This document shows, one piece after another, positions 1 through 64,000 of a stretch of DNA of 64,000 nt. The stretch is taken from positions 1,387 to 65,386 of the forward strand of contig JBAWXN010000001.1 in the NCBI GenBank assembly GCA_037144045.1, read 5' to 3'. The stretch comes from a bacterium. GTDB lineage: Bacteria > Patescibacteriota > Minisyncoccia > Phycocordibacterales > UBA1006. Position numbers and translations under genes: made by a program. Within the stretch, counting starts at the first letter, position 1, and each line of letters starts with the position of its first letter. The notes beneath the pieces are model-generated. The model had not been told where the DNA came from. It worked only from the letters and a program-made list of their open reading frames with translations, and searched no databases.

Positions 1-714
1 ACCTTTCCCATCAACGAAGTCTACATCCAACAAACCGGAGGTACCAACTGTACTATCACGAGTACGGGAATCAGTTGTACCTCAGATGAAAACTTGAAGA
101 CCAACATTACTGATCTCAGTAACAACATCTTAGACTCGCTCAGTAGAGTACGTACCGTAACCTACAACTGGAAATCTAGTCCAGGTAGTAACCAAATGAT
201 CGGATTCTTGGCTCAAGACCTTGAACAATACTTCCCACAGTTAGTAACTACTGATAAACAAGGACAGAAGTCAGTAAACTATGCCAATATGACTCCGGTG
301 TTGGTTGAAGCGATTCGGGAATTGAATGTAAAGCTTGCTACTATTCAGACTACGGCTGCAACGGTTACTGATCACACGGGACTTGTTGCGTGGTTTGCTG
401 ATGCAGCGAATGGGATTGGGGATTTGTTTGTAAGCTCAATTCATGCAAAGAATGAAGTATGTATTGATGATGTGTGTGTTACTAAGGCTGATTTGCAGAC
501 ATTGGTAAACCAACGAACGGGTGCAATCCCTGTAGTTCCTCAAGAAGGGGGTACAACCACTGATACTACAAGTTCTACGGGTTCATCACCAGAATCTACC
601 AGTCCAGAACAGGTAATTGAGGATACTTCATCAGATCCGGTTCCTGCGCCACAACCAGTCCCAGAACCTGTGGTTCCAGCTCCTGATCCGGTTATAGATC
701 CTGTTACGCAATAA
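1..714 (+). CDS. C-terminal fragment (5' end outside window) of a secreted fibre-like protein with a Peptidase_S74 / intramolecular-chaperone (endosialidase CIMCD-like) domain and a Pro-rich tail
   Basis: Frame open from nt 1. Motif SDENLK..NITDLS..NYANMTPVLVEAIRELN matches the S74 chaperone domain and the C-termini of the paralogs at 24269 and 26740. Shares the W.ADAANGI...C.DD.C.TK module with them. Confidence 0.6.
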   Translation, partial: TFPINEVYIQQTGGTNCTITSTGISCTSDENLKTNITDLSNNILDSLSRVRTVTYNWKSSPGSNQMIGFLAQDLEQYFPQLVTTDKQGQKSVNYANMTPVLVEAIRELNVKLATIQTTAATVTDHTGLVAWFADAANGIGDLFVSSIHAKNEVCIDDVCVTKADLQTLVNQRTGAIPVVPQEGGTTTDTTSSTGSSPESTSPEQVIEDTSSDPVPAPQPVPEPVVPAPDPVIDPVTQ

Positions 715-725
715 TGCTGTAAAAA

Positions 726-748
726 CTACCCGAAAAGGGTAGTTTTTC
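726..748 (+). terminator. intrinsic terminator (ctaccc-gaaaa-gggtag + T-run)
   Basis: 6-bp GC-containing stem, 5-nt loop, TTTTT tract directly after the stop of the upstream CDS. Confidence 0.6.
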
Positions 749-777
749 TTGACTTTTTACCTAAAACCAGGTACGAT
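749..777 (+). promoter_or_regulatory. sigma70-like promoter for tuf (TTGACT -17- TACGAT)
   Basis: -35 TTGACT 749-754, 17-nt spacer, -10 TACGAT 772-777, about 115 nt upstream of the tuf ATG. Confidence 0.5.
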
Positions 778-892
778 GGGCGGGTTATTATTAATTAATT
801 GAGAGACAGTTTCTCGATGAAGAAATGCAACATTGGCACTTTTTGGTGTCTCCGTTTTTTCAAGGACGCTCCTCTCGCAAAATAACATTTAT

Positions 893-2089
893 ATGGCAGA
901 TTTTGATCGTTCAAAACCTCACGTAAACGTGGGAACCATTGGTCACGTAGACCACGGTAAAACAACATTAACAGCGGCTATTCTTAACGTGCTTGCACGT
1001 GAAGGAAATGGTTACTCAGCTAAATTGGTAGGTATCGATGGAATCGATAAGGCTCCAGAAGAAAAAGCACGTGGAATTACGATTGCGTTGTCACACAACG
1101 AATACGAAACTCCTAAGCGACACTATGCTCACATCGACGCTCCAGGACACGCCGACTACATCAAAAACATGATTACGGGTGCCGCTCAAATGGACGGTGC
1201 GATCATTGTAGTAGCTGCGACTGACGGTGCTATGCCACAAACTCGAGAACACATTTTGTTGGCTAAACAAGTAGGGGTACCAAGTATTATTGTATTCTTG
1301 AACAAATGCGATATGGTTGATGATCCAGAAATGCTTGATTTGGTTGAAATGGAACTCCGAGAATTGTTAACGAAGCAAGGATTTGATGGAGACAACGCTC
1401 CAGTAATCCGAGGTTCAGGTCTTAAAGCTCTTGAATCTGCTGACAATTCAGACCCATATGCACAAAAAATCCTAGAATTGGTTAAGGCTTTGGATGAATA
1501 TATTCCAGAACCAGTTCGAGATCTTGAAAAACCTTTCTTGATGCCTATTGAAGACATCTTCTCAATTGAAGGACGTGGAACAGTAGTAACAGGAAAGATT
1601 GAACGTGGAATCGTTAAAGTAGGTGAAGAAATTGAAATTGTGGGTATCTTTGATACACAAAAGACAACCGTAACAGGTGTTGAAATGTTCAACAAATCAC
1701 TTCCAACAGGACAAGCTGGAGATAACGCTGGAATCTTGCTCCGAGGAGTTAAGAAAGAACAGCTTACTCGAGGACAAGTTCTTGCTAAACCAGGTTCAGT
1801 AACTCCACATACACAATTTGAATGTGAAGTGTACATCTTGAAAAAAGAAGAAGGTGGACGACACACTCCATTTATTCAAGGATACAAACCTCAATTCTAT
1901 ATCCGTACAACTGACGTAACCGGAGAAGTAACCCTTCCAGAAGGAACTCAAATGGTTATGCCAGGAGATACTGTTAAATTGAACGTTAAATTGCTTGCAC
2001 CGGTTGCTCTTGAAGACAACAGTCGATTTGCAATCCGAGAAGGTGGTAAGACCGTAGGAGCTGGAGTTGTTACCAAAATCATCGCTTAA
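893..2089 (+). CDS. tuf: elongation factor Tu
   Basis: [30 protein letters not shown]...DAPGHADY...NKCD G-domain motifs, full-length EF-Tu. Start taken at ATG 893 rather than the upstream ORF-track start. Confidence 0.96.
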
Positions 2090-2229
2090 AGAAGAATTTT
2101 AAAATTGAGCGACTGCTTCGTTGTCATCGCAAAAAATTTACTCAACGTATATTAAATACGTATCATAAATTTTTTGCTCGACTCCTTGCATTCATCTCAA
2201 TTTTGAAAATTCTTTGAAAGCTAAAATCT

Positions 2230-2568
2230 ATGGCAACTAAATCAGAAAAAAAAGAAGGAGCTGTAGGTGGTATCCGTTTGCGAGTACGAGCGTACGAAAG
2301 TAAAATTTTGGACGCTTCAGTAAAACAAATTATGGACGTCGCTGCGCGTCACGAAGCAGTGCTTCGTGGACCAGTTCCTCTTCCTAACGAAATCAAAAAG
2401 TATACCGTTAACCGTTCAACATTCGTTCACAAGGACGCTCGTGAACAGTTTGAAATGCGGGTACACAAACGACTTATCGACATTACTAACCCAAATCCAA
2501 AATTGATTGAAGCATTGGGAACAATGAACCTTCCATCAGGAGTTGAGGTTGATATGAAGATGATGTAG
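2230..2568 (+). CDS. rpsJ: 30S ribosomal protein S10
   Basis: [14 protein letters not shown]...[27 protein letters not shown] signature. Confidence 0.95.
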
Positions 2569-2655
2569 TTATTATTAAAACAATTCACGTTGGTCGTATT
2601 GCAAGATACTCAGCCCTGCATAGCTTTAGCGAAGCAGGGGCCAACCAATGAAACT

Positions 2656-3279
2656 ATGAAATTTATCTTAGGAGAAAAGGTCACTATGACCCAATTCTTC
2701 GATGAGGCCGGGCGCGCTTTTGGTGCAACCGTTGTAAAAGCAGGTCCTGCAGTAGTAACTCAAATCAAAACAGTTGCAACTGATGGATACACCGCAGTAC
2801 AAATCTCATTCGGGGAAAAGAAACAAAAAAACCTTGCGAAAGCACAGGTTGGACATTATAAAGGACTTGGAAACTTCCGTTATTCTCAAGAATTCCGTGT
2901 AGACGAATCTGAAATTGGAAACTATGCCGTAGGTCAAGCAATTGACGCATCAGCATTCGTATCTGGTGACACGATCCGCGTTACAGGTATTTCAAAAGGT
3001 AAAGGATTCCAGGGAGGGGTTAAACGACATGGGTTCCATGGAGGTCCTCGGTCACACGGTCAGAAACACTCTGAACGTGAACCAGGGTCAATTGGTGGAT
3101 CAGGTGGACGTGCCGGAGGGCGTGTAGCGAAAGGTATGCGTATGGCCGGACGAATGGGATCAGATGTGATCACGGTTCGAAACCTAAAAGTGCTGGCAGT
3201 CGACCAAGCTACTAATACATTGGTGATTAAGGGTGCGGTTCCAGGGAAACCAGGAACACTCCTTTCAGTCATTGCATAA
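2656..3279 (+). CDS. rplC: 50S ribosomal protein L3
   Basis: MKFILGEKVTMTQFF... typical L3 N-terminus. ORF-track start 2590 is probably an upstream extension. Confidence 0.9.
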   Translation: MKFILGEKVTMTQFFDEAGRAFGATVVKAGPAVVTQIKTVATDGYTAVQISFGEKKQKNLAKAQVGHYKGLGNFRYSQEFRVDESEIGNYAVGQAIDASAFVSGDTIRVTGISKGKGFQGGVKRHGFHGGPRSHGQKHSEREPGSIGGSGGRAGGRVAKGMRMAGRMGSDVITVRNLKVLAVDQATNTLVIKGAVPGKPGTLLSVIA

Positions 3280-3283
3280 TTCT

Positions 3284-4006
3284 ATGGCAACAAAGAAAAC
3301 AACCAAAACAGTTGATTTGAATGCTGCGGTATACAATATTTCTGGTAAAGAAGTATCTAAAATCGCTCTTCCTGAATCAGTATGGGGAGTGCAATGGAAT
3401 GCTGACCTTGTTCACCAAGTAGTAGTAGGGATGCAGTCAAATGCACGTACAGGTCTTGCAAATGCAAAGATGCGAGGTGAAGTATCAGGTACCGGGAAAA
3501 AGCCATGGCGACAAAAAGGAACTGGTCAAGCACGACACGGTTCTCGCCGATCACCTATTTGGGTAGGAGGTGGAGTTTCTCATGGTCCACGTTCTGATAA
3601 ATCATATGACAAGAAAATTAATCGTAAAATGAAGACAAAGGCGTTGTTTACAGCCCTTTCTCAGAAATTCCGCGATGGAAAAGTATTGTTTGTTGATTCA
3701 CTTGATCTTTCAGCAATCAAAACCAAAGATGCTATGAACGCCTTGGTAAACCTTGCAAAAGTTGAAGGATTCAACACCTTGAACACAAAGAAAGAAAATA
3801 ACATTTTCTTGGTAGTACCTAAGAAGTCAGAAACAACTGCAAAAAGTTTCCGCAACATCGCTCACGTAACCGTGGAAGAAGTTCGTAACCTAAACGCAGT
3901 AGATCTCTTGAACTATCGTTATGTGATCATGGCGAATCCTGAAGCAGTAAACGAAGCATTTGCTTCAAAAACGGTCGCAAAAGAAGTAACCGCGAAGAAC
4001 GCATAA
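3284..4006 (+). CDS. rplD: 50S ribosomal protein L4
   Basis: MATKK...WRQKGTGQARHGSRRSPIWVGGGVSHGP L4 signature. Start at ATG 3284 (ATGGCA context). Confidence 0.9.
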   Translation: MATKKTTKTVDLNAAVYNISGKEVSKIALPESVWGVQWNADLVHQVVVGMQSNARTGLANAKMRGEVSGTGKKPWRQKGTGQARHGSRRSPIWVGGGVSHGPRSDKSYDKKINRKMKTKALFTALSQKFRDGKVLFVDSLDLSAIKTKDAMNALVNLAKVEGFNTLNTKKENNIFLVVPKKSETTAKSFRNIAHVTVEEVRNLNAVDLLNYRYVIMANPEAVNEAFASKTVAKEVTAKNA

Positions 4007-4010
4007 TCAT

Positions 4011-4331
4011 ATGGCAACAAAAAAAGCTAAGAAAGAAGTTTCAGCTGATGTAAAACCAGTTGGAAATTCAGTGGTTATTGGTCCACGTGTTACTGAAAAA
4101 GCAGCCTACGCAAGTGAACGAAATGTATTTGTATTTAACGTTGCAATGGATGCGAACAAAATTCAAATCAAGCAAGCGATTAAAGAACTCTACAAAGTAA
4201 CTCCTATCAAAATTGCAATTGTGGTTACCAAACCAGAAGTTGTAGTTTTCCGAGGAAACCTTGGTAAAAAATCAGCATTCAAAAAAGCGTACGTAACCTT
4301 GAAAAAGGGAGATACGATTGACCTGAACTAA
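4011..4331 (+). CDS. rplW: 50S ribosomal protein L23
   Basis: size, position after rplD and KAAYASERNVFVFNVAMDANKIQIKQAIKELYKV match L23. Confidence 0.9.
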   Translation: MATKKAKKEVSADVKPVGNSVVIGPRVTEKAAYASERNVFVFNVAMDANKIQIKQAIKELYKVTPIKIAIVVTKPEVVVFRGNLGKKSAFKKAYVTLKKGDTIDLN

Positions 4332-4340
4332 TGGTTCAAA

Positions 4341-4364
4341 AAACACCCGCGCGGGTGTTTTTTG
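4341..4364 (+). terminator. intrinsic terminator inside the r-protein cluster (cacccgcgcgggtg + TTTTTT)
   Basis: Perfect GC-rich palindrome 4344-4357 followed by a T6 tract, immediately after the rplW stop. Confidence 0.7.
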
Positions 4365-4382
4365 TTGAGAAAAAATTTAATA

Positions 4383-4802
4383 ATGGCTGCTAGTATGGTC
4401 TCCATGGAATTCCTATTTAAGAAATTTAAAACCTGGTTTCTTCTTAAAGAAAAACTTCATGCTATACACGCAAAGCCGCCTTATTTTAACGAGTCGGATA
4501 TTTGGTGGTGTAGTATGGGTGAAAATATTGGCGTTGAGGTTAATGGAAAGAGTGAGCTTTTTTCAAGACCAGTACTTGTTTTAAGAAAGTTGTCACGAGA
4601 ATCTTTTTTAGGTATTCCTTTAACATCTCAAGAAAAGAAGGGTACTTGGTACGTTCCCATTACTCAAGGAAAAAGTGTTTCCTATGCGTTGTTAAATCAA
4701 GTACGATTACTTTCTACCAAACGTCTTTCTTCCAAGATGGGAAGCCTTGATGAAATAGATTTTAATAAAGTAAAATCAGGTTTTATAGACCTGATTTTGT
4801 AA
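4383..4802 (+). CDS. MazF/PemK-family (CcdB/MazF fold) endoribonuclease toxin-like protein with an N-terminal extension of about 35 aa
   Basis: SDIWWCSMGENIGVEVNGKSELFSRPVLVL aligns to MazF/EndoA GD(L/V)(I/Y)W(V/F)D..P..G.E..G.RP(A/V)(L/V)V(L/I). ALLNQVRLLSTKRL aligns to ILLEQIRTIDKQRL of B. subtilis EndoA. First ATG is 4383; the ORF-track start 4362 is a TTG inside the terminator T-tract. Confidence 0.6.
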   Translation: MAASMVSMEFLFKKFKTWFLLKEKLHAIHAKPPYFNESDIWWCSMGENIGVEVNGKSELFSRPVLVLRKLSRESFLGIPLTSQEKKGTWYVPITQGKSVSYALLNQVRLLSTKRLSSKMGSLDEIDFNKVKSGFIDLIL

Positions 4803-4932
4803 TATTTCCACTACTTGAGTGGACCGCGGGAAATCCCCGAAAGTAATTTAATTATAACCATGACGCTCCTAGTGTCAACATGGTACATTACTTACTTTAT
4901 TAAAAGTTTAGAAATAGCTGATTCAGTATTAG

Positions 4933-4960
4933 TTGACAAAAACCCTTAATTTGCTATAGT
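4933..4960 (+). promoter_or_regulatory. sigma70-like promoter (TTGACA -16- TATAGT) upstream of rplB
   Basis: consensus -35 TTGACA 4933-4938, 16-nt spacer, -10 TATAGT 4955-4960, about 150 nt upstream of the rplB ATG. Confidence 0.45.
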
Positions 4961-5045
4961 TTCCCAGTCACAGATCATCTTTTTACAGTGGTTGTTGGGA
5001 CAGAGACTTAGGCAATCTCATATTAAAAACTATCTTACCGGAAAG

Positions 5046-5096
5046 CCTTATCGGTAATTGAGTCCGACAAAGACGGACGAAGATCCGCCGATAAGG
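5046..5096 (+). promoter_or_regulatory. conserved-looking stem-loop in the rplB 5' leader (ccttatcgg ... ccgataagg with an inner gtccg/cggac hairpin)
   Basis: Perfect 9-bp inverted repeat 5046-5054 / 5088-5096 enclosing a second 5-bp hairpin, ends 13 nt before the rplB ATG. Candidate autoregulatory r-protein leader or processing site. Confidence 0.35.
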
Positions 5097-5109
5097 CGGA
5101 TGGACACAT

Positions 5110-5958
5110 ATGAAACACTATAAACCAACATCAAAGTCACGACGAATGATGTCAGTAGTAACTTACAAAGGAGTTATTACTACTAACGAACCTCACAAGG
5201 CGTTAACATTCGGACGTGCAAAACATGCAGGACGTAACAATCGAGGGATTGTTACCGTTCCCCACCAAGGAGGAGGAAACAAAAATCTTTACCGAATGGT
5301 GGACTTCAAATTTAACAAGAAAAACATCCCTGCTAAAGTTGAAACGATTGAATACGATCCAAACCGAACTGCATTCATCGCTCTTATTTGTTACCGTGAC
5401 GGTGAACGACGCTACATGCTCGTTCCTGCAACGGTTGCAGTAGGTGATGTTATTACTGTAGCAGCTGACGCACCATTGAAACCAGGAAACCGGTTACCAT
5501 TGCGATCAATTCCAGTAGGAACATTTATTTACAACATTGAATTGTATCCAGAAGCAGGTGCTAAATTAGTACGTTCAGCTGGAAACTTTGCTCAAGTACA
5601 AGGTCACGATAACGGAAAAGTTCAAATTAAATTACCTTCAGGTGAAATTCGAACCGTTTCTGACACGTGTTGGGCATCAGTGGGAACCGTATCAAACGGT
5701 GAACACCAATTAGTAAACCGAGGTAAAGCTGGTAAGTCACGATGGCTTGGAATTCGTCCAACCGTTCGTGGTACTGCTATGAACCCAGTAGACCACCCAC
5801 ACGGAGGAGGGGAAGGAGTTCAAGGAATTGGACTTCGCCGAGGACCAAAAACTCGACACGGGAAACAAGCGTACGGTGTTAAAACACGACGACCAAAGAA
5901 ATACTCAAATTACGCTATTATCACTCGTCGCAAGACGAAGCGAAATACGCCAAAATAA
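5110..5958 (+). CDS. rplB: 50S ribosomal protein L2
   Basis: MKHYKPTSKSRR...TFGRAKHAGRNNRG...PHGGGEG L2 signature. Confidence 0.95.
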   Translation: MKHYKPTSKSRRMMSVVTYKGVITTNEPHKALTFGRAKHAGRNNRGIVTVPHQGGGNKNLYRMVDFKFNKKNIPAKVETIEYDPNRTAFIALICYRDGERRYMLVPATVAVGDVITVAADAPLKPGNRLPLRSIPVGTFIYNIELYPEAGAKLVRSAGNFAQVQGHDNGKVQIKLPSGEIRTVSDTCWASVGTVSNGEHQLVNRGKAGKSRWLGIRPTVRGTAMNPVDHPHGGGEGVQGIGLRRGPKTRHGKQAYGVKTRRPKKYSNYAIITRRKTKRNTPK

Positions 5959-5975
5959 TTTGGTATTCACAAATC

Positions 5976-5996
5976 ATCCCTACGGGGATTTTTTGT
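5976..5996 (+). terminator. intrinsic terminator after rplB (atccc-tacg-gggat + T-run)
   Basis: hairpin followed by TTTTTTG. Confidence 0.6.
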
Positions 5997-6011
5997 TGGA
6001 AAAAATATGTA

Positions 6012-6038
6012 ATAAAAAACCACCCTATTACAGGTGGC
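6012..6038 (-). terminator. intrinsic terminator for the convergent minus-strand gene (ccacc-tattacag-ggtgg, A-run on plus = T-run on minus)
   Basis: hairpin 6020-6037 preceded on the plus strand by AAAAAA. Confidence 0.5.
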
Positions 6039-6063
6039 TCAAGACCGCGAGATCCTTGATTAA

Positions 6064-7665
6064 TTATGTAGTTTTTTTAGTTCTGAGCACAAACGTAAGT
6101 GATACATACCGTTTGCCTACAGGTAGCCCTGTTTTGGCAACAGTAGTAACTTCTTGTGCAGTGGCTAATGCTTTATCACCTAAACGAGTACTAATATACG
6201 TTGCTCGGTTCAATGCTAAGTCCTCATTTTTTGCATAAGGAAGGACATCTGCAGTGCCGGTAACAATAATACTAAACCGCATCGGCATTTGAGCTGATAT
6301 GTCACTTAATTCTTCACTTACTACGTTGCTGCAGTAATAGAAAAAATTAGCAATGGTGGGTATTTCGAATTCACCAACAGGAAACAGTTGTTGAGTGGTA
6401 TCGCACCCGTTAAGTAATACTTCATAAGTAGTATCGTTAATAGCTCGAGCACTTAAACACGTGCCACGAAGTTCTTTCCTGTTACTCAGTTCAACTTCAA
6501 GATTGCGACTCACTGCTTTTTCCAGGGAATAGGCAGTATAGCTTACTTTTTTGCCGTACCGTGGTTTTGGTTGAACCACTACAGTGTCCGATGATTGTAG
6601 CTTTTCAGTAGGGATAACCGATTGAGGAGCAACTGATTTCGGTCGCGCCACTACCTTGGTAAGACCAAGGACACAGCTGTAATATGACTCAAGGTTTGCA
6701 ATCGTCCCTTTGGTAAGACCGAGGTCTTTCAAGTACCCATTCGACTGAAATTTTTCCCCCGCATCCCATAGGTCGAGGAGGTTGATCTTCATTTGGATAT
6801 TCATAGGTGCCTCACCTAATGTTGCTAGTTGCAAGAAACAGAGTTCCTTTACAATATCAGCATTAACATTACCCCATACATTCAATCGTTGCGCATTCGC
6901 CTCCTTAAATATATCAGTATTTCCCGCATTTAATGCAACCAGTACTTTCGTAGCTGGTGCCGCTTCAACGGATTCCGGATGTAATATGAGTTCTTTCGTT
7001 GCGGTGCAGTTGGGAAACTCACTAATCGTTTGTTTCTTGCCACCGCATGTGCAGGTACGCATGTCTTGCTTGTGGTAGTAACAATTCACTTGTTCCTGCC
7101 AAAGCGCCATGTAACCTTGTGCTTTTAAGCTGTCTTGGTCCCATGTATTCAATGAATTATACAAACGCATAATGTGTTCATAATGATCTTGAATACGCAC
7201 ATTTTCGGAATAGAATAATTCGCCCTGGATCTTCACCGTATAGTAATAGATTTGTCCCAGGACGTTAGTTGGTGGAACTGCTTTCACATTCATCTCTATT
7301 TCATCAATAGTAATACCTTTACCAATATCAGTAGTAAAAGAAAACAGACTAATATGCTTTTCAGCAGCTGTTTGCTCATACCAAGCACCAATGCCGGGGA
7401 ACACTTCTTCAAGTTTCTTTTTCATATTCGGGCACAATGCCTCGTATTTCCAGATTTGTTTCTGGATGGTTGGGTTTTTGCCGGCTTCGAAAGTAATTTT
7501 CTCCGCAGCGAATTTTTCTTGTGCGGAAATTGATCCAAGTTTCTGTAACGCAGCGTACTTACCGCTGGCGTCCTTCTTGGAAAGATAAATAGCGCGTACA
7601 TTTTGCGCATACGTGGTTGCAATGCTTATAGTGCATAGCAAGAGAATAAGCCCTAATTTTTTCAT
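6064..7665 (-). CDS. secreted Cys-rich hypothetical protein (signal peptide) with a possible degenerate OmpA-like C-terminal motif
   Basis: N-terminal MKKLGLILLLCTISIATTYA signal peptide; many Cys (CTCGGKK, PNCTATKE). C-terminal IVTGTADVLPYAKNEDLALNRATYISTRLGD resembles the OmpA_C core (GHTD..G....N..LS..RA..V..YL). No other recognisable domain. Confidence 0.55.
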   Translation of the reverse strand: MKKLGLILLLCTISIATTYAQNVRAIYLSKKDASGKYAALQKLGSISAQEKFAAEKITFEAGKNPTIQKQIWKYEALCPNMKKKLEEVFPGIGAWYEQTAAEKHISLFSFTTDIGKGITIDEIEMNVKAVPPTNVLGQIYYYTVKIQGELFYSENVRIQDHYEHIMRLYNSLNTWDQDSLKAQGYMALWQEQVNCYYHKQDMRTCTCGGKKQTISEFPNCTATKELILHPESVEAAPATKVLVALNAGNTDIFKEANAQRLNVWGNVNADIVKELCFLQLATLGEAPMNIQMKINLLDLWDAGEKFQSNGYLKDLGLTKGTIANLESYYSCVLGLTKVVARPKSVAPQSVIPTEKLQSSDTVVVQPKPRYGKKVSYTAYSLEKAVSRNLEVELSNRKELRGTCLSARAINDTTYEVLLNGCDTTQQLFPVGEFEIPTIANFFYYCSNVVSEELSDISAQMPMRFSIIVTGTADVLPYAKNEDLALNRATYISTRLGDKALATAQEVTTVAKTGLPVGKRYVSLTFVLRTKKTT

Positions 7666-7790
7666 TCTTAAGTTTTAAATGTTTGGTAATATAATTCTTA
7701 ATCATAATAACAGACTTATTAAAAAAGTCAAGTGAGTACAGGGTCTTTTAGAACGAGATTAACTATAGGTCGCATTTCCCAAGGAACCCC

Positions 7791-7819
7791 TTGACAAAAA
7801 AACTTAAAAATGCTTTAAT
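7791..7819 (+). promoter_or_regulatory. candidate promoter (TTGACA -17- TTTAAT) for the flotillin-like gene
   Basis: consensus -35 with a weak -10, about 190 nt upstream of the ATG at 8009 in the divergent intergenic region. Confidence 0.3.
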
Positions 7820-8008
7820 AGCCCGGAATGGTTCGTTGAACACTCGTGATTTTCTGTGCCTTATAGGTACACAAACTCACCGAACATGATTTACCGCTTG
7901 CTTTAGCAAGGTTCATCACTCAGGTAATCAGAGCTGATCACTCTTAGAAAATGGTCTGGTATCATTGCACCAGAAGCAATAAATCTTCAAAACATCAATT
8001 AATTTTAG

Positions 8009-10387
8009 ATGATAGCAACAATTTTGAGCTTCATAGCTCATTTCATAATACCTTTGGCGATACTCGCACTGGTATTGTTTGTATTGTATAACTCCGTAAC
8101 TATTGCCGGTGGTGATGAAATTATTACCCTGGAAAGAAAGTATTTCGGAAAACACATGCCAGATGGTAGAACCGTAGCGCTTAGTGATGAGGTAGGTATG
8201 CAGGCCCGTGTTTTAGGACCAGGAGTGCATTGGCTTATTCCATTTATTTATTCTACAAAGAAACACAAGTTTTTGGTTATACCTAAGAACAAGGTGGGAG
8301 TAGTAAGAGCGATTACCGGTGCGCCAATTCCTTCAGGCTCGTTTATGGCGAAAGCGGTAGACTGTGACCTGTTTCAGGATGGTGAAAAGTTCCTTAAAAA
8401 TGGCGGTGAAAAAGGTGCTCAGTTGGCTATTTTGCCGGAAGGTGAATACAAAATCAACCCGCACTTATTTCAGGTCGTTGAAGAGGATGCTATCCTGGTA
8501 GAAGACAATGAAGTAGCGGTGATTGAATCTATTGCCGGTCAGCAAGTAAAACGCTCAGGTGGTAACTTTGGTTCCCCTGTAGAATGCGATAACTTCCAAA
8601 ACGCACAAATGTTCTTGGAAAATGGCGGTCAGAAGGGTCCACAGATAGCATTCCTTACGCCTGGTATTTATCGTATTAATACTATTTTGTTCTCGGTAGT
8701 TAAGAAACCAATTACGGTTATTCCGGGTGGTATGATGGGGCTTGTAGAAGCAACGGACGGTGCCCAAATTTCGGCTGGTCGACTTCTTGCAAAAGAGGTA
8801 GATGGCCATAACAACTTCTTCGATGGCGAGGCATTTATTAAAAATGGCGGTGAAAAAGGTAGACAACTTCAGGTGTTAAAACCAGGAACTTACCGTTTGA
8901 ATCCACTATTGTTCCGCGTTGTGGAGAAGGTTGAATGGACACACATTGATTCGAACCAGGTTGGTATCGTTACGGTAAACGAAGGTGAGCCGGTAAAAGG
9001 TGAAGCTATTGCTGCCGATAAGGTGCCATTAGCTGACCATAATAGTTACCAAGATCCTGCAAAATACCTTGCGGTAAAAGGCCAAAAAGGTTTGCAGCAA
9101 GAAGTGCTTCGTGCTGGTAACTACATCATAAACCCATGGTTTGCGAGCGTAGAAAAAACACCAATGACGGAAATTCTGATTGGTACTTGTGGTGTTGTAA
9201 CAAGTTTCGTAGGAGAAGAAGGTGAGGATTTAACTAAAGACGACAAGAACGTTAACGCGAAAATTGTTGCAAATGGTAAGAAGGGTATATGGACAGAACC
9301 ATTAAGCCCGGGCTTGCATCCGATTAATACTCGTGTGTGCAAGATTACTATTGTACCTACCACACAAATTTTGTTGAGCTGGGCGGATGATACCTCCAGT
9401 GCACACAAGTTTGATGAAGGTTTGAAAACAATTGAACTACTTACCGCTGATGCATTCAAAGTAAACATGGATGTGCGTGTGATCATTCACATTGCCATGG
9501 CTGATGCTTCAAAAGTGGTAGCGAACCTGGGTTCGGTGCAGAACATGATTGCGCAAGTTCTTGAGCCTGCTATTTCTTCGCATTTCCGTAACGCAGCGCA
9601 AAAAGTCCAAGCATTGAAATTGCTTGACGAGCGTAGCGAATTACAGGAAGCTGCTAAGATACATATTCAGGGAATTTTGAAATCGCATAACATCGAGTCG
9701 AAAGACACTATGATTGCAGCGATAGTATTACCTCCGGCATTGACCAAAACAGTAACTGATCGTCAGTTGGCTGAACAGGAGAAGAAAACCTACCAAACTC
9801 AAAAAGAGGCTCAATTTGAAAAACGAGAACTGGAAAACGCAACAGCTCAAGCAAATGCTCAGGCTGACGTTGTGAAATCTGAGCGTGATGTTGAAATTCA
9901 AAAGAACATCGCGGCTGGTAAGGTAGAAGCTGCAACTGGTGCGAAAGAAGCGGCAGTATTGGATGCTACCGGTAAGGCAGAAGCGAGAAAACTTTCGGCA
10001 ACTGCTGAGGCAGAAGCTGTAAAGGTTACTGCGAATGCGAATGCTGAGGCTACCAAGGTGAATGCAATTGCAGATGCTGAGGCTAAGGAGAAAGTAGGTC
10101 TTGCAGAAGCGAAGGTTATCCTTGAAAAGGGTAAATCTACTGCAGAGGCTTACAAGCTGGAAGTAGGTGCGATGGGACAAGAAAACTTCGGTAGAATTAA
10201 TGCTCTGAAAGAGATTAAGGATCTGAAGTTGAAACTGGTTCCTGATGTGCTTATTGTGGGCGGTGGCGAAGGCGGTGGCTCTATTGATAATTTCATGAAG
10301 TTAAACCTGCTTGAAAAAGTAACTGGTAAAGACTTCTTGGAGTTAGCAAAACCTGCTGGCGACACAACTGAAGCCCCAAAGGCCTAA
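8009..10387 (+). CDS. flotillin/YqiK-like SPFH-domain membrane protein with five tandem N-terminal repeats and a C-terminal Ala/Glu-rich flotillin domain
   Basis: N-terminal TM helix. Five repeats of the unit F.DGE.FLKNGGEKG.QL..L.PG.Y.INP.LF.VV. SPFH core (KVNMDVRVIIHIAMAD...) aligns to E. coli YqiK. EA-rich coiled-coil repeats (AEAEAVKVTANANAEATKVNAIADAEAKEK) are typical of flotillins. Confidence 0.75.
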   Translation: MIATILSFIAHFIIPLAILALVLFVLYNSVTIAGGDEIITLERKYFGKHMPDGRTVALSDEVGMQARVLGPGVHWLIPFIYSTKKHKFLVIPKNKVGVVRAITGAPIPSGSFMAKAVDCDLFQDGEKFLKNGGEKGAQLAILPEGEYKINPHLFQVVEEDAILVEDNEVAVIESIAGQQVKRSGGNFGSPVECDNFQNAQMFLENGGQKGPQIAFLTPGIYRINTILFSVVKKPITVIPGGMMGLVEATDGAQISAGRLLAKEVDGHNNFFDGEAFIKNGGEKGRQLQVLKPGTYRLNPLLFRVVEKVEWTHIDSNQVGIVTVNEGEPVKGEAIAADKVPLADHNSYQDPAKYLAVKGQKGLQQEVLRAGNYIINPWFASVEKTPMTEILIGTCGVVTSFVGEEGEDLTKDDKNVNAKIVANGKKGIWTEPLSPGLHPINTRVCKITIVPTTQILLSWADDTSSAHKFDEGLKTIELLTADAFKVNMDVRVIIHIAMADASKVVANLGSVQNMIAQVLEPAISSHFRNAAQKVQALKLLDERSELQEAAKIHIQGILKSHNIESKDTMIAAIVLPPALTKTVTDRQLAEQEKKTYQTQKEAQFEKRELENATAQANAQADVVKSERDVEIQKNIAAGKVEAATGAKEAAVLDATGKAEARKLSATAEAEAVKVTANANAEATKVNAIADAEAKEKVGLAEAKVILEKGKSTAEAYKLEVGAMGQENFGRINALKEIKDLKLKLVPDVLIVGGGEGGGSIDNFMKLNLLEKVTGKDFLELAKPAGDTTEAPKA

Positions 10388-10420
10388 GTTAATAATTGAA
10401 TACTAGTGCTCACGCACGGA

Positions 10421-10452
10421 CCCGTTCCAATTTGGAACGGGTTTTTTATTTT
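10421..10452 (+). terminator. intrinsic terminator after the flotillin-like gene (cccgttcc-aattt-ggaacggg + T-run)
   Basis: 8-bp stem then TTTTTTATTTT. Confidence 0.65.
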
Positions 10453-10460
10453 ATAACATG

Positions 10461-10496
10461 CAAAAAATAAACCCTGTCGCAATGACAGGGTTTTTG
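10461..10496. terminator. bidirectional intrinsic terminator (A-run, ccctgtc-gcaat-gacaggg, T-run)
   Basis: 7-bp stem flanked by AAAAAATAA upstream and TTTTT downstream; serves the convergent minus-strand gene ending at 10507. Confidence 0.6.
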
Positions 10497-10506
10497 GGTA
10501 ATTAAA

Positions 10507-12303
10507 TTATGACCAGAACATATACCAAGGCTTAGGATAGAATGATGCAAGTTTTGTTACTACTTTTGCCCACTCAGTACTTCTTCTTGGAAATAATTCA
10601 AGTAACGCCTCACATGGTTGTGGTTGACGCGCATTGGATAATTCCGATTCAAGTAATGTGCAGGCACGTTTGTAACATAGAACAGCATATTCTGATTCTG
10701 GAGGAAATAAGTACATTTGCTTCATTGCTACAGCTACAGTGCTGTATTTTGAAATTTTATGTTTTGTTTCCTCGTCTTGTAGGCGTAATTCGTTCATTTG
10801 CTTATTACGTAACCGTTCTTCCTCTGCGGGGTCGGTTGCTGGAGCTTCTTCTGTTACTACAAGAGGAGCAATGACTACAGGTTGAACCGCTGCTGGGGTA
10901 GATTGAGTTACTTTCGGTCCAAAGCGTTGTGCGAGGCGATACATGGCGAACGAGGCGTCTCTGATGCGGTAATCGCGCGCGTCACTTTCATTAGTGAATA
11001 ACTCAACTAAACGCAAATCAAGAAGGTCTTCTTCAGTGCTTGGTGAGTCTACATAATTTTCAAAGCCGGTAAGCTCCTTCACTGATCGTGCGCGTGACTG
11101 TTCTTCTTTTAATAGTCGAGACAGTTTTGTTTGTGCAAGGTTGCCAATGTAGGTATCGGTATCAACCAGGTTATGAAGGTCATCCTTGGTTTGTATAAGG
11201 TTAACAATCCGTTCGGTAACCTGCTTTTTTAACGGATCGCCAAATTCAAGGTCCTCAAGGTGATTTTCAAGTTCAGATACATCAGTAGTTTTTTCCAGAT
11301 ACTGTGCAAGTAGTATGTGTTCACGCTTAGCAGCCATTCTGCCTATACGTGAATCGCTGCTGAATGATTCCTGGATACTACCCAAAACTTCAATAACAGT
11401 ATCAGTAAATGCATTGCACTGATTAATAGCGCCTTGGGCAAGTACTTCTTGAGCTTCAGAGCCGTCATTGAACGAATCGTGATGTTCCCAAATTTTTTCA
11501 GGATCACGTCCGCACAATTGTACGATCTGTTGAGCCAAGTAAACATTTGAATCGTCCTCTGAATCAATGAAGTCATCCAAATCGTTCACATCGTTCAGGG
11601 AACGAATATTATTGATGGCTCGTTGAACCAGTTCACGATGTTTATTCTGTACCAAGTAATATTCCAAACTGTCTTCCGAAAACACATCATTAATCAATTC
11701 GTGGGTTTCTGAAGGGGAAGTGCACGTATTAATAAGCTTCTGTGCCAAATACTGCATTGATTCCTTACGGTATGCATCGTTTTGATATAATGAAACAAGG
11801 TCATCAAAGTCCTTAGTTTCGTTAATAATGCGTTGCTCAAGGGTTTTAATCTTTGCAAAAATTGCTAACTCTTCAGCACTACCGTCAGGAGTGTATTTAT
11901 TTAACTCCTCCAAATCGTCTAAATCATCAGTCGCAGAGAGCTTTTGAGCAATAATACGTACTAATTTTTCATACGCAATGATAAATTCACCATCGGTGTA
12001 GTCGAGTTGTTCAAGGATTCCATAAAGTTCCTCAGGATCCTCCGTGTCTGCAATTTCTTGCAACGTGGTGACCCCTGGTTCTTCCTCCCATTCAGGACCT
12101 TTGTAGTGATTTTTGGGTTCTACTACCGTAGACGGCATATTTTTAGTACCTTGTTGCAGTTGGTCAAAGATAGTTACTGGTTTATCAGTTAAAAAGTAGG
12201 GTCGTTGGGACTGATAGGTCCCATCGAGTATCTTTTTCAGTTCAGACACGGAAATACCGGTATCTTCTGAAAGTTTACGTAAATGAACGTCTTTACTGGT
12301 CAT
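10507..12303 (-). CDS. hypothetical protein with an N-terminal helix-turn-helix-like segment followed by about five acidic 35-aa repeats
   Basis: N-terminal LRKLSEDTGISVSELKKIL is HTH-like. Repeats share D(L/F)DDL..L......AQKL(I/S) / YLAQ(K/Q)(L/I)(I/V) spacing; very acidic. No database family recognisable from sequence alone. Confidence 0.5.
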   Translation of the reverse strand: MTSKDVHLRKLSEDTGISVSELKKILDGTYQSQRPYFLTDKPVTIFDQLQQGTKNMPSTVVEPKNHYKGPEWEEEPGVTTLQEIADTEDPEELYGILEQLDYTDGEFIIAYEKLVRIIAQKLSATDDLDDLEELNKYTPDGSAEELAIFAKIKTLEQRIINETKDFDDLVSLYQNDAYRKESMQYLAQKLINTCTSPSETHELINDVFSEDSLEYYLVQNKHRELVQRAINNIRSLNDVNDLDDFIDSEDDSNVYLAQQIVQLCGRDPEKIWEHHDSFNDGSEAQEVLAQGAINQCNAFTDTVIEVLGSIQESFSSDSRIGRMAAKREHILLAQYLEKTTDVSELENHLEDLEFGDPLKKQVTERIVNLIQTKDDLHNLVDTDTYIGNLAQTKLSRLLKEEQSRARSVKELTGFENYVDSPSTEEDLLDLRLVELFTNESDARDYRIRDASFAMYRLAQRFGPKVTQSTPAAVQPVVIAPLVVTEEAPATDPAEEERLRNKQMNELRLQDEETKHKISKYSTVAVAMKQMYLFPPESEYAVLCYKRACTLLESELSNARQPQPCEALLELFPRRSTEWAKVVTKLASFYPKPWYMFWS

Positions 12304-12438
12304 AATGTAAGTATGTTGTTTTTGGTGTACGAAATGGTTATTACTGTAGCATTGATTGATTGTTTTGTCAAAAAATAGTGTTTTGAATTTACTAGAGTGA
12401 AATAAGTTAAAATTTGCAGGGGAGTGTATGGTTTTTTA

Positions 12439-12467
12439 TTGACATATAAGGATTTTCTTGCTATATT
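12439..12467 (+). promoter_or_regulatory. near-consensus sigma70-like promoter (TTGACA -17- TATATT) restarting transcription of rpsS to rplE
   Basis: -35 TTGACA 12439-12444, 17-nt spacer, -10 TATATT 12462-12467, followed by a leader of about 150 nt containing an inverted repeat gtatctcg/cgagatac. Confidence 0.55.
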
Positions 12468-12616
12468 GCTCCTTGTCTTGTTTCTCACCCGAGACAGTAT
12501 CTCGATAAATTTTTGGACCGTTACTTCCTAAAAATTTGGACGAGATACACCTATTAATCAGCCCTTATCGTGCACTGCTAAACAGTACCTGTTTTAGTAT
12601 CACACAAAATATTTAG

Positions 12617-12967
12617 ATGACACGTTCACTTAAAAAAGGCCCTTATATCGACATTAAATTGTTGAAAAAAGTAGAAGGGAAAAAGCCGCTTGAAACCGGC
12701 GTTATCAAGACTTGGGCTCGCGCATGCGTGATCTGCCCGGAAATGATTGGTTTCACATTTGGTGTACATAACGGACGCAAGCACCTTGAAGTGCTGGTAT
12801 CTGAAGACATGGTCGGACACCGCCTGGGTGAATTTTCTCCAACTCGAACCTTCCACAAACACGGAGGTAAGATGCAAAAAGAAATTGAACAAAAGGCTCG
12901 AGAATCAGAAATTGCATCAGCCAAAGCCGCTAAAGCGTCTCCAGCTGCCGCTCCAAAGAAAAAATAG
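12617..12967 (+). CDS. rpsS: 30S ribosomal protein S19 with a Lys/Ala-rich C-terminal extension
   Basis: [19 protein letters not shown]...[12 protein letters not shown]...[14 protein letters not shown]19 signature; extra 25-aa KA-rich tail. Confidence 0.93.
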
Positions 12968-12970
12968 TAT

Positions 12971-13342
12971 ATGAAAGCAGAACTTAAAAACTATCGACAA
13001 TCTCCTCGTAAGGTTCGCCTTGTGGCCGACGTTGTTCGAGGCAAGAAAGTAGCAAACGCCCTTGTGGAATTACAATTCCTCGGGAAACGAGCTGCGCTTC
13101 CATTTGCTAAATTGATTGCTTCAGCAGTTGCAAACGCTTCACATAATCACAAGACTTCATCAGAAGACCTTGTAGTAAAAAGTGTTTCTGTAACTAAGGG
13201 TCCTACATTAAAACGAATCAAACCACGGTCACGAGGTATGGCAAATCGTATTAATAAGCGAACCAGTGTTCTCAAGGTCGAGCTTGCGGTACAAGCACCT
13301 AAAAAAGCAAAATCACCTAAACCGGTTAAAGCCGCTCAATAA
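12971..13342 (+). CDS. rplV: 50S ribosomal protein L22
   Basis: MKAELKNYRQSPRKVRLVADVVRGKKV L22 signature. Confidence 0.92.
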   Translation: MKAELKNYRQSPRKVRLVADVVRGKKVANALVELQFLGKRAALPFAKLIASAVANASHNHKTSSEDLVVKSVSVTKGPTLKRIKPRSRGMANRINKRTSVLKVELAVQAPKKAKSPKPVKAAQ

Positions 13343-13344
13343 TT

Positions 13345-14016
13345 ATGTCAAAAATTGTACATCCTTATGCACATCGACTCCCTTTGATCCGAGATTGGAA
13401 ATCTCGTTGGTTTAAGATGGGTAAAGAATATCGTGATTTGCTCCGAGCAGACACATTAGTGCGAGAATATCTAGAAAAGAAACTCCGAGGAAGTTATGTT
13501 GCGGATATTGAATTCGAACGAAATCAAAAATCTACCAAGATCATGATTTCAACATCACGACCAGGTATGTTGATTGGACGAAACGGAGAAGGTGCTACTG
13601 CGCTTAAAAATGACCTTGTGAAATTCATGAAGTCTAAAGCAGTAACTCTTCCTGAAGACCTCAAAATCGACATTATTGAAGTTACCAACCCTGATGCTAA
13701 CGCTAAGATTGTCGCGTATTCAATCGCAGAAATGCTTGAGAAACGAATGACCTTCCGACGTGTTATGAAAACAACTCTTGAAAAAATCATGCAAGCGCGT
13801 GGAGTAAAAGGTGCCAAGATCGTTCTTTCTGGACGATTGGGAGGTGCTGATATGGCTCGACGTGAAGAATTGAAAATGGGAGGAATTCCACTCCAGTTCA
13901 TGCGCGCAGACGTAGATTACGCTACAGAAACGGCTCGAATGACATACGGAGGAGTTGGTATCAAAGTTTGGATTTATAAGGGTGACACACTCCTAACCCG
14001 AGCTAATCAAAAATAA
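13345..14016 (+). CDS. rpsC: 30S ribosomal protein S3
   Basis: KH domain plus S3 C-terminal domain, LIGRNGEGATALK. Confidence 0.93.
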   Translation: MSKIVHPYAHRLPLIRDWKSRWFKMGKEYRDLLRADTLVREYLEKKLRGSYVADIEFERNQKSTKIMISTSRPGMLIGRNGEGATALKNDLVKFMKSKAVTLPEDLKIDIIEVTNPDANAKIVAYSIAEMLEKRMTFRRVMKTTLEKIMQARGVKGAKIVLSGRLGGADMARREELKMGGIPLQFMRADVDYATETARMTYGGVGIKVWIYKGDTLLTRANQK

Positions 14017-14022
14017 ACCTTT

Positions 14023-14448
14023 ATGTTATTTCCAAAAAAAGTAAAACACCGAAAATGGCAAACTGATCGACGAAATCCTAACAAGAAAATTGTTGCGACT
14101 CGTGGAACAGAACTCCAATTCGGATCATTTGGACTTCGCGCACTTTCAAGTGAACGAGTTAAATCAAATCAAATCGAAGCTGCTCGTAAAGTAGTTTCGC
14201 GAACTCTTGGTAAAACAGGAAAATATTGGATTCGTATCTTCCCAGATCGACCTATTACAGCAAAAGCTGCTGAAGTAGGTATGGGTAAGGGTAAGGGGGA
14301 TCCACAAGGATTCTGTTTCGAAGTAGAACCAGGTCGAATCATTTTCGAAGTTGATGGAGTACCTGATGCAGTAGCAAAAGAAGCACTCCGCAAAGCTGGT
14401 TGTAAGCTTCCTATCAAAGTTCGTATTATCAGTCGCAACGACATGTAA
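14023..14448 (+). CDS. rplP: 50S ribosomal protein L16
   Basis: MLFPKKVKHRKWQ...RLEAARKV...EVEPGRIIFEV L16 signature. Confidence 0.93.
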   Translation: MLFPKKVKHRKWQTDRRNPNKKIVATRGTELQFGSFGLRALSSERVKSNQIEAARKVVSRTLGKTGKYWIRIFPDRPITAKAAEVGMGKGKGDPQGFCFEVEPGRIIFEVDGVPDAVAKEALRKAGCKLPIKVRIISRNDM

Positions 14449-14451
14449 TGT

Positions 14452-14712
14452 ATGAAAAAAACAGTAACTACAGAAACACAAGTAAATAAGAAAACATTAC
14501 AGGGTGTTGTTGTGTCAGATAAGATGCAAAAAACATTGGTAGTGAATGTGCAACGTTTCGTTAAAGATGCTAAGTACGGTAAGTACATGAAAATCTCTAA
14601 GAAATACAAAGCGCATTACGAAGGTTCAGATATCAAAATTGGTGACAAAGTTACCATTGTTGAATGTCGCCCACGGTCGAAAGATAAACACTTTGAAGTA
14701 ACATCAATCTAA
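14452..14712 (+). CDS. rpsQ: 30S ribosomal protein S17 (directly follows rplP; no rpmC between them)
   Basis: [33 protein letters not shown]...[20 protein letters not shown]. Confidence 0.92.
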
Positions 14713-14716
14713 TTAT

Positions 14717-15085
14717 ATGATTCAAGTAGGAACAAATGTTACCATCGCTGATAACACCGGAGCTAAAAAAGCTCGCGTGTTTAAGGTATTAGGTGGTTCA
14801 AAACGACGCTATGCGAGTTTAGGTGATGTGGTTATTCTTTCGATTAAATCAGCAGAACCTCGTAAAGCGGTTAAGAAAAAAGGAGTTCACAAAGCTGTGA
14901 TTGTTCGTCAAAAAATGGCGTACCGACGTAAAGACGGTTCGTACATTCGATTTGATGACAACGCGGTAGTGATTCTTGAAAAAGGACAAGAACCAAAAGG
15001 AGGTCGAATCTTCGGTCCTATTCCCCGAGAACTCGGAGAAAAAGGTTATCAGAAAATCGTATCACTTGCCCCAGAGGTATTGTAA
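14717..15085 (+). CDS. rplN: 50S ribosomal protein L14
   Basis: [27 protein letters not shown]. Confidence 0.93.
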
Positions 15086-15090
15086 GCTTT

Positions 15091-15306
15091 ATGATTAAAA
15101 AAGGAGACAATGTTGTGGTGATTGCTGGATCTGACAAAGGAAAGAAGGGAACTGTGGTTAAAGCACTTCCTAAGACTTCCCAAGTTGTGATTGAAGGCAT
15201 CAACATAAAGAAAAAGCATCAGAAAGCGAAAACTACTGATGGTGTTGGAAAAGTGATTGAAGTAGCTAAGCCGGTTCACGTGTCAAACGTGAAGTTGGCG
15301 AAATAA
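15091..15306 (+). CDS. rplX: 50S ribosomal protein L24 (short, KOW domain only, 71 aa)
   Basis: MIKKGDNVVVIAGSDKGKKGTVVKAL...VIEGINIKKKH KOW motif; lacks the usual C-terminal 30 aa or so. Confidence 0.88.
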   Translation: MIKKGDNVVVIAGSDKGKKGTVVKALPKTSQVVIEGINIKKKHQKAKTTDGVGKVIEVAKPVHVSNVKLAK

Positions 15307-15313
15307 TACGCAT

Positions 15314-15895
15314 ATGGAAACACTGAAACAAAAACAAGCAAGTGCCTATGATGTACTGAAAGCTCAATTCGGATACACTAATAAATTGGCAGCGCCTCGC
15401 ATCGAAAAAGTAGTAGTATCAGTTGGTACTGGTTCTGGAATGAAACGAGATCGCAACAAGAATGACTTCGTTATTGATCGTTTAACAAAAATTGTGGGTC
15501 AAAAGCCTTCAGTAAAATCTGCTAAACAATCAATTGCATCATTCAAAATTCGTCAAGGTGATCCAGTTGGAGTGGTAGTTACCCTTCGTGGTGAACGTAT
15601 GTGGTCATTCTTGGATAAATTGGTAAACGTGGCATTGCCTCGAACTAAGGACTTCCGAGGAATCACACGATCATCTGCGGGTGATCTTGGTAACATGACT
15701 ATCGGTATTCGTGAACATACGATCTTCCCAGAAACATCTGATGAAGAAATTTCACAAGTATTTGGTCTTGCTATCACTATCGTGACTACGGCAACTTCTC
15801 GACCAGAAGGTCTCGCATTCTTTGAATATCTTGGATTCCCTCTTAAGAAGGAAGACGAGAAAAAAGCAAAGCGAACTCGAAAACGAGGAAAATAA
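15314..15895 (+). CDS. rplE: 50S ribosomal protein L5
   Basis: LKQKQASAYDVLKAQFGYTN...PRIEKVVVSVG...FRGITRSSAGDLGNMTIGIREHTIFPE. Confidence 0.93.
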   Translation: METLKQKQASAYDVLKAQFGYTNKLAAPRIEKVVVSVGTGSGMKRDRNKNDFVIDRLTKIVGQKPSVKSAKQSIASFKIRQGDPVGVVVTLRGERMWSFLDKLVNVALPRTKDFRGITRSSAGDLGNMTIGIREHTIFPETSDEEISQVFGLAITIVTTATSRPEGLAFFEYLGFPLKKEDEKKAKRTRKRGK

Positions 15896-15902
15896 CAAAT
15901 TG

Positions 15903-15923
15903 CTACCGAAAGGTAGTTTTTTG
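15903..15923 (+). terminator. intrinsic terminator directly after rplE (ctacc-gaaa-ggtag + TTTTTT)
   Basis: tetraloop hairpin plus T6; ends the r-protein transcript before the rest of the spc genes would normally follow. Confidence 0.7.
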
Positions 15924-15952
15924 TTTTGGTAAATTTACGATATACTAGACTC

Positions 15953-18900
15953 ATGAAATTTTTTATACGAATCCTAATACTAGGAATGTTCTTTGTAACT
16001 GCTCACACTGCTTTTGCAGCTACTATTACCGTAAATACAACAACTCCTGGAATAGTAAGTGATGGAGAGTGTTCATTGTCAGAAGCGATTAATAACGTCA
16101 ATGGCAACAATGATACTTCAGGGGGAGATTGTGCATCCGGAGAAGCTCTCCCTGTTGTTGATCGTATCGAATTTGCAATTCCTGGTGCCGGTCCACACAC
16201 CATAGCAACCAATGCCCAGTTTGGGATTATGGAGGCTGTAGTTATTGATGGAACAACACAGCTAGGTACTGCGTGTCCTCTCGAAGGAGGACTGCGTCAG
16301 CTTCAGATTAACATTGACGGAGGGGGTATTTCTTCTTCGTCTAATATTTTTGATATTCCTCCTGGAGCAAACAACGTAACTATTAAGGGGTTAGCAATTT
16401 ATGGAAACGTATTTGGATCAGGTATTACTACGCAAGCAAACAATACTACGGTTCAATGTACAAACATCGGAACTGATAGTGATGGTTTAGTCGCGCATCC
16501 TAACTTGTATGGAATCAGTATTTATAATAACGGATTAGTGGCTACCTCTGGACATATATTTGGTGGTCCCAATCCGGGAGATGGAAATCTTGTCTCAGGT
16601 AATAACGTGACCAATTCAGGTAGTTTTTTTGACGGTACGGGTATTACTTGTTCGGCAAGTAATGTTTTGATTCAGGGAAACTGGATTGGAATTGATAGTA
16701 CGGGTCAGTCAATTCTAGCAAACAAAAATACAGGTATTCAGTGTGGTAATTCTGGTTCAGAGTTGATTACTTACGAGAATATTCAGATTCTCGACAATGT
16801 TATTTCTGGTAATGGAACAACGGGTGGTCAAAGTTTTTCTCCAGGTATTAATATTGGAGGTGCTGAAATTGGGGGAACCAACGAATTAATTACTAATTTG
16901 GTAATTAAAAGAAATATCATAGGTCTATCTGCTGATGGTTTGACTGCTATTCCCAATGAAGGCGATGGAATTTTTGTAGGAACTACTTCTTCTGCAGTGA
17001 CTATTGGTGGAATTGGTGATGGAAATATTCTTTCAGGGAACGGGGGGAACGGTTTAACATTGGGGTATGATGTTTCAAATATTCAGGTGCTAGGAAACAC
17101 TATCGGATTAAATGCTTTGGGTCTGGCCGCTATTCCTAATAGCCTGCAAGGTATTAGTTTTTCCCCACCCCTCTTTGTGGGTGGTGGTACTGTAACCAAT
17201 GTTACTATTGGAGGAACAAATATCGGAGAGGGAAATACGATTTCTTGCAACAACTCTGGCGGTATCAATATTCCTGCAAATACTAGTAATATCTCTATTA
17301 TCGGGAATACAATTGGTCCCAATAGTAGCGGACAGAATTGCGATACAGGATTACAAAGCGTTGGAATTTATGCTACTGGTACAACCAATCTTACTATTGA
17401 CGCTAACATAATTAAATATCGGTATCTAGCAATACGGATGTATGCACTTGGTGGTTCGTCCGCGATAAAAAATAATACTATTACAGACAACAATACGGGT
17501 ATTTCAATTGTTTCTTCTTCAACAGTCAATCCCATGGTGAGTGTTACGGGAAATAGTATTACAAATAATACTAATATGGGTATTGATCTTTCAATAGATG
17601 CGGACGACAATGGTGTCGGCGACAATATAGGAATTCAAAATACAAATGATATCAATGACACGGACAGTGGGCCAAATAATTATTTAAATCATCCTGTTGT
17701 TCTCATGACGTTACAAAATGGGGCAGATACGAGCGTCTTGTATGGGCTTGATGTCCCCGTGGGATACTATCGGGTAGAATTTTTCATCAACCCAACCAAC
17801 GGAGTAGATGCATCCGGATATGGAGAAGGAGAAGTATATAAAGGATTTTCAGTTATTACGAAATCAGCTTTGGGTTTTGAAACCTATAGCAAGATATTAA
17901 CGAATACAAATCTGAATGATGGTGTAACGGCGACAGTTACCGAATGTACTGATGCGTCTTGTACGAACTATATTGGCACTTCAGAATTTTCAAACACTGC
18001 ACCTCCAGGAGTTGACTACGATGCAACTGATTATACAGCGTCACACGTACTTAATACGGTTTACTTGGGTGCCTGTGTAAACGGTGATAATGGATCAAGT
18101 AGTAATACTGATGCCGATGGTCCCAATCAGGCTGGTGCGTATTTGGGTACGGGGCCGTGTATTGATGACCGAGATGGTGTAGTATTTGGTAGTTCGACTT
18201 CTGGTGGTATTACCCCAGCGTCAATATCTGGAGTCACTCTGTTTTCACAAGGTGGTGATTTTAGTGGAGCACTCAATGATATGACAGTTTCAGGAACATA
18301 TACGGGTGCGGATCATGTGAATGTGTTAGTTTTGATATTCTCTGTTTCTCCTGGGAATTCAGACGATGCAGATTATTTCCTTCCAGTGTTTAACATAGGA
18401 AGTGACTATTTAACTGGTTCTCCTACTAAAATTACTCCAGGAATTCCACAATCAATTGGATCAGGCGTATCTATCATGTTTCAAAATGGTACTGGTCACA
18501 CAGCATTTGATACTGGCTCAGGCACAGGTCCAGTTTTAGTTTTTAGTGCTAATAGTGAGAGCGAAGCATTTACTTTTACTCAAAATACGGGAACATTTCT
18601 TCCTGGAGCTACTACTGCTGTCCAAACTACCGCATCAGCAAATGGATATGTACATGTATGGTTAGATAGTAACAACGATGGCGATTTTCTAGACACGGGG
18701 GAACAGGTTGTTGAGAGTACTATCATAACTTCTGGAGAACATATTGTTAATTTTACTGCACCGATCCAGGCGGGAACCTATCCTGTACGGGTGCGGTATA
18801 CTTCATATGAAGATACCAATCTTGGTCCGACAGGACTTGCAAATGATGGTGAAGTAGAAGATTATCAACTTACGGTAGCTGTCCCGGTTTCTACTGCAGG

Positions 18901-19312
18901 AGGGTCTACGGGGTATCTTCCAAGGCTTGCATTTAAACCGGTTACAGTGCCGGCAGGTGTTTCATCAAATAATTCAGCAGAAGATATTTTGGGTTCAGGT
19001 ATCTGTTCAACAGAGCTTATTATTAAAGATCTTATGAAACAAGGAGATAGAAATGGTAAATATGGTGCTTATAATAAAAAAACAGTGAAAGACGTGAACC
19101 TTCTTCAAGTTCATATTAATCGAATACTTGCCGCCCAATACAACCAGGCAGCAGGTCCAACGGATGGAATTTTTGGAAAACTCACTAAGCGCGGGGTGGA
19201 ACGGTTGCAAACTGCACTCAATAGTTTCCTAAAGCCAGCACCAAAACTGAAAATAGATGGTGTTGTGGGTCCTTTTACTCGAGATGCGATTAATAATAGT
19301 TGTGGTAAATAA
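15953..19312 (+). CDS. giant secreted right-handed parallel beta-helix repeat protein with a GEVED domain and a C-terminal PG_binding_1-type peptidoglycan-binding domain
   Basis: Signal peptide MKFFIRILILGMFFVTAHTAFA. About 20 PbH1-like repeats (N..I.GN.IG.....G). ...DGEVEDYQLTV (GEVED motif). C-terminal LLQVHINRILAAQYNQAAGPTDGIFGKLTKRGVERLQ...IDGVVGPFTRDAIN resembles PG_binding_1. Confidence 0.7.
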   Translation: MKFFIRILILGMFFVTAHTAFAATITVNTTTPGIVSDGECSLSEAINNVNGNNDTSGGDCASGEALPVVDRIEFAIPGAGPHTIATNAQFGIMEAVVIDGTTQLGTACPLEGGLRQLQINIDGGGISSSSNIFDIPPGANNVTIKGLAIYGNVFGSGITTQANNTTVQCTNIGTDSDGLVAHPNLYGISIYNNGLVATSGHIFGGPNPGDGNLVSGNNVTNSGSFFDGTGITCSASNVLIQGNWIGIDSTGQSILANKNTGIQCGNSGSELITYENIQILDNVISGNGTTGGQSFSPGINIGGAEIGGTNELITNLVIKRNIIGLSADGLTAIPNEGDGIFVGTTSSAVTIGGIGDGNILSGNGGNGLTLGYDVSNIQVLGNTIGLNALGLAAIPNSLQGISFSPPLFVGGGTVTNVTIGGTNIGEGNTISCNNSGGINIPANTSNISIIGNTIGPNSSGQNCDTGLQSVGIYATGTTNLTIDANIIKYRYLAIRMYALGGSSAIKNNTITDNNTGISIVSSSTVNPMVSVTGNSITNNTNMGIDLSIDADDNGVGDNIGIQNTNDINDTDSGPNNYLNHPVVLMTLQNGADTSVLYGLDVPVGYYRVEFFINPTNGVDASGYGEGEVYKGFSVITKSALGFETYSKILTNTNLNDGVTATVTECTDASCTNYIGTSEFSNTAPPGVDYDATDYTASHVLNTVYLGACVNGDNGSSSNTDADGPNQAGAYLGTGPCIDDRDGVVFGSSTSGGITPASISGVTLFSQGGDFSGALNDMTVSGTYTGADHVNVLVLIFSVSPGNSDDADYFLPVFNIGSDYLTGSPTKITPGIPQSIGSGVSIMFQNGTGHTAFDTGSGTGPVLVFSANSESEAFTFTQNTGTFLPGATTAVQTTASANGYVHVWLDSNNDGDFLDTGEQVVESTIITSGEHIVNFTAPIQAGTYPVRVRYTSYEDTNLGPTGLANDGEVEDYQLTVAVPVSTAGGSTGYLPRLAFKPVTVPAGVSSNNSAEDILGSGICSTELIIKDLMKQGDRNGKYGAYNKKTVKDVNLLQVHINRILAAQYNQAAGPTDGIFGKLTKRGVERLQTALNSFLKPAPKLKIDGVVGPFTRDAINNSCGK

Positions 19313-19313
19313 A

Positions 19314-19333
19314 AAGCACCTACGGGTGTTTTT
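19314..19333 (+). terminator. intrinsic terminator (gcacc-tac-gggtg + TTTTTT)
   Basis: short GC hairpin plus T6 after the stop at 19312. Confidence 0.55.
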
Positions 19334-19392
19334 TGACTTACAGGAACGATTTTAGGTATAATAATCCTGTTTATCAAGATAACTAAAAAAAT

Positions 19393-20394
19393 ATGAAAGA
19401 AGCAATATCACTCGGTTCTGGTGCAGGAAACGAACAATTTAAACATACTCAAGACGGCAAAAAGTATTTATACGAAAAAGATGGTACTTTTTATGGAGGT
19501 GATTATATGGACGAACCACCGCAAGAACTTTTTATCGATGTTGGTTCGGCACCAGCAAGCCCTGCAAAATCATATCGCGAAATTGGTGCAGCTAACCGTG
19601 CAGCATTTAATGAAAAAATCGAGAAGAAAAAAACTTGGTTGAGTGGACTGTTTTCACGGTTTGGATCTAAAGTTAAAGATACTAAAGAATCAGCAATAGA
19701 TCATGCTTTTGCAACACGCCAGATGGCAGCTGATGGATATGAAGCAGTAGACAAGGGGATTCAAAAGATGGAAGACAAGATTGTATTTGGAAGTGAGGTT
19801 GCAGGTCGCGCAGCAGAACTTGCGGGTGCGTATGCAGCATACAAGGCCAAGGAAGGAATGGCTTCAGCTAACAAATTCATTGATAATCGTATTGTGAATC
19901 CTATTGATGCAAAAGTGCAAAAATTAGATGCGTACGTTGATAAAAAATGGGAACAAGGAAAAAACTATGCAGAACTTAAAAAACAACAAGGAGCTGCATG
20001 GATGAAAGACAAGGCGGAAACAGCTGCTGCAGTAGGAATTATTGGAGGATACATTGCAAAAGGGGTTGCAGGATCAATTAAAGAAGGATTCACTCAAAAA
20101 GTTGCAGAAGCGAAAGAAAAAGTTTCTCAAGGATATGAAAATGTTCTGGGAATGGGAGCTGCTGCTATTGCATCTGCTGAACAAAAACGAAAATCGTTGA
20201 TTTCTGGAGCGCGCGATAAATGGAACCAGATTCAACTCGGTTTCCTTAATCGACAACTTGCTAATGAACGAGCAAAAGCAGAAATGGCTCGAGAAGAACT
20301 CGAATCACGAGAAGCTAAAGCAAAGCTTATTGAACAAAAAATGGCACTTCTTAATACAGACTTCGTGGGGAATGCTCAGGAAGCAACTGCATAA
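19393..20394 (+). CDS. hypothetical Ala/Lys-rich helical protein
   Basis: long ORF with periodic A/K/E composition (apolipoprotein/LEA-like helices), no TM helices, no recognisable motif. Confidence 0.45.
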   Translation: MKEAISLGSGAGNEQFKHTQDGKKYLYEKDGTFYGGDYMDEPPQELFIDVGSAPASPAKSYREIGAANRAAFNEKIEKKKTWLSGLFSRFGSKVKDTKESAIDHAFATRQMAADGYEAVDKGIQKMEDKIVFGSEVAGRAAELAGAYAAYKAKEGMASANKFIDNRIVNPIDAKVQKLDAYVDKKWEQGKNYAELKKQQGAAWMKDKAETAAAVGIIGGYIAKGVAGSIKEGFTQKVAEAKEKVSQGYENVLGMGAAAIASAEQKRKSLISGARDKWNQIQLGFLNRQLANERAKAEMAREELESREAKAKLIEQKMALLNTDFVGNAQEATA

Positions 20395-20399
20395 TATAT

Positions 20400-20774
20400 A
20401 TGACAATACAAGAACTCATTCAAAAAATTACAGACAGTGTCCTTTCAGAAAGTGCTAAAAAGCAGATTATTGACCTTGCGGGTACTTATTCTGAAGTAAC
20501 TCCTGACCTTGAAGACCAGGTAAAAGCACTTATTCAAGAAGATATTGATCGCGACTTGGCTGCGCTTGGAGCTGACGAAAACAGTCCTGAAATTCAGGCA
20601 GTCCAAGCAGAACTCGAAGCTGGTTTGGCTGAAGTTGATGCTGAACTTGATCAAGATATGACCTATGTAGACCAAGAACTTAAAGAGCTTGATGCTATGC
20701 GCCTTGAAATTACTCGAGCCGAAGAAGCGCTTAAAATTGAACAATTACGGAATGATTTGACCGCTGGGTCATAA
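20400..20774 (+). CDS. hypothetical acidic coiled-coil protein
   Basis: 124 aa, very acidic, starts 6 nt after the upstream stop (likely co-transcribed). Confidence 0.4.
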   Translation: MTIQELIQKITDSVLSESAKKQIIDLAGTYSEVTPDLEDQVKALIQEDIDRDLAALGADENSPEIQAVQAELEAGLAEVDAELDQDMTYVDQELKELDAMRLEITRAEEALKIEQLRNDLTAGS

Positions 20775-20783
20775 TTCACCAAA

Positions 20784-20807
20784 AACCTCCTTGAAAAGAG
20801 GTTTTTG
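20784..20807 (+). terminator. intrinsic terminator (aacctc-cttgaaaag-gaggtt + TTTTT)
   Basis: 6-bp stem plus T5. Confidence 0.55.
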
Positions 20808-20819
20808 TGTAGGAAATAC

Positions 20820-20848
20820 TTGCCTTTTTTAGGAAAATAAGGTATGGT
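20820..20848 (+). promoter_or_regulatory. candidate promoter (TTGCCT -17- TATGGT) for rpsL-rpsG
   Basis: -35/-10-like hexamers with 17-nt spacing, about 185 nt upstream of rpsL. Confidence 0.3.
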
Positions 20849-21033
20849 GGTACGGTCTTTATATGGTAACTGTGGTTAATCCATGGATCATATGCTGGAC
20901 GATTTGAGGGGTATTGCTCCAAAAAATCAGTTTATACGCAACGAATAGTACTGAGGTGAGTACAAAAGGTAGTTTTAATTACTTATCCTTTATTCTCCAT
21001 CTCGTGTTCTCATTCACTAACTAATTAATATTA

Positions 21034-21453
21034 ATGCCAACCGTAAACCAATTAGTACGTAATCGACGAAAAAAGGTATCTACCCGTTCAAAAGCGGTAG
21101 CTCTTCGACGTGGATTCAACGCACTTGAAAACCATCCTACTTTTAACCCATCTCCATTCAAACGAGGAGTATGTACTAAAGTAACTACAACAACCCCTAA
21201 GAAGCCTAACTCTGCGGTTCGAAAGATTGCACGTGTTCGGTTAACGAACGGAATGGAAGTTACTGCATACATCCCAGGAATTGGACACAACCTCCAGGAA
21301 CACTCTGTGGTTATGATCCGAGGTGGACGTGTAAAGGACTTGATCGGGGTACGTTATACCGTAGTTCGAGGAGTTCTCGACGCGCAAGGAGTAGCTAAAC
21401 GAGCAAATGGTCGATCACGATACGGAGTTAAACGACCTAAGGCGGCTAAATAA
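21034..21453 (+). CDS. rpsL: 30S ribosomal protein S12
   Basis: [14 protein letters not shown]...PKKPNSA(V)RK(I)ARVRLTNG...KDLIGVRY S12 signature. Confidence 0.95.
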
Positions 21454-21464
21454 GCTGAAAATAT

Positions 21465-21935
21465 ATGCGAAGAAAAGTAACCAATCGAAATATTCCTAAA
21501 CCAGACTCAGTATACGGATCTGCTAAACTTGCAAAGTTTACTAACGTAGTAATGTGGGATGGTAAAAAGGAAACCGCTCAAAAAATCATTAATGACGCTT
21601 TCAAAGTAATCAAGGAGAAAACAGAAACTGAAAACCCTCTTGAAATCTTCGAATTAGCTCTTAAAAACGCTGGTCCAACTGTAGAAGTACGATCACGACG
21701 AATCGGTGGTGCAAACTACCAAGTTCCTCGAGATGTACGTCCAGAACGACGACTTGCGCTTGCAACACGATGGATTATTGAAGCAGCTCGCTTGAAAAAG
21801 GGAGCACCAATGCACATTAAACTTGCTGATGAATTAATTGCAGCTTCAAAAAATGAAGGTTCTGCAGTTACTAAGCGAGACAACACCCACAAAATGGCAG
21901 AAGCTAACAAAGCATTTGCACACTTTACGTGGTAA
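21465..21935 (+). CDS. rpsG: 30S ribosomal protein S7
   Basis: position after rpsL; VMWDGKKETAQKIINDAF...VEVRSRRIGGANYQVP. Confidence 0.93.
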   Translation: MRRKVTNRNIPKPDSVYGSAKLAKFTNVVMWDGKKETAQKIINDAFKVIKEKTETENPLEIFELALKNAGPTVEVRSRRIGGANYQVPRDVRPERRLALATRWIIEAARLKKGAPMHIKLADELIAASKNEGSAVTKRDNTHKMAEANKAFAHFTW

Positions 21936-21944
21936 TGGAATAAA

Positions 21945-21967
21945 GTCCTCATGCGAGGGCTTTTTTC
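21945..21967 (+). terminator. intrinsic terminator between rpsG and fusA (gtcctc-atgc-gagggc + TTTTTT)
   Basis: 6-bp stem (one G.U) with tetraloop and T6. Confidence 0.55.
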
Positions 21968-22047
21968 TTGCAAAAATGCCTTTTTTACGGTACAGTGGTT
22001 GTCTTATTAGAGATTTTCAGGCCCGAATTATTACTTAAATTATACTT

Positions 22048-24198
22048 ATGAACCGAGATTACCCATTGGAAAAGACACGAAACTTTGGAGTTATTGCCCA
22101 CATCGATGCGGGTAAAACAACTACTTCAGAACGTATTTTGTTCTACACCGGAATGTCCCACAAAATTGGAGAAGTGCATGAAGGTGCAGCAACCATGGAC
22201 TGGATGGAACAAGAAAAAGAACGAGGAATTACTATTACGTCAGCAGCGACGACTTGTTTTTGGACGCCTACTTATGTGGCAGACAAAAAAGACACTGCTA
22301 AAAAATTCCGATTTAACGTAATCGATACCCCAGGTCACATCGACTTTACTATTGAAGTACGACGATCACTCCGCGTGCTCGACGGTGCTCTCGTAGTATT
22401 CGACGGAGTAGCTGGAGTAGAACCTCAATCAGAAACTAACTGGCGTTATGCCGATGAAGGAAAAGTTCCTCGCATTTGTTTCATTAACAAACTCGACCGA
22501 ACAGGAGCTTCATTTGAACGTTCATACGCATCTATTCTTGATCGTTTGACTAAAAGTGCGGTTCGATTCCAAATTCCAATTGGTGAAGAAGAAAAAATGG
22601 AAGGAGTAGTAGATCTTTTGAAAATGAAGGCGTACTATTTCGAAGGAAACATGGGAACTGATGTGATTGAAAAAGAAATCCCTGAAAATCTTAAAGCTGA
22701 TGCTGAAAAGTATCATGCAATCCTCGTTGAAAAAATCGTTGAACACGATGAAACTATGATGATGGAATTCCTTGATGGGAAAACAGATTTCGATATTGAA
22801 GCTCTTAAAAAAGTAGCTCGAAAAGCAACCATTGCGAACGATATTGTTCCTGTATTTGCAGGAACAGCGCTTAAAAATAAAGGGGTACAACTTGCACTCG
22901 ATGCGGTGGTAGATTATTTGCCAGCACCGACAGATTTGAAAGATAACAAAGGGGTTAATCCAGATACTGGAGCAGAAGAAACCCGAAAAGCATCAGATAA
23001 TGAACCGCTTTCTGCGCTTGCCTTTAAAATTGCAACGGACCCATTCGTAGGACAATTGGTATTCTTCCGTGTCTATTCAGGTACGCTTGAAGCAGGTTCA
23101 TATGTGTTAAACACTCGAACAGGTAACAAGGAACGTATTGGACGTATTTTGCGAATGCATGCCAACGAACGTGAAGAAGTGAAAAAGGTGTTTGCAGGGG
23201 AAATTGCTGCAGCAGTAGGACTTAAAGAAACTACTACTTCAGACACGCTCTGTGACCCAGCTCACCCAATCGTTCTCGAAGAAATCAAGATTCCAGAACC
23301 AGTAGTAAGTCTTAAGATTGAACCAAAAACAAAGGCAGACCAAGAAAAAATGGGTATGGCTTTGAACCGATTGGCAGCAGAAGACCCAACCTTCCGAGTA
23401 ACTACTGATCCTGAAACTGCAGATACTATTATCTGGGGAATGGGAGAACTTCACTTGGATATTATTGTGGATCGTATGAAGCGAGAATTTACCGTTGAAG
23501 CAAACGTGGGACGACCACAAGTAGCTTACAAGGAAACCATTACGGGAACTGCTGAAGTGGATAACAAATATGTTAAACAATCAGGAGGTAAAGGACAGTA
23601 CGGTCATGTTAAAATCCGTATCAAGCCTATGGACCTTACGGTAGATCCAGCTGATCTTCCTAAGAACACGAAGCGTTCAGAAGGATTTGAATTCATCAAC
23701 AACATTAAAGGAGGGGTTATTCCACAAGAATTTATCGCTCCTGTTGAAAAGGGATTGAAAGAAGGAATGCAGCGAGGTGTCCTTGCTGGATACCAAATGG
23801 TAAACATTTCAGCGGACTTGTTTGATGGGTCATACCACGATGTAGACTCAAGTGAAATTGCCTTTAAGGTTGCAGCGTCACAAGCAATGCAAGAAGCGCT
23901 TGCGAAAGCGTCTCCGGTTATCCTTGAACCGATGATGAAAGTTGAAGTAACCATCCCAGAAAAATTCTTGGGAGATATTACCGGAAACGTATCATCTAAA
24001 CGTGGAATGATTGAAGGGGTAGACGATCGAGGAATGGTGAAAGCGGTTCGTGCGATTATGCCACTTTCAGAAATGTTCGGATATATGAACTCACTTCGAT
24101 CAATGACCGAAGGACGAGGATCATTCACTATGGAATTTACCCGTTATGACATCGTTCCTAAGAACGTTGCTGACGAAATTATTTCAAAGCGAAAATAA
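22048..24198 (+). CDS. fusA: elongation factor G
   Basis: [20 protein letters not shown]...DTPGHIDF...NKLDR G-domain plus full-length EF-G domains II-V. Confidence 0.95.
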
Positions 24199-24268
24199 TC
24201 CTGCCTCGCGTAAAGCTACGCAGGACACAAAATTTCCCATTGGGGGATTTTTTGTTACACTTATAAAT

Positions 24269-26656
24269 ATGACATTTGGTCGGAAAACTCTTTTTTCTGT
24301 TATTACGATTCTTTCAATCATTGGATATGGTTTTGTAGTTTTTGCGGTGGCACCAGTTGGAGGATATACTCCTGCTCAAACATTAAATCCTGCATGTGCA
24401 CCAGGTGATATTGATTGTGTGGTTCAAATGGCGGTAGTCATTGGGTCTTCTGTGATAAGCGGAATGCCGAATCAGGTGCTCTATACTGATACGGATGGTA
24501 AGGTTTTTGGTGATTCACAATTTACTCGTGACTCGACAACAGGAAATACAATTATTGGTGTGGCAAATGGGGTAGTTGCTTCGAATATGAGTATTTTGAA
24601 TACAGGGAATGTGCTCACTTGGGACGCAGATGTGAATGATTCAATCACAGATGGACTCATTCAAGGAAATAACCTAAATGGAGTTGGGATAAAAGGAAGT
24701 GCATTGGCTCATAGCAATACATCAACTTTTGAGTCAGCATCTTTCTTTGCTGGAGACACTACTGCTGTTGGTGGTAATCCATATGAAGCAAGTATGGCTT
24801 ATGTTCTTCCAGGAGGAATCAACGGGGCTTTTGCATATACTGTTAATGAAGAAGGATTAAAAGCAGACTACTATGATAGTGTAGGAAATATCAAAAGTCA
24901 GATTCTTCAAGAGGCAACAGGAAACACTATTTTATGGGATGCGGATACTACAGATGATATACAAGACTTGTTTGCGCAAAACCAAAACATTGGAGGTTCA
25001 CCCTTCAAAGGAAATGGTATTGCCCATGTTAATACAGCTACAGGAGAAAATGTTTATTTAGGAATTGGTGACGCAAGTGGTGTTGGGCAACGTCCTTTTA
25101 CAGGAATCATTGGATATCAAAATGCTGGTGGTACTCTTTTAAATGCATTAAGAGTGGATGATAGAGGTGCTGTAATAAGTCATCGTGACAGTGTTGCGAA
25201 TACGCAAGGATTCATGACCACATTTGGAGGTGGGAACCTGTCAGTTTGGAAGGCTGACACAACTGACACGATAATTACAAAACTTGAACAGACACAAGAC
25301 ATATTAGGACTTGGTGCTTTCTCAGGATCGGCTCTCACTTGGCAAGATACAGGTACTCAAGTAACAGGACTGGTGGGTGCTGTTGATGGAACTGGAACTG
25401 GACTTTTCCCGGGAAGTACTATTATGGCAACAACTAATGATGCATCTCTTGCGTCAGCAAGCCTTTCTACAAATTATGATACGTTAAGCTTGCAAGCAAC
25501 ACTTATAGCAAATGTTGCTAATGGGCCTGGTGATACAGGATTTGAGTTTGATAGGACGCGGGGAATTATTCGACGTAGAGACTACGGAACAGGTTTTGAG
25601 TCAGCATTTGAAGTTAATGGAAATAATGCGATCGCAAAATATACACTTAACGGTACCAATGAATACCAGACACAACTGGGTGATGGTACGTTCGCATTCC
25701 TGAATACAACTACAAATGATAAGTATCTATCGCTGGATTCAGTGTCAGGAATCATGAAGATAGCGCCACCAACAGGAGGAGATTTCGAAGTTAATACACT
25801 TACAACGAACAAAGTCGCATTTACAGTAATTCCTGATAACTTCTATGTGAAAATGGGAGATGGTGATAATGTTGCAAATCATACGTCATTGACAGTAGAC
25901 GACGCTTCACAAGCAATTACATTTGGTTATACTGGAAGTAGTTATACTTTCCCAGTTGGTGACGGTACTACTAACTACCTTCTTGCAACGGATGGCACAG
26001 GACAACTTTTCTGGCAAGATCCAACGATGGTCCCATCGGATCGATCACTCAAATCAAACATAGGTGGATTGTCGTATGGACTTGATACGTTAATGCAATT
26101 AAATCCAGTGTCTTATACCATGAATTCAAGTGGTAAAGAACAAATTGGATTCATTGCCCAAGAAGTAGAATCGTTAGTGCCAGAGCTGGTAGGGGAAGTT
26201 GCAAATGGTAAGAAAGGATTAGCCTACGGACAGATGACAGCAGTGATTGTAAAATCAGTTCAGCAGCTCAATTTGAAAATAGTCAACATTGAAAACTTTG
26301 CTGACGCTGAAAACAAAACATTCTTGAATAATTTGATTGCGTGGTTAGGTAGTGCAGCTAACGGTCTCGGAAAATTATTTGCCGGTGAAGTAGAAACAAA
26401 AAAACTTTGTATTGCTGACGATACAGGGAGTACTACGTGTATTACTAAATCACAGTTAGACGAATTTCTTACTCATCAAAATAATAGTCCAGGATCGAGT
26501 GTTGCACCTATTCCGCCTTTGGATAATCAGGGTGACAACTCGATACCAGTTCCAGGTCCAGATTTAGTATCTGATTCAGTACCAGAAACAGGACCAGGTC
26601 CACTACCTGTCGCACCAGATCCAATATCTGATCCGGTAATTGAAGAGGTTAATTAA
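24269..26656 (+). CDS. secreted fibre-like protein with a conserved N-terminal module and a C-terminal Peptidase_S74 / intramolecular chaperone (CIMCD-like) domain and Pro-rich tail
   Basis: Signal peptide ...IGYGFVVFA|VAPVGGYTPAQTLNPACAPGDIDCVV. C-terminal DRSLKSNIGGLSYGLDTLMQLNPVSYTMNSSGKEQIGFIAQEVESLVPELV (Ser/Lys dyad context) then WLGSAANGLGKLFAG..KKLCIADDTGSTTCITKSQLDEFL. Start chosen at ATG 24269; the ORF-track start 24146 overlaps the fusA 3' end. Confidence 0.7.
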   Translation: MTFGRKTLFSVITILSIIGYGFVVFAVAPVGGYTPAQTLNPACAPGDIDCVVQMAVVIGSSVISGMPNQVLYTDTDGKVFGDSQFTRDSTTGNTIIGVANGVVASNMSILNTGNVLTWDADVNDSITDGLIQGNNLNGVGIKGSALAHSNTSTFESASFFAGDTTAVGGNPYEASMAYVLPGGINGAFAYTVNEEGLKADYYDSVGNIKSQILQEATGNTILWDADTTDDIQDLFAQNQNIGGSPFKGNGIAHVNTATGENVYLGIGDASGVGQRPFTGIIGYQNAGGTLLNALRVDDRGAVISHRDSVANTQGFMTTFGGGNLSVWKADTTDTIITKLEQTQDILGLGAFSGSALTWQDTGTQVTGLVGAVDGTGTGLFPGSTIMATTNDASLASASLSTNYDTLSLQATLIANVANGPGDTGFEFDRTRGIIRRRDYGTGFESAFEVNGNNAIAKYTLNGTNEYQTQLGDGTFAFLNTTTNDKYLSLDSVSGIMKIAPPTGGDFEVNTLTTNKVAFTVIPDNFYVKMGDGDNVANHTSLTVDDASQAITFGYTGSSYTFPVGDGTTNYLLATDGTGQLFWQDPTMVPSDRSLKSNIGGLSYGLDTLMQLNPVSYTMNSSGKEQIGFIAQEVESLVPELVGEVANGKKGLAYGQMTAVIVKSVQQLNLKIVNIENFADAENKTFLNNLIAWLGSAANGLGKLFAGEVETKKLCIADDTGSTTCITKSQLDEFLTHQNNSPGSSVAPIPPLDNQGDNSIPVPGPDLVSDSVPETGPGPLPVAPDPISDPVIEEVN

Positions 26657-26693
26657 TAACTTACATGTAGCGTGCCTTTAAAACAATAAAAAA

Positions 26694-26720
26694 CCAAACG
26701 CTCTTGCGCTTGGTTTTTTA
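26694..26720 (+). terminator. intrinsic terminator (ccaaacgc-tctt-gcgcttgg + TTTTTT)
   Basis: 8-bp stem (one mismatch) plus T6. Confidence 0.55.
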
Positions 26721-26739
26721 TATATGTTAGTATGATTAT

Positions 26740-28272
26740 GTGAAAATTCTAAAAAACAAAAAATTAGCAGTCGCAATGAGTATTGCATCTGTAATCGGTT
26801 ATGGAACACTTGCTTTTGCAGTTGCGCCAGTAGGGGGATACATTCCAGGTCAAACCCTTAATCCTACGTGTACTCCTGGAAGTACAGACTGTTCAGTTGC
26901 ATCAGCGTGGAGTATTGATACGGTGAATGAACTAATTAGTAATAATTTTAATAACATAACCATAGCGGGAAATACAGAGTTACTTGGAAACACAACATCC
27001 CTGAATGAATTTTCAGGCTCACGCTTTGGCATAATTCAAAATGGACCCAGCACAACTCTTGGAACAAGTGCTTTTGAGAACGGGCTTAACTTACGTTTTA
27101 TTGACGATCAGAAATCAGCTGGTATTTTTATGGGTGATTTAAGTGGACTCCTTCCTGGTAATACGAATACTATTTATATAAATAATACTAACGATGCTAC
27201 CGGTGATTCTGCATATGCATTTTTTAATGCAGATGGTAGTCTCATGCTCGCAGCCCAAGATGCAAACAAGCATTCAAATATTAATGTTTTTAAACAAGGT
27301 TTCAGACTTCGTCATGCAGGTGGTCCGGATAGTAGTCCAACGGGTGATTGGCATTCCCGAATAGATATAGAAGACAATCGAGTGCTAAGTACGTTTCAGA
27401 GAGGTGGTGGTACTGATCCAGGAGTAACACTCACTACTTGGACAGAGACACAATTAGATGAAAACGGGTTTGCTATAAAAGGAATTGATGATAGTGGCCT
27501 CAATCAAGCGTTTTTAGTTAAAAATAACACTGGATTACAAGCGTTGCGTGTCATGAACGATGGTGCGGTACGTATCGGAGCCCTTGCTGGAGGCATCTGC
27601 CCACTCGAGGTAGATGTGACGGGTACTATTATTTGTAGTACTCCTTCCGATGCAAATCTTAAGCATGATATTACTGATTTATCCTATGGACTTGATACTA
27701 TTATGAAACTGCGACCGGTTTCGTATCAGTATAACGATGCAAAATACGGATCAGGAAACCAGATTGGTTTCGTGGCTCAAGAAGTTCAAGAAGTTATTCC
27801 GGAAGTAGTATTCAGAAGTCAGGGACACTTGGGAATTAACTATGCATTACTTACATCAGTTAACACAAAGGCGATTCAAGAACTTGAACTAAGGCTCACA
27901 GCTCTCGAAGGGGTTGCACAGTCAGTTAACAGTTCAGGACTCTCGCTGATTCGTAATTGGTTAGCAGATGCAACCAATGGAATTACAGAAATTATTGCTG
28001 GAAAAATATCTACTCATGAATTATGTATAGATGGACAATGTCTCACAAAAGACGATGTGCAGCAATTACTCATATTAAAAAATCAATTACAGAATACCGA
28101 ATCCATCCCTCCGAGTAGTGCCAGTACTCCAGTAGAAACCCCAAGTCCTGCTGATGTGCTGCCAGAGGTGGTACTAACTACCGAAAGTTCAACCGAAATA
28201 ACACCAGACGAGGGAGTAACTCCCGATGCTACACCAGAAACAGGTACGAGCAGTGATACGGTAGCGAATTAA
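26740..28272 (+). CDS. paralogous secreted fibre-like protein with the same N-terminal module and a C-terminal Peptidase_S74 chaperone domain
   Basis: ...IGYGTLAFA|VAPVGGYIPGQTLNPTCTPGSTDCSV. C-terminal SDANLKHDITDLSYGLDTIMKLRPVSYQYNDAKYGSGNQIGFVAQEVQEVIPEVV then NWLADATNGITEIIAG...CIDGQCLTKDDVQQL and a Pro/Thr-rich tail. Confidence 0.7.
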   Translation: MKILKNKKLAVAMSIASVIGYGTLAFAVAPVGGYIPGQTLNPTCTPGSTDCSVASAWSIDTVNELISNNFNNITIAGNTELLGNTTSLNEFSGSRFGIIQNGPSTTLGTSAFENGLNLRFIDDQKSAGIFMGDLSGLLPGNTNTIYINNTNDATGDSAYAFFNADGSLMLAAQDANKHSNINVFKQGFRLRHAGGPDSSPTGDWHSRIDIEDNRVLSTFQRGGGTDPGVTLTTWTETQLDENGFAIKGIDDSGLNQAFLVKNNTGLQALRVMNDGAVRIGALAGGICPLEVDVTGTIICSTPSDANLKHDITDLSYGLDTIMKLRPVSYQYNDAKYGSGNQIGFVAQEVQEVIPEVVFRSQGHLGINYALLTSVNTKAIQELELRLTALEGVAQSVNSSGLSLIRNWLADATNGITEIIAGKISTHELCIDGQCLTKDDVQQLLILKNQLQNTESIPPSSASTPVETPSPADVLPEVVLTTESSTEITPDEGVTPDATPETGTSSDTVAN

Positions 28273-28277
28273 TAAAA

Positions 28278-28299
28278 AACTCCGTAAAGGAGTTTTTTA
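28278..28299 (+). terminator. intrinsic terminator (aactcc-gtaaa-ggagtt + TTTTTT)
   Basis: 6-bp stem plus T6. Confidence 0.6.
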
Positions 28300-28341
28300 T
28301 GTGCTATACTATAGTCACGACTACTCATTAATCATAACTCT

Positions 28342-29061
28342 ATGAAAGAATACCTACAACAAAAATCATCAATTATTACCGCAGGAGCAATTATTATTGC
28401 TGTTATTATAGGTGGTGTGTTTTATACCACCAAGACATCAGGGACGAATACACTTACGGTTACAGGATCAGCAAAACAAAGTGTTGTCGCAGATAATGCT
28501 ATTTGGCGATCATCTATTACTCGAAATGTATTAGCTTCTGAAGTGAAAATAGGATATACCCAACTTGCTGGGGACCTTAAAATTGTCGAAGCGTTTATGG
28601 CAAAGAATGGTATTACGGATAAGCAAATCATTGTGTTACCGGTGTCGCTTATGCAGGATTACTCACAAAATGCGAATGATCCGAAACGATATACATTGAC
28701 CCAAAGTATTGAAATCGATACTACTGATGTTACAAAAATTACTGCAATTGCAAAAAATGTAGACAGTATTGTAAACCAAGGAGTATTGTTTCAATCAAAT
28801 CCTGTTGAATATTATTATTCACAACTAGACAAGGCGCGTGTTGAATTACTTACCGCTGCAACCGCCGATGCCCAAGCACGCGCTGCAGCTATGGCTAAAT
28901 CATCTGGTCAGTCAGTAGGGAAATTACAATCAGCTTCATCAGGAGTTGTTCAAGTATTATCAAAAGGAGCTATTGATAATGGTGATTACGGACAATACGA
29001 TACTTCAAAAATTGATAAAGATATTTCGGTAACCGTACGCGCTACGTTCAAACTTAAATAG
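28342..29061 (+). CDS. SIMPL-domain (DUF541, YggE-like) protein with an N-terminal membrane anchor
   Basis: TLTVTGSAKQSVVADNAIW..., ...DKARVELLTAATADAQARAAAMAKSSGQSVGKL pattern matches the YggE/SIMPL family. Confidence 0.6.
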   Translation: MKEYLQQKSSIITAGAIIIAVIIGGVFYTTKTSGTNTLTVTGSAKQSVVADNAIWRSSITRNVLASEVKIGYTQLAGDLKIVEAFMAKNGITDKQIIVLPVSLMQDYSQNANDPKRYTLTQSIEIDTTDVTKITAIAKNVDSIVNQGVLFQSNPVEYYYSQLDKARVELLTAATADAQARAAAMAKSSGQSVGKLQSASSGVVQVLSKGAIDNGDYGQYDTSKIDKDISVTVRATFKLK

Positions 29062-29071
29062 TTATATACAA

Positions 29072-29102
29072 AGAACCCTGCGTTGTGCAAGGTTCTTTTT
29101 AT
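29072..29102 (+). terminator. intrinsic terminator (agaacc...ggttct + TTTTT)
   Basis: 6-bp outer stem with an inner ctgcg/tgcaag pairing, then T-run. Confidence 0.5.
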
Positions 29103-29120
29103 TTGTATACTAATCGGTAT

Positions 29121-29687
29121 ATGCAATCACTAGAAAGTGGCGTCTATTATTCATTTGGCCCTAAGAGTTTCATTGCAAAAATAGTGCAAGGGCTTATTGC
29201 TCCTGTTGCTATTTTGCTGTTAACCGCCGGTGCATTTTTCATTCAAGACACTGCTTTTGCAGTCATGGTTGAATCGTTTATTAAATTAAACCTGGTTGCG
29301 GTTCTGGTTTCATCAGGGGTAATCCTTGCCGTATTAGTTGCCCTCGCACAACTTATTGTTGCTTGGCTGTATTATCGCAATACACATTTTATGATTAGTG
29401 ATAATGCGTTGTATATTCGCACAGGAATCATTCAGCGCAATGAAATAAGTATTCCATTGCGACATATTAATAATATCCTTCAGCAACAGAGCATTACCGA
29501 TCGTATGTTTCAAGTGTGTACCTGTACTATTGAAATTCAAGAAGACGAAGTGTCACAAACGGCAGGTACTCCTACTTCGTCTGATAATGTAGTACTGTAT
29601 CAACTCGATTTGGAATATGCTACACCACTGCGTGAATTACTGCTCAGTCGTTCAAATACGCAACGTATGGTTATGGTAACTAAATAA
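29121..29687 (+). CDS. membrane-flanked bacterial PH domain (bPH_2, YdbS/YdbT-like) protein
   Basis: two TM helices then RNTHFMISDNALYIRTGIIQRNEISIPLRHINNI...; start at ATG 29121 (ATG 29085 lies inside the upstream terminator). Confidence 0.55.
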   Translation: MQSLESGVYYSFGPKSFIAKIVQGLIAPVAILLLTAGAFFIQDTAFAVMVESFIKLNLVAVLVSSGVILAVLVALAQLIVAWLYYRNTHFMISDNALYIRTGIIQRNEISIPLRHINNILQQQSITDRMFQVCTCTIEIQEDEVSQTAGTPTSSDNVVLYQLDLEYATPLRELLLSRSNTQRMVMVTK

Positions 29688-29708
29688 ACCGCTCGGCGGT
29701 TTTTTTAT
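29688..29708. terminator. bidirectional intrinsic terminator between convergent genes (accgc-tcg-gcggt, A-run / T-run)
   Basis: GC hairpin flanked by AAATAAA and TTTTTTT. Confidence 0.6.
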
Positions 29709-30343
29709 TAATTGGCTAATGTCCATGCAATGACGCGCTGTGCTCCTGCTTTAATAAGGACGTGGCGTGCTTCGCTAAGAGTAGATCCGGTAGTTACAAT
29801 ATCATCAACAAGGATAATATTTTTACCTTGAATGAGATGCTGATGGTCTATAGAAAACGAACCAGTTATATTTTGGGCGCGTTCCTCGCGTGATCGTGCA
29901 GTACCTTGTTTCTTGGTATGGTGTGTTTTCACTAATACTGAAGTGAGTAGTTGAATGGTGAACTGGCGCGACATGGCATAAGCAATAAGCTCTGACTGAT
30001 TAAAGCCTCGCTGTCGAAACCTGGTTGGTGCAATGGGAATAGGAATAATAACCCATAAGTCTGGATTACGGGGTCTATTTAGAATTCGATCTGAAAAGAG
30101 CTTTGCACAATAGTGCGCAATACGGTCGTTCGGCATGGATTTAATGTGTCGGAGCACGATTTCTGCGTGAGGATCTCTGTAATTCCAAAAACTCGTAATC
30201 CATTTCTTTTTTTGATACTTGGGCCACGTGAAGGTATGGCTACATGATGTGCAAATATCTGACCCATACGTTCCGCAGAGTAAGCAAGAAACAGGGAATA
30301 GTTGATTAAAAAACCATGAACAGACAGTAATAATAGTGCTCAT
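29708..30343 (-). CDS. comFC: ComF-family competence protein (zinc-ribbon plus phosphoribosyltransferase domain)
   Basis: N-terminal CLLCG...CTSCSH zinc ribbon; C-terminal PRTase motif IILVDDIVTTGSTLSEA. Confidence 0.8.
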   Translation of the reverse strand: MSTIITVCSWFFNQLFPVSCLLCGTYGSDICTSCSHTFTWPKYQKKKWITSFWNYRDPHAEIVLRHIKSMPNDRIAHYCAKLFSDRILNRPRNPDLWVIIPIPIAPTRFRQRGFNQSELIAYAMSRQFTIQLLTSVLVKTHHTKKQGTARSREERAQNITGSFSIDHQHLIQGKNIILVDDIVTTGSTLSEARHVLIKAGAQRVIAWTLAN

Positions 30344-30378
30344 GGTGTAAGTCTACCTATTATGAATCAAGACTTGCT

Positions 30379-31527
30379 TTGAAAATGATAAATTATGATA
30401 TAATTGCGTATATGTCATTTTTCCAAGACCTTATTCAAAAGAGTCAAAATTTTATAAAGCTCGCGAAACCAGTAAATAGTATTGTAGGAATTGATGTGGG
30501 AACATCGGCTATTAAGGTAGTTCAGGTAAAGCGTGAAGGGGGTAAAATCCAGCTTGAAACGTATGGTGAACTAGGATTGGGTACTTATGCTAATGAGAAA
30601 CTCGGTAAGGTAGTAACCCTAGGTCCTGATGTTATTGCAACAGCAATTAAAGACATTTTGCGAGAAGCAAATGTGACAACTACTACGGCGGTATTATCCA
30701 TTCAATCGCAGGCAACATTGATTTTCTTGGTTGAACTCCCACAGGTGAAAGAATCAGAGCTTGCAGAAATTATTCCGAACGAAGCGCGAAAGTATATTCC
30801 GGTACCTTTGACCGAAGTATCCCTTGATTGGTATGTGGTGCCCCAGAAACAAACCTACAGCGAAGAACAAGCAGCTCCTGCAGCACAACCAAAAATGGAA
30901 ATCGTAGTGGTTGCGGTGCGTAACGAAACCTTGTCACAGTATCGTGATATTACTCAAAAAGCGGGTATTGAAACTCGAGGAAACGAAATTGAAATATTTA
31001 GTGCTATTCGTTCGGTATTTCATCGTGAAATTGCCCCAGTATTAGTAGTCGATTACGGTGCAGGAACCACGAAGGTGTCAGTGGTAGAATATGGAGTAGT
31101 CCGCGCCTATCACGTGATCAATCGCGGATCGGCATTCATTACTGAGTCGGTTGCACGTACGATGAATATTGATTTTGATAAAGCTGAGGAACTCAAAAGA
31201 ACTATCGGAATGAATATGGTTGCTGGACAGGAAAAAGTAGCAGAATCAATTGCCGCAAATACTCAGTATGTAATTAACGAGATTCAAACTATTCTGCTGC
31301 AATACGAACGACAATCACATAAAGCAATTACTAAAATTATCTTGTGTGGTGGGGGATCAAGTATGCCAGGATTTATAGAAAAAATGGTTGCTTCATTTGG
31401 GGTTGAAACTATTTTCGGAGATCCTTTTGATAAAGCAGAAGCTCCAGAATTTATGAAACCAGTACTCGTAAAGGCAGGTCCTGAATTTACCGTTGCGATG
31501 GGCTTGGCGCTTAAAGAATTTATATAG
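30379..31527 (+). CDS. pilM: type IV pilus assembly protein PilM (actin-like ATPase fold); exact start uncertain (alternative ATG 30412)
   Basis: IVGIDVGTSAIKVVQVK...ETYGELGLG, size and position before the pilN/pilO-like genes. Confidence 0.75.
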   Translation: MKMINYDIIAYMSFFQDLIQKSQNFIKLAKPVNSIVGIDVGTSAIKVVQVKREGGKIQLETYGELGLGTYANEKLGKVVTLGPDVIATAIKDILREANVTTTTAVLSIQSQATLIFLVELPQVKESELAEIIPNEARKYIPVPLTEVSLDWYVVPQKQTYSEEQAAPAAQPKMEIVVVAVRNETLSQYRDITQKAGIETRGNEIEIFSAIRSVFHREIAPVLVVDYGAGTTKVSVVEYGVVRAYHVINRGSAFITESVARTMNIDFDKAEELKRTIGMNMVAGQEKVAESIAANTQYVINEIQTILLQYERQSHKAITKIILCGGGSSMPGFIEKMVASFGVETIFGDPFDKAEAPEFMKPVLVKAGPEFTVAMGLALKEFI

Positions 31528-31565
31528 TATACTAAATGCGATACGTGATATAGTAAAGAGAACAT

Positions 31566-32180
31566 ATGGAGAATCAATTTACAACAACTTTCATTCCCAA
31601 AAAACCAATGGTTCAAGAAACCGCTTCATCAAGTGCGCCGGTATCACGACCTGTTGGTATTTTGTCGTCTCTTTCTTTAGTGATTTTTTTCATCACGATT
31701 GCACTAGGAGGTGGTGTCTATTTTTGGGAACAATATGAAACAAGTAATGTAGCATTGCTTGCCGACTCTGTTAAAAAAGTAGAAAAAGAATTTGAACCAC
31801 AACTAATTACTCAACTCCAGTCACTTGATAAGCAGTTACGTAATGCGAATATTTTGGTTAAAAACCATACAGTCGCAAGTCCACTTTTTGACCTTCTTGA
31901 ATCAACAACTCTGAAACAAGTTCAATTCGGAAAATTTGATTATTCAGTAGATGAAAAATCAGGAGTACAGGTGCGTATGTCAGGAATTGCCGATGGGTAC
32001 CAATCAATTGCCCAGCAGGCTGACGTCCTTGGGGCAAGTACCTTCCTGAAAAATGTTATTTTCTCGAACTTCTTCTTGAATCAACAAGGAAAAGTATCTT
32101 TTGATTTATCGTTTGGGATAACTCCCGATTTCCTTAACTTCCAGACAGCACCATTAGCAAGTAGAGCCGTTACTAATTAA
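31566..32180 (+). CDS. pilN: PilN-like type IV pilus inner-membrane assembly protein
   Basis: single N-terminal TM helix, about 200 aa, directly after pilM. Confidence 0.5.
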   Translation: MENQFTTTFIPKKPMVQETASSSAPVSRPVGILSSLSLVIFFITIALGGGVYFWEQYETSNVALLADSVKKVEKEFEPQLITQLQSLDKQLRNANILVKNHTVASPLFDLLESTTLKQVQFGKFDYSVDEKSGVQVRMSGIADGYQSIAQQADVLGASTFLKNVIFSNFFLNQQGKVSFDLSFGITPDFLNFQTAPLASRAVTN

Positions 32181-32198
32181 TTATTTGAGCACACTATT

Positions 32199-32750
32199 AT
32201 GAGACTCATCCTTTCCATTTTAATGCTTCTAGCGTCAATTGCGGGATTCGCAGTCTTTATCGTGCCTCATTATAATACAATCTCGACATTGCGAGCTCAG
32301 GAAGCAGATTATCAGACCGTCCTTACTAATGCTCGTAAACTGAAAGAACAACGAAACGCTCTGGTTAAAAAATATAATTCATTCGATCAAAATAAATTAG
32401 GTCAGTTGGCAACCATGTTACCGACGAATCCTGAAAACATGAAGTTAATATTGTCACTGCAGTCAGTGGCGTCACAATACGGTATGGTACTGCAGAACGT
32501 GAAAATTGAAGATCCTACTACTGATCCCGCAGCTCAAAATAAGCCAGGATCCCAAGGAAATAGTGAATTAGGAATGCTTACGATTAATTTCTCGGTTGCA
32601 GGTTCGTATGCTTCATTTACTAACTTTATTCGCACCATAGAAAAAAGTCTTCGAGTAATTGAAATTCAAAAGGTGTCATTCTCTGCATCGGATCCAAAAT
32701 CGCAAAATTATCAGTATTCAGTAGCCGTGAAGACGTATTGGCTCAAATAA
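32199..32750 (+). CDS. pilO: PilO-like type IV pilus inner-membrane assembly protein
   Basis: N-terminal TM helix, coiled coil, C-terminal ...VIEIQKVSFSAS...YSVAVKTYWL pattern typical of PilO. Confidence 0.5.
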   Translation: MRLILSILMLLASIAGFAVFIVPHYNTISTLRAQEADYQTVLTNARKLKEQRNALVKKYNSFDQNKLGQLATMLPTNPENMKLILSLQSVASQYGMVLQNVKIEDPTTDPAAQNKPGSQGNSELGMLTINFSVAGSYASFTNFIRTIEKSLRVIEIQKVSFSASDPKSQNYQYSVAVKTYWLK

Positions 32751-32757
32751 TATTATT

Positions 32758-33207
32758 ATGAAATCAAAATCATCAACATTCATATTGATCGTAGTCATCC
32801 TCCTTGTGGTAGGTGGTTTGGTGTACTTCTTTGTGATAAAAGGTGATTCGGGTAGTACAGCGCCTAAGACTGGACTTGTTTCTACAAACACAGGAAAGGC
32901 GACTGGTATAGCGGTTGCAACCACTGGTGGTGGAACGGGTGATCAAGTAGTGTCATTGCTCCGTAACTTGTCAGTTATTCAGCTCAGTGATGCTATTTTC
33001 CAAAATCCATCATTTAGTATGTTGCAAGATATTAGTATTACGCTTCCTCCGGTAACGAACCAAGGACGTAGAAATCCATTTGCAGTAGTAAGTGGAGACA
33101 ATGCGGCACTACCCGTAACGACAGGTACTGCTTCAGTCTCTGGTACTCCTGCGGTAATTACGCCAAGTACTGGTTCAAGTGCTTCAGGTACTCCAGCAGT
33201 TCAATAA
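32758..33207 (+). CDS. membrane-anchored Thr/Gly/Ser-rich hypothetical protein (possible PilP-like accessory)
   Basis: N-terminal TM helix, low-complexity TGTASVSGTP tail; position only. Confidence 0.4.
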   Translation: MKSKSSTFILIVVILLVVGGLVYFFVIKGDSGSTAPKTGLVSTNTGKATGIAVATTGGGTGDQVVSLLRNLSVIQLSDAIFQNPSFSMLQDISITLPPVTNQGRRNPFAVVSGDNAALPVTTGTASVSGTPAVITPSTGSSASGTPAVQ

Positions 33208-33240
33208 ATCCTCCTTGGGGGATTTTCTTGTTTTTATTCT
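33208..33240 (+). terminator. intrinsic terminator (atcctcc...gggggat + T-rich)
   Basis: hairpin plus TTTTCTTGTTTTT. Confidence 0.45.
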
Positions 33241-33261
33241 AAATGGGTTTATACTATAGGC

Positions 33262-33408
33262 ATGACACAAGAAGAAATGGAATTATTAGCTGCAAAAGTT
33301 GCAGATGGAACCGCAACTGATGAGGAAGAACTCGCCTTTTATCAGGAATTAAATAAGGAAGCCGACGAATTATTAGCCTTAGCAGAAGACATGCCTGATC
33401 AAGAATAA
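33262..33408 (+). CDS. small acidic protein (48 aa), copy 1 of a duplicated module
   Basis: MTQEEMELLAAKVADGTATDEEELAFYQELNKEADELLALAEDMPDQE; paralog of 33758..33922; not in the ORF track because it is under 60 aa. Confidence 0.45.
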   Translation: MTQEEMELLAAKVADGTATDEEELAFYQELNKEADELLALAEDMPDQE

Positions 33409-33412
33409 TTAT

Positions 33413-33742
33413 ATGAAAACTCCAGATAATAGAGCTCCGTCTTCACCAGACAAGTCAAAAACTAAACCAAAGCCAAAGCAAGAAGCGGCACCGGGTCCTG
33501 CTAAAAAAATTGAATCACCAGCCGTAAAAGCAGAAAAGGAAAAATTTGAGAAAAAATCTGAAACCCTTAAAAAGACAGTGGAGAAAAAGGGTGGCGTTTC
33601 TAAGTTTGTCGAAGAAAACAGTACTGGAATTGCCAGTGGTGGATTATTTCTTCTTGGATTGCTCACAGGAGCACTCCCGTTTATGTTTTTAGGTGGATGG
33701 TTATTTCACCAAGATTCAAAGTCTAAAGAAAAGAAGGGTTAA
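33413..33742 (+). CDS. basic Lys-rich protein with a C-terminal TM helix (109 aa), copy 1
   Basis: KKGGVSKFVEEN then TM GIASGGLFLLGLLTGALPFMFLGGWLF; paralog of 33924..34289. Confidence 0.5.
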   Translation: MKTPDNRAPSSPDKSKTKPKPKQEAAPGPAKKIESPAVKAEKEKFEKKSETLKKTVEKKGGVSKFVEENSTGIASGGLFLLGLLTGALPFMFLGGWLFHQDSKSKEKKG

Positions 33743-33757
33743 TATTTATATAATACT

Positions 33758-33922
33758 ATGTCTGAAGAACGCATGAAGCTTCTGCTGGAAAAGGCAGATA
33801 CTGGGATCATTTCACCCGAAGAAGAACTAGAGCTTCTTGAAGAACTCAATAAGGGGCTCGAAGCATTACAAAAAATAGTTGACCAAATGCCAGATGCAGA
33901 ACCTGGTGCGGTCATTGAATAA
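33758..33922 (+). CDS. small acidic protein (54 aa), copy 2
   Basis: MSEERMKLLLEKADTGIISPEEELELLEELNKGLEALQKIVDQMPDAEPGAVIE; shares M(S/T).EEM.LL..KA....(P/D)EEEL....ELNK...........MPD.E with copy 1. Confidence 0.45.
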   Translation: MSEERMKLLLEKADTGIISPEEELELLEELNKGLEALQKIVDQMPDAEPGAVIE

Positions 33923-33923
33923 T

Positions 33924-34289
33924 ATGGGATTTGAAAACTTTTTTGGGAAAAAGAAAAACAGTAATGAAACCAAAGAGACTATTTGGGATAAGATAGAAAA
34001 AGAGCGAAATAGATATCGCGAGAATGTTTCGAGACTAAAAGATTCTGTTAAGAAAAAAGGAGGTTGGGGCAAAGTTTTTAGTGACAAGATGAGACAAGGG
34101 TATGATTTTTATGCTGAAAAAGTAGCACCTTATGTATATGTTAGTGCTGCTACGATTACGCTTGCCTTGATTATAAGTGGCGCCCCGGTTATGGCTTGGA
34201 TGCCTTATTCAATCATTAATAGTGGTAATTATTTAATACATAGTGGTTGGGAAAAAAGAAATGAAGAGTCGCAACAAAAAGCTGCTTAA
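33924..34289 (+). CDS. basic protein with a TM helix (121 aa), copy 2
   Basis: MGFENFFGKKKN...KKKGGWGKVFSDK then TM VYVSAATITLALIISGAPVMAWM; start at ATG 33924 directly after the stop of 33758..33922 (the ORF-track start 33879 overlaps the upstream gene). Confidence 0.5.
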   Translation: MGFENFFGKKKNSNETKETIWDKIEKERNRYRENVSRLKDSVKKKGGWGKVFSDKMRQGYDFYAEKVAPYVYVSAATITLALIISGAPVMAWMPYSIINSGNYLIHSGWEKRNEESQQKAA

Positions 34290-34324
34290 CTCCTGGAGCA
34301 TACTAAGGAGTGAGCGGTTTTTTG
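34290..34324 (+). terminator. intrinsic terminator (ctcct...aggag, gagcgg + TTTTTT)
   Basis: hairpin followed by T6. Confidence 0.45.
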
Positions 34325-34354
34325 TATGCAAAAGAAAATCGTGTGATACAATAA

Positions 34355-36097
34355 GTGCATATGCAATTTCTAGAACAATTGGTAAAAATGGGAACCATTA
34401 ATCGCTACCAAATGGAAGACATTTTGGAAAAGGCGAAATCAATGAACGGGGACTTGGATAAGGCAATTGAAGCCGAAGGAATTCCGAGTGATGTGGTTCG
34501 CCAAGCTAAAGGTGAATTTTACGGTGTCGCAGAACGAGTAATTAATTTTCAAGACGTGTCGTTAGATGCCTTGAAATATATTCCTGAAGACGCATCGGCT
34601 AACTACCGCATTGTTCCTATTGGAATAAAAAATGGAGTCCTTGAAATTGGAATGCTTGATCCAGGTGATGTTGCTGCAGTAGGGGCGCTCCAGTTTATTT
34701 CCTCAAAAATTAAAATGCCGATCGAGAAATTCGTAATATCCTATGATGACTACAAGAAAGCAGTTGAAGGATATCATGGGGTGAGTGATTTCGTAGAAGA
34801 AGACTCAGGTAACAGAAGTGCAATGGCTGATGAAATCCTTGACGTGCCTAACGATGAAATAGACGAAAACGCAGGAGTAAACAAAGACGGTTCAATCACA
34901 GAAGACGCCCCAGCAACTAAAATGATTGGGGTAATTGTTAAAAATGCTATCGATGGGGGAGCTTCAGATATTCATATCGAACATATTGGAACCGAAGTAC
35001 GGGTTCGGTATCGTGTAGATGGAATTTTGCATACGTCACTGCGTCCTAATAAGTCATTTCACGGAGCATTAGTTGCTAAGATTAAGACCCTTACTGGAAC
35101 GATGAAACTCGATGAAAAACGTAAACCACAAGACGGTCGATTCGTAGCAGTGGTAGACAAGGGAACAGGACGAGAACGTAAGGTAGATTTTCGTGTATCT
35201 ACAATGCCAACATTCTACGGCGAAAAGGTGGTGATTCGTATTTTGGATCCAGAACGAGGAGTAAAAACACTTGAAGACGTAGGACTATCACCAGAGCACC
35301 TTGCCTTAGTACGAGACGTTATTAAACGTCCGCACGGACTCATCCTCATGACAGGACCTACTGGGGAAGGTAAATCAACGACGTTGTACGCAATGATTAA
35401 AGAAATCGATCGTGAAGGACTCAATGTGGTATCACTCGAAGACCCGATCGAATATAACATTCCAGGAATGAGTCAATCACAAGTGAAGCCTGAAATTGGA
35501 TATGATTTCGCTACAGGACTTCGTAGTATTTTGCGACAGGACCCTGATGTAATTATGGTAGGGGAAATTCGTGATAAGGAAACGGCAAAGCTCGCTATTC
35601 AAGCCGCACTTACGGGTCACTTGGTATTTGCCACACTCCACACCAATAGTGCGATTGGGGCAGTGCCTCGTTTGATTGATATGGGAGTGGATCCTTACTT
35701 GATTGCGCCGACATTGCTTATGTCTATGGCACAGCGATTGGTTCAGAAGCTCATTCCAAATACTGGAAAAGCAGTACCAGTAGATGGTTCAATTGCTGAA
35801 ATGATTGGAAAAGAATTCGGTGATTTGCCGCAACAATTCCTTGAACAGCTTCCGATTACTAATACCGTGTATGAAGCACAGCGTTCGGAAGGTTCTGAAT
35901 CAGGTATGCATGGACGTATGCCTGTTGCAGAAATGTTTGTTGTTGATAAAGACATTCAAAATATTATTTTGACCAACCCAGTAGAAAACGCTATTTACGA
36001 ATATGCGCGTAATAAAGGATTCTTGACCATGAAAGACGATGCCGTACTTAAATGTATGGCAGGTAAAATCCCTTGGGATGAAGTAAACACTTTGTAG
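34355..36097 (+). CDS. pilB: type IV pilus assembly ATPase PilB (GspE family)
   Basis: GspE N-domain, GASDIHIE, Walker A GPTGEGKST, Walker B/Asp box, His box. Confidence 0.9.
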   Translation: MHMQFLEQLVKMGTINRYQMEDILEKAKSMNGDLDKAIEAEGIPSDVVRQAKGEFYGVAERVINFQDVSLDALKYIPEDASANYRIVPIGIKNGVLEIGMLDPGDVAAVGALQFISSKIKMPIEKFVISYDDYKKAVEGYHGVSDFVEEDSGNRSAMADEILDVPNDEIDENAGVNKDGSITEDAPATKMIGVIVKNAIDGGASDIHIEHIGTEVRVRYRVDGILHTSLRPNKSFHGALVAKIKTLTGTMKLDEKRKPQDGRFVAVVDKGTGRERKVDFRVSTMPTFYGEKVVIRILDPERGVKTLEDVGLSPEHLALVRDVIKRPHGLILMTGPTGEGKSTTLYAMIKEIDREGLNVVSLEDPIEYNIPGMSQSQVKPEIGYDFATGLRSILRQDPDVIMVGEIRDKETAKLAIQAALTGHLVFATLHTNSAIGAVPRLIDMGVDPYLIAPTLLMSMAQRLVQKLIPNTGKAVPVDGSIAEMIGKEFGDLPQQFLEQLPITNTVYEAQRSEGSESGMHGRMPVAEMFVVDKDIQNIILTNPVENAIYEYARNKGFLTMKDDAVLKCMAGKIPWDEVNTL

Positions 36098-36146
36098 GTG
36101 TTTTTTCATTTACTTCGTAAGGTTGCTCGTGATAGAATACGGTTAT

Positions 36147-37214
36147 ATGCAATCAAGTTTCCAACAACAAGTAGATGCTTTGCTCGATATCGTATTTCAA
36201 AATGGTGCTTCAGACCTTCATTTATCAGTGGGGCGTCACCCGTTTATTCGTGTAAATGGAGCATTGAACGAAGTTACTAATTTCCCAGAACTAACACCGG
36301 ATGACATGGTGGGAATCGTAACCCTTGTTGCAGGTGAAGAAAAATCTGCAAAACTCGCAAACCTTGAAGAAATAGATTTTGCCTACAACTATGCTGATAA
36401 ATTACGCCTCCGAGGAAATGCCTACATTCAATCAGGGAAAGTAACCCTTGCACTCCGCACTATTGAAAAAATTCGAACCCTTGCTGACTTGAAATTGCCT
36501 CAAATATTGCTTCAATTTACCCGTTCTAAACAAGGATTTTTCCTCGTAGTAGGTCCTGTAGGGCAAGGAAAGTCGACGACACTTGCAGCAATGATTGATT
36601 CTATTAACACGGAACGTCGTGAACATATTCTTACTATTGAACACCCTATCGAATATTTACACACAGAAAAACAGTCAATTATCGATCAACGTGAAGTAGG
36701 GCTTGATACTGAATCGTTTCATACAGCACTTGAATCTGCATTCCGAGAAGACGCAAACGTAATTCTGGTAGGTGAAATGCAAAACCCAGAAACGATTGCA
36801 ACTGCCGTAACCGCTGCTGAAACAGGTCACTTGGTATATTCAACACTTCACACTAATAGTGCGGCGCAAACCATTGACCGTATTATCGATTCATTCCCAC
36901 CAGCCCAGCAAGAACAAGTTCGCGTGCAGCTCGCGGCAACACTCCTTGGGGTATTTTCACAACGACTCATCCCAAGTTTGAAAGGAGGTCGTGTAGCAGC
37001 GTACGAATTACTTATTAACACCAAAGGGGTAGCAACCATGATTCGTGAAGGACGCACTCATGAAATTGATACTGCTATCGAAACAGGAAGTGAACACGGC
37101 ATGATTTCCATGAATCGTTCATTAATTGACTTAGTACAGCGGGGTGAAATATCAGTCGATGATGCCCGTATGTTTACGACCAATCCTGATGGATTGACGA
37201 GTATGATGCAATAA
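36147..37214 (+). CDS. pilT: twitching-motility / pilus retraction ATPase PilT
   Basis: GASDLHLSVGRHPFIRVNG, GPVGQGKSTT Walker A, about 355 aa; start at ATG 36147. Confidence 0.88.
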   Translation: MQSSFQQQVDALLDIVFQNGASDLHLSVGRHPFIRVNGALNEVTNFPELTPDDMVGIVTLVAGEEKSAKLANLEEIDFAYNYADKLRLRGNAYIQSGKVTLALRTIEKIRTLADLKLPQILLQFTRSKQGFFLVVGPVGQGKSTTLAAMIDSINTERREHILTIEHPIEYLHTEKQSIIDQREVGLDTESFHTALESAFREDANVILVGEMQNPETIATAVTAAETGHLVYSTLHTNSAAQTIDRIIDSFPPAQQEQVRVQLAATLLGVFSQRLIPSLKGGRVAAYELLINTKGVATMIREGRTHEIDTAIETGSEHGMISMNRSLIDLVQRGEISVDDARMFTTNPDGLTSMMQ

Positions 37215-37228
37215 CCTACAACTAATCT

Positions 37229-38434
37229 ATGAATTTTAATTATAAAGTAATCGACCCAACCGGAAAGGAGGTAGCTGGGCAAATAGATGCGGTAACCAAC
37301 GACGCAGCGGTATCATCACTGCAGCGGCGTGGCTTTATTGTGGTTTCGGTAGTTGCCGACAGTCAAAAAAATATCCTTCAAAAAAGTTTTTCATTTTTTG
37401 ATAAGGTGCCCATGAAAGACGTAGTGATTATGTCACGCCAGCTTTCGGCATTGTTTGATGCTCAGGTATCAGCGCTCAAAGCATTTACCCTGATGTCAGA
37501 ACAGTCTGATAATGGGATGCTTAAATTTGCACTGCAGACCATCAGTCAAGACATTCAAGGAGGTATTTCCATTTCTGGTGCTATGGAAAAACATCCCAAC
37601 GTATTTTCAAACTTTTATGTAGCCATGGTGCGCGCAGGGGAAGAATCTGGGAAACTCACCGAGACGTTCAAGTATCTTGCGGATTATTTGGAACGACAAT
37701 ATGAATTGGTTGCTAAAACTAAAAATGCCTTGGTATATCCGGCATTCGTAGTAGTAACCTTTATTGCAGTAATTGTTTTGATGCTTACGATTGTAATTCC
37801 ACAGTTATCATCAGTACTCCTTGAAACTGGGCAACAACTTCCAATTTATACACGAATCGTAATTGCATTGTCTGACGTGTTCGTACATTACTGGCCGATT
37901 ATGCTTGTGGTAGTTATTGGGTTAGTTGCATACTTCTCATACCTAGCAAGTCGTGAAAGTGGTAAGCGAACGCTTGATTCATGGAAATTAGCACTTCCTG
38001 CATTCGGAAACTTGTATCAGAAACTCTACCTGTCACGTATTGCAGATAACATGAACACGATGCTTTCTGCAGGTATTCCGGTACTCCATGCGCTTGAAAT
38101 TACGGGTGCGGTAGTAGACAACAAAATCTACGAAGAGGTCCTTAAACAAGCCGTAGACGATGTACGCGGAGGAAACCTTATTTCTGCATCATTTGAAAAG
38201 ACTCAATACATTCCGGCAATTATGGTTCAAATGGTAAAAGTAGGAGAAGAAACCGGATCGCTCGGACAAATCCTTTCAACATTGGCTCGTTTCTATAAAC
38301 GAGAAGTAGACAACGCGGTAGACACGTTAATCGGATTGATCGAACCGGTAATGATTGTGGGACTCGGGGTTGGGGTAGGGTTCTTGCTCACCGCCATCCT
38401 TATTCCTATTTATAACATTGCAGGGTCGCTCTAG
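37229..38434 (+). CDS. pilC: type IV pilus platform protein PilC (GspF family, two T2SSF domains)
   Basis: about 400 aa, 3 TM segments, duplicated GspF domain pattern. Confidence 0.88.
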   Translation: MNFNYKVIDPTGKEVAGQIDAVTNDAAVSSLQRRGFIVVSVVADSQKNILQKSFSFFDKVPMKDVVIMSRQLSALFDAQVSALKAFTLMSEQSDNGMLKFALQTISQDIQGGISISGAMEKHPNVFSNFYVAMVRAGEESGKLTETFKYLADYLERQYELVAKTKNALVYPAFVVVTFIAVIVLMLTIVIPQLSSVLLETGQQLPIYTRIVIALSDVFVHYWPIMLVVVIGLVAYFSYLASRESGKRTLDSWKLALPAFGNLYQKLYLSRIADNMNTMLSAGIPVLHALEITGAVVDNKIYEEVLKQAVDDVRGGNLISASFEKTQYIPAIMVQMVKVGEETGSLGQILSTLARFYKREVDNAVDTLIGLIEPVMIVGLGVGVGFLLTAILIPIYNIAGSL

Positions 38435-38486
38435 GGGTAGTATACTATTATCAGTTATTATTTAATTACAAAACAGGTACGCATTT

Positions 38487-38930
38487 ATGAAAAAAAATAT
38501 CTTACAAAAAGGATTTACATTGATCGAACTCCTCGTGGTAGTAGCTATTATTGCTATCCTCTCAGGAACGATCTTGGTAGCGCTTAACAGTGCTCGTGCA
38601 AAAGCGAAAGACGCGCGTATTCAAGCAGAATTGCAACAATTGAAATCGCAAATGGAATTGTATTACACGAGTAATAATAATGGGTATGGATCAGCAACAG
38701 ACTGTACTTCTGGTACCGGTAATCCATTTACTTCTACAGGTGGGACGAACAACGCAGCTACTTTAATTACAGGTCTCGAAATAGATAATGGGTCTGCTTC
38801 ACTAAGTTGTCAAGCAAGCTCAGCTAGTTGGGCTGTTTCATCTCCGTTATCATCAGCAAGTTCAACTTGGTGCGTAGATTCAAATGGAAAATCAAATACA
38901 GGTACCGCTACTGGAGGTTCATGTATCTAA
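38487..38930 (+). CDS. type IV major pilin paralog 1 (class III signal peptide)
   Basis: MKKNILQKG|FTLIELLVVVAIIAILSG... prepilin leader, cleavage after Gly, Glu+5; C-terminal Cys pair. Confidence 0.85.
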   Translation: MKKNILQKGFTLIELLVVVAIIAILSGTILVALNSARAKAKDARIQAELQQLKSQMELYYTSNNNGYGSATDCTSGTGNPFTSTGGTNNAATLITGLEIDNGSASLSCQASSASWAVSSPLSSASSTWCVDSNGKSNTGTATGGSCI

Positions 38931-38985
38931 ACAACTAACTGCTTCGGCGGTTTTTGTTTTAGATAAAACGGGTTATACTACGGTT

Positions 38986-39471
38986 ATGAAAAAAATCTCG
39001 GCAGGGTTTACCTTAATTGAATTACTGGTAGTGGTTGCAATTATTGCGATATTATCAGGAACAATACTGGTTGCTCTGAACAGTGCTCGTACAAAAGCAA
39101 AAGAAGCACGTATTCAAGCTGAAATGCAGCAATTAAAATCACAAATGGAGCTCTACTACACAACAAATGGTGGTTATGGTTCAACCAGTGGGGATTGTAC
39201 GACAGGTGCTTTTGCAAACGGTACTGATAATCCTTCAACGCTTATTAATGGCCTTACTCTAGATATTTGTGGAGCGCTAGGATACTGCAATAAATTAGCT
39301 TGTTATTCAGGTACTGATTGGTGGGTAACTGCGGTGCAAATGCCTAGTGGTTCAACTACGTGGTGTGCGGATTCTAATGGAGCTTCAAAACCTGGAGTAG
39401 ATTCCAATGGAGCACCAAGCGCATCACCATTGTGGGTAATTTCAAACACTCCTAATAAATACTGCTGGTAG
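38986..39471 (+). CDS. type IV major pilin paralog 2
   Basis: MKKISAG|FTLIELLVVVAIIAILSGTILVALNSARTKAKEARIQ...; start at ATG 38986 (the ORF-track start 38884 overlaps pilin 1). Confidence 0.85.
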   Translation: MKKISAGFTLIELLVVVAIIAILSGTILVALNSARTKAKEARIQAEMQQLKSQMELYYTTNGGYGSTSGDCTTGAFANGTDNPSTLINGLTLDICGALGYCNKLACYSGTDWWVTAVQMPSGSTTWCADSNGASKPGVDSNGAPSASPLWVISNTPNKYCW

Positions 39472-39503
39472 CAGTTTTTTTAGTGACTTGGTATACTACA
39501 TAC

Positions 39504-40004
39504 ATGAAAAAAGCCTCAGGATTTACATTGATCGAGCTCCTCGTGGTAGTAGCTATTATTGCTATTCTCTCAGGAACGATCTTGGTAGCACTGAACAGTG
39601 CTCGTGCAAAAGCGAAAGACGCGCGTATTCAATCCCAGTTACAACAAATAAAAGCTCAAGCAGAACTCTATTATACGAACCATGGCAATGCGTATTCAAC
39701 CTACTGGTCAACCTTCACCGGAAACACGGAATCGTTATGTGGAACAGCTGGATATGGGGTGTTTGATGCAACTGATCCGGATTCATCATTTAGGCTTTTG
39801 AAAGACGCAGTCTATGAATACGATGGGCAATGGAATGGTGGTGCTGGGTGGTGTTTCCTAGGCGCAGGAGGGGAAAGTTGGATGGCGCTTGCCGCATTAC
39901 ATTCAGGGGGATATTGGTGCGTAGATTCCAATGGGTCTTCTAAAAATTTTACAGGAAATCCTTGGTCTATTACCTATACTGGGGGTCAAATAAATTGTCC
40001 TTAA
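39504..40004 (+). CDS. type IV major pilin paralog 3
   Basis: MKKASG|FTLIELLVVVAIIAILSGTILVALNSARAKAKDARIQ...; N-terminal 110 nt are about 96 percent identical to paralog 1. Confidence 0.85.
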   Translation: MKKASGFTLIELLVVVAIIAILSGTILVALNSARAKAKDARIQSQLQQIKAQAELYYTNHGNAYSTYWSTFTGNTESLCGTAGYGVFDATDPDSSFRLLKDAVYEYDGQWNGGAGWCFLGAGGESWMALAALHSGGYWCVDSNGSSKNFTGNPWSITYTGGQINCP

Positions 40005-40010
40005 TACATT

Positions 40011-40562
40011 ATGAAAAAAAATAACTTACAAAAAAATAGTGGATTTACCGTACTAGAACTCCTGGTTATTTTAGGAATTATTACTATTTTAATCGGATTA
40101 GTACTTACTGGTTTAAATGCGGCACGAAAACATTCAAACGATGAACGAAAAGTAGCGACCCTTAAGACGGTAGCCCTTGGACTCCGTGAATACTTTAACA
40201 TTTGTCGTGCCTATCCAGTAACCATGGCAGCTAATGAAGCGTGTCCCGCACTTGCAAACCAGGTACCGGCTCGACAATTGAGCGACGTGATTCCTGGAAT
40301 TGTTGGCCTTGATATAAACGGTGCGACTTCAAAATATCATTATGTAAGTCTAGTTGATACGACCTCAAATGGACAAGGCGCTACCGACTGTACCAATTTC
40401 CATGTATGGGTTGACCTTGATGCGGATGGAGCTTCTCTTGCAGCTCAAAAAAGTAACAAGACATCAGCAGATTACGCAACGCTTGGACTCGTTCAGTGTT
40501 CAGGTAATACCGTGGTACCACTTGCAACTCAAGACAACACGGTGTATGACATCTTAAAGTAA
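40011..40562 (+). CDS. type IV pilin-like protein (divergent fourth pilin)
   Basis: MKKNNLQKNSG|FTVLELLVILGIITILIG... prepilin motif. Confidence 0.8.
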   Translation: MKKNNLQKNSGFTVLELLVILGIITILIGLVLTGLNAARKHSNDERKVATLKTVALGLREYFNICRAYPVTMAANEACPALANQVPARQLSDVIPGIVGLDINGATSKYHYVSLVDTTSNGQGATDCTNFHVWVDLDADGASLAAQKSNKTSADYATLGLVQCSGNTVVPLATQDNTVYDILK

Positions 40563-40570
40563 TTACTATT

Positions 40571-41317
40571 ATGAATATTCTTATTACTATTCTCGCAGGA
40601 ATCCTCGGCCTTATTATTGGTAGTTTTTTAAATGTGGTTATTTTACGAATGAATACAGGGCGAGGACTCGGCGGGCGATCAAAATGTTTTTCATGTAATA
40701 AAACACTTGCGTGGTATGAATTACTACCGGTAGTAAGCTATCTTGTTCAAGGTGGGAAATGTCGAAATTGTAAAACACCTATTTCAAAGCAGTATGCGTT
40801 AGTTGAAGGAGTAACGGCACTGCTATTCGCCGGGGTTGCAGCACAAATGAATGTATTGACACAACCAATAACGGTGTTGTTGTGGTTAGTGCTTGTTTCG
40901 CTAGGAATGATTATTGCGGTTTACGATATTCGTCATTATGTAATTCCTGAAATGCCACTCATTTTATTTTTAGGTACTACGATTGCTATTGGATTTCATG
41001 GGATTGCTTTTCTGCTGGTTCCATTACCATTTTTGTTGTTATGGGTTGTTTCAAGGGGTGCTTGGATTGGTTTTGGAGATATAGAACTTATGGCATGCGC
41101 TGGAATGTTGCTTGGGATTACAGGAGGAATTGCAGCAGTAGTAAGTTCTTTTTGGATTGCGTGTATCGTGATCCTTCCCTGGTATGCACTCCAAAAATTA
41201 CGAAAGAAAAACGTATCGCACAAAGTTCCGTTTGGTCCATTTCTCTTGGCGGGAATGTATTTAGTGGGAATCTTTGGAATAAATGTTTTAACAATGATAA
41301 TGGGTATGGTAAAATAA
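40571..41317 (+). CDS. pilD: prepilin peptidase / N-methyltransferase (A24 family)
   Basis: CFSCNKTLAWYELLPVVSYLVQGGKCRNCKTPIS zinc motif, multi-TM, conserved Asp residues. Confidence 0.88.
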   Translation: MNILITILAGILGLIIGSFLNVVILRMNTGRGLGGRSKCFSCNKTLAWYELLPVVSYLVQGGKCRNCKTPISKQYALVEGVTALLFAGVAAQMNVLTQPITVLLWLVLVSLGMIIAVYDIRHYVIPEMPLILFLGTTIAIGFHGIAFLLVPLPFLLLWVVSRGAWIGFGDIELMACAGMLLGITGGIAAVVSSFWIACIVILPWYALQKLRKKNVSHKVPFGPFLLAGMYLVGIFGINVLTMIMGMVK

Positions 41318-41321
41318 CCTT

Positions 41322-41975
41322 ATGAAACACAAAGGGTTCACACTTATAGAATTCATTGTTATTATCAGTATTTTTGCAGTGATGGCATCAGTTGCATTGT
41401 TTAACTTTAATGGATTTAGAAGTAATGTAGGATTAAACAACCTTGCACACGACATTGGACTTACGATTCGCCAAGCTCAAGTATTTGGGTGGGTAACGCA
41501 GTCAGCGTCGTCATCAGGAGCAATTGCGCTTGATAGTCTAGATCCGATTACGGGAAACCCGGTTCGATTCGCAGACGGAGTATTTTTTGATAGTGCGACA
41601 TTAGGTACAGAATTTATCTTGTATCGAAAAACAAACGAAAATAATCCTAAAAATTACGAAACAGGATTAGATTCACGAATTGATACCATTAAAATTAATG
41701 GTCCGTATATTATTGAGAAAATATTATCGTCTCCCAATAAGGCTGACCTTAAAATTACATCAGCAAACCTGGTTCCAACCACAGGTCTCATTACGACCAT
41801 GTCTGATGTATCTATTGCATTTACTCGTCCAAAACCTGAAGCAGCATTCTTTAGTGGAGTTGCACCTAGTGCTGATACTTATGTTGCTATTTATATTCGT
41901 GGAACAACTGACCCACTAGGAAGCGCGAGTCATGTCGTGATCGTTTCTCGTACGGGTGAAATTGATGTACAATAA
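41322..41975 (+). CDS. minor pilin / pseudopilin (prepilin-type N-terminal cleavage domain)
   Basis: MKHKG|FTLIEFIVIISIFAVMASVA. Confidence 0.75.
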   Translation: MKHKGFTLIEFIVIISIFAVMASVALFNFNGFRSNVGLNNLAHDIGLTIRQAQVFGWVTQSASSSGAIALDSLDPITGNPVRFADGVFFDSATLGTEFILYRKTNENNPKNYETGLDSRIDTIKINGPYIIEKILSSPNKADLKITSANLVPTTGLITTMSDVSIAFTRPKPEAAFFSGVAPSADTYVAIYIRGTTDPLGSASHVVIVSRTGEIDVQ

Positions 41976-41987
41976 TACTATTCTCTT

Positions 41988-42542
41988 ATGTTTTCTCAAT
42001 CTCGATTAACAACAAAACGACACGCAGGATTTACCTTGATGGAGGTGATGGTTTCGGTTTCCATTTTTACTATTGTCGTTGTTGTGGGGATTGGGTCATT
42101 GCTTACTATTAATGAAACATATCGTAAATCACAAACTGACCGTAAAGCAGTAGATAGTCTCACGTACAACCTCGAGGCTATGAGTCGCCGTATTAGAACG
42201 GCTCAGACATGGAGCGGGGTAATCGGAACACCTGCTAATTCATTTTCATTTAAAGATCAAGACGGTGTAGATGTGAGTTATCAATACGATGCACTTATCC
42301 CTGATCATATTGCGGTTACGGAAACACCTCCAGGTGGGACTGCAGCTACGTATGATATTACCCCTGATGGGGTGCATATCGATAGCTCAGTTCCTGGTGG
42401 TGGTATGTGGTTTACTCAATATCAAACAGGAGTAACGGGTCAAAAATATCTCCAAATTAACATTGGAGGACGGGTTGAAAATGGAAAGCAGACATCACAA
42501 TTCATGTTTCAAACGTCAGTATCGAAACGAACTTTTGAATAA
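41988..42542 (+). CDS. minor pilin / pseudopilin
   Basis: ...KRHAG|FTLMEVMVSVSIFTIVVVVG. Confidence 0.75.
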   Translation: MFSQSRLTTKRHAGFTLMEVMVSVSIFTIVVVVGIGSLLTINETYRKSQTDRKAVDSLTYNLEAMSRRIRTAQTWSGVIGTPANSFSFKDQDGVDVSYQYDALIPDHIAVTETPPGGTAATYDITPDGVHIDSSVPGGGMWFTQYQTGVTGQKYLQINIGGRVENGKQTSQFMFQTSVSKRTFE

Positions 42543-42544
42543 TT

Positions 42545-43102
42545 ATGCAACGACTCAATCGACAAAAACATAGTCTTGAATCTTCTCGACATAACGGGTT
42601 TACTTTGATTGAGACCCTTTTTGCAATTCTAATCTTTTCGGCAGCGTTAATTTCTCTTCTTGCAATTTCAAGTAAAGGTATTAGTGCAACGAATGAAGTA
42701 AAAAATGAAACCACGGCATATTATTTAGCTCAAGAAGGCCTTGAGGTGGTGCGTAATATTCGTGATAATAATTTCCTCCTCATTCAAGCAGGAGGATCAG
42801 GTAGTTGGACTGATGGATTTTTGAATAACCCTGACTGTAGTACTACCCCGTGTCATGTGGTGTACTCCCCAGGATCCGTTCCAGTGCTTGCTCAAAATAG
42901 TGGACAACTATCGAATGAAATTTATTTGAATGCTGGCCAATATGCAAATACAGGAACAGACGATACAGGATTTTCTCGGGATATTACGGTTGCGGTAGGT
43001 GCGGGTCTAGATGAATATATTATTACGTCAACGGTAAACTGGCAGGCAAAAACTATTAAGAAAACGGTGACCCTACAAACATTTCTTAAGAAGTGGCAAT
43101 AA
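42545..43102 (+). CDS. minor pilin / pseudopilin (PilV-like)
   Basis: ...SRHNG|FTLIETLFAILIFSAALISL. Confidence 0.75.
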   Translation: MQRLNRQKHSLESSRHNGFTLIETLFAILIFSAALISLLAISSKGISATNEVKNETTAYYLAQEGLEVVRNIRDNNFLLIQAGGSGSWTDGFLNNPDCSTTPCHVVYSPGSVPVLAQNSGQLSNEIYLNAGQYANTGTDDTGFSRDITVAVGAGLDEYIITSTVNWQAKTIKKTVTLQTFLKKWQ

Positions 43103-43110
43103 ATTATCAT

Positions 43111-43644
43111 ATGAAAAAGAACACTCATCACAAGGGATTTGTTATATTGTTTACGATTCTTATTGCAGCCATTATTATGGTGATTGGTCTTGGTATTTAT
43201 TCAATTGCATCACGGGAAACCGTGCTTTCAGGTACGGCTCGCGAAGCTCAATATGCGTTTTATGCTGCTGATGCAGGAGTGGAATGTGCGCTTTATGCAC
43301 AAAATCAAGACAATACTACGGCAAATCCCAAATTGTACGATCCTAACCTTAGTGTTGGGCCTTACTTTAACTGTGGTGCAGCTTTGGTTGCAATTTCTGG
43401 ACAAGGAACTCTTGCGAGTCCTTTTACTATGAACATAGTAGTGGATACTAATCATAAAACGTGTGCCAAAGTAAGTGTTTTTGAATCAGGTTCAACTCGA
43501 CGTATCATTTCTCAAGGATATAACTTGTGTAATATTTCAACAGGGTTACCCCTCCTTTCAAACCCTATTCTTGTAGAACGTGACTTGGATACTCGGTATA
43601 ACATTACGGGCGGAAACCTTTCTGCGACCGGAACTAATCCGTAA
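43111..43644 (+). CDS. minor pilin (PilX-like)
   Basis: MKKNTHHKG|FVILFTILIAAIIMVIGLGIY...EAQYAFYAADAGVE. Confidence 0.65.
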   Translation: MKKNTHHKGFVILFTILIAAIIMVIGLGIYSIASRETVLSGTAREAQYAFYAADAGVECALYAQNQDNTTANPKLYDPNLSVGPYFNCGAALVAISGQGTLASPFTMNIVVDTNHKTCAKVSVFESGSTRRIISQGYNLCNISTGLPLLSNPILVERDLDTRYNITGGNLSATGTNP

Positions 43645-43663
43645 TATGGTATACTAGGCTTAT

Positions 43664-45679
43664 ATGGCAACGTCCCATCGGATTTCTCAACTTAAAAAAC
43701 TCATTGCACATCACGCAGAGCAGTATCACACCCATGATGCGCCAGAAATTTCTGACGAAGCATACGACGCTTTGGTGCGTGAACTCATCTCCTTAGAAGG
43801 GGATTTTTCTGGTTCGTCGCCAAGTCAAAAGGTGGGAGGTAAAATCCTTGAAGGATTTACTAAAACAAAACACTTATTACCGCAATGGTCGTATGATAAT
43901 GTATTTGGTTTTAACGAATTAAAACAATGGGATGAACGTAATAGAAAAATATTAGAAAAGGAAGGTAGTACCCTTGCACGAGCACCATGGAAATACTGTT
44001 GCGAACTTAAAATTGATGGACTTAAAATTGTGCTTACGTATAACCATGGCGAATTACAAGTAGGTGCAACACGGGGCGATGGAGTGGTCGGTGAAGATAT
44101 TACTGAAAACATTCGCATGATTCAAACGATTCCGCAAAGGATTGCTGATAAGCGACATTTAGTAATAGTAGGCGAGGTGTGGATGAAGAAGAGTGATTTG
44201 GAAATGATAAATACCGAGCGGCAAACCGCAGGTTTGCCGCTCTATGCAAATCCTCGTAACCTTGCCGCTGGAACATTACGACAACTAGACACTTCAATTG
44301 TTGCGGCACGTGACCTACAAGTATTTTGTTACGATATTGATGTACTTGGAGAGCGTAATGCTTTTCCAACACATCACAAAGAACTTGAACATCTTAAAAA
44401 ATTAGGATTTCAAGTAAATCAAGAAACAAAAATAGTTACCACGTTACAAGACATTGAGCACTTTGTTGAACAGTGGATTCCGCTCAGGAATCATGAAGAA
44501 TACGCAGTGGATGGAGTAGTTATTAAACTTGATGGTACGTCATTACGCGAACCGCTTGGTTATACTGCAAAATCACCTCGATTTGGAGTTGCATATAAAT
44601 TTCCCGCAGAAGAAGTTACTACTATTGTCGAGAATATCGATATTCAAGTAGGGCGCACCGGGGTGCTTACTCCAGTAGCGCATGTGCGACCTGTGTTAGT
44701 TGCAGGTTCTACCGTTTCGCGGGCTACATTACATAACCAAGACGAAATTGATCGACTCGATGTACGTATTGGTGACACGGTAATTTTACGTAAAGCAGGG
44801 GATATTATCCCTGAAATTTTGGAAGTGGTTACAGAACTTCGTCCTCAAAAGACAAAAAAATACACTATTCCTAAAGAATGTCCGGTGTGTGGCACTTTGG
44901 TTTCAAAAAAAGTTGGAGGATTAGGTGATGATTCGGTGGCATTATATTGTACGAATCGTAAATGTCCGGCTCAGTCATTGGAAAACCTCATCCATTTCGC
45001 ATCGAAAAAAGCGATGAATATTGTTGGAATGGGTGAAAAAATTGTTGAAAAATTAGTTGATCAAGGACTTGTTCAGACGTTTGCAGATATTTACTCTTTA
45101 AAAAAATCTGATTTAGAATCACTTGAAAAATTTGGTGACCTTTCTGCTTCAAACATTATTCAATCAGTTGAAGCAAGTAAAAAAACAACGCTTTCAAAAT
45201 TCTTGTTTGCGTTAGGAATTCATCATGTAGGTGAAGAAACAGCAGACTTGATTGCCGGATTATATTCATGGAAAACCAATAAAGAGTTATTTAAAAAAAT
45301 AATTTCTACGAGTAATGCTGATCTTATGGTGATTAACGGAATCGGAAAAACGGTAGCGGAGTCATTTGTTGATTACGTCAATGATTCAGAACGACAGCAG
45401 GTTATTGCGCAGTTGTTTGAAATACTTACCTTCGCACAAATTGAAGCGGCGAGTCAAACATTTATTGGAAAAACTTTTGTAGTAACTGGTACTCTTGAAA
45501 CATTATCACGTGATGAAGTTAAGGCGCTCATTAAATCGCATGGGGGCAAGGTTGCGTCAGCAGTCTCAAAAAATACTGATTATGTTGTGGCAGGGGAAAG
45601 TGCTGGGTCCAAATATGATGAGGCAGTACGGTTAGGGGTGGCTATTATTTCCGAGCAAGAATTCAAAAAAATGCTATAA
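43664..45679 (+). CDS. ligA: NAD-dependent DNA ligase
   Basis: adenylation motif KIDG, OB fold, Zn finger CPVCG...C, HhH repeats and C-terminal BRCT. Confidence 0.93.
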   Translation: MATSHRISQLKKLIAHHAEQYHTHDAPEISDEAYDALVRELISLEGDFSGSSPSQKVGGKILEGFTKTKHLLPQWSYDNVFGFNELKQWDERNRKILEKEGSTLARAPWKYCCELKIDGLKIVLTYNHGELQVGATRGDGVVGEDITENIRMIQTIPQRIADKRHLVIVGEVWMKKSDLEMINTERQTAGLPLYANPRNLAAGTLRQLDTSIVAARDLQVFCYDIDVLGERNAFPTHHKELEHLKKLGFQVNQETKIVTTLQDIEHFVEQWIPLRNHEEYAVDGVVIKLDGTSLREPLGYTAKSPRFGVAYKFPAEEVTTIVENIDIQVGRTGVLTPVAHVRPVLVAGSTVSRATLHNQDEIDRLDVRIGDTVILRKAGDIIPEILEVVTELRPQKTKKYTIPKECPVCGTLVSKKVGGLGDDSVALYCTNRKCPAQSLENLIHFASKKAMNIVGMGEKIVEKLVDQGLVQTFADIYSLKKSDLESLEKFGDLSASNIIQSVEASKKTTLSKFLFALGIHHVGEETADLIAGLYSWKTNKELFKKIISTSNADLMVINGIGKTVAESFVDYVNDSERQQVIAQLFEILTFAQIEAASQTFIGKTFVVTGTLETLSRDEVKALIKSHGGKVASAVSKNTDYVVAGESAGSKYDEAVRLGVAIISEQEFKKML

Positions 45680-45742
45680 AAATACCTTGTTTATAGAGGG
45701 TATTTTTTATGCAAAAAAGCTCAAATATGCTAGGATAAACCC

Positions 45743-46021
45743 ATGATTACTTCAGAAGAAATAAAGAAATTGGCGCATTTGGCACGTATTTCAGTAACAG
45801 ATGACGAAGTTGCTGCGTACGCTAAGGATTTCGAGGCTATTTTAGGTTATGTTGATCAAATTAATAATGTGAATGTTTCAGAACTTGAAACCGTAACGAT
45901 TCAAGACAATATTGCCCGTCTCGATGAAAATCCACATGAACCAGGACATTATGTAACAGGAATGCTAGCAGATGCACCTGAATCACAGGATGGATTTTAT
46001 AAGGTTCCTAAGATTCTCTAG
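45743..46021 (+). CDS. gatC: Asp/Glu-tRNA amidotransferase subunit C
   Basis: ITSEEIKKLAHLARISVTDDEVAAYAKDFEAILGYVDQI. Confidence 0.88.
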   Translation: MITSEEIKKLAHLARISVTDDEVAAYAKDFEAILGYVDQINNVNVSELETVTIQDNIARLDENPHEPGHYVTGMLADAPESQDGFYKVPKIL

Positions 46022-46024
46022 TAT

Positions 46025-47446
46025 ATGATTGATATTACAACACTTACCATTGAACACGCACATGAGTCACTCATGAAAAAAGAAATTTCTGTTAAAGAAC
46101 TTGTTTTTGCCTATACAGAGAATGCAAAAAAGCAAAATCCTGAAATTCATGCATTTCTCGAATTTTTTACTACTGACGATGCAATACACCGAGCCCAGCA
46201 AATGATAGATTCAGGAACGGCTCACGTACTCTGTGGTATTCCTTATGCCGTAAAAGACAATATTTTAGTCGAAGGACATATAGCGAGCGCGTCATCTAAA
46301 ATGCTTGAAAATTATGTTGCAACTTATAATGCAACCGTAATTGATAAATTAAATACTGCGGGTGCCATCTGCATCGGAAGAACTAACATGGATGAATTCG
46401 CCATGGGTTCAAGTACCGAAAACAGTGCCTACGGAGTTACTAAAAACCCTATTGACCCTACGCGAGTACCAGGAGGTTCATCAGGAGGTTCAGCAGCAGC
46501 AGTCGCTATGAATAGCTGTTTGTTTGCACTAGGAACTGACACAGGTGGCTCTATTCGACAACCAGCGGCATTTTGTGGGATTGTAGGTATGTATCCAACG
46601 TATGGATGTGTTTCTCGATCTGGATCAATTGCCATGGGATCGTCACTTGACCAAATTGGACCTTTTGCTAAAAATGTTCGCGATGCACAACTCGTACTTG
46701 ATTGCATTAAAGGTGTCGACGTAATGGATGCAACGACATTGAGTAATGAAACTCGAGAACGATTAGCATCTAAAAGTATTAAAAAAGTAATTGGCGTACC
46801 TCGACACTTGCTTAACCTTCAAGGTATTGAGGAAGATGTAAAAGTAAATTTTGAATTAGCGCTTAAAACATTAATCGATGCTGGGTATGAAATTCGCGAT
46901 ATAGAACTACCTCATGCTCATTTAGGACTTGCCGTGTATTACATTGTCATGCCAGCGGAAGTATCATCAAATCTTTCACGATTTGATGGAATGCGCTATG
47001 GACTTCGTAAGTCAGGTGAAAACCTCCTTGATACGTACCTTAATTCACGACATGATGGATTTGGCCCAGAAACACGTCGTCGTATTATGTTGGGAACCTA
47101 TGTACTTTCGGCAGGATATTATGATGCGTATTATACTAAAGCACTTAAAGTACGTGAATTAATTAAAAAAGACTTTGAAAACGTTTTTGCAACAGGGGTC
47201 GATGCAGTACTTACTCCTACGACACCATCAGTAGCATTTAGACCAGGTGAAAAAGTGGATCCGTTATCAATGTACTTAGCTGATATATTTACGGTTACTG
47301 CTAACTTGTGTCATATGCCAGCAATATCAGTACCTTCGGGAATAAATCGGGACGGTATGCCTTTCGGTATTCAATTTACAACATCATGGGGTAAGGAAGA
47401 CAATTTATTCATGGTTGCGAGTGATTTTGAAAAAAACAATAAATAG
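46025..47446 (+). CDS. gatA: Glu-tRNA(Gln)/Asp-tRNA(Asn) amidotransferase subunit A
   Basis: amidase signature GGSSGGSAAAVA, Ser-cisSer-Lys triad context, about 470 aa. Confidence 0.92.
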   Translation: MIDITTLTIEHAHESLMKKEISVKELVFAYTENAKKQNPEIHAFLEFFTTDDAIHRAQQMIDSGTAHVLCGIPYAVKDNILVEGHIASASSKMLENYVATYNATVIDKLNTAGAICIGRTNMDEFAMGSSTENSAYGVTKNPIDPTRVPGGSSGGSAAAVAMNSCLFALGTDTGGSIRQPAAFCGIVGMYPTYGCVSRSGSIAMGSSLDQIGPFAKNVRDAQLVLDCIKGVDVMDATTLSNETRERLASKSIKKVIGVPRHLLNLQGIEEDVKVNFELALKTLIDAGYEIRDIELPHAHLGLAVYYIVMPAEVSSNLSRFDGMRYGLRKSGENLLDTYLNSRHDGFGPETRRRIMLGTYVLSAGYYDAYYTKALKVRELIKKDFENVFATGVDAVLTPTTPSVAFRPGEKVDPLSMYLADIFTVTANLCHMPAISVPSGINRDGMPFGIQFTTSWGKEDNLFMVASDFEKNNK

Positions 47447-47461
47447 GCGATAATAGAAGGC

Positions 47462-48079
47462 ATGGATACTGGAAACGTGCCTTTTATTAATCTCGAATAT
47501 ATATTTGTTAAGATCTATGATTTTTTCATCTACCTTCAAAATGTTCTGGTAACCGGAAGCTTTCTCGCACCTTCTGGTGGAACCAGTGATTACGCTCAAA
47601 GTTTTGGGAATGCCTTTTCATGGCTCGCAACAATTCTTACATTTGCGTTCATTGGATTTATTATCTGGGCAGTATACATTCGTATTAGGGTGTATGAAGT
47701 TGATGAATTACTGAATGGTGCTTATTCATCACATTTCGTAAAGCCAGAAATTGTGGCTAAGCGAATAAATCCAAAATGGGAACAAATTCGTAATCATTTT
47801 GAATCAACGAATCCTAATGATTGGCGCGCTGCAATTATTGACGCAGATGCATTACTTGAAGAACTGGTAACCGGTCTTGGGTATACTGGAGAATCGCTCG
47901 GAGCAAAACTCACATCAATTCGAGTTAATGATTTTCCAACCCTGCAGTCCGCTTGGGAAGGGCATAAAATGCGAAATATTATTGCCCACGAAGGGAGTAA
48001 TTTCACCCTTACAGAACGGCAGAAGGAGATCACGCGAAGGCATTTTGAAGCAGTATTTCACGATGCTGGAGTTATATAA
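47462..48079 (+). CDS. hypothetical membrane-anchored protein
   Basis: one TM helix (LATILTFAFIGFIIWAVYI) then a soluble domain; no recognisable motif. Confidence 0.4.
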   Translation: MDTGNVPFINLEYIFVKIYDFFIYLQNVLVTGSFLAPSGGTSDYAQSFGNAFSWLATILTFAFIGFIIWAVYIRIRVYEVDELLNGAYSSHFVKPEIVAKRINPKWEQIRNHFESTNPNDWRAAIIDADALLEELVTGLGYTGESLGAKLTSIRVNDFPTLQSAWEGHKMRNIIAHEGSNFTLTERQKEITRRHFEAVFHDAGVI

Positions 48080-48099
48080 AACATAGATATAACAAAAAA

Positions 48100-48120
48100 C
48101 TACCCTGCGGTAGTTTTTTG
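48100..48120 (+). terminator. intrinsic terminator (ctacc-ctgc-ggtag + TTTTTT)
   Basis: tetraloop hairpin plus T6. Confidence 0.6.
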
Positions 48121-48127
48121 TTTCTTG

Positions 48128-48198
48128 TTGCGGGGCCCGGATTCGAACCGGGGTCTTCAGGTTATGAGCCTGACGAGATACCATTACTCTACCCCGCG
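48128..48198 (-). tRNA. tRNA-Met (anticodon CAU); C1xA72 mismatch suggests the initiator type
   Basis: Cloverleaf readable on the minus strand: acceptor CGCGGGG/CCCCGCA with a C1-A72 mismatch, anticodon loop CUCAUAA, T-loop TTCGAAT; CCA not encoded. Confidence 0.75.
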
Positions 48199-48259
48199 AT
48201 GCCTCAAAATAATGAGGCTTTCAGTATACTCTTAATAAATTAAAAATCAAGCAATGGTT

Positions 48260-48481
48260 TTATTGTCCTGTCTGTAATTGCTGTTTTGCTGATATGAGTG
48301 CTTCTAGCATTACACGGAGGGTTTCTGATTCTTCATCGGTGGTAATTTTAGTTTTATTACCAAGATGTTGAATTCTTATTTTAAACATCGCATGGGAATC
48401 CTGAAATAAATGATCAAGGTGTTGTTGACTTGATTTATCACGTATTAAGAAAAAACGGGGAGTTAGGGAATAAGTGTTCAT
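48260..48481 (-). CDS. small hypothetical protein (73 aa)
   Basis: ORF only; ends 6 nt after the radC stop. Confidence 0.3.
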   Translation of the reverse strand: MNTYSLTPRFFLIRDKSSQQHLDHLFQDSHAMFKIRIQHLGNKTKITTDEESETLRVMLEALISAKQQLQTGQ

Positions 48482-48486
48482 GGTGA

Positions 48487-49227
48487 TTATTTATTTTCAA
48501 TAATACTTTTAAATCCTTGTTCTGAAACGATAACATGGTCGATCAAATCGATGCCCAGTAGTTTACTTGCTTGGATGAGTTGTTCGGTAATAGTGAGATC
48601 GTCGTTACTCGGTTCTAAATTCCCTGATGGGTGATTATGAACAAGTATTACGGCTGCAGCCGCATATTCGAGAGCAGGACGGAATACTTCACGAGGGTGA
48701 ATAATATTTGCATCAATAGTTCCAATAGAAATAGTTTCATCATGAATTACCTTGTAGTGGCTATTAAGGTAAATACCGCGAAGGTGTTCTTTAGGGAGGT
48801 CACGCATTCCTTTGGTGTATTCATAGACGTCATGCGCCGTGCGAATAATTTTTGCTCCAGTGGGATTGCGTTCAAAGAGACGTTTACCGAGCTCCACTAC
48901 TGCGATAATCTGAGTTGCTTTCCCGAGAGGGATTGATAATTCCTCAGCAAGTTTTTTAGGATTGGTTTCGCGCGTAATACTTCGTTCCCCGTATTCCTTA
49001 AGGATACGGTTGCTCATGGTAATAATGTCTTCGCGTTTAGTACCCAGGTTTAAAATAATTGCCCAGAGTTCTGCAATATTAAGCACAGTAGGACCTTCGC
49101 GGAGAAGTTTTTCCCGAGGTTTTTGATCTACAGGAATATCGCGAATTGTAAGTCGATACGGTTTTAAAACCGTGTTAGTAATAATAGGAACATAGGTTGA
49201 TCGGGTATAGTTCTTTTCCATGCGCAA
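48487..49227 (-). CDS. radC: RadC-like JAB-domain protein
   Basis: HhH N-terminal part plus JAMM motif HNHPSGNLEPSNDDLTIT. Confidence 0.85.
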   Translation of the reverse strand: MRMEKNYTRSTYVPIITNTVLKPYRLTIRDIPVDQKPREKLLREGPTVLNIAELWAIILNLGTKREDIITMSNRILKEYGERSITRETNPKKLAEELSIPLGKATQIIAVVELGKRLFERNPTGAKIIRTAHDVYEYTKGMRDLPKEHLRGIYLNSHYKVIHDETISIGTIDANIIHPREVFRPALEYAAAAVILVHNHPSGNLEPSNDDLTITEQLIQASKLLGIDLIDHVIVSEQGFKSIIENK

Positions 49228-49305
49228 ACTATATCATTTTTTACTCCAAGAAAAAATACCTTGAGAGCCAAGGTTTATTTTTTCTTTATCTTTAGATAAT
49301 TCGTG

Positions 49306-49379
49306 CGCAGCCGAAGGGACTTGAACCCTCAACCTCTCGCGTGACAGGCGAGTGCTCTAACCAGTTGAGCTACGGCTGC
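49306..49379 (-). tRNA. tRNA-Asp (anticodon GUC)
   Basis: acceptor GCAGCCG/CGGCTGC, anticodon loop CUGUCAC, T-loop TTCAAGT. Confidence 0.85.
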
Positions 49380-49450
49380 AATGCTTGGTATCGTATCACA
49401 AACAAGGATAAAAACCAAGAGGTCCTTCCTCGCTCAGGCTACGAAGGACG

Positions 49451-49527
49451 TGGTGTCAGAGGTGGGAGTTGAACCCACGACCTCGGCGTTATGAATGCCG
49501 CGCTCTTACCAACTGAGCTACTCTGAC
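49451..49527 (-). tRNA. tRNA with CAU anticodon (elongator Met or lysidine-modified Ile2), CCA encoded
   Basis: acceptor GTCAGAG/CTCTGAC, D-loop AGTTGGTAA, anticodon loop UUCAUAA with an A31-C39 mismatch in the stem, T-loop TTCAACT, genomic CCA. Confidence 0.8.
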
Positions 49528-49596
49528 AAGAACTCCAGTATACTTATTTTCTTGAAAATTTCAAGATTTGTGGTACGATGACTTGGCGTTTGAAGT

Positions 49597-49669
49597 GCCG
49601 TTGTAGCTCAGCTGGTAGAGCACGTCATTGGTAATGACGAGGTCTCGGGTTCGATTCCCGACAATGGCT
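49597..49669 (+). tRNA. tRNA-Thr (anticodon GGU)
   Basis: acceptor GCCGTTG/CAATGGC, anticodon loop UUGGUAA, T-loop TTCGATT. Confidence 0.85.
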
Positions 49670-49695
49670 CAATTTTCCTAAAATACAAAGACTTG

Positions 49696-49995
49696 CTAAG
49701 CAGCAAGTCTTTGTTCGTCTTCTTCAGGCACGTATTCAAATCGTGACTCCGTTTTCCCTTTGTGGTAACTAATAGTAAGGACTGCTTTGCGGGCACGAGT
49801 CTCGTTTTCTAGAATGTCAGTTCCCGTAATAACATAAGTACAATTTTCCGGAGTCGCGCAAGTCTTTGAATAGTTGAGTGCGTGAAATTCTCGATGAAGG
49901 TCCTCATGATGAATAAGTTCTCCAAATACTTCTCGAGGCATATTGGTTCGAGTAAGCTTATTTTCGTTATGTGCAAATGGTTCAAATAGTTCCAT
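49696..49995 (-). CDS. hypothetical protein (99 aa)
   Basis: ORF only. Confidence 0.3.
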   Translation of the reverse strand: MELFEPFAHNENKLTRTNMPREVFGELIHHEDLHREFHALNYSKTCATPENCTYVITGTDILENETRARKAVLTISYHKGKTESRFEYVPEEDEQRLAA

Positions 49996-50114
49996 AGAAT
50001 AATAATATCACAGCAGTATAATATATTAAATATTTTATAGAGTTAATGAGGTATTTGACGCTGGATTGCCTTTTGGTAGTGTTTCCTATAGTATGAATTT
50101 AAATCTTAATAAGA

Positions 50115-50660
50115 ATGAAACAAATTACTTTTATTACTGGTAATCCTGGTAAAGCTGAACGTATTCGTAAGCATCTTCCTATAGAATTACTCCATCAAGC
50201 AATAGATTTAAATGAAATCCAATCGCTTAACTTACAAGAAGTAGCTGGACACAAGGCTCAAGAAGCGTACAAATTCGTACAGGGACCAGTTCTTGTTGAA
50301 GACGTTTCCTTAGTGTTTAATGCATTAGGTGCTTTACCGGGACCACTTATTAAATGGTTCCTGAAAGAATTGGATAACCCAGGTTTGTGTAAATTACTAG
50401 ATGGGTATACTGATCGGTCTGCGGTGGCAAAAGTATGTTTCGCATTATTTGACGGGAAGGAAACATATTTTTTTGAAAACGAACGATCAGGTACTATTGT
50501 GCTCGAACCAAGAGGTAAAAAACTATTCGGTTGGGATACTATTTTCGTTCCAGATGGTTATGAAAAAACCTGGGGTGAAATGACAGAAGAAGAAACCGTT
50601 CCCAGTTCGATGCGTCGTCCAGCACTTAAGAAACTTCAAGAATTTCTTACTACAACATAA
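50115..50660 (+). CDS. non-canonical purine NTP pyrophosphatase (Ham1/RdgB/ITPase family)
   Basis: ITFITGNPGKAERI...E..ETY.ENA..KA motif pattern, about 180 aa. Confidence 0.8.
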   Translation: MKQITFITGNPGKAERIRKHLPIELLHQAIDLNEIQSLNLQEVAGHKAQEAYKFVQGPVLVEDVSLVFNALGALPGPLIKWFLKELDNPGLCKLLDGYTDRSAVAKVCFALFDGKETYFFENERSGTIVLEPRGKKLFGWDTIFVPDGYEKTWGEMTEEETVPSSMRRPALKKLQEFLTTT

Positions 50661-50671
50661 TTACAAATAAG

Positions 50672-50697
50672 CCACCCGATGAGGTGGTTTTATATTT
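50672..50697 (+). terminator. intrinsic terminator (ccacc-cgatga-ggtgg + T-run)
   Basis: hairpin plus TTTTATATTT. Confidence 0.5.
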
Positions 50698-50740
50698 ATG
50701 GACAAAAAAGTTAAAGCAGGTATGATAGTCTTGTTTCCAA

Positions 50741-50816
50741 GCCAAAGTAGCTCAGTTGGTAGAGCACGTCTTTCGTAAAGACGGGGTCGCCGGTTCAATC
50801 CCGGCCTTTGGCTCCA
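50741..50816 (+). tRNA. tRNA-Thr (anticodon CGU), CCA encoded
   Basis: acceptor GCCAAAG/CTTTGGC, anticodon loop UUCGUAA, T-loop TTCAATC, CCA. Confidence 0.85.
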
Positions 50817-50852
50817 AATAAAAACTAGTCGCAATGAGTACGACTAGTTTAT
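50817..50852. terminator. bidirectional terminator (ctagtcg-caatgagta-cgactag flanked by A- and T-runs)
   Basis: 7-bp stem; AATAAAAA upstream and TTTATAGTATT downstream. Confidence 0.5.
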
Positions 50853-50856
50853 AGTA

Positions 50857-51597
50857 TTACCGGTAATGAGTAGTTTTCTTTATAGATGTTACATGGCGCA
50901 TAACGGTCCACATACTTACGTAATTAATCATATAGCGGTAAGCAGTGATAACTATTCCTCCTTGAGCAAATCTGCGTGATGACGTTTCAACTATAACACC
51001 GGGATCATAAGCAATAATCCCTTTTTTCCCAAGCAGGAGTGCGGTGTGTGCATCATCACCATAAAACGCGATGTCGGTGTTGAATCCTCCGATTGATTCA
51101 AGTGCTGATCTGCGAAACCAAGCATTAGCAGCTGGCATGATAGCTCGTGCGTGGAGTACTCGATGAAACAACCAATGGAAGAACCTCATGAGATAATCAG
51201 TAGCAATAATGAGTGCAATACGCAGCGATTTTTTACCATCAAATCTGCACACTCCTGTAATACCTACAACATGTTGATTAGTAAAGTGAGGTAGTGCACT
51301 CGTAATCCAGTCCTTGGGAACAACGCAATCAGCATCAAGTGTTGCAACAATTTCACCGTGTGAGACACGGAGTGCTTTTTGGCGTGCAGCATTAGGTCCT
51401 ACTATAGTTTCGTGAACAAGTATTACATTGGGATACTTTTCTACAATTGCACAGGTCGCATCCGTACTATTATTGTTGCACACAACAATTTCTAGGCCAG
51501 GGTAGTTAAGGGCGCATAAGGAATCGAGGCAGGCCGCAATATAAGCTTCCTCGTTATGGGCCGGAATAAGTATTGAGACAGTGGGTATATATGTCAT
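50857..51597 (-). CDS. family 2 glycosyltransferase
   Basis: VSILIPAHNEEAYIAACLDSL...VVCNNNSTDAT...LDADC GT2 (GT-A, DxD) pattern. Confidence 0.8.
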   Translation of the reverse strand: MTYIPTVSILIPAHNEEAYIAACLDSLCALNYPGLEIVVCNNNSTDATCAIVEKYPNVILVHETIVGPNAARQKALRVSHGEIVATLDADCVVPKDWITSALPHFTNQHVVGITGVCRFDGKKSLRIALIIATDYLMRFFHWLFHRVLHARAIMPAANAWFRRSALESIGGFNTDIAFYGDDAHTALLLGKKGIIAYDPGVIVETSSRRFAQGGIVITAYRYMINYVSMWTVMRHVTSIKKTTHYR

Positions 51598-51655
51598 TGT
51601 TTTTATTTTACCATACCATATTTGAATATAGGAGTAAATTTGCTATGGTAGAGTT

Positions 51656-52345
51656 ATGAACAATGATTTGGCATGGGAACGAGAATATCAAAACCCACAA
51701 TTTTTAACCCTAGGAACCGAGCCTTTGGCAGACGTACGTGATTTTATTAAATGGCTCCGTCGCAAGCAAAAAGTTGATACCACAGAATTTACGGTGCTTG
51801 ACCTTGGGTGTGGTAATGGAAAAAATCTTAATTATATAATCGACCTGTTTGCGAAACAGGGTATCGGGTATGATATTTCGTCAACCGCTATTAACCATGC
51901 ACAGGAACTTGCTGGGACATTGCCAGTTACGTATGAAGTACGTTCAATAAGCGATCCATTTCCATTAGAAAATAAGAGTATTGATTTAGTATTAGATGTC
52001 ACCGCTTCTAATTCATTAAGTGAAGCAGAACGCGCGAAATTTCTGAAAGAAATTTCGCGCGTTCTCAAGCCAGGAAGTTACTGTTTCACTCGCGCACTGT
52101 GTAAGGATGGCGATGATAATGCCAAAAACCTGATTAAAGATTTTCCTGGACTTGAATACGATACTTATGTTCTTGCAGAAACGGGTATTACCGAACGCGT
52201 ATTTTCAAAGCAAGATTTTATTGATACGTACAACTCTTATTTTGAGATTATTGAACTTGAGAAAAAGTCTGGATATCAGCGATGGGGGAATCAGAAATAT
52301 AAACGGAATTACTGGCTTGCGTACTTGAAGATAAAGAAAAACTAA
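51656..52345 (+). CDS. class I SAM-dependent methyltransferase
   Basis: motif I VLDLGCGNGKN, acidic post-I LDVTASN. Confidence 0.7.
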   Translation: MNNDLAWEREYQNPQFLTLGTEPLADVRDFIKWLRRKQKVDTTEFTVLDLGCGNGKNLNYIIDLFAKQGIGYDISSTAINHAQELAGTLPVTYEVRSISDPFPLENKSIDLVLDVTASNSLSEAERAKFLKEISRVLKPGSYCFTRALCKDGDDNAKNLIKDFPGLEYDTYVLAETGITERVFSKQDFIDTYNSYFEIIELEKKSGYQRWGNQKYKRNYWLAYLKIKKN

Positions 52346-52420
52346 ACGATTGGTCACAAGCTTATCAAATCAGGTTCTGTAAATATTGATTACGCCTCAT
52401 TCAGTTATTAGAATAGTGTT

Positions 52421-52714
52421 ATGAATAGTAAGGAGCTAGAAAAGAGAATAAATGACGGAAAAGAAATTTCTCTAAACGAATTAGGAAAATTAATTATCAT
52501 TAAGCAAAAAGAAACAAAGGAAGCAACAAGGCGCTTGATTTTAGGATTAGATAGAAAATTATCAGACGAAATACGTATTGCTAAAGAAGAGGTGGTATAT
52601 AAAGTTGAAGATGTACACATCAAGCTTACTACTAAAATAAATAACGTTGATGCGAAATTTACTCGGAAAACAGATAGTGAAGAAGTGAAAGTAAAAATAC
52701 AAAAACTCGCCTGA
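52421..52714 (+). CDS. hypothetical small coiled-coil protein
   Basis: ORF with a TGA stop inside a terminator hairpin; no motif. Confidence 0.35.
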   Translation: MNSKELEKRINDGKEISLNELGKLIIIKQKETKEATRRLILGLDRKLSDEIRIAKEEVVYKVEDVHIKLTTKINNVDAKFTRKTDSEEVKVKIQKLA

Positions 52715-52726
52715 GGGCGGGTTTTT
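52705..52726 (+). terminator. intrinsic terminator (ctcgcc-tgag-ggcggg + TTTTTT)
   Basis: 6-bp GC stem, tetraloop, T6. Confidence 0.65.
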
Positions 52727-52741
52727 TGCTAGACTGCGGGC

Positions 52742-53617
52742 ATGAATAAGGAACAGATTGCGCAACAGGTTGCAGAACTCGAAACGCTTATGTATAGCGC
52801 TGATTTTTGGAATGATAAAGAAAAAGCACAATCGGTGTTGCGCGAAATTGAAGAACTTAAGACAAAACTTGAAGGAGGCGGGAAGTTCGACAAGGGCGAT
52901 GCGGTACTTTCTATTTTTACGGGTGCAGGTGGTGACGACGCTGAGGATTTTTCGCGAATGCTCTATGAAATGTATTTGGCATTTATTGAAACAAAAGGGT
53001 GGAAGACCATCCTTCTTGATAAAAACGAAAACGGTAATGGTGGATTTAGAAGTATCGCGATTGAGGTTCATGGGAAAAATGCGTATGGAACATTGAAGAA
53101 CGAATCAGGGGTGCATCGACTCGTGCGCATGAGTCCATTCAATGCAAAAGGAAAACGCAATACGAGTTTTTCAATGATAGAAGTATTGCCTAAATTTGAA
53201 CTCGCTGAATTTTCAATTCCGGAAACAGACCTTGAAATGTCATTTGCTAAATCAGGCGGCAAGGGTGGCCAAAATGTTAACAAGCGCGAAACGGCGGTAC
53301 GTATTACGCATATTCCTACTGGGCTTACCGCACACGCGACTGCTGAACGATCACAAGAAGCAAATCGCGAAGAAGCGATTCGTATGGTTTCGGCAAAGGT
53401 GTGGAAACATGAAGAAGAAAAGCAAAAAGCCGCTGAGCGCGGTATGGCGATTTCTACAACAACCGACAACGAATGGGGAAGTCAGATTCGTTCCTATGTA
53501 CTGCATCCATACAAAATGGTTAAAGACCATCGTACTGGGGTAGAAACTGGGAATGTTGAAAAGGTGTTAGAACGCGGGGAGCTCGATGAATTCATTGAAG
53601 CAGAAAAAGATTTATAA
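52742..53617 (+). CDS. prfB: peptide chain release factor 2 (short form, no programmed frameshift)
   Basis: SPF tripeptide motif (RMSPFNAKGKR) and GGQ (SGGKGGQNVNKRETAVRITHIPTG). Aligns to E. coli RF2 from about residue 45; no upstream frame-0 leader or CUU UGA C site. Confidence 0.85.
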   Translation: MNKEQIAQQVAELETLMYSADFWNDKEKAQSVLREIEELKTKLEGGGKFDKGDAVLSIFTGAGGDDAEDFSRMLYEMYLAFIETKGWKTILLDKNENGNGGFRSIAIEVHGKNAYGTLKNESGVHRLVRMSPFNAKGKRNTSFSMIEVLPKFELAEFSIPETDLEMSFAKSGGKGGQNVNKRETAVRITHIPTGLTAHATAERSQEANREEAIRMVSAKVWKHEEEKQKAAERGMAISTTTDNEWGSQIRSYVLHPYKMVKDHRTGVETGNVEKVLERGELDEFIEAEKDL

Positions 53618-53622
53618 AAATT

Positions 53623-53650
53623 ACCCACCAATTGCTTGGTGGGTTTTTTA
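53623..53650 (+). terminator. intrinsic terminator (cccaccaa-ttgc-ttggtggg + TTTTTT)
   Basis: 8-bp stem, tetraloop, T6. Confidence 0.7.
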
Positions 53651-53693
53651 AAATCGGGACCTTTGTTACGAACCGGCTGTTTCATTTAGTTGT

Positions 53694-53933
53694 TTACGGG
53701 TTTATTAATAGGTGTTTAACTGAGTCACAAGGAACGCAGGTAATCGAGGTTACTTGATAGGTACCATTCGTCATGCTGTTGACCATTCCGAAACATAGAT
53801 TTACACGGTGATCTTTGGTGTAAGTGATGTTTTCGGTGTTGTCTGACGCTTGATCGGTCGATGGCTTAGTTGTGTAGTTACAACTAGATAAAAAAAGTAT
53901 GCTCAGTGCTATAAAACAAAACTTCTTTTTCAT
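53694..53933 (-). CDS. small putative lipoprotein (79 aa)
   Basis: MKKKFCFIALSILFLSSC lipobox-like signal, four further Cys. Confidence 0.4.
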   Translation of the reverse strand: MKKKFCFIALSILFLSSCNYTTKPSTDQASDNTENITYTKDHRVNLCFGMVNSMTNGTYQVTSITCVPCDSVKHLLINP

Positions 53934-54026
53934 ATTAGATTTTTTATTTGATTACATATATATTATCACGAAAATCACTAAAAGTCAAGTACCATCGAAA
54001 AACCCTTATGATATAATACTATTACT

Positions 54027-54656
54027 ATGATTATCACTCACCACGGCAAGCAATTTTTTAAATTACAGACAGGGGATTTCGTAATCGCCTTGAACCCTAT
54101 TTCCAAAGAATCTAAGTTTAAAACCAATGGTTTTGGTGCAAATATTGCCATGATTACCACTGATTACGTTGATTATAATGGTGCTGAATTAGTTGATTAC
54201 GCAGGAAAAACCCCGTTTGTTATCAAAAGTCCAGGTGAATACGAAGTTTCAGATATTATGATTCAAGGGTTTATCTCAAAAGGAACCGATGGAAAAACAG
54301 ACTTAATAAACAGTATTTACTATTTCGAGTTCGATGGTATTAAAATCCTATATTTAGGGGCGATGTACCAATCTGAGCTTTCGGTAGAAGTTCGTCAAAG
54401 TATCGGTGATGTAGATATGTTATTTGTCCCTATTGGAGGTAAAACAGTATTGAGTCCTGAAGCAGCCCACAAAATTGCAGTGTCATTCGGGCCTAAGGTG
54501 ATCATTCCTATGGATTATGGTGCAGATCAAGAAAAAGATGCACTCAAATCCTTCCTTAAGGAGTCAGGTGCAGAAAAAGTTTCACCCCTTGATAAACTTA
54601 CGGTGAAATCAAAAGACTTATCAGGAAAAGAACAAGAAGTAATGGTTATTGAATAA
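54027..54656 (+). CDS. MBL-fold metal-dependent hydrolase (UPF0173/YtkL-like)
   Basis: MIITHHGKQFFKLQ.GDFVIALNPIS N-terminus and about 210 aa size typical of the family. Confidence 0.6.
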   Translation: MIITHHGKQFFKLQTGDFVIALNPISKESKFKTNGFGANIAMITTDYVDYNGAELVDYAGKTPFVIKSPGEYEVSDIMIQGFISKGTDGKTDLINSIYYFEFDGIKILYLGAMYQSELSVEVRQSIGDVDMLFVPIGGKTVLSPEAAHKIAVSFGPKVIIPMDYGADQEKDALKSFLKESGAEKVSPLDKLTVKSKDLSGKEQEVMVIE

Positions 54657-54661
54657 TTATT

Positions 54662-54994
54662 ATGAGAAGAATCATTCACAAAATTAGATTGCAACCGCCA
54701 GAATTTCGAGTAATGATTGCCGTGATTGCCGCATTTATGGTTACTGCAGTAATTGCAGTTTTTTGGGCATCGACGCTCTCTGTGGGAATATTTCAACAAG
54801 AAAAAACAGATACGACCCCTGGCCCTATCTCAGCACTCGTTTCAAATATTAAAGGAGTAATAAGTAATACTAGCCCTGAAAATGACATGACTAATAAATC
54901 AGGGAATTCTGTACAGGTGATTGATTCTGGATCGTCAGTACAATCTGATTTTGATGAATCACGCCCTGCAAATTCGGTTACCACTACTCAATAA
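54662..54994 (+). CDS. small hypothetical membrane protein
   Basis: one TM helix (VMIAVIAAFMVTAVIAVFWA), no motif. Confidence 0.35.
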   Translation: MRRIIHKIRLQPPEFRVMIAVIAAFMVTAVIAVFWASTLSVGIFQQEKTDTTPGPISALVSNIKGVISNTSPENDMTNKSGNSVQVIDSGSSVQSDFDESRPANSVTTTQ

Positions 54995-55013
54995 TTAATA
55001 TCTAGATATATTT

Positions 55014-57476
55014 ATGGCAAAAGAACAAGAAACAACTCCATCAGAAGTTCCTGCTCACGATAAAATGGTTGGCATGAATATTTCAAAAGAAATGCGCGAT
55101 TCGTTTATCGCGTATTCGATGTCCGTAATTACGTCACGTGCGCTTCCTGATGTACGCGACGGTTTGAAACCAGTACATCGACGTATTTTGTACGCGATGA
55201 GTGAACTGGGATTGTATTCAAATGCAAAATTCCGTAAGTCAGCCCTAGTAGTAGGGGAAGTGCTCGGTAAGTATCACCCACACGGGGATTCTTCAGTGTA
55301 CGAAGCCATGGTAAACCTTGCTCAGGATTTTTCGACTCGGTATCCATTAGTATGGGGACAAGGAAACTTTGGTTCGATCGATGGGGATAGTGCTGCGGCT
55401 ATGCGTTATACCGAAGCCAAGATGTCTAAAATGGCTGGTGAAATCCTTCGTGATATTGAAAAAGAAACCGTCGATTTTCGTCCAAACTACGATGCGACGC
55501 AACACGAACCAAGCGTGATGCCAACTGCAGTGCCGACACTCCTATTAAACGGAACTTTGGGTATTGCGGTAGGTATGGCAACGAATATTCCACCTCATAA
55601 CTTGGGTGAAATTATCGATGCAACCACAGCGATTATTGATGATGGGAAAGTTACTAATGAAGACCTTATGCAATATGTAAAAGGTCCTGACTTTCCAATC
55701 GGAGGAATTATTTACAACAAAAAAGACATTGCACACGCGTATGCTACCGGACGTGGTCCAGTAGTTACTCGAGGTGAAGCGGAAATTGTAGAACTTAAAA
55801 ACGGATCATTTCAAATTGTGGTGACGTCTATTCCGTTTCGTGTTAACAAAACAAGCCTTATCGAGAAAATTGCAGAACTGGTTCAAGAAAAGAAATTGCC
55901 GGAAATTCGAGCCATGCGTGATGAATCTACGAAGGAAATGCGTGTAGTGTTTGACTTGAAAGCAGGAACCAATCCACAAAAAGTATTAAACTATTTGTAT
56001 AAGCACACCGAACTGGAAACCAATTTTAACTTTAACTTGGTGGCACTGGTTGATGGAACACCGCAGACGTTGTCATTGAAAGACTTCCTTACTAATTTCA
56101 TTGCGCATCGCCAAGAAATCGTAAAACGACGTACCGAATTTGATTTACGTAAAGCAGAAGCGCGTGCCCATATCTTAGAAGGGTTGAAGATTGCCCTTGA
56201 TCATATTGATGAAGTAATTAAATTGATCCGAGCATCAAAAGATACGCTTGAAGCAAAACTTGGACTTATGAAGAAATTCAAACTGTCTGAAATTCAAGCA
56301 TTAGCCATTCTTGATATGAAACTGCAGAAGCTTGCAGGATTGGAACGTGAAAAAGTGGAAAACGAATTAAAAGAAGTGAAAGCATTCATTAAAGAACTTA
56401 TGGATTTGCTTGCAAGTCCAAAGAAAATGCTTGGAGTAATCCGAGGTGAACTCCTTGAAATCAAAGACAAGTATAACGACGATCGTCGTACCAAAGTAGT
56501 TGCAAAGGCAGTAGGTAATATTTCTGATGAAGACTTGATTCCTGATACTAATGCAGCGTTGGTATATACCGCAGGTGGATACATTAAACGAACCGATCCT
56601 TCAGAATACAAATCACAAAAACGAGGAGGCGTTGGAGTTGTAGACCTTGATACTAAGGAAGAAGATGTGGTAACTCATTTACTCACTACGTCTACACACA
56701 GTGACCTGTTGTTCTTTACCGACCTCGGTAAGGTGTATCAAATGAAGATGTATGATATTCCAGAAGGACGTCGTGCAACGAAAGGTAAATCAATTGTGAA
56801 CTTCCTTGATTTGAAAGACGGAGAACGAGTAACGACCATCCTTCCGGTTCCTAAAGGTTCTGAAGTAGCTGGTAAATCAATCTTTTTTGTAACGAAACAA
56901 GGAACCATTAAGAAGGTTCCTGCAGATTCATTCGCGTCAGTACGACGCAGTGGATTAATCGCTATTAACCTTCATGATGGTGATACCCTCCTTGGAACGG
57001 TTATGTCACAATCAGGCGATAGTATTTGTTTGATTACGTCTGAAGGACAATCAATCAGGTTTGCTGAATCTGATGTGCGTGACATGGGACGAACGGCTGC
57101 CGGAGTTCGAGGAATTGACCTTGATAAAAAAGACTTCGTAGTAGGTCTTGGAGTAGTGTCACCTGATATGAAGAATCCGACCTTGATGGTGATGTCAGAT
57201 CATGGATTTGGTAAACGAACCGATATTGATGAATATAAGATCCAAAAACGAGGAGGTTCAGGAATTAAAACGGCAAACGTAACTGATAAAACAGGGGCGA
57301 TTGTAGGAGCAAAAATTGTAACTGATGATCATTCAGAATTAATTGCTATTTCTGCAAAATCTCAAGTGATTCGTACTGAGTTGGAATCTATTCCCGTGTT
57401 GTCACGAGCTACTCAAGGAGTACGCGTGATGAAACTACGAGAAGGTGACCGATTAGCAAGTCTTACATTACTCTAG
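55014..57476 (+). CDS. gyrA: DNA gyrase subunit A
   Basis: [13 protein letters not shown] active-site Tyr context, QRDR-like region, C-terminal beta-pinwheel repeats; gyrB not adjacent. Confidence 0.93.
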
Positions 57477-57486
57477 TAAGTCCAAT

Positions 57487-57516
57487 ATAAAACCCCGCGA
57501 AATGCGGGGTTTGTTG
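57487..57516. terminator. bidirectional terminator (ccccgc-gaaat-gcgggg flanked by A- and T-runs)
   Basis: 6-bp GC stem between convergent gyrA and the minus-strand gene. Confidence 0.6.
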
Positions 57517-57527
57517 GTATTAATTTG

Positions 57528-58610
57528 TTATCCGATGATCGGAGTAGTGCGCCTTGTTTCTTCGAATAGCTTCATGCTTTTCATGTAGTGAAGAGTACCA
57601 GAGTGTTCTTGAATCAGCTTCAAATTACTTTCCAATATTTTTTTGCCAAGTTCAGCAAGGGAAATTTTTCGCTTGCGGCTTGCAGCAAGCGCTGTCCGGA
57701 ATTCGGCATGACTTATCCAAATTACTGGATTAGTAATGTGAAGTGACGAATGCATAATCATAACCCCTTCCGGAGTTGGAGAAAATACATCATGGCTATA
57801 ATTTTCAGCAATGATTCGTTTACCCTGATGGATATGCTTATCACGTTGTTTCCAGTCGCTGCCATATTCGTTATGAGTAAGGAACCTTGTTTTTATTTCA
57901 ACGGATTTATCGAATTTCTTTTCAAAATAACCAAGACTCAGTGAACTGGTGTAACAATATCCCATGTGACTCAACAGAAAAAAGTTTTTATTAACCATTC
58001 CTGGCTTGCCAAATAAGTGAAGCTGCGGATAAAGTTCATCGAATAGTTTTGAATTACGTGATTCAAATGTCGGGAATTTCTTCCCGTACTCGTCAGGCTT
58101 AATCATATTTGCATGAAGTTCCAGGGTGTACACGCATTTTTTCTGATGTACCCCAGCAATGGTTGCCATGGTTTTCAGAGTCTTAACGGCAAAACGTTTT
58201 TCAATTTTGGTAAGTTTGAATTTATTTTTCGGGTAAATCGTACCTGCAAATTCATGCAATGCTAAATCAGGTACCTGTTCGTTAAGGGTATTGATTTGTT
58301 GAAGAAGTGCCTGGGTTTGTTGGTGAAACGTACGCGCATCTTTTGGATCATATCCGAACCGTAATTGAGTAACCTGGTGTGGTCGTTCAATCATTTGTAT
58401 GAAATGGCGAGCAAGAGTATCTACGTGTCCTGCATAAACAAGTTCGATAGGTTTCTTCTGTTCTTGAGCTGCATCAGCAATGAGTCTAACCGTGGTAAGT
58501 ACTTCGGGATTAATGTCCCGTGAAGGAGTCTTATCGAGCCTTCGTGATAGGGGGCAATGAGTGCATCCTGCAGCGCATGATGCGGTAGTTGGAAATACTT
58601 CTATAGTCAT
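57528..58610 (-). CDS. hypothetical protein with an N-terminal CxxxCxxC motif (possible radical-SAM-like Fe-S enzyme)
   Basis: SCAAGCTHCPL at residues 11-21 fits CX3CX2C; the rest lacks obvious radical-SAM glycine-rich or TIM-barrel motifs. Confidence 0.35.
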   Translation of the reverse strand: MTIEVFPTTASCAAGCTHCPLSRRLDKTPSRDINPEVLTTVRLIADAAQEQKKPIELVYAGHVDTLARHFIQMIERPHQVTQLRFGYDPKDARTFHQQTQALLQQINTLNEQVPDLALHEFAGTIYPKNKFKLTKIEKRFAVKTLKTMATIAGVHQKKCVYTLELHANMIKPDEYGKKFPTFESRNSKLFDELYPQLHLFGKPGMVNKNFFLLSHMGYCYTSSLSLGYFEKKFDKSVEIKTRFLTHNEYGSDWKQRDKHIHQGKRIIAENYSHDVFSPTPEGVMIMHSSLHITNPVIWISHAEFRTALAASRKRKISLAELGKKILESNLKLIQEHSGTLHYMKSMKLFEETRRTTPIIG

Positions 58611-58747
58611 AACTCTGTTTTTTCAAACAATATCACATATATATGAAAAGTCAATAATTAAGTCAAGTGAATTATTGACAATAATAGATGTATATGATAT
58701 AAAAAGTATGTAATTTATATTGTTCATTAATCTAAATATTAGAGCTT

Positions 58748-59023
58748 ATGGCTGAGCACGTACCAGCGAAAACCCCTAAGGAGGTTTTCGATCAAAGTCC
58801 AGTGGCAAAAAAATTTATAGGGGATACTCATGTTGAATTATTGGGAGCAAAGAGGGAAATGGCGCTTCCGGCTGACTACCCTGAAGATTTTGTTTTGCGC
58901 ACTATTTTACACTTCCAACAATCGGGCTGGGATGTAGAGCACGATGGATTGGGTAAAAAACTGAAGTTTACTGCCGGTAAACCAAAGCCGCCCAAGAAAA
59001 GTTTTCTTGATATTTTCGGGTAA
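58748..59023 (+). CDS. hypothetical protein (91 aa)
   Basis: ORF only. Confidence 0.3.
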   Translation: MAEHVPAKTPKEVFDQSPVAKKFIGDTHVELLGAKREMALPADYPEDFVLRTILHFQQSGWDVEHDGLGKKLKFTAGKPKPPKKSFLDIFG

Positions 59024-59081
59024 CCGATACGTAATTATAAAAGTAGGGATGCGTCCTTACTTTTTTTGTTATACTAAATAT

Positions 59082-59687
59082 ATGGCAAAGAAACCTATTA
59101 AGATCAAATATCATATTGGTATCGATGAGGTAGGGCGCGGGCCACTTGCAGGTCCAGTGACAGTGTGCGCATTCGCAATTCTGGAAAAAGACCTTCATAT
59201 CCTTGATGGGGTGGGTGCCAAAGACTCAAAAGTACTTTCAGAGCAAAAGCGAGATATTATTTCAGGAAAACTAAAAGACTTGGTTAGGCAAGGGGTGTGT
59301 ACATTTCAAGTAGCTTCAACATCATCACAAGGTATTGATGAAAAGGGTCTTACGAGGGCTATTGCTGAAGCTATAGCAGCAGCGCTCAAAAAACTAAACA
59401 TTCATCCTGAGCATGCTGATATTTACTTAGATGGAGGACTCAAAGCACCTGTTTCGTTTTTTAGACAACATACGATTATAAAAGGTGATGGACTGATACC
59501 AGTTATTTCATGCGCGTCAGTACTTGCAAAAGTACATCGAGATCGATTAATGAATCAATATGACTTAAAATTTCCTGAATATGGTTTTATAAACCATAAA
59601 GGATACGGGACGCCTGAGCATTATAAGGCAATACGTAAGTATGGTATGACCGAAATACATCGAAGGAGGTTCTTGAAAGACTTGTAG
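59082..59687 (+). CDS. rnhB: ribonuclease HII
   Basis: IGIDEVGRGPLAGPV catalytic motif; start at ATG 59082. Confidence 0.88.
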   Translation: MAKKPIKIKYHIGIDEVGRGPLAGPVTVCAFAILEKDLHILDGVGAKDSKVLSEQKRDIISGKLKDLVRQGVCTFQVASTSSQGIDEKGLTRAIAEAIAAALKKLNIHPEHADIYLDGGLKAPVSFFRQHTIIKGDGLIPVISCASVLAKVHRDRLMNQYDLKFPEYGFINHKGYGTPEHYKAIRKYGMTEIHRRRFLKDL

Positions 59688-59707
59688 TTCTATGTTAGGG
59701 TGACGGT

Positions 59708-59782
59708 ATGTCAGCAGATTTTACCCAAGCAATTCATGCCATCCTTGTTTTTGGCATTTTATACGCTGTCCTTTGGAAATAA
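59708..59782 (+). CDS. candidate micro-ORF encoding a 24-aa hydrophobic peptide
   Basis: MSADFTQAIHAILVFGILYAVLWK; single predicted TM; no own promoter seen. Confidence 0.2.
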   Translation: MSADFTQAIHAILVFGILYAVLWK

Positions 59783-59809
59783 GGCTATTTGAGGAGTACT
59801 GAGAGGCAC

Positions 59810-59838
59810 TTGACAAATATTACATATTGTGCTAATAT
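59810..59838 (+). promoter_or_regulatory. consensus sigma70-like promoter (TTGACA -17- TAATAT) driving a leaderless micro-ORF
   Basis: -35 TTGACA 59810-59815, 17-nt spacer, -10 TAATAT 59833-59838; ATG at 59839/59845 coincides with the expected transcription start. Confidence 0.5.
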
Positions 59839-59844
59839 ATGTAT

Positions 59845-59925
59845 ATGGAACCAAATTTTCTAGGAGCCGCACTCTTGATTGGAGGATTTTATTATCTCTT
59901 CTTCCACGAGTCAAAAGCTAAGTAA
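59845..59925 (+). CDS. candidate leaderless micro-ORF encoding a 26-aa hydrophobic peptide (in-frame alternative start at 59839)
   Basis: MEPNFLGAALLIGGFYYLFFHESKAK; flanked by the consensus promoter and a strong terminator. Confidence 0.3.
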   Translation: MEPNFLGAALLIGGFYYLFFHESKAK

Positions 59926-59960
59926 TCAAGATTATCACTAATTTATTAGTAATTATAAAA

Positions 59961-59995
59961 GAAGTGTGAGCAGCAATGCTTGCACTTCTTTTTTA
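59961..59995 (+). terminator. intrinsic terminator (gaagtg...cacttc + TTTTTT)
   Basis: 6-bp outer stem with inner pairing, T6 tract; followed by TATAAT at 60002-60007 just upstream of rpmF. Confidence 0.55.
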
Positions 59996-60016
59996 TTTGT
60001 GTATAATAATCTCATT

Positions 60017-60226
60017 ATGGTAGTACGAATGCGTCACACAAAATCTCATACAGCAAATCGTCGAAGTCATCACGCACTCAAAGCCCCGAAAGTAGTTACT
60101 GATGCAAAGACTGGATCAGTTCGATTGAACCACCGCGTAGATATGACTACAGGTATGTACAAGGGACGTAAAGTCATTGACGTAGTTGCTAAAGTTGCTA
60201 AAAAACAAGCAAAAGCTAAAAAATAA
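60017..60226 (+). CDS. rpmF: 50S ribosomal protein L32
   Basis: MVVRMRHTKSHTANRRSHHALKAP matches the bL32 N-terminus (..KSR.RRDMRRSHDAL.AP). Confidence 0.8.
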   Translation: MVVRMRHTKSHTANRRSHHALKAPKVVTDAKTGSVRLNHRVDMTTGMYKGRKVIDVVAKVAKKQAKAKK

Positions 60227-60287
60227 TCTGACTCGTTATTAGTTATTTTTTTATTCACGTTCTTTAATCTTTCTTTTACTTTATTCT

Positions 60288-61193
60288 ATGGCACATCGAC
60301 ATCTTGCGCGATCTATTATTATGCAGGCACTCTTTGAACTCGATTTTAACGGGTTTGACGAAGCGCGTGTAGAATCTGCACTTGACCATAGTTTAGGCGA
60401 ATTTGGATCCGGCATTGATAATCCGGATTTTATTCGTGAGACAACTCGTAATGTGGTTAAAAAACGAAAAGTCCTTGATGAAATTATTGAAAAAGCAGCA
60501 CCCGATTGGCCACTTGATAAGATTTCAGTAACTGATCGAAACATCCTTCGATTGGGATTGTACGAACTCCTTTTTGGTGATCGTGAACAAGTACCTCCAA
60601 AGGTGGCTATTAACGAAGCGATTGAACTCGGTAAATCATTCGGTGGTGAAAAATCTGGACCGTTTATTAACGGAGTGCTTGGTGCGATTTATAAAGAAAT
60701 CGGTGAACCAGGTAAAGATCAGGTTTCAAAAAAGAAGCGCCCTCATGTACCCCTTGACCCATCACAATACCCAGTAGAAATTAAAGGAGGAGCTATTGTT
60801 TTTTCTAAAGACGATGCTGGTGCAATTCGGTTCGCAATGGTACATGACGTGTTCGGGTATTGGACCTTATCTAAAGGAGGGATCGATCCGGAACTGGGTG
60901 AAATCGAAGGAACCAAGAAAAAGATTAAAGAAGAAATTGGTATTGATATTACTATCCTCGAAAAACTCGGAGAAAATGAATACATTGCGCATCACCCTGA
61001 AAAAGGACCGATTCGTAAACATGTACTCTATTTCCTTGCTCAAGCAAATTATGAACCGCTTACCTTGAAAGAGAACCCAGGGGGGCTTGATCAAGTAAAA
61101 TGGTTTGAAATGCAGGAAGTAGTAGATCTTACGATGTATGACGATGTGACCCAGTTGATGGCGATGGCTATTGAAAAAATCATGGCAATATAA
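60288..61193 (+). CDS. nusB: NusB (transcription antitermination factor) fused to a C-terminal NUDIX-hydrolase-like domain
   Basis: Residues 1-145 align to NusB (...PPKVAINEAIELGKSFGGEKSGPFINGVLG). Residues 165-301 carry a Nudix-box-like GGIDPELGEIEGTKKKIKEEIGI (G.....E.......KK(I).EE.G(I)). Confidence 0.7.
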   Translation: MAHRHLARSIIMQALFELDFNGFDEARVESALDHSLGEFGSGIDNPDFIRETTRNVVKKRKVLDEIIEKAAPDWPLDKISVTDRNILRLGLYELLFGDREQVPPKVAINEAIELGKSFGGEKSGPFINGVLGAIYKEIGEPGKDQVSKKKRPHVPLDPSQYPVEIKGGAIVFSKDDAGAIRFAMVHDVFGYWTLSKGGIDPELGEIEGTKKKIKEEIGIDITILEKLGENEYIAHHPEKGPIRKHVLYFLAQANYEPLTLKENPGGLDQVKWFEMQEVVDLTMYDDVTQLMAMAIEKIMAI

Positions 61194-61196
61194 AAA

Positions 61197-61219
61197 CTCT
61201 TACATGGTAAGGGTTTTTA
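61197..61219 (+). terminator. intrinsic terminator (cttac-atg-gtaag + T-run)
   Basis: 5-bp stem plus GGGTTTTT. Confidence 0.45.
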
Positions 61220-61293
61220 TATATTGACTTTCATAATATATTATGTTATAATGTATTAAATGTTAACTTTTTAAACCCGTAAACCCATAGCGT

Positions 61294-61836
61294 ATGTTGA
61301 AAAAAATCACAAGCTTTGTCGAATTATATCGAACTCAGGACAATGTTCGAGAATTTAATGAGGTACGAGAAGAAAGAAAATCACTATTTTTCTGTGCAGG
61401 ATTATTGTATCGAATAAACCAATCAGGTGAGTATGAAGTACTCATAATTGATTACCGTGCAGATGGAGTAGGGGAAGTTCAAATCAAGTTTCCGGGTGGG
61501 AGAAGTTCGCTAGGCGAAACTCCAAAAGACACATTGTGGAATAGTTTGAGAAGAGAAGTGGCTTATAAGTATCAATCTCGCAAGTTAAGAATTGTCTTTT
61601 ATGACACCTGGTTTAAAAAAGGTAGTAAGGAAGATATTGATCATGTGAAAATTTTCTTTAGTGAGGAGGTACCGTTTAGTCGGTCATATTTCTTTAGTGA
61701 AATACAGAAGAGTGATTATTCGGAAACTACTAATCCTCGTTGGGAGAAGATCTCTCGCAAGCTCATTGAGAGTGTGTTTTATACCCATCAGAGACCTTTA
61801 ATGTGCCTGGCGAAGTTCTTAAATATAACCCTTTAG
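61294..61836 (+). CDS. hypothetical protein with a degenerate NUDIX-like motif
   Basis: FPGGRSSLGETPKDTLWNSLRREVAY has the G.....E start of a Nudix box but lacks the canonical RE..EE. Confidence 0.35.
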   Translation: MLKKITSFVELYRTQDNVREFNEVREERKSLFFCAGLLYRINQSGEYEVLIIDYRADGVGEVQIKFPGGRSSLGETPKDTLWNSLRREVAYKYQSRKLRIVFYDTWFKKGSKEDIDHVKIFFSEEVPFSRSYFFSEIQKSDYSETTNPRWEKISRKLIESVFYTHQRPLMCLAKFLNITL

Positions 61837-61840
61837 ATAA

Positions 61841-61878
61841 ATACCTCTTTTGCGGCAGCAAGAGAGGTATATTTTTTA
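61841..61878 (+). terminator. intrinsic terminator (atacctct...agaggtat + TTTTTT)
   Basis: 8-bp stem with a 14-nt loop, T6. Confidence 0.55.
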
Positions 61879-61916
61879 TTGAAAAAAACCTATAAATATG
61901 GTATTTTGGGAACATT

Positions 61917-62609
61917 ATGAAAGACTATCCGGCACTCGAAGCACAATTGAATATTACCTTTATAGACAAGAACCTTTTGACACAGGCTTTTTTGCACCGT
62001 TCGTATTTGAACGAAAACAGTGGACTCGGGATGGGGCATAACGAACGCCTTGAATTTTTGGGTGATGCAGTACTAGAACTTGTGGTAACTGACTATTTAT
62101 TTGAAACCTATAAGGAAAAACCAGAAGGGGAACTCACCGCATTTCGTGCGTCACTCGTAAATACGAATACTATTTCCGATGCGGCTAAAAAACTTGGGTT
62201 TGATGAATATCTTTTATTATCAAAAGGTGAATCAAAAGACACAGGAAAAGCGCGGGCATATATCCTCGCAAACACATTTGAAGCATTTACGGGTGCGTTG
62301 TACCTCGATCAAGGATACGATGCTGCGAAGAACTTTATTCATGCGCATTTACTCCCCGAACTCAAAACGATTATTGATCAAGGATTGTGGCGTGATGCTA
62401 AGTCCTATGTTCAAGAAAAATCACAAGAGGTTGAAGGAGTAACCCCGTCATACAAGGTAATGCATGACACGGGTCCTGATCACGATAAGGTGTTTACGGT
62501 TGGTATTTATTTCCGAGACGAGAAAATCGCAGAAGGCAAAGGATCTTCTAAACAAGAAGCAGAAACGGCTGCGGCTCGCAAAGCCCTGGAAGTACGGGGA
62601 TGGAATTAA
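61917..62609 (+). CDS. rnc: ribonuclease III
   Basis: ERLEFLGDAVLELVVTDYLF RNase III signature plus C-terminal dsRBD. Confidence 0.9.
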   Translation: MKDYPALEAQLNITFIDKNLLTQAFLHRSYLNENSGLGMGHNERLEFLGDAVLELVVTDYLFETYKEKPEGELTAFRASLVNTNTISDAAKKLGFDEYLLLSKGESKDTGKARAYILANTFEAFTGALYLDQGYDAAKNFIHAHLLPELKTIIDQGLWRDAKSYVQEKSQEVEGVTPSYKVMHDTGPDHDKVFTVGIYFRDEKIAEGKGSSKQEAETAAARKALEVRGWN

Positions 62610-62617
62610 GTGAAACG

Positions 62618-62645
62618 AAGGGATGCATGCTGCATCCTTTTTTGT
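62618..62645 (+). terminator. intrinsic terminator (aagggatgca-tgc-tgcatcctt + TTTTTT)
   Basis: 9-bp stem, T-run. Confidence 0.6.
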
Positions 62646-62674
62646 TATAATAATCGTATTATTTTATGCACGCT

Positions 62675-64000
62675 ATGACACTGAAACGCCTTGAAATGCA
62701 CGGTTTTAAATCATTTGCCAAGAAGGCGGTTTTTGATTTTTCTGCACCGGTAACAGCAATCGTGGGTCCAAACGGTTCTGGAAAATCAAATGTAGTTGAA
62801 TCAATTCGGTTCGTACTTGGAGAGCAGTCTACAAAGTCACTTCGATCAAAATCAGGAGCAGATCTTATTTTTAAAGGTTCAGGACAAATTGGAAAAATGT
62901 CTCGTGCGAGTGTTTCTATTACGTTTGATAATGCAGGACGTATTTTTTCGCTTCCTACTGTTGAAGACCAAAACCTGTCACTTGATTTTGATGAAATTAC
63001 GATTACTCGTGAAGTGTTCGCCGATGGGGGAAATAAGTATTCTTTGAATGGAAACGAAGTGCGATTAAAAGACATTCATGAATTGATTGCATCAGTGAAT
63101 ATTGGTTCATCAGGACATCACATTATTTCCCAAGGTGAAGCAGATCGGTTGTTGAATTCAAAGCCAGCTGAACGCCGTGAAATGCTTGAAGAATCACTTG
63201 GCTTGAAACTCTATCATTACCGTATCAAGGAGTCTGAACGTAAACTTGAAAAGACTCGCGAACACATGCGTGAAGCTGAATCGATTCGTCGTGAACTTGC
63301 GCCTCATATTAAATTCCTTAAGAAACAAGTTGAAAAAATAGAGAAAGCTCGAGAAATCGAAATTGCACTTCAGGAATTATATGGAACTTATTTGGTACAA
63401 GAACAATCATTACTTGCGCGCAAACAAGGCGAATTACAATTTGAATCAGGACTCCTGGAGCAGCAACTTACTGATGTTGAACAAGAACTCTCACAGGTAG
63501 CGAAAACCGATCATTCTGAAATTCAAAAACTTGAAAACGAAATAAATGAAACGCGGGCATTCCTTCGTGACCTTGCACGTAGTCGCGATGATATTGGTCG
63601 TCAGATGGGACGCGTAGAGGGAATGATTGAATCAGCGACCCGTATTATTCCTGCAAAACAAGGTTCTGTTGCTGTTGCTATGCATGAAATCGAAGCACTC
63701 ATTCATGAACTTGAACAAGGTGTATTTGCGGTTCCTGAAATCATTGCACGATTGAAATCATTTATTGCGAGTAAAAAGGGAAGTCCTGAAACGAAAATCA
63801 CTGTGGATACTTCAGAATTCGAAGCCACGAAACGTGAACTCGACCAGCAAATTGCCGCAATCGATGCGCAGGTAATTGCGAAAGAATCTACAATTCAATT
63901 TTTGGAATCGCAAATTGCGGATGCACGATTGGCTACTGCAGATCGTGAACGTGCATTCTATACCGCTCAAGCTCGTAAAAATGAATTAACCGCAAAGCAG
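62675..64000 (+). CDS. smc: chromosome partition protein SMC, N-terminal part (continues beyond the window)
   Basis: MTLKRLEMHGFKSFAKKAVFDFSAPVTAIVGPNGSGKSNVVESIRFVLGEQS Walker A head, then coiled coil; frame open to nt 64000 (not in the ORF track because no stop is reached). Confidence 0.88.
   Translation, partial: MTLKRLEMHGFKSFAKKAVFDFSAPVTAIVGPNGSGKSNVVESIRFVLGEQSTKSLRSKSGADLIFKGSGQIGKMSRASVSITFDNAGRIFSLPTVEDQNLSLDFDEITITREVFADGGNKYSLNGNEVRLKDIHELIASVNIGSSGHHIISQGEADRLLNSKPAERREMLEESLGLKLYHYRIKESERKLEKTREHMREAESIRRELAPHIKFLKKQVEKIEKAREIEIALQELYGTYLVQEQSLLARKQGELQFESGLLEQQLTDVEQELSQVAKTDHSEIQKLENEINETRAFLRDLARSRDDIGRQMGRVEGMIESATRIIPAKQGSVAVAMHEIEALIHELEQGVFAVPEIIARLKSFIASKKGSPETKITVDTSEFEATKRELDQQIAAIDAQVIAKESTIQFLESQIADARLATADRERAFYTAQARKNELTAKQ

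Follow-up and report, generated by a model that had tools for sequence, protein, structure and literature searches.

We analysed a gene on the forward strand of a 64,000-nucleotide stretch of DNA (the window) from an ultra-small Patescibacteria/CPR bacterium. An ORF scan of the window ends the reading frame at 19312 and allows a start at a TTG (15926) or an ATG (15953); the ATG gives a coding sequence at 15953..19312, stop codon included, whose 1119-aa product is NCBI MEI8223509.1, already deposited as a 'GEVED domain-containing protein', and the ORF call is matched by this record and by full-length orthologs. The domain order is Sec signal peptide, beta-helix, GEVED and C-terminal PG_binding_1, and an AlphaFold2 model (mean pLDDT 81.8) runs from a helix through sandwiches and a disordered linker to a three-helix bundle. 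The first-pass annotation had described a 1119-aa signal-peptide protein with these three domains; its length and export signal were borne out by the ORF, the deposited record and a lone N-terminal hydrophobic segment, and the domain assignments were upheld by Pfam searches and the model. Calling the protein 'giant' overstates a length of 1119 aa. blastp against six-frame ORFs found no paralogs within the window.

The gene starts 57 nt after the end of rplE (15895) and is followed by two small genes and then rpsL-rpsG-fusA; rpsN, rpsH and the remaining downstream spc genes were not found in the window. Two tail-fibre-like proteins are encoded 5 kb downstream of the gene. In relatives, the gene again lies where translation clusters break (the rplE-rpsL gap, nusG-rplK and after rpmG), and the rplE-to-rpsL interval in which it sits is a conserved variable gap. 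The position directly after rplE had been taken as an insertion; the position itself stands, with its 57-nt gap, but a recent event does not, since the position is conserved in relatives. Neither DNA-level tandem repeats nor flanking direct or inverted repeats, the marks of a mobile cassette, were found. In L084, L086 and L001, an upstream partner gene (388-409 aa) lies directly 5' of the gene; it belongs to no Pfam family and has only 8 relatives among 5.8 billion proteins. Being absent from the window, it was ruled out as a functional clue here.

Directly 3' of the rplE stop codon, an intrinsic-terminator-like hairpin on the forward strand (GCTACC-GAAA-GGTAGT plus a T-run; 15902..15927) was detected by scan, with dG -10.9 kcal/mol and z -3.7. 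Equivalents follow rplE in L084 and L086, and the hairpin closes the ribosomal-protein transcription unit. Comparison with six orthologs revealed a -10-like box, TATACT, at 15941..15946 (+), 6 nt 5' of the ATG; a TATAAT/TATACT/TATAGT box stands 6-8 nt 5' of the ATG in the window and in 6/6 orthologs examined, within upstream regions that are otherwise unrelated, and no Shine-Dalgarno sequence precedes the ATG. Because the box is so close to the ATG, it is probably the promoter of a leaderless mRNA. A second terminator-like hairpin with T6 lies directly after the stop codon (19313..19334, +; dG -9.3 kcal/mol, z -3.75), and a 3' hairpin with T-run follows the gene in most orthologs examined, clearly so in L084, L086, L087 and L003. 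Judged from these predicted signals, the gene is a separate monocistronic unit outside the ribosomal-protein operon. The earlier placement where the spc operon should continue was right about the missing spc genes, but an insertion in the operon calls for qualification, given the bracketing terminators and the gene's own -10 box. Very high expression, considered on codon adaptation, was not borne out: the CAI is 0.546, compared with 0.62-0.80 for ribosomal proteins, and is also low relative to the two adjacent small genes, suggesting that the protein is probably not very abundant.

The Sec signal peptide (aa 1-22; 15953..16018, +), read from the sequence as MKFFIRILILGMFFVTAHTAFA with cleavage after AFA and followed by ATITV, is the sole hydrophobic segment of the protein, and the AFA/ATITV cleavage region is kept across all orthologs. 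An N-terminal cap follows (aa 23-69; 16019..16159, +), placed by TIGR04214 alignment and AlphaFold2, with the CSLREA-like motif DGECSLSEAINN, conserved Cys40/Cys60 and a modelled helix at aa 42-51. Against NCBIfam TIGR04214 (CSLREA_Nterm) the cap scores 8.6 bits, below the cut-off of 25 and aligned along the whole profile (positions 1-27), compared with 49-60 bits in homologs P0032 and P0034. Next come about 21 coils of right-handed parallel beta-helix (aa 70-548; 16160..17596, +), assigned by PF13229/PF05048, periodicity, AlphaFold2 and Foldseek. Pfam PF13229 (Beta_helix) scores 36.2 bits (E 5.8e-9; gathering cut-off 25.9), the strongest self-similarity period is 23 aa, and AlphaFold2 predicts a continuous helix over about aa 70-548 with pLDDT mostly >90. 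With these values, the original count of about 20 repeats is reasonable. Foldseek searches with the model returned matches to beta-helix structures.

Behind the helix lies an acidic junction (aa 549-581; 17597..17695, +) whose motif, N565-D566..D569.D571.G573.N575...N579.P581, was defined by family alignment and is conserved family-wide (>=96% among 50 homologs); the junction may bind Ca2+. A seven-stranded beta-sandwich ending in a conserved TSEFS motif follows (aa 582-685; 17696..18007, +; AlphaFold2 pLDDT 83-96, conservation). A likeness of this sandwich to cadherin-23 was marginal (E 0.6) and served as a lead only, unused here. These features place the protein beside CSLREA-domain or 'right-handed parallel beta-helix repeat-containing' proteins (TIGR04214, PF13229), such as P0032 from Candidatus Saccharibacteria. 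The likeness covers a signal peptide, a Cys-containing cap motif C-S-L-x-E-A, GNxIG / IxGN coil repeats and, after the helix, an ND..D.D.G.N junction with a TSEFS beta-sandwich; the window protein differs in its cap score (8.6 bits versus 25), its PG_binding_1 anchor and a GEVED unit split by a nested domain. Another example of the class is exported by the type II secretion system of Acinetobacter baumannii (bioRxiv 10.1101/2022.02.01.478765). The comparison gives no mechanism, because no class member has a demonstrated function.

In tandem arrays of other phyla, the full GEVED repeat unit measures about 160 aa, with its N-terminal and C-terminal halves contiguous. Here, a custom GEVED-unit HMM of 163 positions found the unit in two pieces (aa 693-752 and aa 881-975) with 128 aa between them, a split common to 8/8 orthologs. 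The N-terminal half (aa 686-752; 18008..18208, +), assigned from the HMM (positions 21-74 match aa 693-752) and conservation, is loop-rich, rich in Asp and Gly, carries Cys708/Cys736 and is among the best-conserved parts of the protein. The C-terminal half is a beta-sandwich (aa 881-975; 18593..18877, +; AlphaFold2 pLDDT 85-90) that scores 79.6 bits at HMM positions 69-163. Pfam PF20009 (GEVED) matches at aa 899-974 with 60.8 bits against a cut-off of 24.4, confirming the GEVED motif (DGEVEDY) already recognized by eye; the half ends in NDGEVEDYQLTV (aa 964-975). Between the halves, AlphaFold2, conservation and profile searches delimit a nested insertion domain of about 128 aa (aa 753-880; 18209..18592, +), also a beta-sandwich and the most variable part of the protein. 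No Pfam family matches this domain, and a search of 1.84 billion cluster representatives returned only 12 matches; a type-IV-pilin-like protein carries three tandem copies of the module. A degenerate second GEVED unit at aa 753-880, hinted at by tblastn, was rejected (no extra match to the unit HMM; hhalign probability 0.2%), as were DARPin/ankyrin matches of the insert profile, which were spurious (2-5 bits per stretch, the total coming from summed repeats).

Residues 976-1017 (18878..19003, +) form a flexible linker in which Pro, Ser, Thr, Gly and Val abound. Recognized by AlphaFold2 and low conservation and modelled at pLDDT 30-47 over aa 981-1006, it leads to a basic C-terminal module (aa 1018-1119; 19004..19309, +), an extension plus a PG_binding_1 three-helix domain established by Pfam, PDB alignment and AlphaFold2. 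Conserved Cys1018 and Cys1117 bracket this module and may close it with a disulfide; the C-terminal Cys pair is retained in every ortholog except the anchor-swapped P0003. Scored within the whole protein, Pfam PF01471 (PG_binding_1) reaches 20.0 bits, under the cut-off of 23; on the isolated C-terminus it reaches 27.8-28.3 bits, and the domain is present in 8/8 orthologs (best E 7.5e-10), so the proposed PG_binding_1-like C-terminus holds. Its modelled helices (aa 1041-1062, 1076-1092 and 1107-1115) form a three-helix bundle, and the motifs DGIFGKLT and DGVVGPFT line up with PG-binding domains in the Zn D-Ala-D-Ala carboxypeptidase of Streptomyces albus (1LBU) and in a phage endolysin (7RUM). 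The window domain shares with these the DGxFGxxT...DGxxGPxT motif and the bundle, and differs in lying C-terminal to a long, apparently non-catalytic fibre and in having a conserved N-terminal extension. Net charge is -65 for the ectodomain and +8 for the anchor. The 14 Cys of the protein form seven sequential candidate pairs, and 10 are invariant across eight orthologs, a paired, conserved pattern that fits an extracellular protein.

A check of related genomes for orthologs, proposed at the outset, found full-length orthologs at 44-75% identity, about 10 in all, despite many close relatives by GyrA. Divergence of the gene product is incongruent with that of the adjacent ribosomal proteins, as expected of a surface protein under diversification or exchange; at ~77% nucleotide identity, synonymous sites are likely saturated. 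Homologs keep the helix on differing anchors (SLH, a T9SS C-terminal domain, near-threshold LPXTG or PG_binding_1), and a GEVED-then-PG_binding_1 C-terminus is recurrent in Patescibacteria. L001 and L003 code for Ddl and a Mur ligase, which indicates that relatives make peptidoglycan.

On balance, and with moderate confidence, we favour a Sec-exported surface fibre that is attached to the cell wall by non-covalent binding, probably non-enzymatic, with adhesion or recognition as its most likely role. The signal peptide without a further hydrophobic segment, the helix-bearing homologs with varied wall or membrane anchors and the tandem use of the nested domain in a type-IV-pilin-like protein all argue for such a fibre, and a wall-anchored surface protein, as first suggested, is the best reading of the upheld domains and signal peptide. 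From the same architecture, we infer that the module binds the cell's own wall and that the fibre points outward. The gene would be transcribed alone as a probably leaderless monocistronic mRNA and the signal peptide cleaved after AFA; the basic PG_binding_1 module (net charge +8) would bind the cell's own peptidoglycan, and the disordered linker, roughly 30-40 residues, would span the wall. Three stacked beta-sandwiches, those of the TSEFS, nested variable and GEVED domains, would form the stalk. A beta-helix usually rises 4.8 Å per coil, and the acidic helix of about 21 coils would extend outward for roughly 100 Å, ending in the Cys-stapled CSLREA-like cap. The fibre would adhere to, or recognize, a host cell or surface, and candidates for setting its specificity are the nested, hypervariable domain and the surface of the helix; as the architecture suggests, the protein is probably an adhesin or a host-recognition factor.

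Two published cases resemble this arrangement. The GEVED domain owes its definition to the fibrillar adhesin CshA, in which it was described as a stalk or partner domain (PMC10952558), and CshA/CshB of Streptococcus gordonii likewise combine a signal peptide, GEVED beside a variable domain that may bind a ligand, and a wall anchor at the C-terminus, in the same logic of distal binding part, stalk and anchor. The window protein differs in its non-covalent PG_binding_1 in place of LPXTG, its distal beta-helix and its lack of CshA repeats: Pfam found no CshA_NR2 domain in aa 690-900, and an LPXTG motif and a second hydrophobic segment are also absent. Methanogen-parasitising Paceibacteria highly express function-unassigned extracellular proteins with PG-binding domains (PMC10936435); likened by description only, these come from the same phylum, are secreted, carry a PG-binding domain and are proposed to act in host attachment. 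Several points count against the fibre: the whole-protein PG_binding_1 score is under its cut-off, and the module might bind a host's wall instead of the cell's own; many carbohydrate-active enzymes share the beta-helix fold; codon adaptation is low; and the orphan upstream partner of three relatives is missing from the window.

The strongest competitor, which we nevertheless regard as unlikely, is a polysaccharide-active enzyme tethered to the wall (lyase, hydrolase or epimerase) and acting on host capsule, EPS or wall polymers in the manner of phage tailspikes. Its nearest structures are the HK620 and Fri1 tailspikes, AlgG, DFA-IIIase and polygalacturonases, enzymes that degrade walls typically carry PG_binding_1 (PMC10936435), and the two downstream tail-fibre-like proteins would suit it. 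With HK620 TSP (4XLC), Fri1 gp49 (6C72), AlgG (4NK6) and polygalacturonases, the window protein shares the right-handed parallel beta-helix; unlike the pectate-lyase superfamily and tailspikes, it shows no family-level match, conserved catalytic residues, or trimerisation or particle-binding domain. The fold matches amount to 8-15% identity with TM-scores up to 0.47, and likeness to polysaccharide enzymes is at the generic fold level only; the best PDB fold match, 8WM1 'DHS dehydratase', for which a literature search found no paper, was taken as evidence of the shared fold alone. Even with permissive E-values, Pfam, NCBIfam and PHROGs gave no match to a lyase (PL), hydrolase (GH) or tailspike family, and no PDB sequence relative of the helix was found at E<=10. 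In an alignment of 50 family sequences, helix-body columns conserved at >=70% consist almost entirely of G, N, I or S, which points to structural repeat positions; the catalytic Asp/Arg constellations of polysaccharide lyases do not appear among them, and the sequence columns hold no conserved Asp/Glu/Arg/Lys set. The lack of catalytic residues conserved in the broader family and of an enzyme family match argues for a non-enzyme and against the polysaccharide-degrading option offered by the first-pass annotation. A lineage-specific active site may lie on the helix.

A structural envelope protein, an S-layer or S-layer-associated component coating the cell without a specific partner, seems rather improbable. 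The nearest non-orthologous homologs are SLH-bearing (P0012, P0013, P0014, P0016 and P0036; 32-39% identity over 33-56% of the query), with GEVED in P0012, P0013 and P0016 and Beta_helix without a GEVED match in P0014 and P0036. In place of PG_binding_1 these homologs carry an SLH triplet, which binds secondary cell-wall polymers; they are longer (about 1140-1520 aa) and belong to other lineages. Reports of S-layers in Patescibacteria exist, known S-layer proteins include beta-helix ones whose anchors are interchangeable (bioRxiv 10.1101/2024.05.28.596244), and the ectodomain is acidic. Against this reading, Pfam finds no SLH domain in the window protein; codon adaptation is below that of ribosomal proteins and the two adjacent small genes, orthologs are few among many close relatives, and divergence is incongruent.

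We give still less weight to a released protein whose PG_binding_1 binds the host wall, making the C-terminus the attack or attachment end. A covalent or membrane anchor is indeed absent, and PG-binding domains are proposed for host attachment in Paceibacteria (PMC10936435), but in homologs self-anchoring modules (SLH, T9SS C-terminal domain, LPXTG-like) hold the PG_binding_1 position, and the PG module is among the most conserved parts while distal parts vary, the opposite of a host-contact end. A NosD-like periplasmic accessory protein for copper or another cofactor, hinted at by a weak Pfam match (16 bits for the whole protein, 27.1 bits for the helix segment; cut-off 23.6) that reflects a shared repeat rather than orthology, is effectively refuted by the TIGR04247 score (7.8 bits against a cut-off of 300) and by the absence of nosZ/nosF/nosY-like neighbours in the window and relatives.

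The surface fibre might, in a speculative extension that we think doubtful, be a host-specificity cassette that an episymbiotic CPR bacterium can exchange: a leaderless, constitutive fibre gene whose nested hypervariable domain would set host range, and whose flanking translation clusters would act as homology arms when strains replace one another's alleles. Capsule loci, swapped between conserved flanking genes, offer a parallel. The nested-domain module is shared with a pilin-like protein.

The protein is built of known modules within a known class of surface proteins and leaves current understanding unchanged. New are its details: the sub-threshold CSLREA-like cap, the split GEVED unit, the monocistronic, probably leaderless layout, the breakpoint position and the incongruent divergence. 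The recurrent position at ribosomal-cluster breakpoints, together with the conserved layout of a leaderless promoter, makes a small, checkable observation on the organisation of reduced genomes, and the family is a clean case of different anchors exchanged on one shared beta-helix scaffold. Members of the Patescibacteria are believed to live on host cells, and very few of their attachment molecules are known. This protein and its roughly 10 orthologs are concrete, testable candidates for such attachment; their anchor and stalk are defined, and their hypervariable domain is small.

The gene directly after rplE encodes a secreted modular fibre protein. Its open reading frame, on the forward strand, starts at 15926 (TTG) or 15953 (ATG) and ends at 19312; the ATG gives 1,119 amino acids, the form deposited at NCBI as MEI8223509.1 ('MAG: GEVED domain-containing protein [bacterium]', on a contig of 273,932 bp). 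A classical Sec signal, MKFFIRILILGMFFVTAHTAFA|ATITV, forms the N terminus and is the sole hydrophobic stretch of the protein, which bears out the signal peptide called in the first-pass annotation. Pfam recovered both GEVED (60.8 bits, cut-off 24.4) and Beta_helix (36.2 bits, cut-off 25.9). The third proposed element, a PG_binding_1-like C terminus, scored below the cut-off of 23 in the whole protein (20.0 bits) and above it on the isolated C-terminal 110–120 amino acids (27.8–28.3 bits). PG_binding_1 was matched by all eight orthologous C termini (best E 7.5e-10), and a profile of the orthologs matched solely the PG-binding domains of 1LBU and endolysin 7RUM in the PDB. From the Pfam scores, the Sec signal and these C-terminal matches, we conclude that all elements of the original observation are real. 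The N-terminal motif DGECSLSEAINN spans the entire CSLREA model yet reaches only 8.6 bits where 25 are required, and the N-terminal cap is by this alignment CSLREA-like and not a certified family member, a status that the homologs P0032 and P0034 do have. The protein carries 14 cysteines arranged as seven sequential candidate pairs; 10 of the 14 cysteines are invariant across the eight orthologs, and net charge differs sharply between the ectodomain (−65) and the PG-binding module (+8).

An AlphaFold2 model built with a 50-sequence alignment (mean pLDDT 81.8, pTM 0.66) predicts a short N-terminal cap, helical at the motif SLSEAINN, followed by a continuous beta-helix (about amino acids 70–548, pLDDT mostly >90), a seven-stranded beta-sandwich (582–676), a loop-rich stretch of low confidence (686–760), two further beta-sandwiches (about 762–877 and about 887–975), a disordered linker (981–1006) and a three-helix C-terminal domain. 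Self-similarity of the protein peaks at a period of 23 amino acids, which over the ~480 amino acids of the helix therefore gives ~21 coils, in line with the 'about 20' repeats of the first-pass annotation.

The GEVED domain is split by a nested domain. Unrelated genomes encode GEVED in tandem arrays, in which every unit of ~160 amino acids has an N-terminal half of Asp/Gly-rich loops (DxGDAP...LGxCVDxExDG...DDEDGV) and a C-terminal half forming a beta-sandwich with the terminal GEVEDY. An HMM made from 106 such units aligned to the fibre protein in two pieces, unit positions 21–74 on amino acids 693–752 and 69–163 on amino acids 881–975, and the split was identical in eight of eight orthologs. 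The 128-amino-acid insert showed no relationship to GEVED (hhalign probability 0.2%), matched no Pfam family and is predicted to be a beta-sandwich. It is the most variable region of the protein, with 26–44% identity compared with 55–82% for its flanks. A search of 1.84 billion cluster representatives returned only 12 matches to the insert, the genuine ones being orthologs or paralogs that share the insert–GEVED–PG_binding_1 cassette. One further match is P0166, a type-IV-pilin-like protein of 750 amino acids from outside the window that has an N_methyl motif; in it the ~95-amino-acid insert core is present three times in tandem, with the pattern ND..SG.Y.G...PQ.L..G..(V/L)TF....GH kept. The module appears to represent a so far undescribed family of extracellular domains. 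A fold search with the C-terminal model returned just generic Ig/Fn3-like and carbohydrate-binding-module-like sandwiches, with weak scores. The protein is otherwise made of known modules and is already annotated at NCBI as a GEVED protein; the domain nested inside GEVED is its one uncommon structural feature.

Homologs retain the helix and exchange the C terminus, which carries SLH domains in P0012–P0016 and P0036, a T9SS C-terminal domain in eight homolog matches and a near-threshold LPXTG motif in P0032, from Saccharibacteria. A GEVED-then-PG_binding_1 ending recurs within Patescibacteria, in a 968-amino-acid paralog at locus L001 of a relative, a 1,366-amino-acid Nomurabacteria protein, P0009, P0011 and P0017. 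In the close ortholog P0003 (67% identical; C terminus encoded at L001 13007–13372), PG_binding_1 is a different, more canonical variant without the Cys-bracketed extension common to the other orthologs, indicating that the anchor has been swapped even inside the orthologous group; the C-terminal Cys pair is retained in every ortholog except this one. This interchange of anchors at the same position is the strongest argument that the C terminus is the cell-attaching end. Relatives encode peptidoglycan synthesis genes.

We slightly favour the reading that the protein is a non-enzymatic surface fibre, anchored non-covalently to peptidoglycan, with a role in adhesion or recognition. That it is instead a wall-tethered polysaccharide-active enzyme, close to the polysaccharide-degrading option of the first-pass annotation, we consider unlikely. 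Tailspikes, AlgG, DFA-IIIase and polygalacturonases have only the fold in common with the fibre helix (8–15% identity, TM-scores up to 0.47). Searches of Pfam, NCBIfam and PHROGs gave no match to any family of lyases, hydrolases or tailspikes, and a helix-only profile matched no PDB sequence at E ≤ 10. A catalytic Asp/Arg constellation did not emerge either: helix-body columns conserved in at least 70% of 50 homologs are nearly all G, N, I or S, that is, structural repeat positions. Together these results argue against a conserved catalytic function, leaving a lineage-specific active site conceivable. Conserved acidic residues gather instead at the junction of helix and sandwich (N565, D566, D569, D571, G573, N575, N579, P581), in a pattern that may mark a metal site. 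Less probable again is an S-layer or other structural protein of the envelope, against which stands a codon adaptation index (CAI) of 0.546 for the fibre gene compared with 0.62–0.80 for ribosomal protein genes. We rank below this, as doubtful, a protein that leaves the cell and attaches through its PG module to the wall of a host, and a NosD-like protein is very improbable.

The fibre gene appears to be transcribed on its own. Stable hairpins with T-runs follow both rplE (dG −10.9 kcal/mol, z −3.7) and the fibre gene (dG −9.3 kcal/mol, z −3.75), and TATACT lies 6 nt upstream of the ATG; because of these flanking terminator-like hairpins and its own box, the gene is, by its sequence signals, not built as part of the rplE transcript. 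There is no Shine–Dalgarno sequence before the ATG, and a TATAAT-like box 6–8 nt upstream of it, behind a T-run, is present in the window gene and in six of six orthologs examined, whose upstream genes differ. The mRNA is thus likely to be leaderless and monocistronic. Across the window, Shine–Dalgarno-like cores precede 4 of 61 genes, near chance level, and about 10 of 61 have a −10-like box 4–10 nt before the start codon, including ligA (43664) and a prfB-like gene (52742), which suggests that initiation in this genome is widely Shine–Dalgarno-independent and partly leaderless.

The organism is a patescibacterium, with a GyrA 82% identical to 'Patescibacteria group bacterium' and 67–68% identical to Candidatus Pacebacteria, and many related MAGs share at least 82% GyrA identity; the closest species-representative genome with a fibre homolog belongs to Candidatus Nomurabacteria. 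Its str/S10/spc translation-gene cluster (833–24198) is fragmented and reordered, with terminator-like hairpins marking the breaks. The first block comprises tuf, then rpsJ (2272–2562), rplC, rplD, rplW (4071–4325) and rplB (5110–5958); three unrelated genes (6064–12303) precede the block from rpsS to rplE (12617–15895), after which the fibre gene and two small genes lie before rpsL–rpsG–fusA. As the first-pass annotation had noted, the fibre gene stands where spc genes would be expected, and rpsN, rpsH and the remaining spc genes were not found in the window. Between rplP and rpsQ there is a gap of 3 nt (14448–14452) and no rpmC, and L29 of E. coli and B. subtilis had no tblastn match in the window. 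rpmC is likewise missing from this position at two relatives' loci, L084 (3752–3756) and L086 (3578–3583); the gene may have been lost or may lie in another part of the genome. The rplB–rpsS interruption consists of a 792-amino-acid SPFH/Band-7 protein (8009–10387) and two large reverse-strand genes whose products match no family (6064–7665 and 10507–12303); at L084, rpsS directly follows rplB.

A fibre ortholog occupies the same rplE–rpsL gap at L084, L086 and L088, among shuffled accessory genes that include homologs of the window's 333- and 124-amino-acid genes. Elsewhere, orthologs lie in the nusG–rplK interval (L001), downstream of rpmG (L087) and at other locations (L002, L003). Its repeated occurrence where ribosomal gene clusters are broken is the one uncommon genomic feature of the fibre gene. 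Directly upstream of the ortholog in three relatives (L084 5312–6478; L086 7262–8443; L001 8692–9921) is a gene for an orphan secreted protein of 388–409 amino acids (motif DSMGMCGDQ), which is absent from the window, matches no Pfam family and has just 8 relatives in a set of 5.8 billion proteins. Ribosomal proteins place L086 closer to the window (L5 and S3 both 93%) than L084 (83% and 88%), whereas the fibre protein reverses this order (75% identity for L084, 55% for L086). The flanks of the gene show neither repeats nor mobile-element signatures, and the incongruence between rpsS–rplE and the fibre gene would fit either a rate shift or an exchange of alleles. The two downstream genes (19393–20394, 333 amino acids; 20400–20774, 124 amino acids) match no family, apparently lack signal peptides and have ribosomal-protein-like codon adaptation (0.72 and 0.68); their homologs in the L086 gap are 27% and 52% identical. 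Positions 19333–19362 resemble a strong promoter (TTGACT-18-TATAAT).

Just past fusA, the window encodes two large proteins (24146–26656, 836 amino acids; 26740–28272, 510 amino acids), each with a Peptidase_S74 intramolecular-chaperone domain and a match to phage tail-fibre PHROGs. Other phage genes are absent from their surroundings, and both may be additional cell-surface fibres. The 836-amino-acid frame, as given here, shares 53 nt with the end of fusA and may in fact begin further downstream. The type IV pilus locus at 30379–43644 is complete and contains pilM, pilN, pilO, pilB, pilT, pilC, a prepilin peptidase and about eight pilin-like genes. Separately, the frame at 60288–61193 joins a NusB domain to a NUDIX hydrolase domain, an unusual fusion.

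The definition of GEVED comes from the adhesin CshA (PMC10952558), multiple adhesins are needed for epibiotic growth of a saccharibacterium (PMC10633639), and parasitic Paceibacteria highly express extracellular proteins with PG-binding domains (PMC10936435). If the protein is an anchored adhesion or recognition fibre, its nested variable domain and the surface of its helix would be candidate determinants of specificity.

Follow-up and report, generated by a model that had tools for sequence, protein, structure and literature searches.

The MAT fibres of Bdellovibrio bacteriovorus consist of a signal peptide, a conserved N-terminal domain and a trimeric fibre, together with S74 carrying an SDxxxK motif; their self-cleavage was shown experimentally, and they are located on the cell surface, where they serve prey recognition (PMC10769870). 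In architecture, the S74 subgroup of these proteins, e.g. Bd3182 (Caulton et al. 2024), is the closest known analogue of the fibres described here. Homologous CIMCDs occur in the phage fibres K1F endosialidase (3GW6), T5 pb1 (4UW8/8HQZ), phi29 gp12 (3GUD) and S16 long tail fibre (6F45), which lack a signal peptide, are assembled in the cytoplasm onto the virion, have an N-terminal virion-attachment domain and are encoded in phage genomes. For the S74/CIMCD domain family the role of a trimerising, fold-templating chaperone is established. A cellular, non-viral use of S74 is represented by the ICA domain of MYRF (7DC3), a membrane-anchored transcription factor in which the sequence continues C-terminal to the domain and includes a transmembrane (TM) helix; cleavage frees the N-terminal trimer to the nucleus. 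In Bacteroidota and other phyla, cell-encoded secreted proteins with S74 (P0019, P0025, P0030-34, P0040, P0052 and others) have a signal peptide and a '…YQG…' N-module, and sometimes a sorting domain after S74 (T9SS CTD, PF18962); to our knowledge they are uncharacterised. YadA-family autotransporters are also trimeric fibre adhesins, with a C-terminal beta-barrel translocator.

The window, by which we mean the whole 64 kb stretch of DNA analysed, comes from an ultrasmall bacterium of the Patescibacteria (CPR) and contains three genes that are new kin of this fibre plan: the architecture of phage tail fibres, apparently adapted for export. An earlier note on this DNA had described the three open reading frames as a paralogous family. 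All three are present, and the S74 and tail block is common to them; a similarity search of the 64 kb window found no fourth copy. The features are the following:

24269..26656, + strand: fibre gene 1, complete CDS (ORF), 795 aa, PF13884 at residues 590-641
24269..24346, + strand: gene 1 signal peptide, MTFGRKTLFSVITILSIIGYGFVVFA followed by VAP, predicted SPase I site after Ala26
24347..24433, + strand: gene 1 N-module, VAPVGGYTPAQTLNPACAPGDIDCVV, Cys43-Cys50 loop, common to gene 2
24434..26035, + strand: gene 1 variable shaft/tip, residues 56-589, of which residues ~86-400 hold three repeats of ~105 aa
26036..26335, + strand: gene 1 CIMCD / Peptidase_S74, predicted cleavage at Ser590 (codon 26036-26038), Lys595
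26336..26473, + strand: gene 1 CPR tail module, AWLGSAANGLGKLF…CIADDTGSTTCITKSQLDEFL, Cys714/Cys724
26474..26653, + strand: gene 1 low-complexity end of 60 aa, acidic and Pro-rich (23% P)
26686..26721, no strand: 16-bp hairpin between genes 1 and 2 with A/T runs on both sides, resembling a bidirectional intrinsic terminator
26740..28272, + strand: fibre gene 2, complete CDS (ORF), 510 aa, GTG start, PF13884 at residues 303-357
26740..26820, + strand: gene 2 signal peptide, MKILKNKKLAVAMSIASVIGYGTLAFA followed by VAP, predicted from sequence features
26821..26907, + strand: gene 2 N-module, Cys44-Cys51 loop
26908..27645, + strand: gene 2 variable shaft/tip, beta-rich, spanning residues 57-302; a Cys287/Cys299 loop lies immediately N-terminal to the predicted cleavage site
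27646..27951, + strand: gene 2 CIMCD / Peptidase_S74, predicted cleavage at Ser303 (27646-27648), Lys308
27952..28095, + strand: gene 2 CPR tail module, W407…C429-x4-C434…LL
28096..28269, + strand: gene 2 acidic Thr/Pro/Ser-rich end, disordered by pLDDT (below 50) and composition
1..714, + strand: fibre gene 3, truncated to its 3' part (237 codons and stop); Ser28 (82-84), Lys33, CIMCD 82-384, tail module 385-528, Pro-rich end 529-711

The starts adopted, those of the earlier note, are ATG 24269 for gene 1 and GTG 26740 for gene 2. An automatic gene caller placed them at 24146, with a 53 nt overlap with fusA, and at 26776. The starts of the note were preferred because only these give a basic n-region, an h-region and a (V/A)-F-A site, and agree with the N-termini of homologues. 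A Logan contig encodes a protein identical to the gene 2 product from residue 13 onward. Tandem arrays of two or three paralogues are common across the family.

The products of genes 1 and 2 are acidic, G/N/S/T-rich proteins, and both carry a predicted Sec-type signal peptide, in agreement with the earlier reading; the peptides were assigned by eye and by hydropathy. That of gene 1 has a basic n-region, a KD19 maximum of 2.34 at residues 9-27 and a V-F-A motif; in gene 2 residues 7-20 form a helix in the AF2 model. Signal-peptide features are also present in 33 of 45 complete family ORFs, besides the two complete genes here. The sequences show no lipobox, sortase signal or C-terminal TM segment. 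Directly after the signal peptide genes 1 and 2 encode a ~30-aa Cys-loop, the N-module. The shared block VAPVGGY(T/I)PxQTLNPxCxPGxxDCxV, previously attributed to all three genes, was recovered in genes 1 and 2 (tblastn against the window, E 2.5e-17), the 5' end of gene 3 lying outside the window. In other CPR genomes an HMM of the N-module matched >20 members of the family, in every case immediately behind the signal peptide. The module is carried by only part of the family, and some CPR members have a 'MLNYQGRL'-type N-terminus, as in the secreted S74 proteins of Bacteroidota. Paired cysteines are present in every conserved module. No conserved neighbour gene that could encode a docking partner of the N-module was found in the flanks of 80 related loci.

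The S74 domain is genuine in all three genes. Pfam matches to PF13884 (Peptidase_S74) had E values of 1.6e-13, 1.9e-18 and 9.3e-16 for genes 1, 2 and 3, with scores of 51-67 bits, where the gathering score is 22. A subfamily profile matched phage fibres in the PDB (8jov, 1e-13; 6f45, 1e-11; T5 pb1 8hqz, 2e-7; phi29 gp12, 2e-3) and MYRF (7dc3, 5e-8), and in this search the Ser and the Lys(+5) of the catalytic dyad align with those of phage fibres and MYRF. Absence of the dyad had been named beforehand as evidence against the reading; in the profile alignment it is intact in all three genes. The gene 2 CIMCD was modelled by AF2 with pLDDT 88-97. The best structural match of the domain model was 7dc3, the MYRF ICA domain (E 5e-5, prob 1.0, rmsd 2.8 Å over 125 columns), and it also matched 3gud (prob 0.97) and 3gw6 (prob 0.84). 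The C-terminus of gene 1 matches PHROG tail-fibre C-termini.

C-terminal to the chaperone all three genes have a ~45-aa tail module, W[LF]ADAxNGI…C-x4-C-[LV]TKDD..LL, in which the Cys loop of gene 1 is 9 residues long instead of 4. The further conserved tail, W(L/F)..A.NG…C…C.TK, had already been pointed out from the letters, and its presence in all three genes was borne out (E 3e-8, 7e-7), as was that of the Pro-rich end. In the AF2 model of gene 2 the module forms a helix, a disulfide-type beta-hairpin and a helix (pLDDT ~80 for hairpin and helix). The final P/S/T/V-rich acidic segment is about 55-60 aa in genes 1-3. No entry of Pfam, NCBIfam or PDB covers the tail module or the acidic end; the Pro-rich segment gave a weak TonB-spacer match (E 0.007), and the family alignment shows no conservation at the far C-terminal ends. 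Large CPR proteins without S74 carry the tail module as well; it is an independent CPR-specific C-terminal module.

The central regions are divergent, as had been stated, with undetectable similarity to each other. The C-block matches 85-89 of 89 relatives and the N-module 17-18, in contrast to the centre of gene 1, with only 4 partial matches among the 89, and that of gene 2, with none. The gene 2 centre is an orphan: among 1.84e9 representative proteins it matched itself and, weakly, one other. The gene 1 repeats have z = 8-18 against shuffles. The gene 2 shaft shows beta strands at low to moderate pLDDT and weak matches to PHROG tail-fibre shafts (phrog_1980, phrog_1699); N-module and shaft were poorly modelled by AF2 (pLDDT 35-70). 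Shafts of the close relatives P0002 and P0007 contain YadA-head adhesin repeats (PF05658), and Pfam detected no glycosidase or lyase family in the centres. The two genomes with loci L036 and L043 are nearly identical (EF-Tu 99%, L2 97.5%, flanking DNA 90-93%), but in the fibre encoded between L2 and S19 collinearity is absent over a stretch from residue ~54 to residue ~1145: the shaft of an orthologous fibre has been replaced, cassette-like, between these genomes.

In the window the fibre genes, with GC content uniform with the surroundings, lie among housekeeping genes (EF-G, EF-Tu, ribosomal proteins) and a type IV pilus cluster; it has no DGR genes. The earlier claim that phage genes do not flank the fibre genes holds across the 64 kb, where genes for capsid, terminase, portal, sheath, tube, baseplate and integrase are all absent; a prophage location, named as counter-evidence, was sought there and not seen. 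The flanks of the 80 related loci comprise 91 genes with 112 mostly housekeeping Pfam families, and none of these genes is a phage gene. Family members lie repeatedly in or beside ribosomal-protein operons, at about 6 of the 80 loci; by our own estimate about 4 would be expected in genomes this small, and the association is not clearly above chance. Among species-representative genomes at least 174 sites carry the tail module; the 80 matches listed come from Patescibacteria MAGs, except for one with the label Nanoarchaeia and a few that are labelled generically. The 2.9 million viral contigs of IMG/VR yielded one marginal 17-aa match to the tail module. The Patescibacteria-wide distribution, the housekeeping surroundings and the virtual absence from viral contigs strongly support cell-encoded fibres.

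We consider it probable that the family consists of Sec-exported trimeric surface adhesin fibres, which bind a partner or host with changing specificity after autoproteolytic removal of a C-terminal pro-region. The preprotein would be exported by Sec and its signal peptide cut after (V/A)-F-A. Outside the membrane the S74/CIMCD domain, as its family suggests, would join three chains and serve as a template on which the upstream shaft folds, beginning at the C-terminus and proceeding to the N-terminus. The Ser-Lys dyad would then cut at Ser590, Ser303 and, in the gene 3 fragment, Ser28. This putative cleavage would discard a pro-fragment of constant size (206-210 aa), made up of the CIMCD, the CPR-specific helix/Cys-hairpin/helix module and the acidic Pro/Thr/Ser-rich disordered tail, and would expose the distal tip. 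By analogy with phage and MAT fibres, the N-terminal Cys-loop module may remain cell-proximal and dock the fibre to an envelope element, while the hypervariable shaft/tip would bind surface ligands of the partner or host, paralogues and cassette swaps changing specificity. It is uncertain whether the tail serves as a pro-region to be discarded, because the module is also found on proteins without S74, where removal would not occur. With low confidence, the module most likely acts ahead of assembly or while it proceeds, retaining the protein or nucleating trimers at the wall-less-periplasm cell surface.

The likeness to MAT fibres extends to chromosomal location, signal peptide followed by an adjoining conserved module, long variable fibre, S74 with SDxxxK, many paralogues with different tips and an owner that lives, or in the CPR case may live, on other bacteria, and to the proposed logic of an N-terminus docked on the cell and a tip exposed by autoproteolysis. 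The MAT N-domain, however, is ~130 aa and beta-rich, whereas the CPR module is a ~30-aa Cys-loop; MAT fibres stop at S74, whereas CPR fibres continue into the conserved module of ~45 aa and an acidic Pro/Thr/Ser tail of 55-180 aa; and the CPR bacterium is probably monoderm, Bdellovibrio diderm. With phage fibres the family shares the aligned dyad, a similar fold, a mosaic of conserved ends and variable centre, and weak shaft similarity. In phages about 95-110 aa separate the Ser from the end of the protein, the CIMCD being the extreme C-terminus, in contrast to 206-244 aa in the CPR family. Bacteroidota-type proteins lack the CPR N-module and tail module, their C-terminal extension, if any, being the T9SS CTD. 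The beta-barrel translocator of the YadA family is absent from CPR fibres, whose trimerisation would instead proceed via the S74 chaperone.

Descent from a prophage, or assembly into a tailocin or extracellular contractile injection system as fibre or spike, would account for the S74 domain, the weak PHROG shaft similarity and the predominance of phage fibres among PDB relatives. Such an origin is nevertheless very improbable, given the lack of phage or particle genes in the window and beside the 80 loci, a Sec signal peptide incompatible with particle assembly in the cytoplasm, N- and tail modules that are CPR-specific and essentially absent from viral contigs, and the uniform GC content. Of the surface fibres and tailocin-like spikes proposed earlier, the spikes find no support, since the 64 kb lack sheath, tube and baseplate genes and a signal peptide does not go with cytoplasmic assembly.

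Two cellular alternatives appear unlikely. The proteins could be structural fibres of the envelope, present in abundance as a fuzzy coat or an S-layer-like array, whose variability reflects escape from phages or predators instead of partner recognition. They are secreted and acidic with a G/N/S/T-rich composition, hypervariability is also typical of exposed structural surface proteins, and the repeated place at ribosomal-protein operons suggests high, growth-coupled expression, but that link is the one not clearly above chance. Moreover, S74-assisted trimeric fibres and YadA-head repeats typify adhesins and receptor-binding proteins, not lattice S-layer proteins, and the presence of several divergent paralogues in one genome is better explained by a recognition repertoire. 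We give an equally small chance to a mechanism resembling that of MYRF or of enzymatic tailspikes, in which the tail module and Pro-rich segment tether the nascent protein in the wall and S74 cleavage, dependent on trimerisation, frees a soluble trimer into the medium or onto the host, where it acts as lectin, depolymerase or toxin. The MYRF domain, the best structural match, does free a trimer from a membrane anchor, and S74 domains are often found with tailspike depolymerases. The tail module, general in CPR secreted proteins including those without S74, behaves as expected of an anchor or retention signal, and the Pro-rich segments resemble wall- or periplasm-spanning spacers. On the other hand, the predicted extracytoplasmic CPR fibres, unlike MYRF, have no TM helix, and no TM segment, sortase motif or known wall-binding domain follows the cleavage site; the non-conserved far C-terminal ends and the centres free of glycosidase/lyase families also argue against it, and the conserved N-module would be left without an obvious role.

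Adhesion by Sec-exported trimeric fibres is thus the reading we prefer. The fibres appear to belong to the cell itself, as adhesion fibres and candidate devices for recognising a host, and not to be viral leftovers. Their likeness to the MAT fibres of Bdellovibrio suggests that they may serve recognition of a host or partner, and this suggestion is strengthened by the replacement of a shaft cassette between near-identical genomes.

Three open reading frames of the window matched PF13884 (Peptidase_S74), the self-cleaving C-terminal intramolecular chaperone (CIMCD) of phage fibres, in the Pfam search. The scores were 51-67 bits (gathering score: 22 bits), and the E-values for genes 1, 2 and 3 were 1.6e-13, 1.9e-18 and 9.3e-16, respectively. 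The three proteins also share a conserved block downstream of this domain (tail module), and they form the paralogous family that the earlier note had proposed. The genes and their surroundings are as follows:

1-714, plus strand: gene 3, 3′ part only; followed by EF-Tu-S10-L3-L4-L23-(MazF)-L2
3′ of L2: a 6-kb insert, then S19-L22-S3-L16 and subsequent genes
15926-20774: region containing a 1128-aa protein with right-handed beta-helix, GEVED and peptidoglycan-binding domains
S12-S7-EF-G, followed by genes 1 and 2
24269-26656, plus strand: gene 1, 795 aa
26740-28272, plus strand: gene 2, 510 aa; followed by SIMPL, bPH and ComF
Complete type IV pilus cluster: PilMNO, PilB, PilT, PilC, PilD and about eight pilins
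Remainder of the window: LigA, GatA, RadC, tRNAs, RF2, GyrA, RNase HII, NusB

The C-terminal ends of many PHROG tail-fibre families also matched genes 1-3. In the three-way alignment S-D-x-x-L-K is invariant and the core reads LSYGLD…PV.Y…IGF.AQ….P..V. The dyad motif S-x4-K is represented by SDRSLK, SDANLK and SDENLK in the three proteins, and its Ser and Lys are invariant across the alignments. Detection of PDB relatives required a profile: gene 2, used as a single sequence, had no phmmer match in the PDB. A profile built from the C-terminal region of 11 subfamily members matched five CIMCD-containing structures: the phage tail fibre 8jov (E 1e-13), the S16 long tail fibre 6f45 (E 1e-11), the human/mouse MYRF ICA domain 7dc3 (E 5e-8), the T5 L-shaped fibre 8hqz (E 2e-7) and phi29 gp12 3gud (E 2e-3). 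In each alignment Ser and Lys(+5) are in register; the aligned dyads include SDERLK (8jov), SDRRIK (6f45), (S→A)DLRAK (MYRF 7dc3) and SGIEYK (T5).

The fold prediction agrees with this assignment. [quoted passage not shown] Comparison of the whole-chain AF2 model with the PDB (Foldseek) gave nothing significant (all E ≥ 0.02), the noise-level matches being OspA-like single-layer sheets and T4 gp34. The S74 assignment of the earlier note, and the likeness to endosialidase and T5 chaperones that it had suggested, were thus confirmed. Because Ser and Lys are in register with the phage fibres and MYRF, the objection that the dyad might be absent does not apply. The window proteins are bona fide members of the S74/CIMCD superfamily. 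The domain is genuine and looks catalytically competent, and autoproteolysis is predicted at Ser590 (gene 1), Ser303 (gene 2) and Ser28 of the gene 3 fragment.

In the domain family, as described for the K1F endosialidase, T5 pb1 and Bd3182 of Bdellovibrio, the CIMCD trimerises, templates the folding of the upstream triple beta-helix or fibre, then cleaves itself off at the Ser. Counted from the catalytic Ser, the chain ends after ~95-110 aa in typical S74 fibres, after 206-210 aa in the three window proteins and after 208-283 aa in their closest database relatives. In the window proteins the S74 domain is therefore not at the extreme C-terminus, its usual place in phage members and Bdellovibrio MAT; the ~100 extra residues comprise a conserved module and a disordered tail.

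The conserved module, of ~45 aa and with the consensus W..A.NG…C(I).D…C.TK, was detected among the window genes by tblastn (E 3e-8 and 7e-7). In the AF2 model the long helix of the chaperone continues into it and is followed by a beta-hairpin closed by two cysteines and by another helix. The pLDDT was ~80 in a run with 42 sequences and lower in a run with 11. The spacer between the cysteines has four residues in 67 of 80 family cases, and the motif (L/V/I)-T-K-(D/E)-D-φ-x-x-L-L follows. The region beyond the Cys block, an acidic, disordered tail of 80 aa (median), consists largely of P (18%), T (16%), S (11%), E (10%), A (9%) and D (7%). The further conserved tail and Pro-rich end described in the earlier note were both found.

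Equally, the claim of a shared signal peptide and N-terminal block held for the two complete genes: both begin with a signal peptide followed by VAPVGGY.P.QTLNP.C.PG..DC.V (N-module; tblastn E 2.5e-17). These N-module and tail similarities lie well above chance level, and within the 64-kb window tblastn revealed no further ORF that has them. With ATG 24269 and GTG 26740 as starts, the proteins open with a basic n-region and a hydrophobic h-region that lead to a (V/A)-F-A↓ site, and their N-termini agree with those of homologues (e.g. 'MFFGRK…'). Judged by these features, 24269 and 26740 are the right starts. Two starts set by the automatic caller were rejected: 24146 overlaps fusA and 26776 loses the basic n-region. 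HMM searches located the signal peptide and N-module in over 20 complete members of several lineages, N-terminal every time. Signal-peptide-like N-termini are present in 33 of 45 complete family ORFs, and most of the exceptions are masked or probably mis-started.

Neither of these paired-Cys terminal modules is covered by a Pfam, NCBIfam or PDB entry, and the N-module has no PHROG match either. A tail-only profile found nothing significant in the PDB (E > 0.6) and just six short fragments in an index of 5.8 billion proteins. Sortase-anchored proteins and lipoproteins of the cell surface carry LPXTG, a TM segment and a basic tail, or a lipobox Cys; in contrast, the window fibres have no lipobox, no sortase signal and no C-terminal TM segment. 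A stray VPETG in gene 1 is not followed by a hydrophobic segment, and the KD19 maximum after the Ser is <= 1.06.

At six loci of other genomes (L007, L026, L034, L044, L056 and L066) the tail module is carried by large proteins (783-2675 aa) without recognisable S74. In such proteins the tail module and Pro-rich end form the C-terminal ~150 aa, often after coiled-coil-like 'ASTT…' segments. As it also occurs on non-S74 proteins, the tail module is an independent C-terminal module of secreted proteins of CPR bacteria (Patescibacteria), and its use may well be general among the surface proteins of these bacteria. A second N-terminal class, in which '…P.MLNYQGRL…' follows the signal peptide, was observed at loci L032, L034, L056 and L059 and in the database relatives P0030, P0033, P0034 and P0055; both giant tail-module proteins of CPR bacteria and secreted S74 proteins from Bacteroidota-like organisms have it. 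The shared N-terminus may point to a wider superfamily of S74 fibres encoded by cells.

The tail module served to delimit the family. Scanning one genome per GTDB species with a five-sequence tail-only alignment yielded 174 confirmed sites. Nearly all of the best 80 of these 174 are in Paceibacterota/Parcubacteria-lineage MAGs, in Minisyncoccia or in records labelled 'Saccharibacteria'. The named Paceibacterota/Parcubacteria lineages are Nomura-, Kaiser-, Zambryski-, Yonath-, Vogel-, Adler-, Giovannoni- and Harrisonbacteria, and the exceptions are one 'Nanoarchaeia' MAG and a few generic 'bacterium' labels. Two MAGs carrying different labels, L036 ('Candidatus Saccharibacteria', TPA) and L043 ('Candidatus Paceibacterota'), have 99% identical EF-Tu; the many TPA labels 'uncultured Candidatus Saccharibacteria' among the matches are therefore unreliable. 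The organism of the window is more likely a CPR bacterium of the Paceibacterota/Parcubacteria type; its closest relative is CAYYES01 (EF-G 93% identical).

The best 80 of the 174 loci contain 89 tail-module ORFs, 78 of them with S74 directly upstream. The ORFs span ~580 to over 2800 aa and often stand in tandem, as pairs or triplets; the window itself has three paralogues. One relative is named 'tail fiber domain-containing protein' by NCBI. Among 2.9 million IMG/VR contigs a single 17-residue match to the tail module was found, in a giant-virus MAG. It lies in a 487-aa ORF (L081:6600-8063; IMGVR GVMAG-M-3300023172-18) whose C-terminal end, KELCIDDQCLTKDDIKKLKDL, is a near-perfect copy of the Cys-hairpin core; 'NILCG.G..LCSYLP…IRPGK' repeats precede the core, and the ORF has neither S74 nor a Pro-rich tail. 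This match could represent transfer, mis-binning or convergence.

The conserved ends enclose hypervariable centres. As the earlier note had stated, the central regions are divergent: genes 1 and 2 share no similarity in this part. Among the 89 family ORFs of the best 80 of 174 loci, 85-89 were matched by the C-terminal block of the window genes and 17-18 by the N-module; the gene 1 centre had four partial matches and the gene 2 centre none. A filter-free HMMER search of 1.84 billion representative proteins with the gene 2 centre returned itself and one weak match (E 3e-4). Three repeats of ~105 aa each lie in the gene 1 shaft (z = 8-18 vs shuffles).

The clearest evidence for exchange of the centres is provided by L036 and L043. 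EF-Tu is 99.0% and L2 97.5% identical between these loci, the flanking DNA is collinear (93% and 90% identity), and in both a fibre gene lies between rplB and rpsS (L036:4464-8552, L043:4443-8549). Similarity of the two fibres is lost from about residue 54, just past the signal peptide and N-module, to about residue 1145, approximately at the chaperone; just off-diagonal segments of 65-75% identity are left in the centres. Read from sequence comparison, the pattern is mosaic and cassette-like, as in phage receptor-binding proteins. Surface proteins diversified by DGRs are accompanied by a reverse transcriptase and a template/variable repeat pair. The window fibres have neither: no RT domain was found in any window ORF and no TR/VR-like repeat involves the fibre genes. 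DGR diversification was rejected, as was repeat-driven diversification of the fibre genes.

The likeness to phage fibres raises the question of whether the genes belong to a phage or a phage-derived particle. No capsid, terminase, portal, integrase, sheath, tube or baseplate genes are present in the 64-kb window, and GC content is flat across it. In keeping with the earlier note, no phage genes flank the fibres, and these two observations argue against a prophage location within the 64 kb. Its suggestion of tailocin-like spikes was rejected, as the window has no sheath, tube or baseplate genes. The 91 immediate neighbour genes at the best 80 of 174 loci matched 112 Pfam families, none of them phage-related. 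Phage fibres are assembled in the cytoplasm and have an N-terminal particle-attachment domain, whereas the CPR fibres have Sec-type signal peptides; they are not phage tail fibres in the sense of virion components. The cellular window, the Patescibacteria-wide family and the one 17-residue viral match bear out the proposal that the fibres are cell-encoded.

The same 91 neighbours revealed no conserved partner gene, the most frequent families being Toprim (5) and PemK/MazF (4). SIMPL/DUF541 recurs next to the fibres only in the window and in L001 and L015, the closest relatives, and this is probably inherited synteny. A general linkage to type IV pili was rejected: one pilin neighbour was found (L033). 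Between genes 1 and 2 lies a strong hairpin with A/T runs on either side, and a weak hairpin resembling a terminator stands downstream of fusA; each fibre gene is probably transcribed as a unit of its own. Promoter matches did not exceed background (11 found vs 13.4 expected), so no promoter is claimed, and the Rfam search showed no RNA elements near the fibre genes. Similar GC-stem hairpins flanked by A-runs and T-runs, resembling bidirectional intrinsic terminators, follow many genes, also inside the ribosomal clusters (4332-4364, 5963-5995, 15892-15926, 19303-19335, 29674-29706, 48088-48123).

The canonical order S12-S7-fusA-tuf-S10 is broken in the window exactly at fusA|tuf (1-2089 and 21034-28272). 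Fibre paralogues are located at both ends of the break, gene 3 directly upstream of tuf and genes 1 and 2 directly downstream of fusA. The tuf-S10 block has the same orientation as S12 and precedes it. The break may have arisen by recombination between fibre paralogues. In L036 and L043 (also in L030, L073 and L001) a 1362-aa member sits between rplB and rpsS of the S10 operon, in the same orientation as these and with ~60-100 nt on either side; in other relatives fibres closely precede S12 or follow fusA. Genes for surface fibres have repeatedly invaded the most conserved gene cluster of bacteria; by a rough estimate that considers the small genomes, the frequency (~6 of the best 80 of 174 loci) is not clearly above chance.

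Other insertions were noted in the same region. A MazF/PemK toxin gene (4362-4802) is inserted in the S10 operon between L23 and L2, and MazF homologues lie immediately downstream of fibre genes at L013:2629-3012, L025:2116-2595 and L080:1354-1737 (4 of 91 neighbours overall). The ~6-kb insert between rplB and rpsS (6064-12303) contains two orphan minus-strand ORFs of 533 and 598 aa without Pfam or NCBIfam match, and a 792-aa SPFH/Band-7 protein whose N-terminal region is encoded by 222-nt tandem repeats (8378-8860). Between the S10/spc-type ribosomal genes and S12 (15926-20774), the 1128-aa protein, another large surface protein within the ribosomal gene region, is accompanied by two orphan ORFs (333 and 124 aa). 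Elsewhere, three consecutive pilin genes of the type IV pilus cluster (38487-40004) share a 178-nt 5′ repeat (74-85% identity); they are paralogues of recent origin in which the N-terminal methylation/TM segment is conserved and the globular parts diverge. In the RF2-like gene (52742-53617; PCRF and RF-1 domains) the PCRF profile matched from position 85 only, a pattern that would fit either the programmed +1 frameshift usual in prfB or a mis-set start.

The closest characterised system is the family of mosaic adhesive trimeric (MAT) fibres of Bdellovibrio bacteriovorus. Its members have a signal peptide, an invariant N-domain proposed to attach to the surface of the predator, and a trimeric fibre of ~1000 aa whose tips are swapped; 13 of 21 members end in S74 with SDxxxK, and self-cleavage (blocked by S782A), surface location and a role in prey handling were demonstrated experimentally for the family (PMC10769870). 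The window fibres have SDxxLK, in line with the SDxxxK of Bd3182, for which cleavage was shown by experiment; the two complete ones also begin with a signal peptide, and in the window and its relatives there are several paralogues with conserved ends and variable centres. However, the MAT N-domain, by its description, has ~130 aa and is beta-rich, whereas the CPR N region has ~30 aa and one Cys loop, and in the CPR fibres S74 is internal and two lineage-specific modules are added. On paper the CPR family works like MAT, but, as far as the MAT description goes, it is not a MAT member. In Bacteroidota-like sequences, too, S74 occurs in secreted proteins, which have different N-modules and in some cases T9SS sorting domains; cellular S74 fibres are therefore widespread and almost unstudied. 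Cell-encoded S74 fibres are thus already known; the architecture is new and lineage-specific.

That the window genes encode exported, cell-encoded S74 fibres is very probable. In the model that we favour, the preproteins would be exported via Sec and would trimerise outside the cytoplasm, cleavage at the Ser would remove a constant-size pro-fragment of 206-210 aa, and the fibre would dock via the N-module and bind a ligand with its variable part. The tail module most likely acts during export or assembly, in surface retention or by nucleating or capping a trimeric helical bundle. This is the weakest step, because the module is C-terminal to the cleavage site yet also occurs on non-S74 proteins. 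Alternatively, it could tether the protein to the wall, and cleavage would free the fibre by a MYRF-like logic. We consider the full adhesin and maturation model reasonably probable.

A wider reading is tentative and, in our view, rather improbable as a whole. Phage-derived self-processing fibres would be the main determinant of host or partner specificity in the CPR lineage, in effect cellular 'receptor-binding proteins', with shafts and tips swapped as cassettes between conserved ends; the tail module with its acidic Pro-rich tail would be an unrecognised sorting or retention signal common to S74 fibres and giant non-S74 surface proteins.

How the ultrasmall CPR bacteria identify their hosts and adhere to them is a central question; the factors implicated to date are type IV pili and a small number of lectin-like proteins (PMC10633639, PMC12206443). 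Literature searches found no paper on S74 fibres in CPR bacteria. The two undescribed modules, the N-terminal Cys loop and the C-terminal helix-hairpin-helix with acidic tail, could enter domain databases, which would allow many CPR surface proteins now called 'hypothetical' to be annotated. With this family the known roles of the S74 chaperone in cells, previously MYRF and Bdellovibrio MAT, reach a third major lineage, in which the internal position of the chaperone is a new architecture. The family offers a concrete, lineage-wide set of candidates for CPR host-specificity determinants: secreted proteins that resemble phage fibres, carry their own switch for assembly and maturation, and are present as several divergent paralogues per small genome. 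If they are true determinants of host range, fibre typing could predict CPR-host pairings from metagenomes, and the fibre genes would be obvious targets for knock-out or swap in cultivable relatives.

Follow-up and report, generated by a model that had tools for sequence, protein, structure and literature searches.

Positions 33262 to 34289 of the window, the whole 64,000-nucleotide stretch of DNA analyzed, which comes from a Saccharibacteria-like bacterium, contain two copies of a two-gene cassette, each encoding a small acidic protein followed by a small membrane protein. The best overall explanation, to which we give slightly better than even confidence, is that the cassette is obligately paired, conserved, and specific to Patescibacteria (Saccharibacteria and relatives), and that its products form a membrane-tethered helical adaptor or regulator complex that is not intrinsically part of the pilus. 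Patescibacteria account for a large share of bacterial diversity, and most of the conserved hypothetical genes in their tiny genomes are probably important. Saccharibacteria are now genetically tractable.

Organization and coding status of the locus

The four ORFs, which all lie on the forward strand and carry a hypothetical-protein annotation in the source MAG, were found where the initial annotation had placed them. The first, pep1 (33262..33408), encodes a 48-aa acidic peptide (net charge −14) of a derived paralogue type. This gene had been described as missing from the ORF track, which is corrected here, as it is annotated in the NCBI MAG under the locus tag WCG20_00175. TM1 (33413..33742) encodes the Lys-rich, 109-aa partner of pep1, a divergent member of the partner family. 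The second module consists of pep2 (33758..33922), which was identified from its ORF and the alignment of the paralogues and encodes a 54-aa acidic peptide (net charge −10) of the canonical family type, and of TM2 (33924..34289), which encodes the 121-aa partner of pep2. The mechanical ORF start of TM2 is a TTG at 33879, but the previously proposed ATG at 33924 is supported by an N-terminus (MGFENFFGKKK) that does not vary among orthologues and by the same type of start across family members.

The genes are separated by 4 nt (pep1/TM1), 15 nt (TM1/pep2), and 1 nt (pep2/TM2). The stop/start spacing of 1–4 nt within the modules had therefore been described correctly, but it is not special, since genes in the window typically have gaps of 1–4 nt and lack a Shine-Dalgarno sequence.

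The position of the modules between pilMNO-like genes and pilB, as first noted, was confirmed by profile matches of the flanking genes. Upstream are PilM_2 (E 7e-34), PilN (4.8e-5), and PilO (1.5e-9), and then a 149-aa TM protein without assignment; downstream are PilB (T2SSE 2.6e-111 plus MshEN), PilT, PilC, and pilins. A terminator-like hairpin of the intrinsic type with a T-run (33206..33225, forward strand; 8 pairs in the scan, fold −8.3 kcal/mol) lies directly 3′ of the 149-aa gene and separates the pilMNO-149aa operon from the modules. Its equivalent was found in L005, L009, and L010. The −10-like hexamer TATACT (33250..33255, forward strand), read from the sequence, is located only 6 nt 5′ of the pep1 ATG, which suggests that the 5′ leader is very short or absent. 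The hexamer, the 6-nt spacer, and the ATG are kept in four relatives (L001, L005, L009, and L010); the site was not called by a strict two-hexamer promoter scan.

Directly downstream of TM2, a weak hairpin with GCGGTTTTTT (34290..34325, forward strand) represents a remnant or the right half of the terminator that is found directly 3′ of TM1 in single-module relatives. In the window it folds weakly (z −0.55), but in L005 strongly (−11.1 kcal/mol, z −2.6). Outside the module, the extended −10-like element TGTGATACAAT (34342..34352, forward strand) is located 8 nt 5′ of the conserved pilB ATG at 34361 and is identical in the same four relatives (L001, L005, L009, and L010). Rfam contained no RNA element matching the region.

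All four ORFs are real genes and not spurious. When relatives were compared, their dN/dS values were 0.02–0.28 at dS of 0.2–2, corresponding to strong purifying selection. The individual ranges were 0.02–0.18 for pep1 (against 4 relatives), 0.03–0.28 for TM1, 0.04–0.12 for pep2, and 0.10–0.28 for TM2. The possibility raised initially, that the small ORFs would lack conservation in relatives and be spurious, was not borne out, as they are kept there with low dN/dS.

The small acidic protein

The acidic peptides align with each other as initially claimed: pep1 and pep2 are paralogues, with 20/48 identical residues (42%) in an ungapped alignment (pairwise E 2e-5), and pep1 matched the peptide family HMM with an E of 1e-21. 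The family search gave 48 cluster representatives at E<1e-3. The family comprises ~46 clusters, nearly all of 42–99 aa; the cluster matches P0025 (DUF2680 repeats) and P0033 were rejected as cross-matches of the hairpin motif. Pattern scans returned only one locus in genome contigs and four in metagenome contigs, because confirmation against one 54-aa query was strict. Conservation is highest in residues 1–33, where the pattern is amphipathic, G16 is conserved, and E22 does not vary; the C-terminus differs between members. In the AlphaFold2 model of pep2 (pLDDT 90), helices at residues 3–15 and 20–43 form a predicted helix-turn-helix hairpin.

These features bear on the reading of the small ORFs as regulatory leader peptides (uORFs) that do no more than control the membrane gene that follows, or as spurious. 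Their very short length and their position 1–4 nt before the next gene would suit such a role. However, an arrest or leader peptide needs a conserved C-terminal arrest motif and no folded domain, whereas here the conserved part is the amphipathic helical hairpin of the first 33 residues, the fold is predicted confidently, the dN/dS of the small ORFs is 0.02–0.18, and the family is large. The leader reading was already disfavoured and is extremely unlikely.

When the 46 peptides and 14 partners were scanned against Pfam, NCBIfam, PHROGs, and PADLOC, only sub-threshold or compositional matches were obtained. T4_RIIA1 matched 14/46 peptide members (best E 8.7e-4), covering 22–26 residues of the hairpin only. 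Further matches of this sub-threshold or compositional kind were those to Arg_decarbox_C, the helical domain of BrxC, the N-terminus of LiaX, RAMP4, and DUF2627. Sequence searches of the PDB gave no match at threshold and returned only look-alikes of the hairpin motif and designed helix-GG-helix bundles. Neither protein was assignable to a described family or system, which is not a demonstration of a new mechanism.

The membrane partner proteins

TM1 consists of a Lys/Pro-rich N-terminus, a helix, a KKGG motif, and a 29-aa hydrophobic stretch (approximately residues 70–98) with a GALP kink. In TM2, the MGFENFFGKKK start, after which 10 residues vary among orthologues, is followed by a heptad helix (residues 20–44), GG (46–47), a second helix, and a hydrophobic hairpin that turns at SGAP; a Trp and mixed charges (W-E-K-R-N-E-E) are present toward the C-terminus, and the net charge after the TM start is 0. 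The structural model of TM2, which is of low confidence (pLDDT 57, 4-sequence alignment), has helices at residues 20–44, 48–67, 73–84, 87–91, and 95–120 and shows helix-GG-helix and then hydrophobic helices. The partner family as a whole is characterized by an N-terminal MxFxNFF..KK motif, which TM1 lacks; an amphipathic helix and a GG turn follow, then either a hydrophobic hairpin or two TM segments, and finally a basic tail with Trp.

The KKGG(V/W)(S/G)K(F/V) motif reported as common to TM1 and TM2 was confirmed. BLAST found no similarity between the two proteins and was blind to their kinship, so that profile methods were needed. TM1 matched a partner HMM built without TM1-type sequences (E 1.6e-6), with no false hits among ~4000 ORFs, and a profile match with 87% probability (E 4e-6) was obtained with hhalign. 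By these profile comparisons, TM1 and TM2 are related at the profile level only (E ~1e-6), via the helix plus GG motif. TM1 also matched DUF2627 (PF11118) with 23.5 bits (cut-off 22.4, E 8e-5), but only its hydrophobic stretch (residues 77–105) was aligned, with profile positions 40–68 of 76, and 2/14 partners matched; this match is likely compositional.

The initial suggestion of an anti-sigma-like switch was not supported. None of the four proteins matched an anti-sigma or sigma family in Pfam or NCBIfam, no sigma gene was present between 28000 and 40000, the partner has no extracytoplasmic domain, and fold matches of RsiW/MucA to the peptide model had a Foldseek probability of 0.2 or less.

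Pairing, duplication, and genomic contexts

At every locus with downstream sequence, the partner gene starts 1–25 nt after the peptide gene. Conversely, wherever the contig has upstream sequence, all partner-HMM matches are directly 3′ of a peptide gene, with no orphan or chance match; the L012 contig begins at the partner gene. Both proteins now have HMM-searchable signatures, which makes the two-gene unit recognizable.

The initial description of a duplicated module was right about the duplication, but a recent tandem duplication is not supported. Both paralogue types are present in L017, a relative whose PilB is only 85% identical (PilO 74%), and the duplication is therefore ancient. Module 2 is missing in L005 (PilB 99.7% identical) and L001, both of which keep the pil genes; it is ancestral in this clade and was later deleted in these two relatives.

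A survey of neighbors in relatives, as had been proposed initially, recovered the peptide family, always paired with the partner where testable, and in varied contexts. In other Patescibacteria, the cassette was found downstream of rpsG or of secY-adk, between genes for ABC transporters, and in miscellaneous locations. The gene order was rpsL-rpsG-cassette in L021 and L027, and secY-adk-cassette-map in L015/16 and L022/23. Co-location with pilus genes was not consistent across relatives, as linkage to pilus genes was seen in the window clade and L017/18 only; ~10 independent contexts, skewed to long contigs, were sampled. The same pair in unrelated neighborhoods across related ultra-small bacteria points to a real conserved system and not to a pilus-only part. 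If the cassette is unrelated to pili, it is a warning against annotating small genes by operon position in compact genomes.

The two proteins could nevertheless be a pilus-dedicated accessory pair, with the partner binding the pilus platform, the acidic hairpin acting as a switch, and N-F-F-G-K-K mimicking the PilN peptide that inserts into PilM. We consider this rather unlikely. In its favor, the position between pilMNO-149aa and pilB is kept from the window to L017, and a C-terminal hydrophobic-P-D motif is common to both pilus-linked paralogues but absent from non-pilus family members. [quoted passage not shown] Like PilN, the partner is membrane-anchored, has a short conserved cytoplasmic N-terminal peptide, and is encoded beside pilM/pilB. 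The canonical PilN motif is of the N-L-L-P-K type, which N-F-F-G-K-K resembles. However, this resemblance amounts to 5 residues, the motif is missing from TM1, and the partner, unlike PilN, has no PilN Pfam match or periplasmic domain, while a genuine PilN gene is located upstream. None of the four proteins had a pilus-family match, although their neighbors match PilM_2, PilN, PilO, T2SSE, and T2SSF. Moreover, most of the other lineages sampled have the cassette in non-pilus contexts, near-identical strains that keep all pil genes have lost module 2, and no such genes appear in descriptions of TM7x pilus loci (PMC11623550). A search of the literature on Saccharibacteria pili and Tn-seq revealed no reference to the cassette genes.

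A Patescibacteria-specific, membrane-tethered switch for the actin-like pilus/division scaffold, with N-F-F-(G/P)-K-K in the PilM groove instead of PilN and gating by the hairpin, is distinctly improbable. If it existed, episymbiotic ultra-small bacteria would have a new level at which to control pilus assembly and, through it, host attachment and DNA uptake.

A toxin-antitoxin-like or conflict module, with the membrane hairpin as a membrane-damaging effector that is checked by the upstream small protein, also seems unlikely. The two genes are tightly linked with the small putative neutralizer first, the charges of the products are complementary, two copies occur at one locus, module 2 is present or absent at strain level, and the varied contexts include HicA, a Fic-like protein, and a caspase-like Peptidase_C14/TPR protein as neighbors. 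In contrast, PADLOC and PHROGs gave nothing beyond noise, and no relatives of the cassette were found in viral contigs or in phage and plasmid collections. The peptide has no DNA-binding domain, and as the putative antitoxin it is better conserved (dN/dS 0.02) than its partner, the reverse of usual toxin-antitoxin behavior. The position is stable across the clade and inside ribosomal-protein operons in other lineages, and a compositional check revealed no anomaly and no sign of recent transfer.

The contexts also invite comparison with the C-tail-anchored hibernation factors YqjD/ElaB/YgaM (DUF883), which, like the partner, are small and have a helical N-terminal part in the cytoplasm and a membrane anchor at the C-terminus. 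By this analogy, the partner would be a ribosome- or translocon-associated membrane tether regulated by the small protein, for which we see little likelihood. Four of the ~10 independent contexts are inside translation/secretion operons, and the N-terminus of YqjD-type proteins acts at the ribosomal tunnel (bioRxiv 10.1101/2024.08.16.608256). However, there was no match to DUF883 or another family, and the RAMP4 match was noise (E 0.19). Instead of a single tail anchor, the majority of partners contain two hydrophobic segments or a G-A-x-P hairpin, and YqjD-type proteins have no obligate small acidic partner. The window cassette is not beside rpsG-fusA, and in compact genomes operon position by itself says little.

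Charge co-variation and the proposed complex

The charge complementarity pointed out initially reflects a family-wide inverse co-variation of peptide and partner charge. The net charge of the peptide was inversely correlated with the pre-TM charge of the partner (r=−0.89, n=14 pairs), and this remained so when orthologues were removed (r=−0.89, p=5e-4, n=10) or when the window pairs were left out (r=−0.82); the correlation is exploratory, as the 10–14 pairs are not fully independent phylogenetically. The strongest signal was between the peptide tail and the helix-GG segment of the partner (r=−0.88, p=7e-4, one of four sub-tests). The polarity is reversed in L019, with a basic peptide (net +2) and an acidic partner, and apparently also in L030, as judged by eye without computed charges. 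The summed charge of every pair is negative, and the relationship is therefore not one of simple neutralization. The inverse correlation together with the reversed polarity in some pairs argues for a physical complex, and fits an interacting pair of soluble protein and membrane anchor. For the pilus-associated chaperone/anchor pair suggested in the initial annotation, pilus specificity is not supported, given the rpsG, secY-adk, and ABC-transporter contexts and the loss of module 2.

In the membrane-tethered complex that we favor, the product of the first gene would be a cytoplasmic hairpin of ~50 aa, in which helix 1 is short, the capping turn reads G-T-x-T-P-E-E-E, and helix 2 is long, with a variable and mostly acidic distal half and tail. 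The second gene, 1–25 nt downstream, would be translated from the same Shine-Dalgarno-less mRNA into a small membrane protein. In the N-terminal part of this partner, which probably lies in the cytoplasm, a short aromatic/Lys motif precedes an amphipathic heptad helix, which is joined to a second helix by a GG turn; the tether of the partner would be the C-terminal hydrophobic hairpin or two TM segments. The small protein may dock on the cytoplasmic helix-GG region via hydrophobic faces and complementary charge, and the docked pair would then act as a membrane-tethered helical adaptor or regulator. In the window clade, the two diverged copies produced by the ancient duplication lie between the pilMNO operon and pilB and would form a transcription unit of their own. 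With the confident predicted fold of the small protein, a charge-matched complex at the membrane is a testable prediction.

Nearest known folds of the small protein

The closest fold to the cassette peptide is YnzC of Bacillus subtilis (UPF0291/DUF896; PDB 3BHP/2JVD/2HEP), likewise a free-standing small helix-turn-helix hairpin with the same L-x-x-K-x-x-x-G-x-hydrophobic-T-x-E-E turn. YnzC chains were the top four Foldseek matches to the peptide model (probability 0.75–0.96, TM 0.5–0.7, rmsd 2–3 Å), but with E of 0.23–1.1, and tiny helical hairpins match easily. Sequence profiles gave no significant match (E 0.03–0.05 in the PDB search; 59% over 22 columns with hhalign), and DUF896 was not among the Pfam families matched by the peptide family. 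YnzC, for which no function is known, is encoded in an operon with the small membrane protein YneA. It differs from the cassette peptide in that its disordered tail is basic and no hairpin-membrane partner is encoded next to it.

The peptide may also be compared with SHOCT and SHOCT-like domains (PF09851, PF22746), units of ~30 residues in which two amphipathic helices are connected by a turn with a conserved Gly, and in which a Glu is conserved as well (PMC3581485); in the peptide family, G16 and E22 are conserved. However, no peptide family member matched PF09851, and PF22746 (SHOCT-like_DUF2089-C) matched 4/46 below threshold (E 0.03–0.1, 12.7 bits where the cut-off is 27). SHOCT is usually found appended to the C-terminus of larger proteins, whereas the cassette peptide is free-standing and has a longer helix 2 (24 residues).

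The best PDB profile match was the N-terminal docking domain of a trans-AT polyketide synthase (MlnE, PDB 5D2E; E 0.0045, residues 7–34, QIEQIVKKVKECSLTPEEGLELIKSLGK). This match is sub-threshold and comes from unrelated biology, as part of a 522-aa enzyme subunit, and may serve as an analogy of mechanism only. The MlnE domain is a small helical hairpin that functions purely in protein-protein docking, the mode that we propose, by analogy, for the cassette peptide.

Organization of the duplicated module

Four ORFs on the forward (+) strand between 33262 and 34289 formed two consecutive modules, each with an acidic peptide gene followed by a gene for its membrane partner. Module 1 comprised pep1 (33262–33408; 48 aa, net charge −14) and TM1 (33413–33742; 109 aa), and module 2 comprised pep2 (33758–33922; 54 aa, net charge −10) and TM2 (33924–34289; 121 aa). 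The gaps pep1/TM1, TM1/pep2, and pep2/TM2 were 4, 15, and 1 nt, respectively. The mechanical ORF of TM2 opens at TTG 33879. The evidence favours ATG 33924 instead: translation from there yields the N-terminus MGFENFFGKKK, which does not vary among orthologues and is of the type usual in the family. This confirmed the two-gene micro-modules and the TM2 start proposed in the initial annotation. In the NCBI MAG annotation, all four ORFs are hypothetical proteins (WCG20_00175 to WCG20_00190). Gene callers added spurious N-terminal extensions to the peptide-family representatives P0003 (L005 4143–4373), P0007, and P0009, as well as to the ORF at 33879; these used GTG, TTG, or ATG starts overlapping the preceding gene, and the true starts were fixed by family alignments.

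Relatives from public assemblies carried the same ORFs with the same lengths. Codon-level comparison with these relatives (dS about 0.2–2) gave dN/dS values of 0.02–0.18 for pep1, 0.03–0.28 for TM1, 0.04–0.12 for pep2, and 0.10–0.28 for TM2, the two peptides being the most constrained. All four ORFs are therefore protein-coding and under constraint, which answers the concern that the small ORFs might lack conservation in relatives (overall range 0.02–0.28).

A gap-free alignment of pep1 and pep2 showed 42% identity (pairwise E 2e-5). TM1 and TM2 showed no similarity by BLAST; TM1 was found by a partner-family HMM that contained no TM1-type sequence (E 1.6e-6, no false matches among about 4000 ORFs), and hhalign gave 87% probability (E 4e-6) across the helix and GG motif. 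The reading as a tandemly duplicated two-gene module therefore holds, and the duplication is old. Ordered by PilB/PilO identity, the relatives were (((window, L005), (L009, L010)), L001), L017, with 2, 1, 2, 2, 1, and 2 modules in the window, L005, L009, L010, L001, and L017, respectively. The two-module state is ancestral because L017 (PilB 85% identical) has one pep1-type and one pep2-type module. Independent deletions removed module 2 from L001 and from L005. In L005, whose PilB is 99.7% identical to that of the window, about 33760–34318 is missing and the TM1 stop is joined to the terminator. Comparison of L005 4708–4745 with window 33743–34330 showed a strain-level loss of exactly module 2, with the breakpoint within the terminator hairpin and its GCGGTTTTTT half kept in both forms. 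Pep2/TM2 is the canonical type and pep1/TM1 a derived paralogue. In L017 (4908–5732), the pep1-type partner reaches 274 aa through two additions, a long Lys/Glu coiled-coil region of high charge and an N-terminal GKGKGKGKGR repeat, and it retains both the GG motif and the hydrophobic hairpin with GALP.

Transcriptional and translational setting

Upstream of the modules were genes for PilM_2, PilN, and PilO (E 7e-34, 4.8e-5, and 1.5e-9, respectively), and downstream those for PilB (T2SSE 2.6e-111 plus MshEN), PilT, PilC, several pilins, and prepilin peptidase. Between the PilO gene and the modules, a 149-aa protein (32758–33207) occupies the expected PilP position. It has no Pfam match and is anchored by an N-terminal TM helix; it also has the conserved block VSLLRNLSxIQLxDAxFQ...ITLPPVTNQGRRNPFA, and its tail is rich in Thr, Ser, and Gly. 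Conservation of this protein reaches as far as L017. Its gene is directly followed by a terminator-like hairpin (33206–33225). A TATACT hexamer lies 6 nt 5′ of the pep1 ATG and TGTGATACAAT lies 8 nt 5′ of the conserved pilB ATG at 34361, both kept in relatives. These signals suggest that the modules are transcribed as a unit of their own, flanked by a pilus operon on either side.

Among the 43 window gene starts inspected, a Shine-Dalgarno sequence at the normal distance was never seen. Two A/G-rich matches, both weak, lay at −17 and −5. −10-like hexamers just 6–9 nt from the ATG were seen at 33250, 34347, about 43645, and about 54008. The essential absence of Shine-Dalgarno sequences together with these ATG-proximal hexamers suggests that leaderless or very-short-leader mRNAs are common in this organism. 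Translational coupling had been proposed from the 1–4 nt spacing, but such gaps are common in the window and ordinary for this genome.

Just upstream of the pilus locus, adjacent genes (24146–26656 and 26740–28272) encode 836-aa and 510-aa proteins, each with a Peptidase_S74 intramolecular-chaperone domain (E 1.7e-13 and 1.9e-18), a type that occurs in phage tail-fibre and endosialidase proteins; the two (24146–28272) may serve as adhesins or surface fibres. Divergent from pilM, a gene on the − strand (29708–30343) encodes a ComF-like phosphoribosyltransferase with a double zinc ribbon, which would fit a link between the pilus locus and competence. Four tandem pilin-like genes (38487–40562) followed downstream, at least three of which are almost the same in the N-terminal half (FTLIELLVVVAIIAILSGTILVALNSARAKAKDARIQ...) but differ in the C-terminal half, and more N_methyl proteins lay 3′ of prepilin peptidase (40571–41317). 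A cluster of tRNA genes for Met, Asp, Met, Thr, and Thr, five in all, spanned 48127–50816 on both strands.

The cassette family and its genomic contexts

An exhaustive profile search (E<1e-3) returned 48 peptide cluster representatives, almost all of 42–99 aa, with the consensus MTxEExxxLAEKVxxGTATPEEELxLLxELNKG and a variable tail. P0025 and P0033 were rejected as hairpin-motif cross-matches in other proteins. In every readable locus, a partner gene lay 1–25 nt 3′ of the peptide gene on the same strand. Partners were 107–317 aa long, none with Pfam annotation. Their common layout starts with the motif M-x-F-x-N-F-F..K-K at the N-terminus, continues with an amphipathic helix that terminates in GG and then a second helix, and proceeds to the hydrophobic part, which is either two segments or a single stretch of 29–39 aa with a G-A-x-P turn at its centre; the C-terminal tail contains Trp and is mostly basic. 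A partner of this layout accompanied even P0073, the peptide that had diverged furthest among those found. Pfam, NCBIfam, PHROGs, and PADLOC gave nothing at threshold for peptide, partner, or family members, and no relatives were found in the viral contigs, phage genomes, or plasmids searched. The organisms, where named, were Saccharibacteria or Patescibacteria; the S7 protein of the window shares 76% identity with its counterpart in a Candidatus Saccharibacteria MAG. The cassette, as we term the two-gene unit, consists of two protein families that have not been described before and are confined to Patescibacteria.

The cassette was located in the pilus locus in the window clade, L017/18, and L026. 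A pilus-dedicated role in the window clade is possible, as its position there is stable and the partner's invariant N-terminal motif is similar to the PilM-binding peptide of PilN. However, close relatives do without module 2, and such a role is unsupported as the general function of a family also found as rpsL-rpsG-[cassette] (L021, L027), as secY-adk-[cassette]-map (L015/16, L022/23), between ABC-transporter genes (L013/14), and in assorted other settings beside HicA, Fic-like, or caspase-like genes (L019, L024, L028, L029, L030). The initial annotation was confirmed in its observation and partly supported in its interpretation: the module is real, duplicated, and probably an interacting pair, whereas pilus specificity was not shown. 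The anti-sigma-like switch was rejected, as there was no anti-sigma domain, sigma gene, or extracytoplasmic domain.

Patchy presence and some of these neighbourhoods fit in part a toxin-antitoxin-like cassette, against which stand the ribosomal-operon locations, the small protein's very strong conservation, and the absence from mobile-element collections. A YqjD/ElaB-like ribosome tether also fits in part, agreeing in architecture and in some operon contexts but lacking sequence support.

Predicted structure and charge co-variation

The AlphaFold2 model of pep2 (32-sequence alignment) was confident (pLDDT 90), with helix 3–15, a turn, helix 20–43, and a disordered tail. This predicted fold and the conservation over the whole length contradict a leader-peptide reading. 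Sub-threshold look-alikes of the peptide, all with the helical-hairpin turn motif G-x-hydrophobic-T-x-E-E, were SHOCT-like domains, the LiaX N-terminus, the polyketide-synthase docking domain 5D2E (E 0.0045), and YnzC (E 0.03). YnzC chains were also the best structural matches to the model (prob up to 0.96, TM up to 0.70, E-values not significant), and hhalign to YnzC gave just 59%; YnzC has no known function. The TM2 model was poor (pLDDT 57), with helix 20–44, GG, helix 48–67, and then hydrophobic helices.

Beyond gene linkage, electrostatic co-variation offered a clue to how the pair works: peptide net charge was inversely related to the charge of the partner's pre-membrane region (r=−0.89, n=14 pairs, a small and not fully independent sample). 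The correlation was −0.89 with one pair per orthologous group (p=5e-4) and −0.82 without the window pairs, and was strongest between the variable distal helix plus tail of the peptide and the helix-GG segment of the partner (r=−0.88, p=7e-4). An effect of genome-wide composition would be expected to produce a positive correlation instead. In L019, the polarity is reversed (peptide net +2, partner acidic); L030 looked alike by eye. The charge complementarity first noted in the window thus extends across pairs, and together with obligate adjacency, conserved hydrophobic peptide faces, and the heptad pattern of the partner helix it fits a peptide-partner complex, which we infer. The module is probably an interacting pair, in which the cytoplasmic hairpin peptide would dock, at the membrane, onto the helical part of its partner that faces the cytoplasm. 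With this mechanism as a proposal, the cassette is a well-defined, testable target in organisms that are now genetically manipulable.

In L015 and L016, the secY-adk-linked cassette is followed about 2 kb further on by a gene (8447–11179 and 8558–11290, respectively) for a 910-aa DUF87/TraG-like ATPase resembling type IV secretion coupling proteins.
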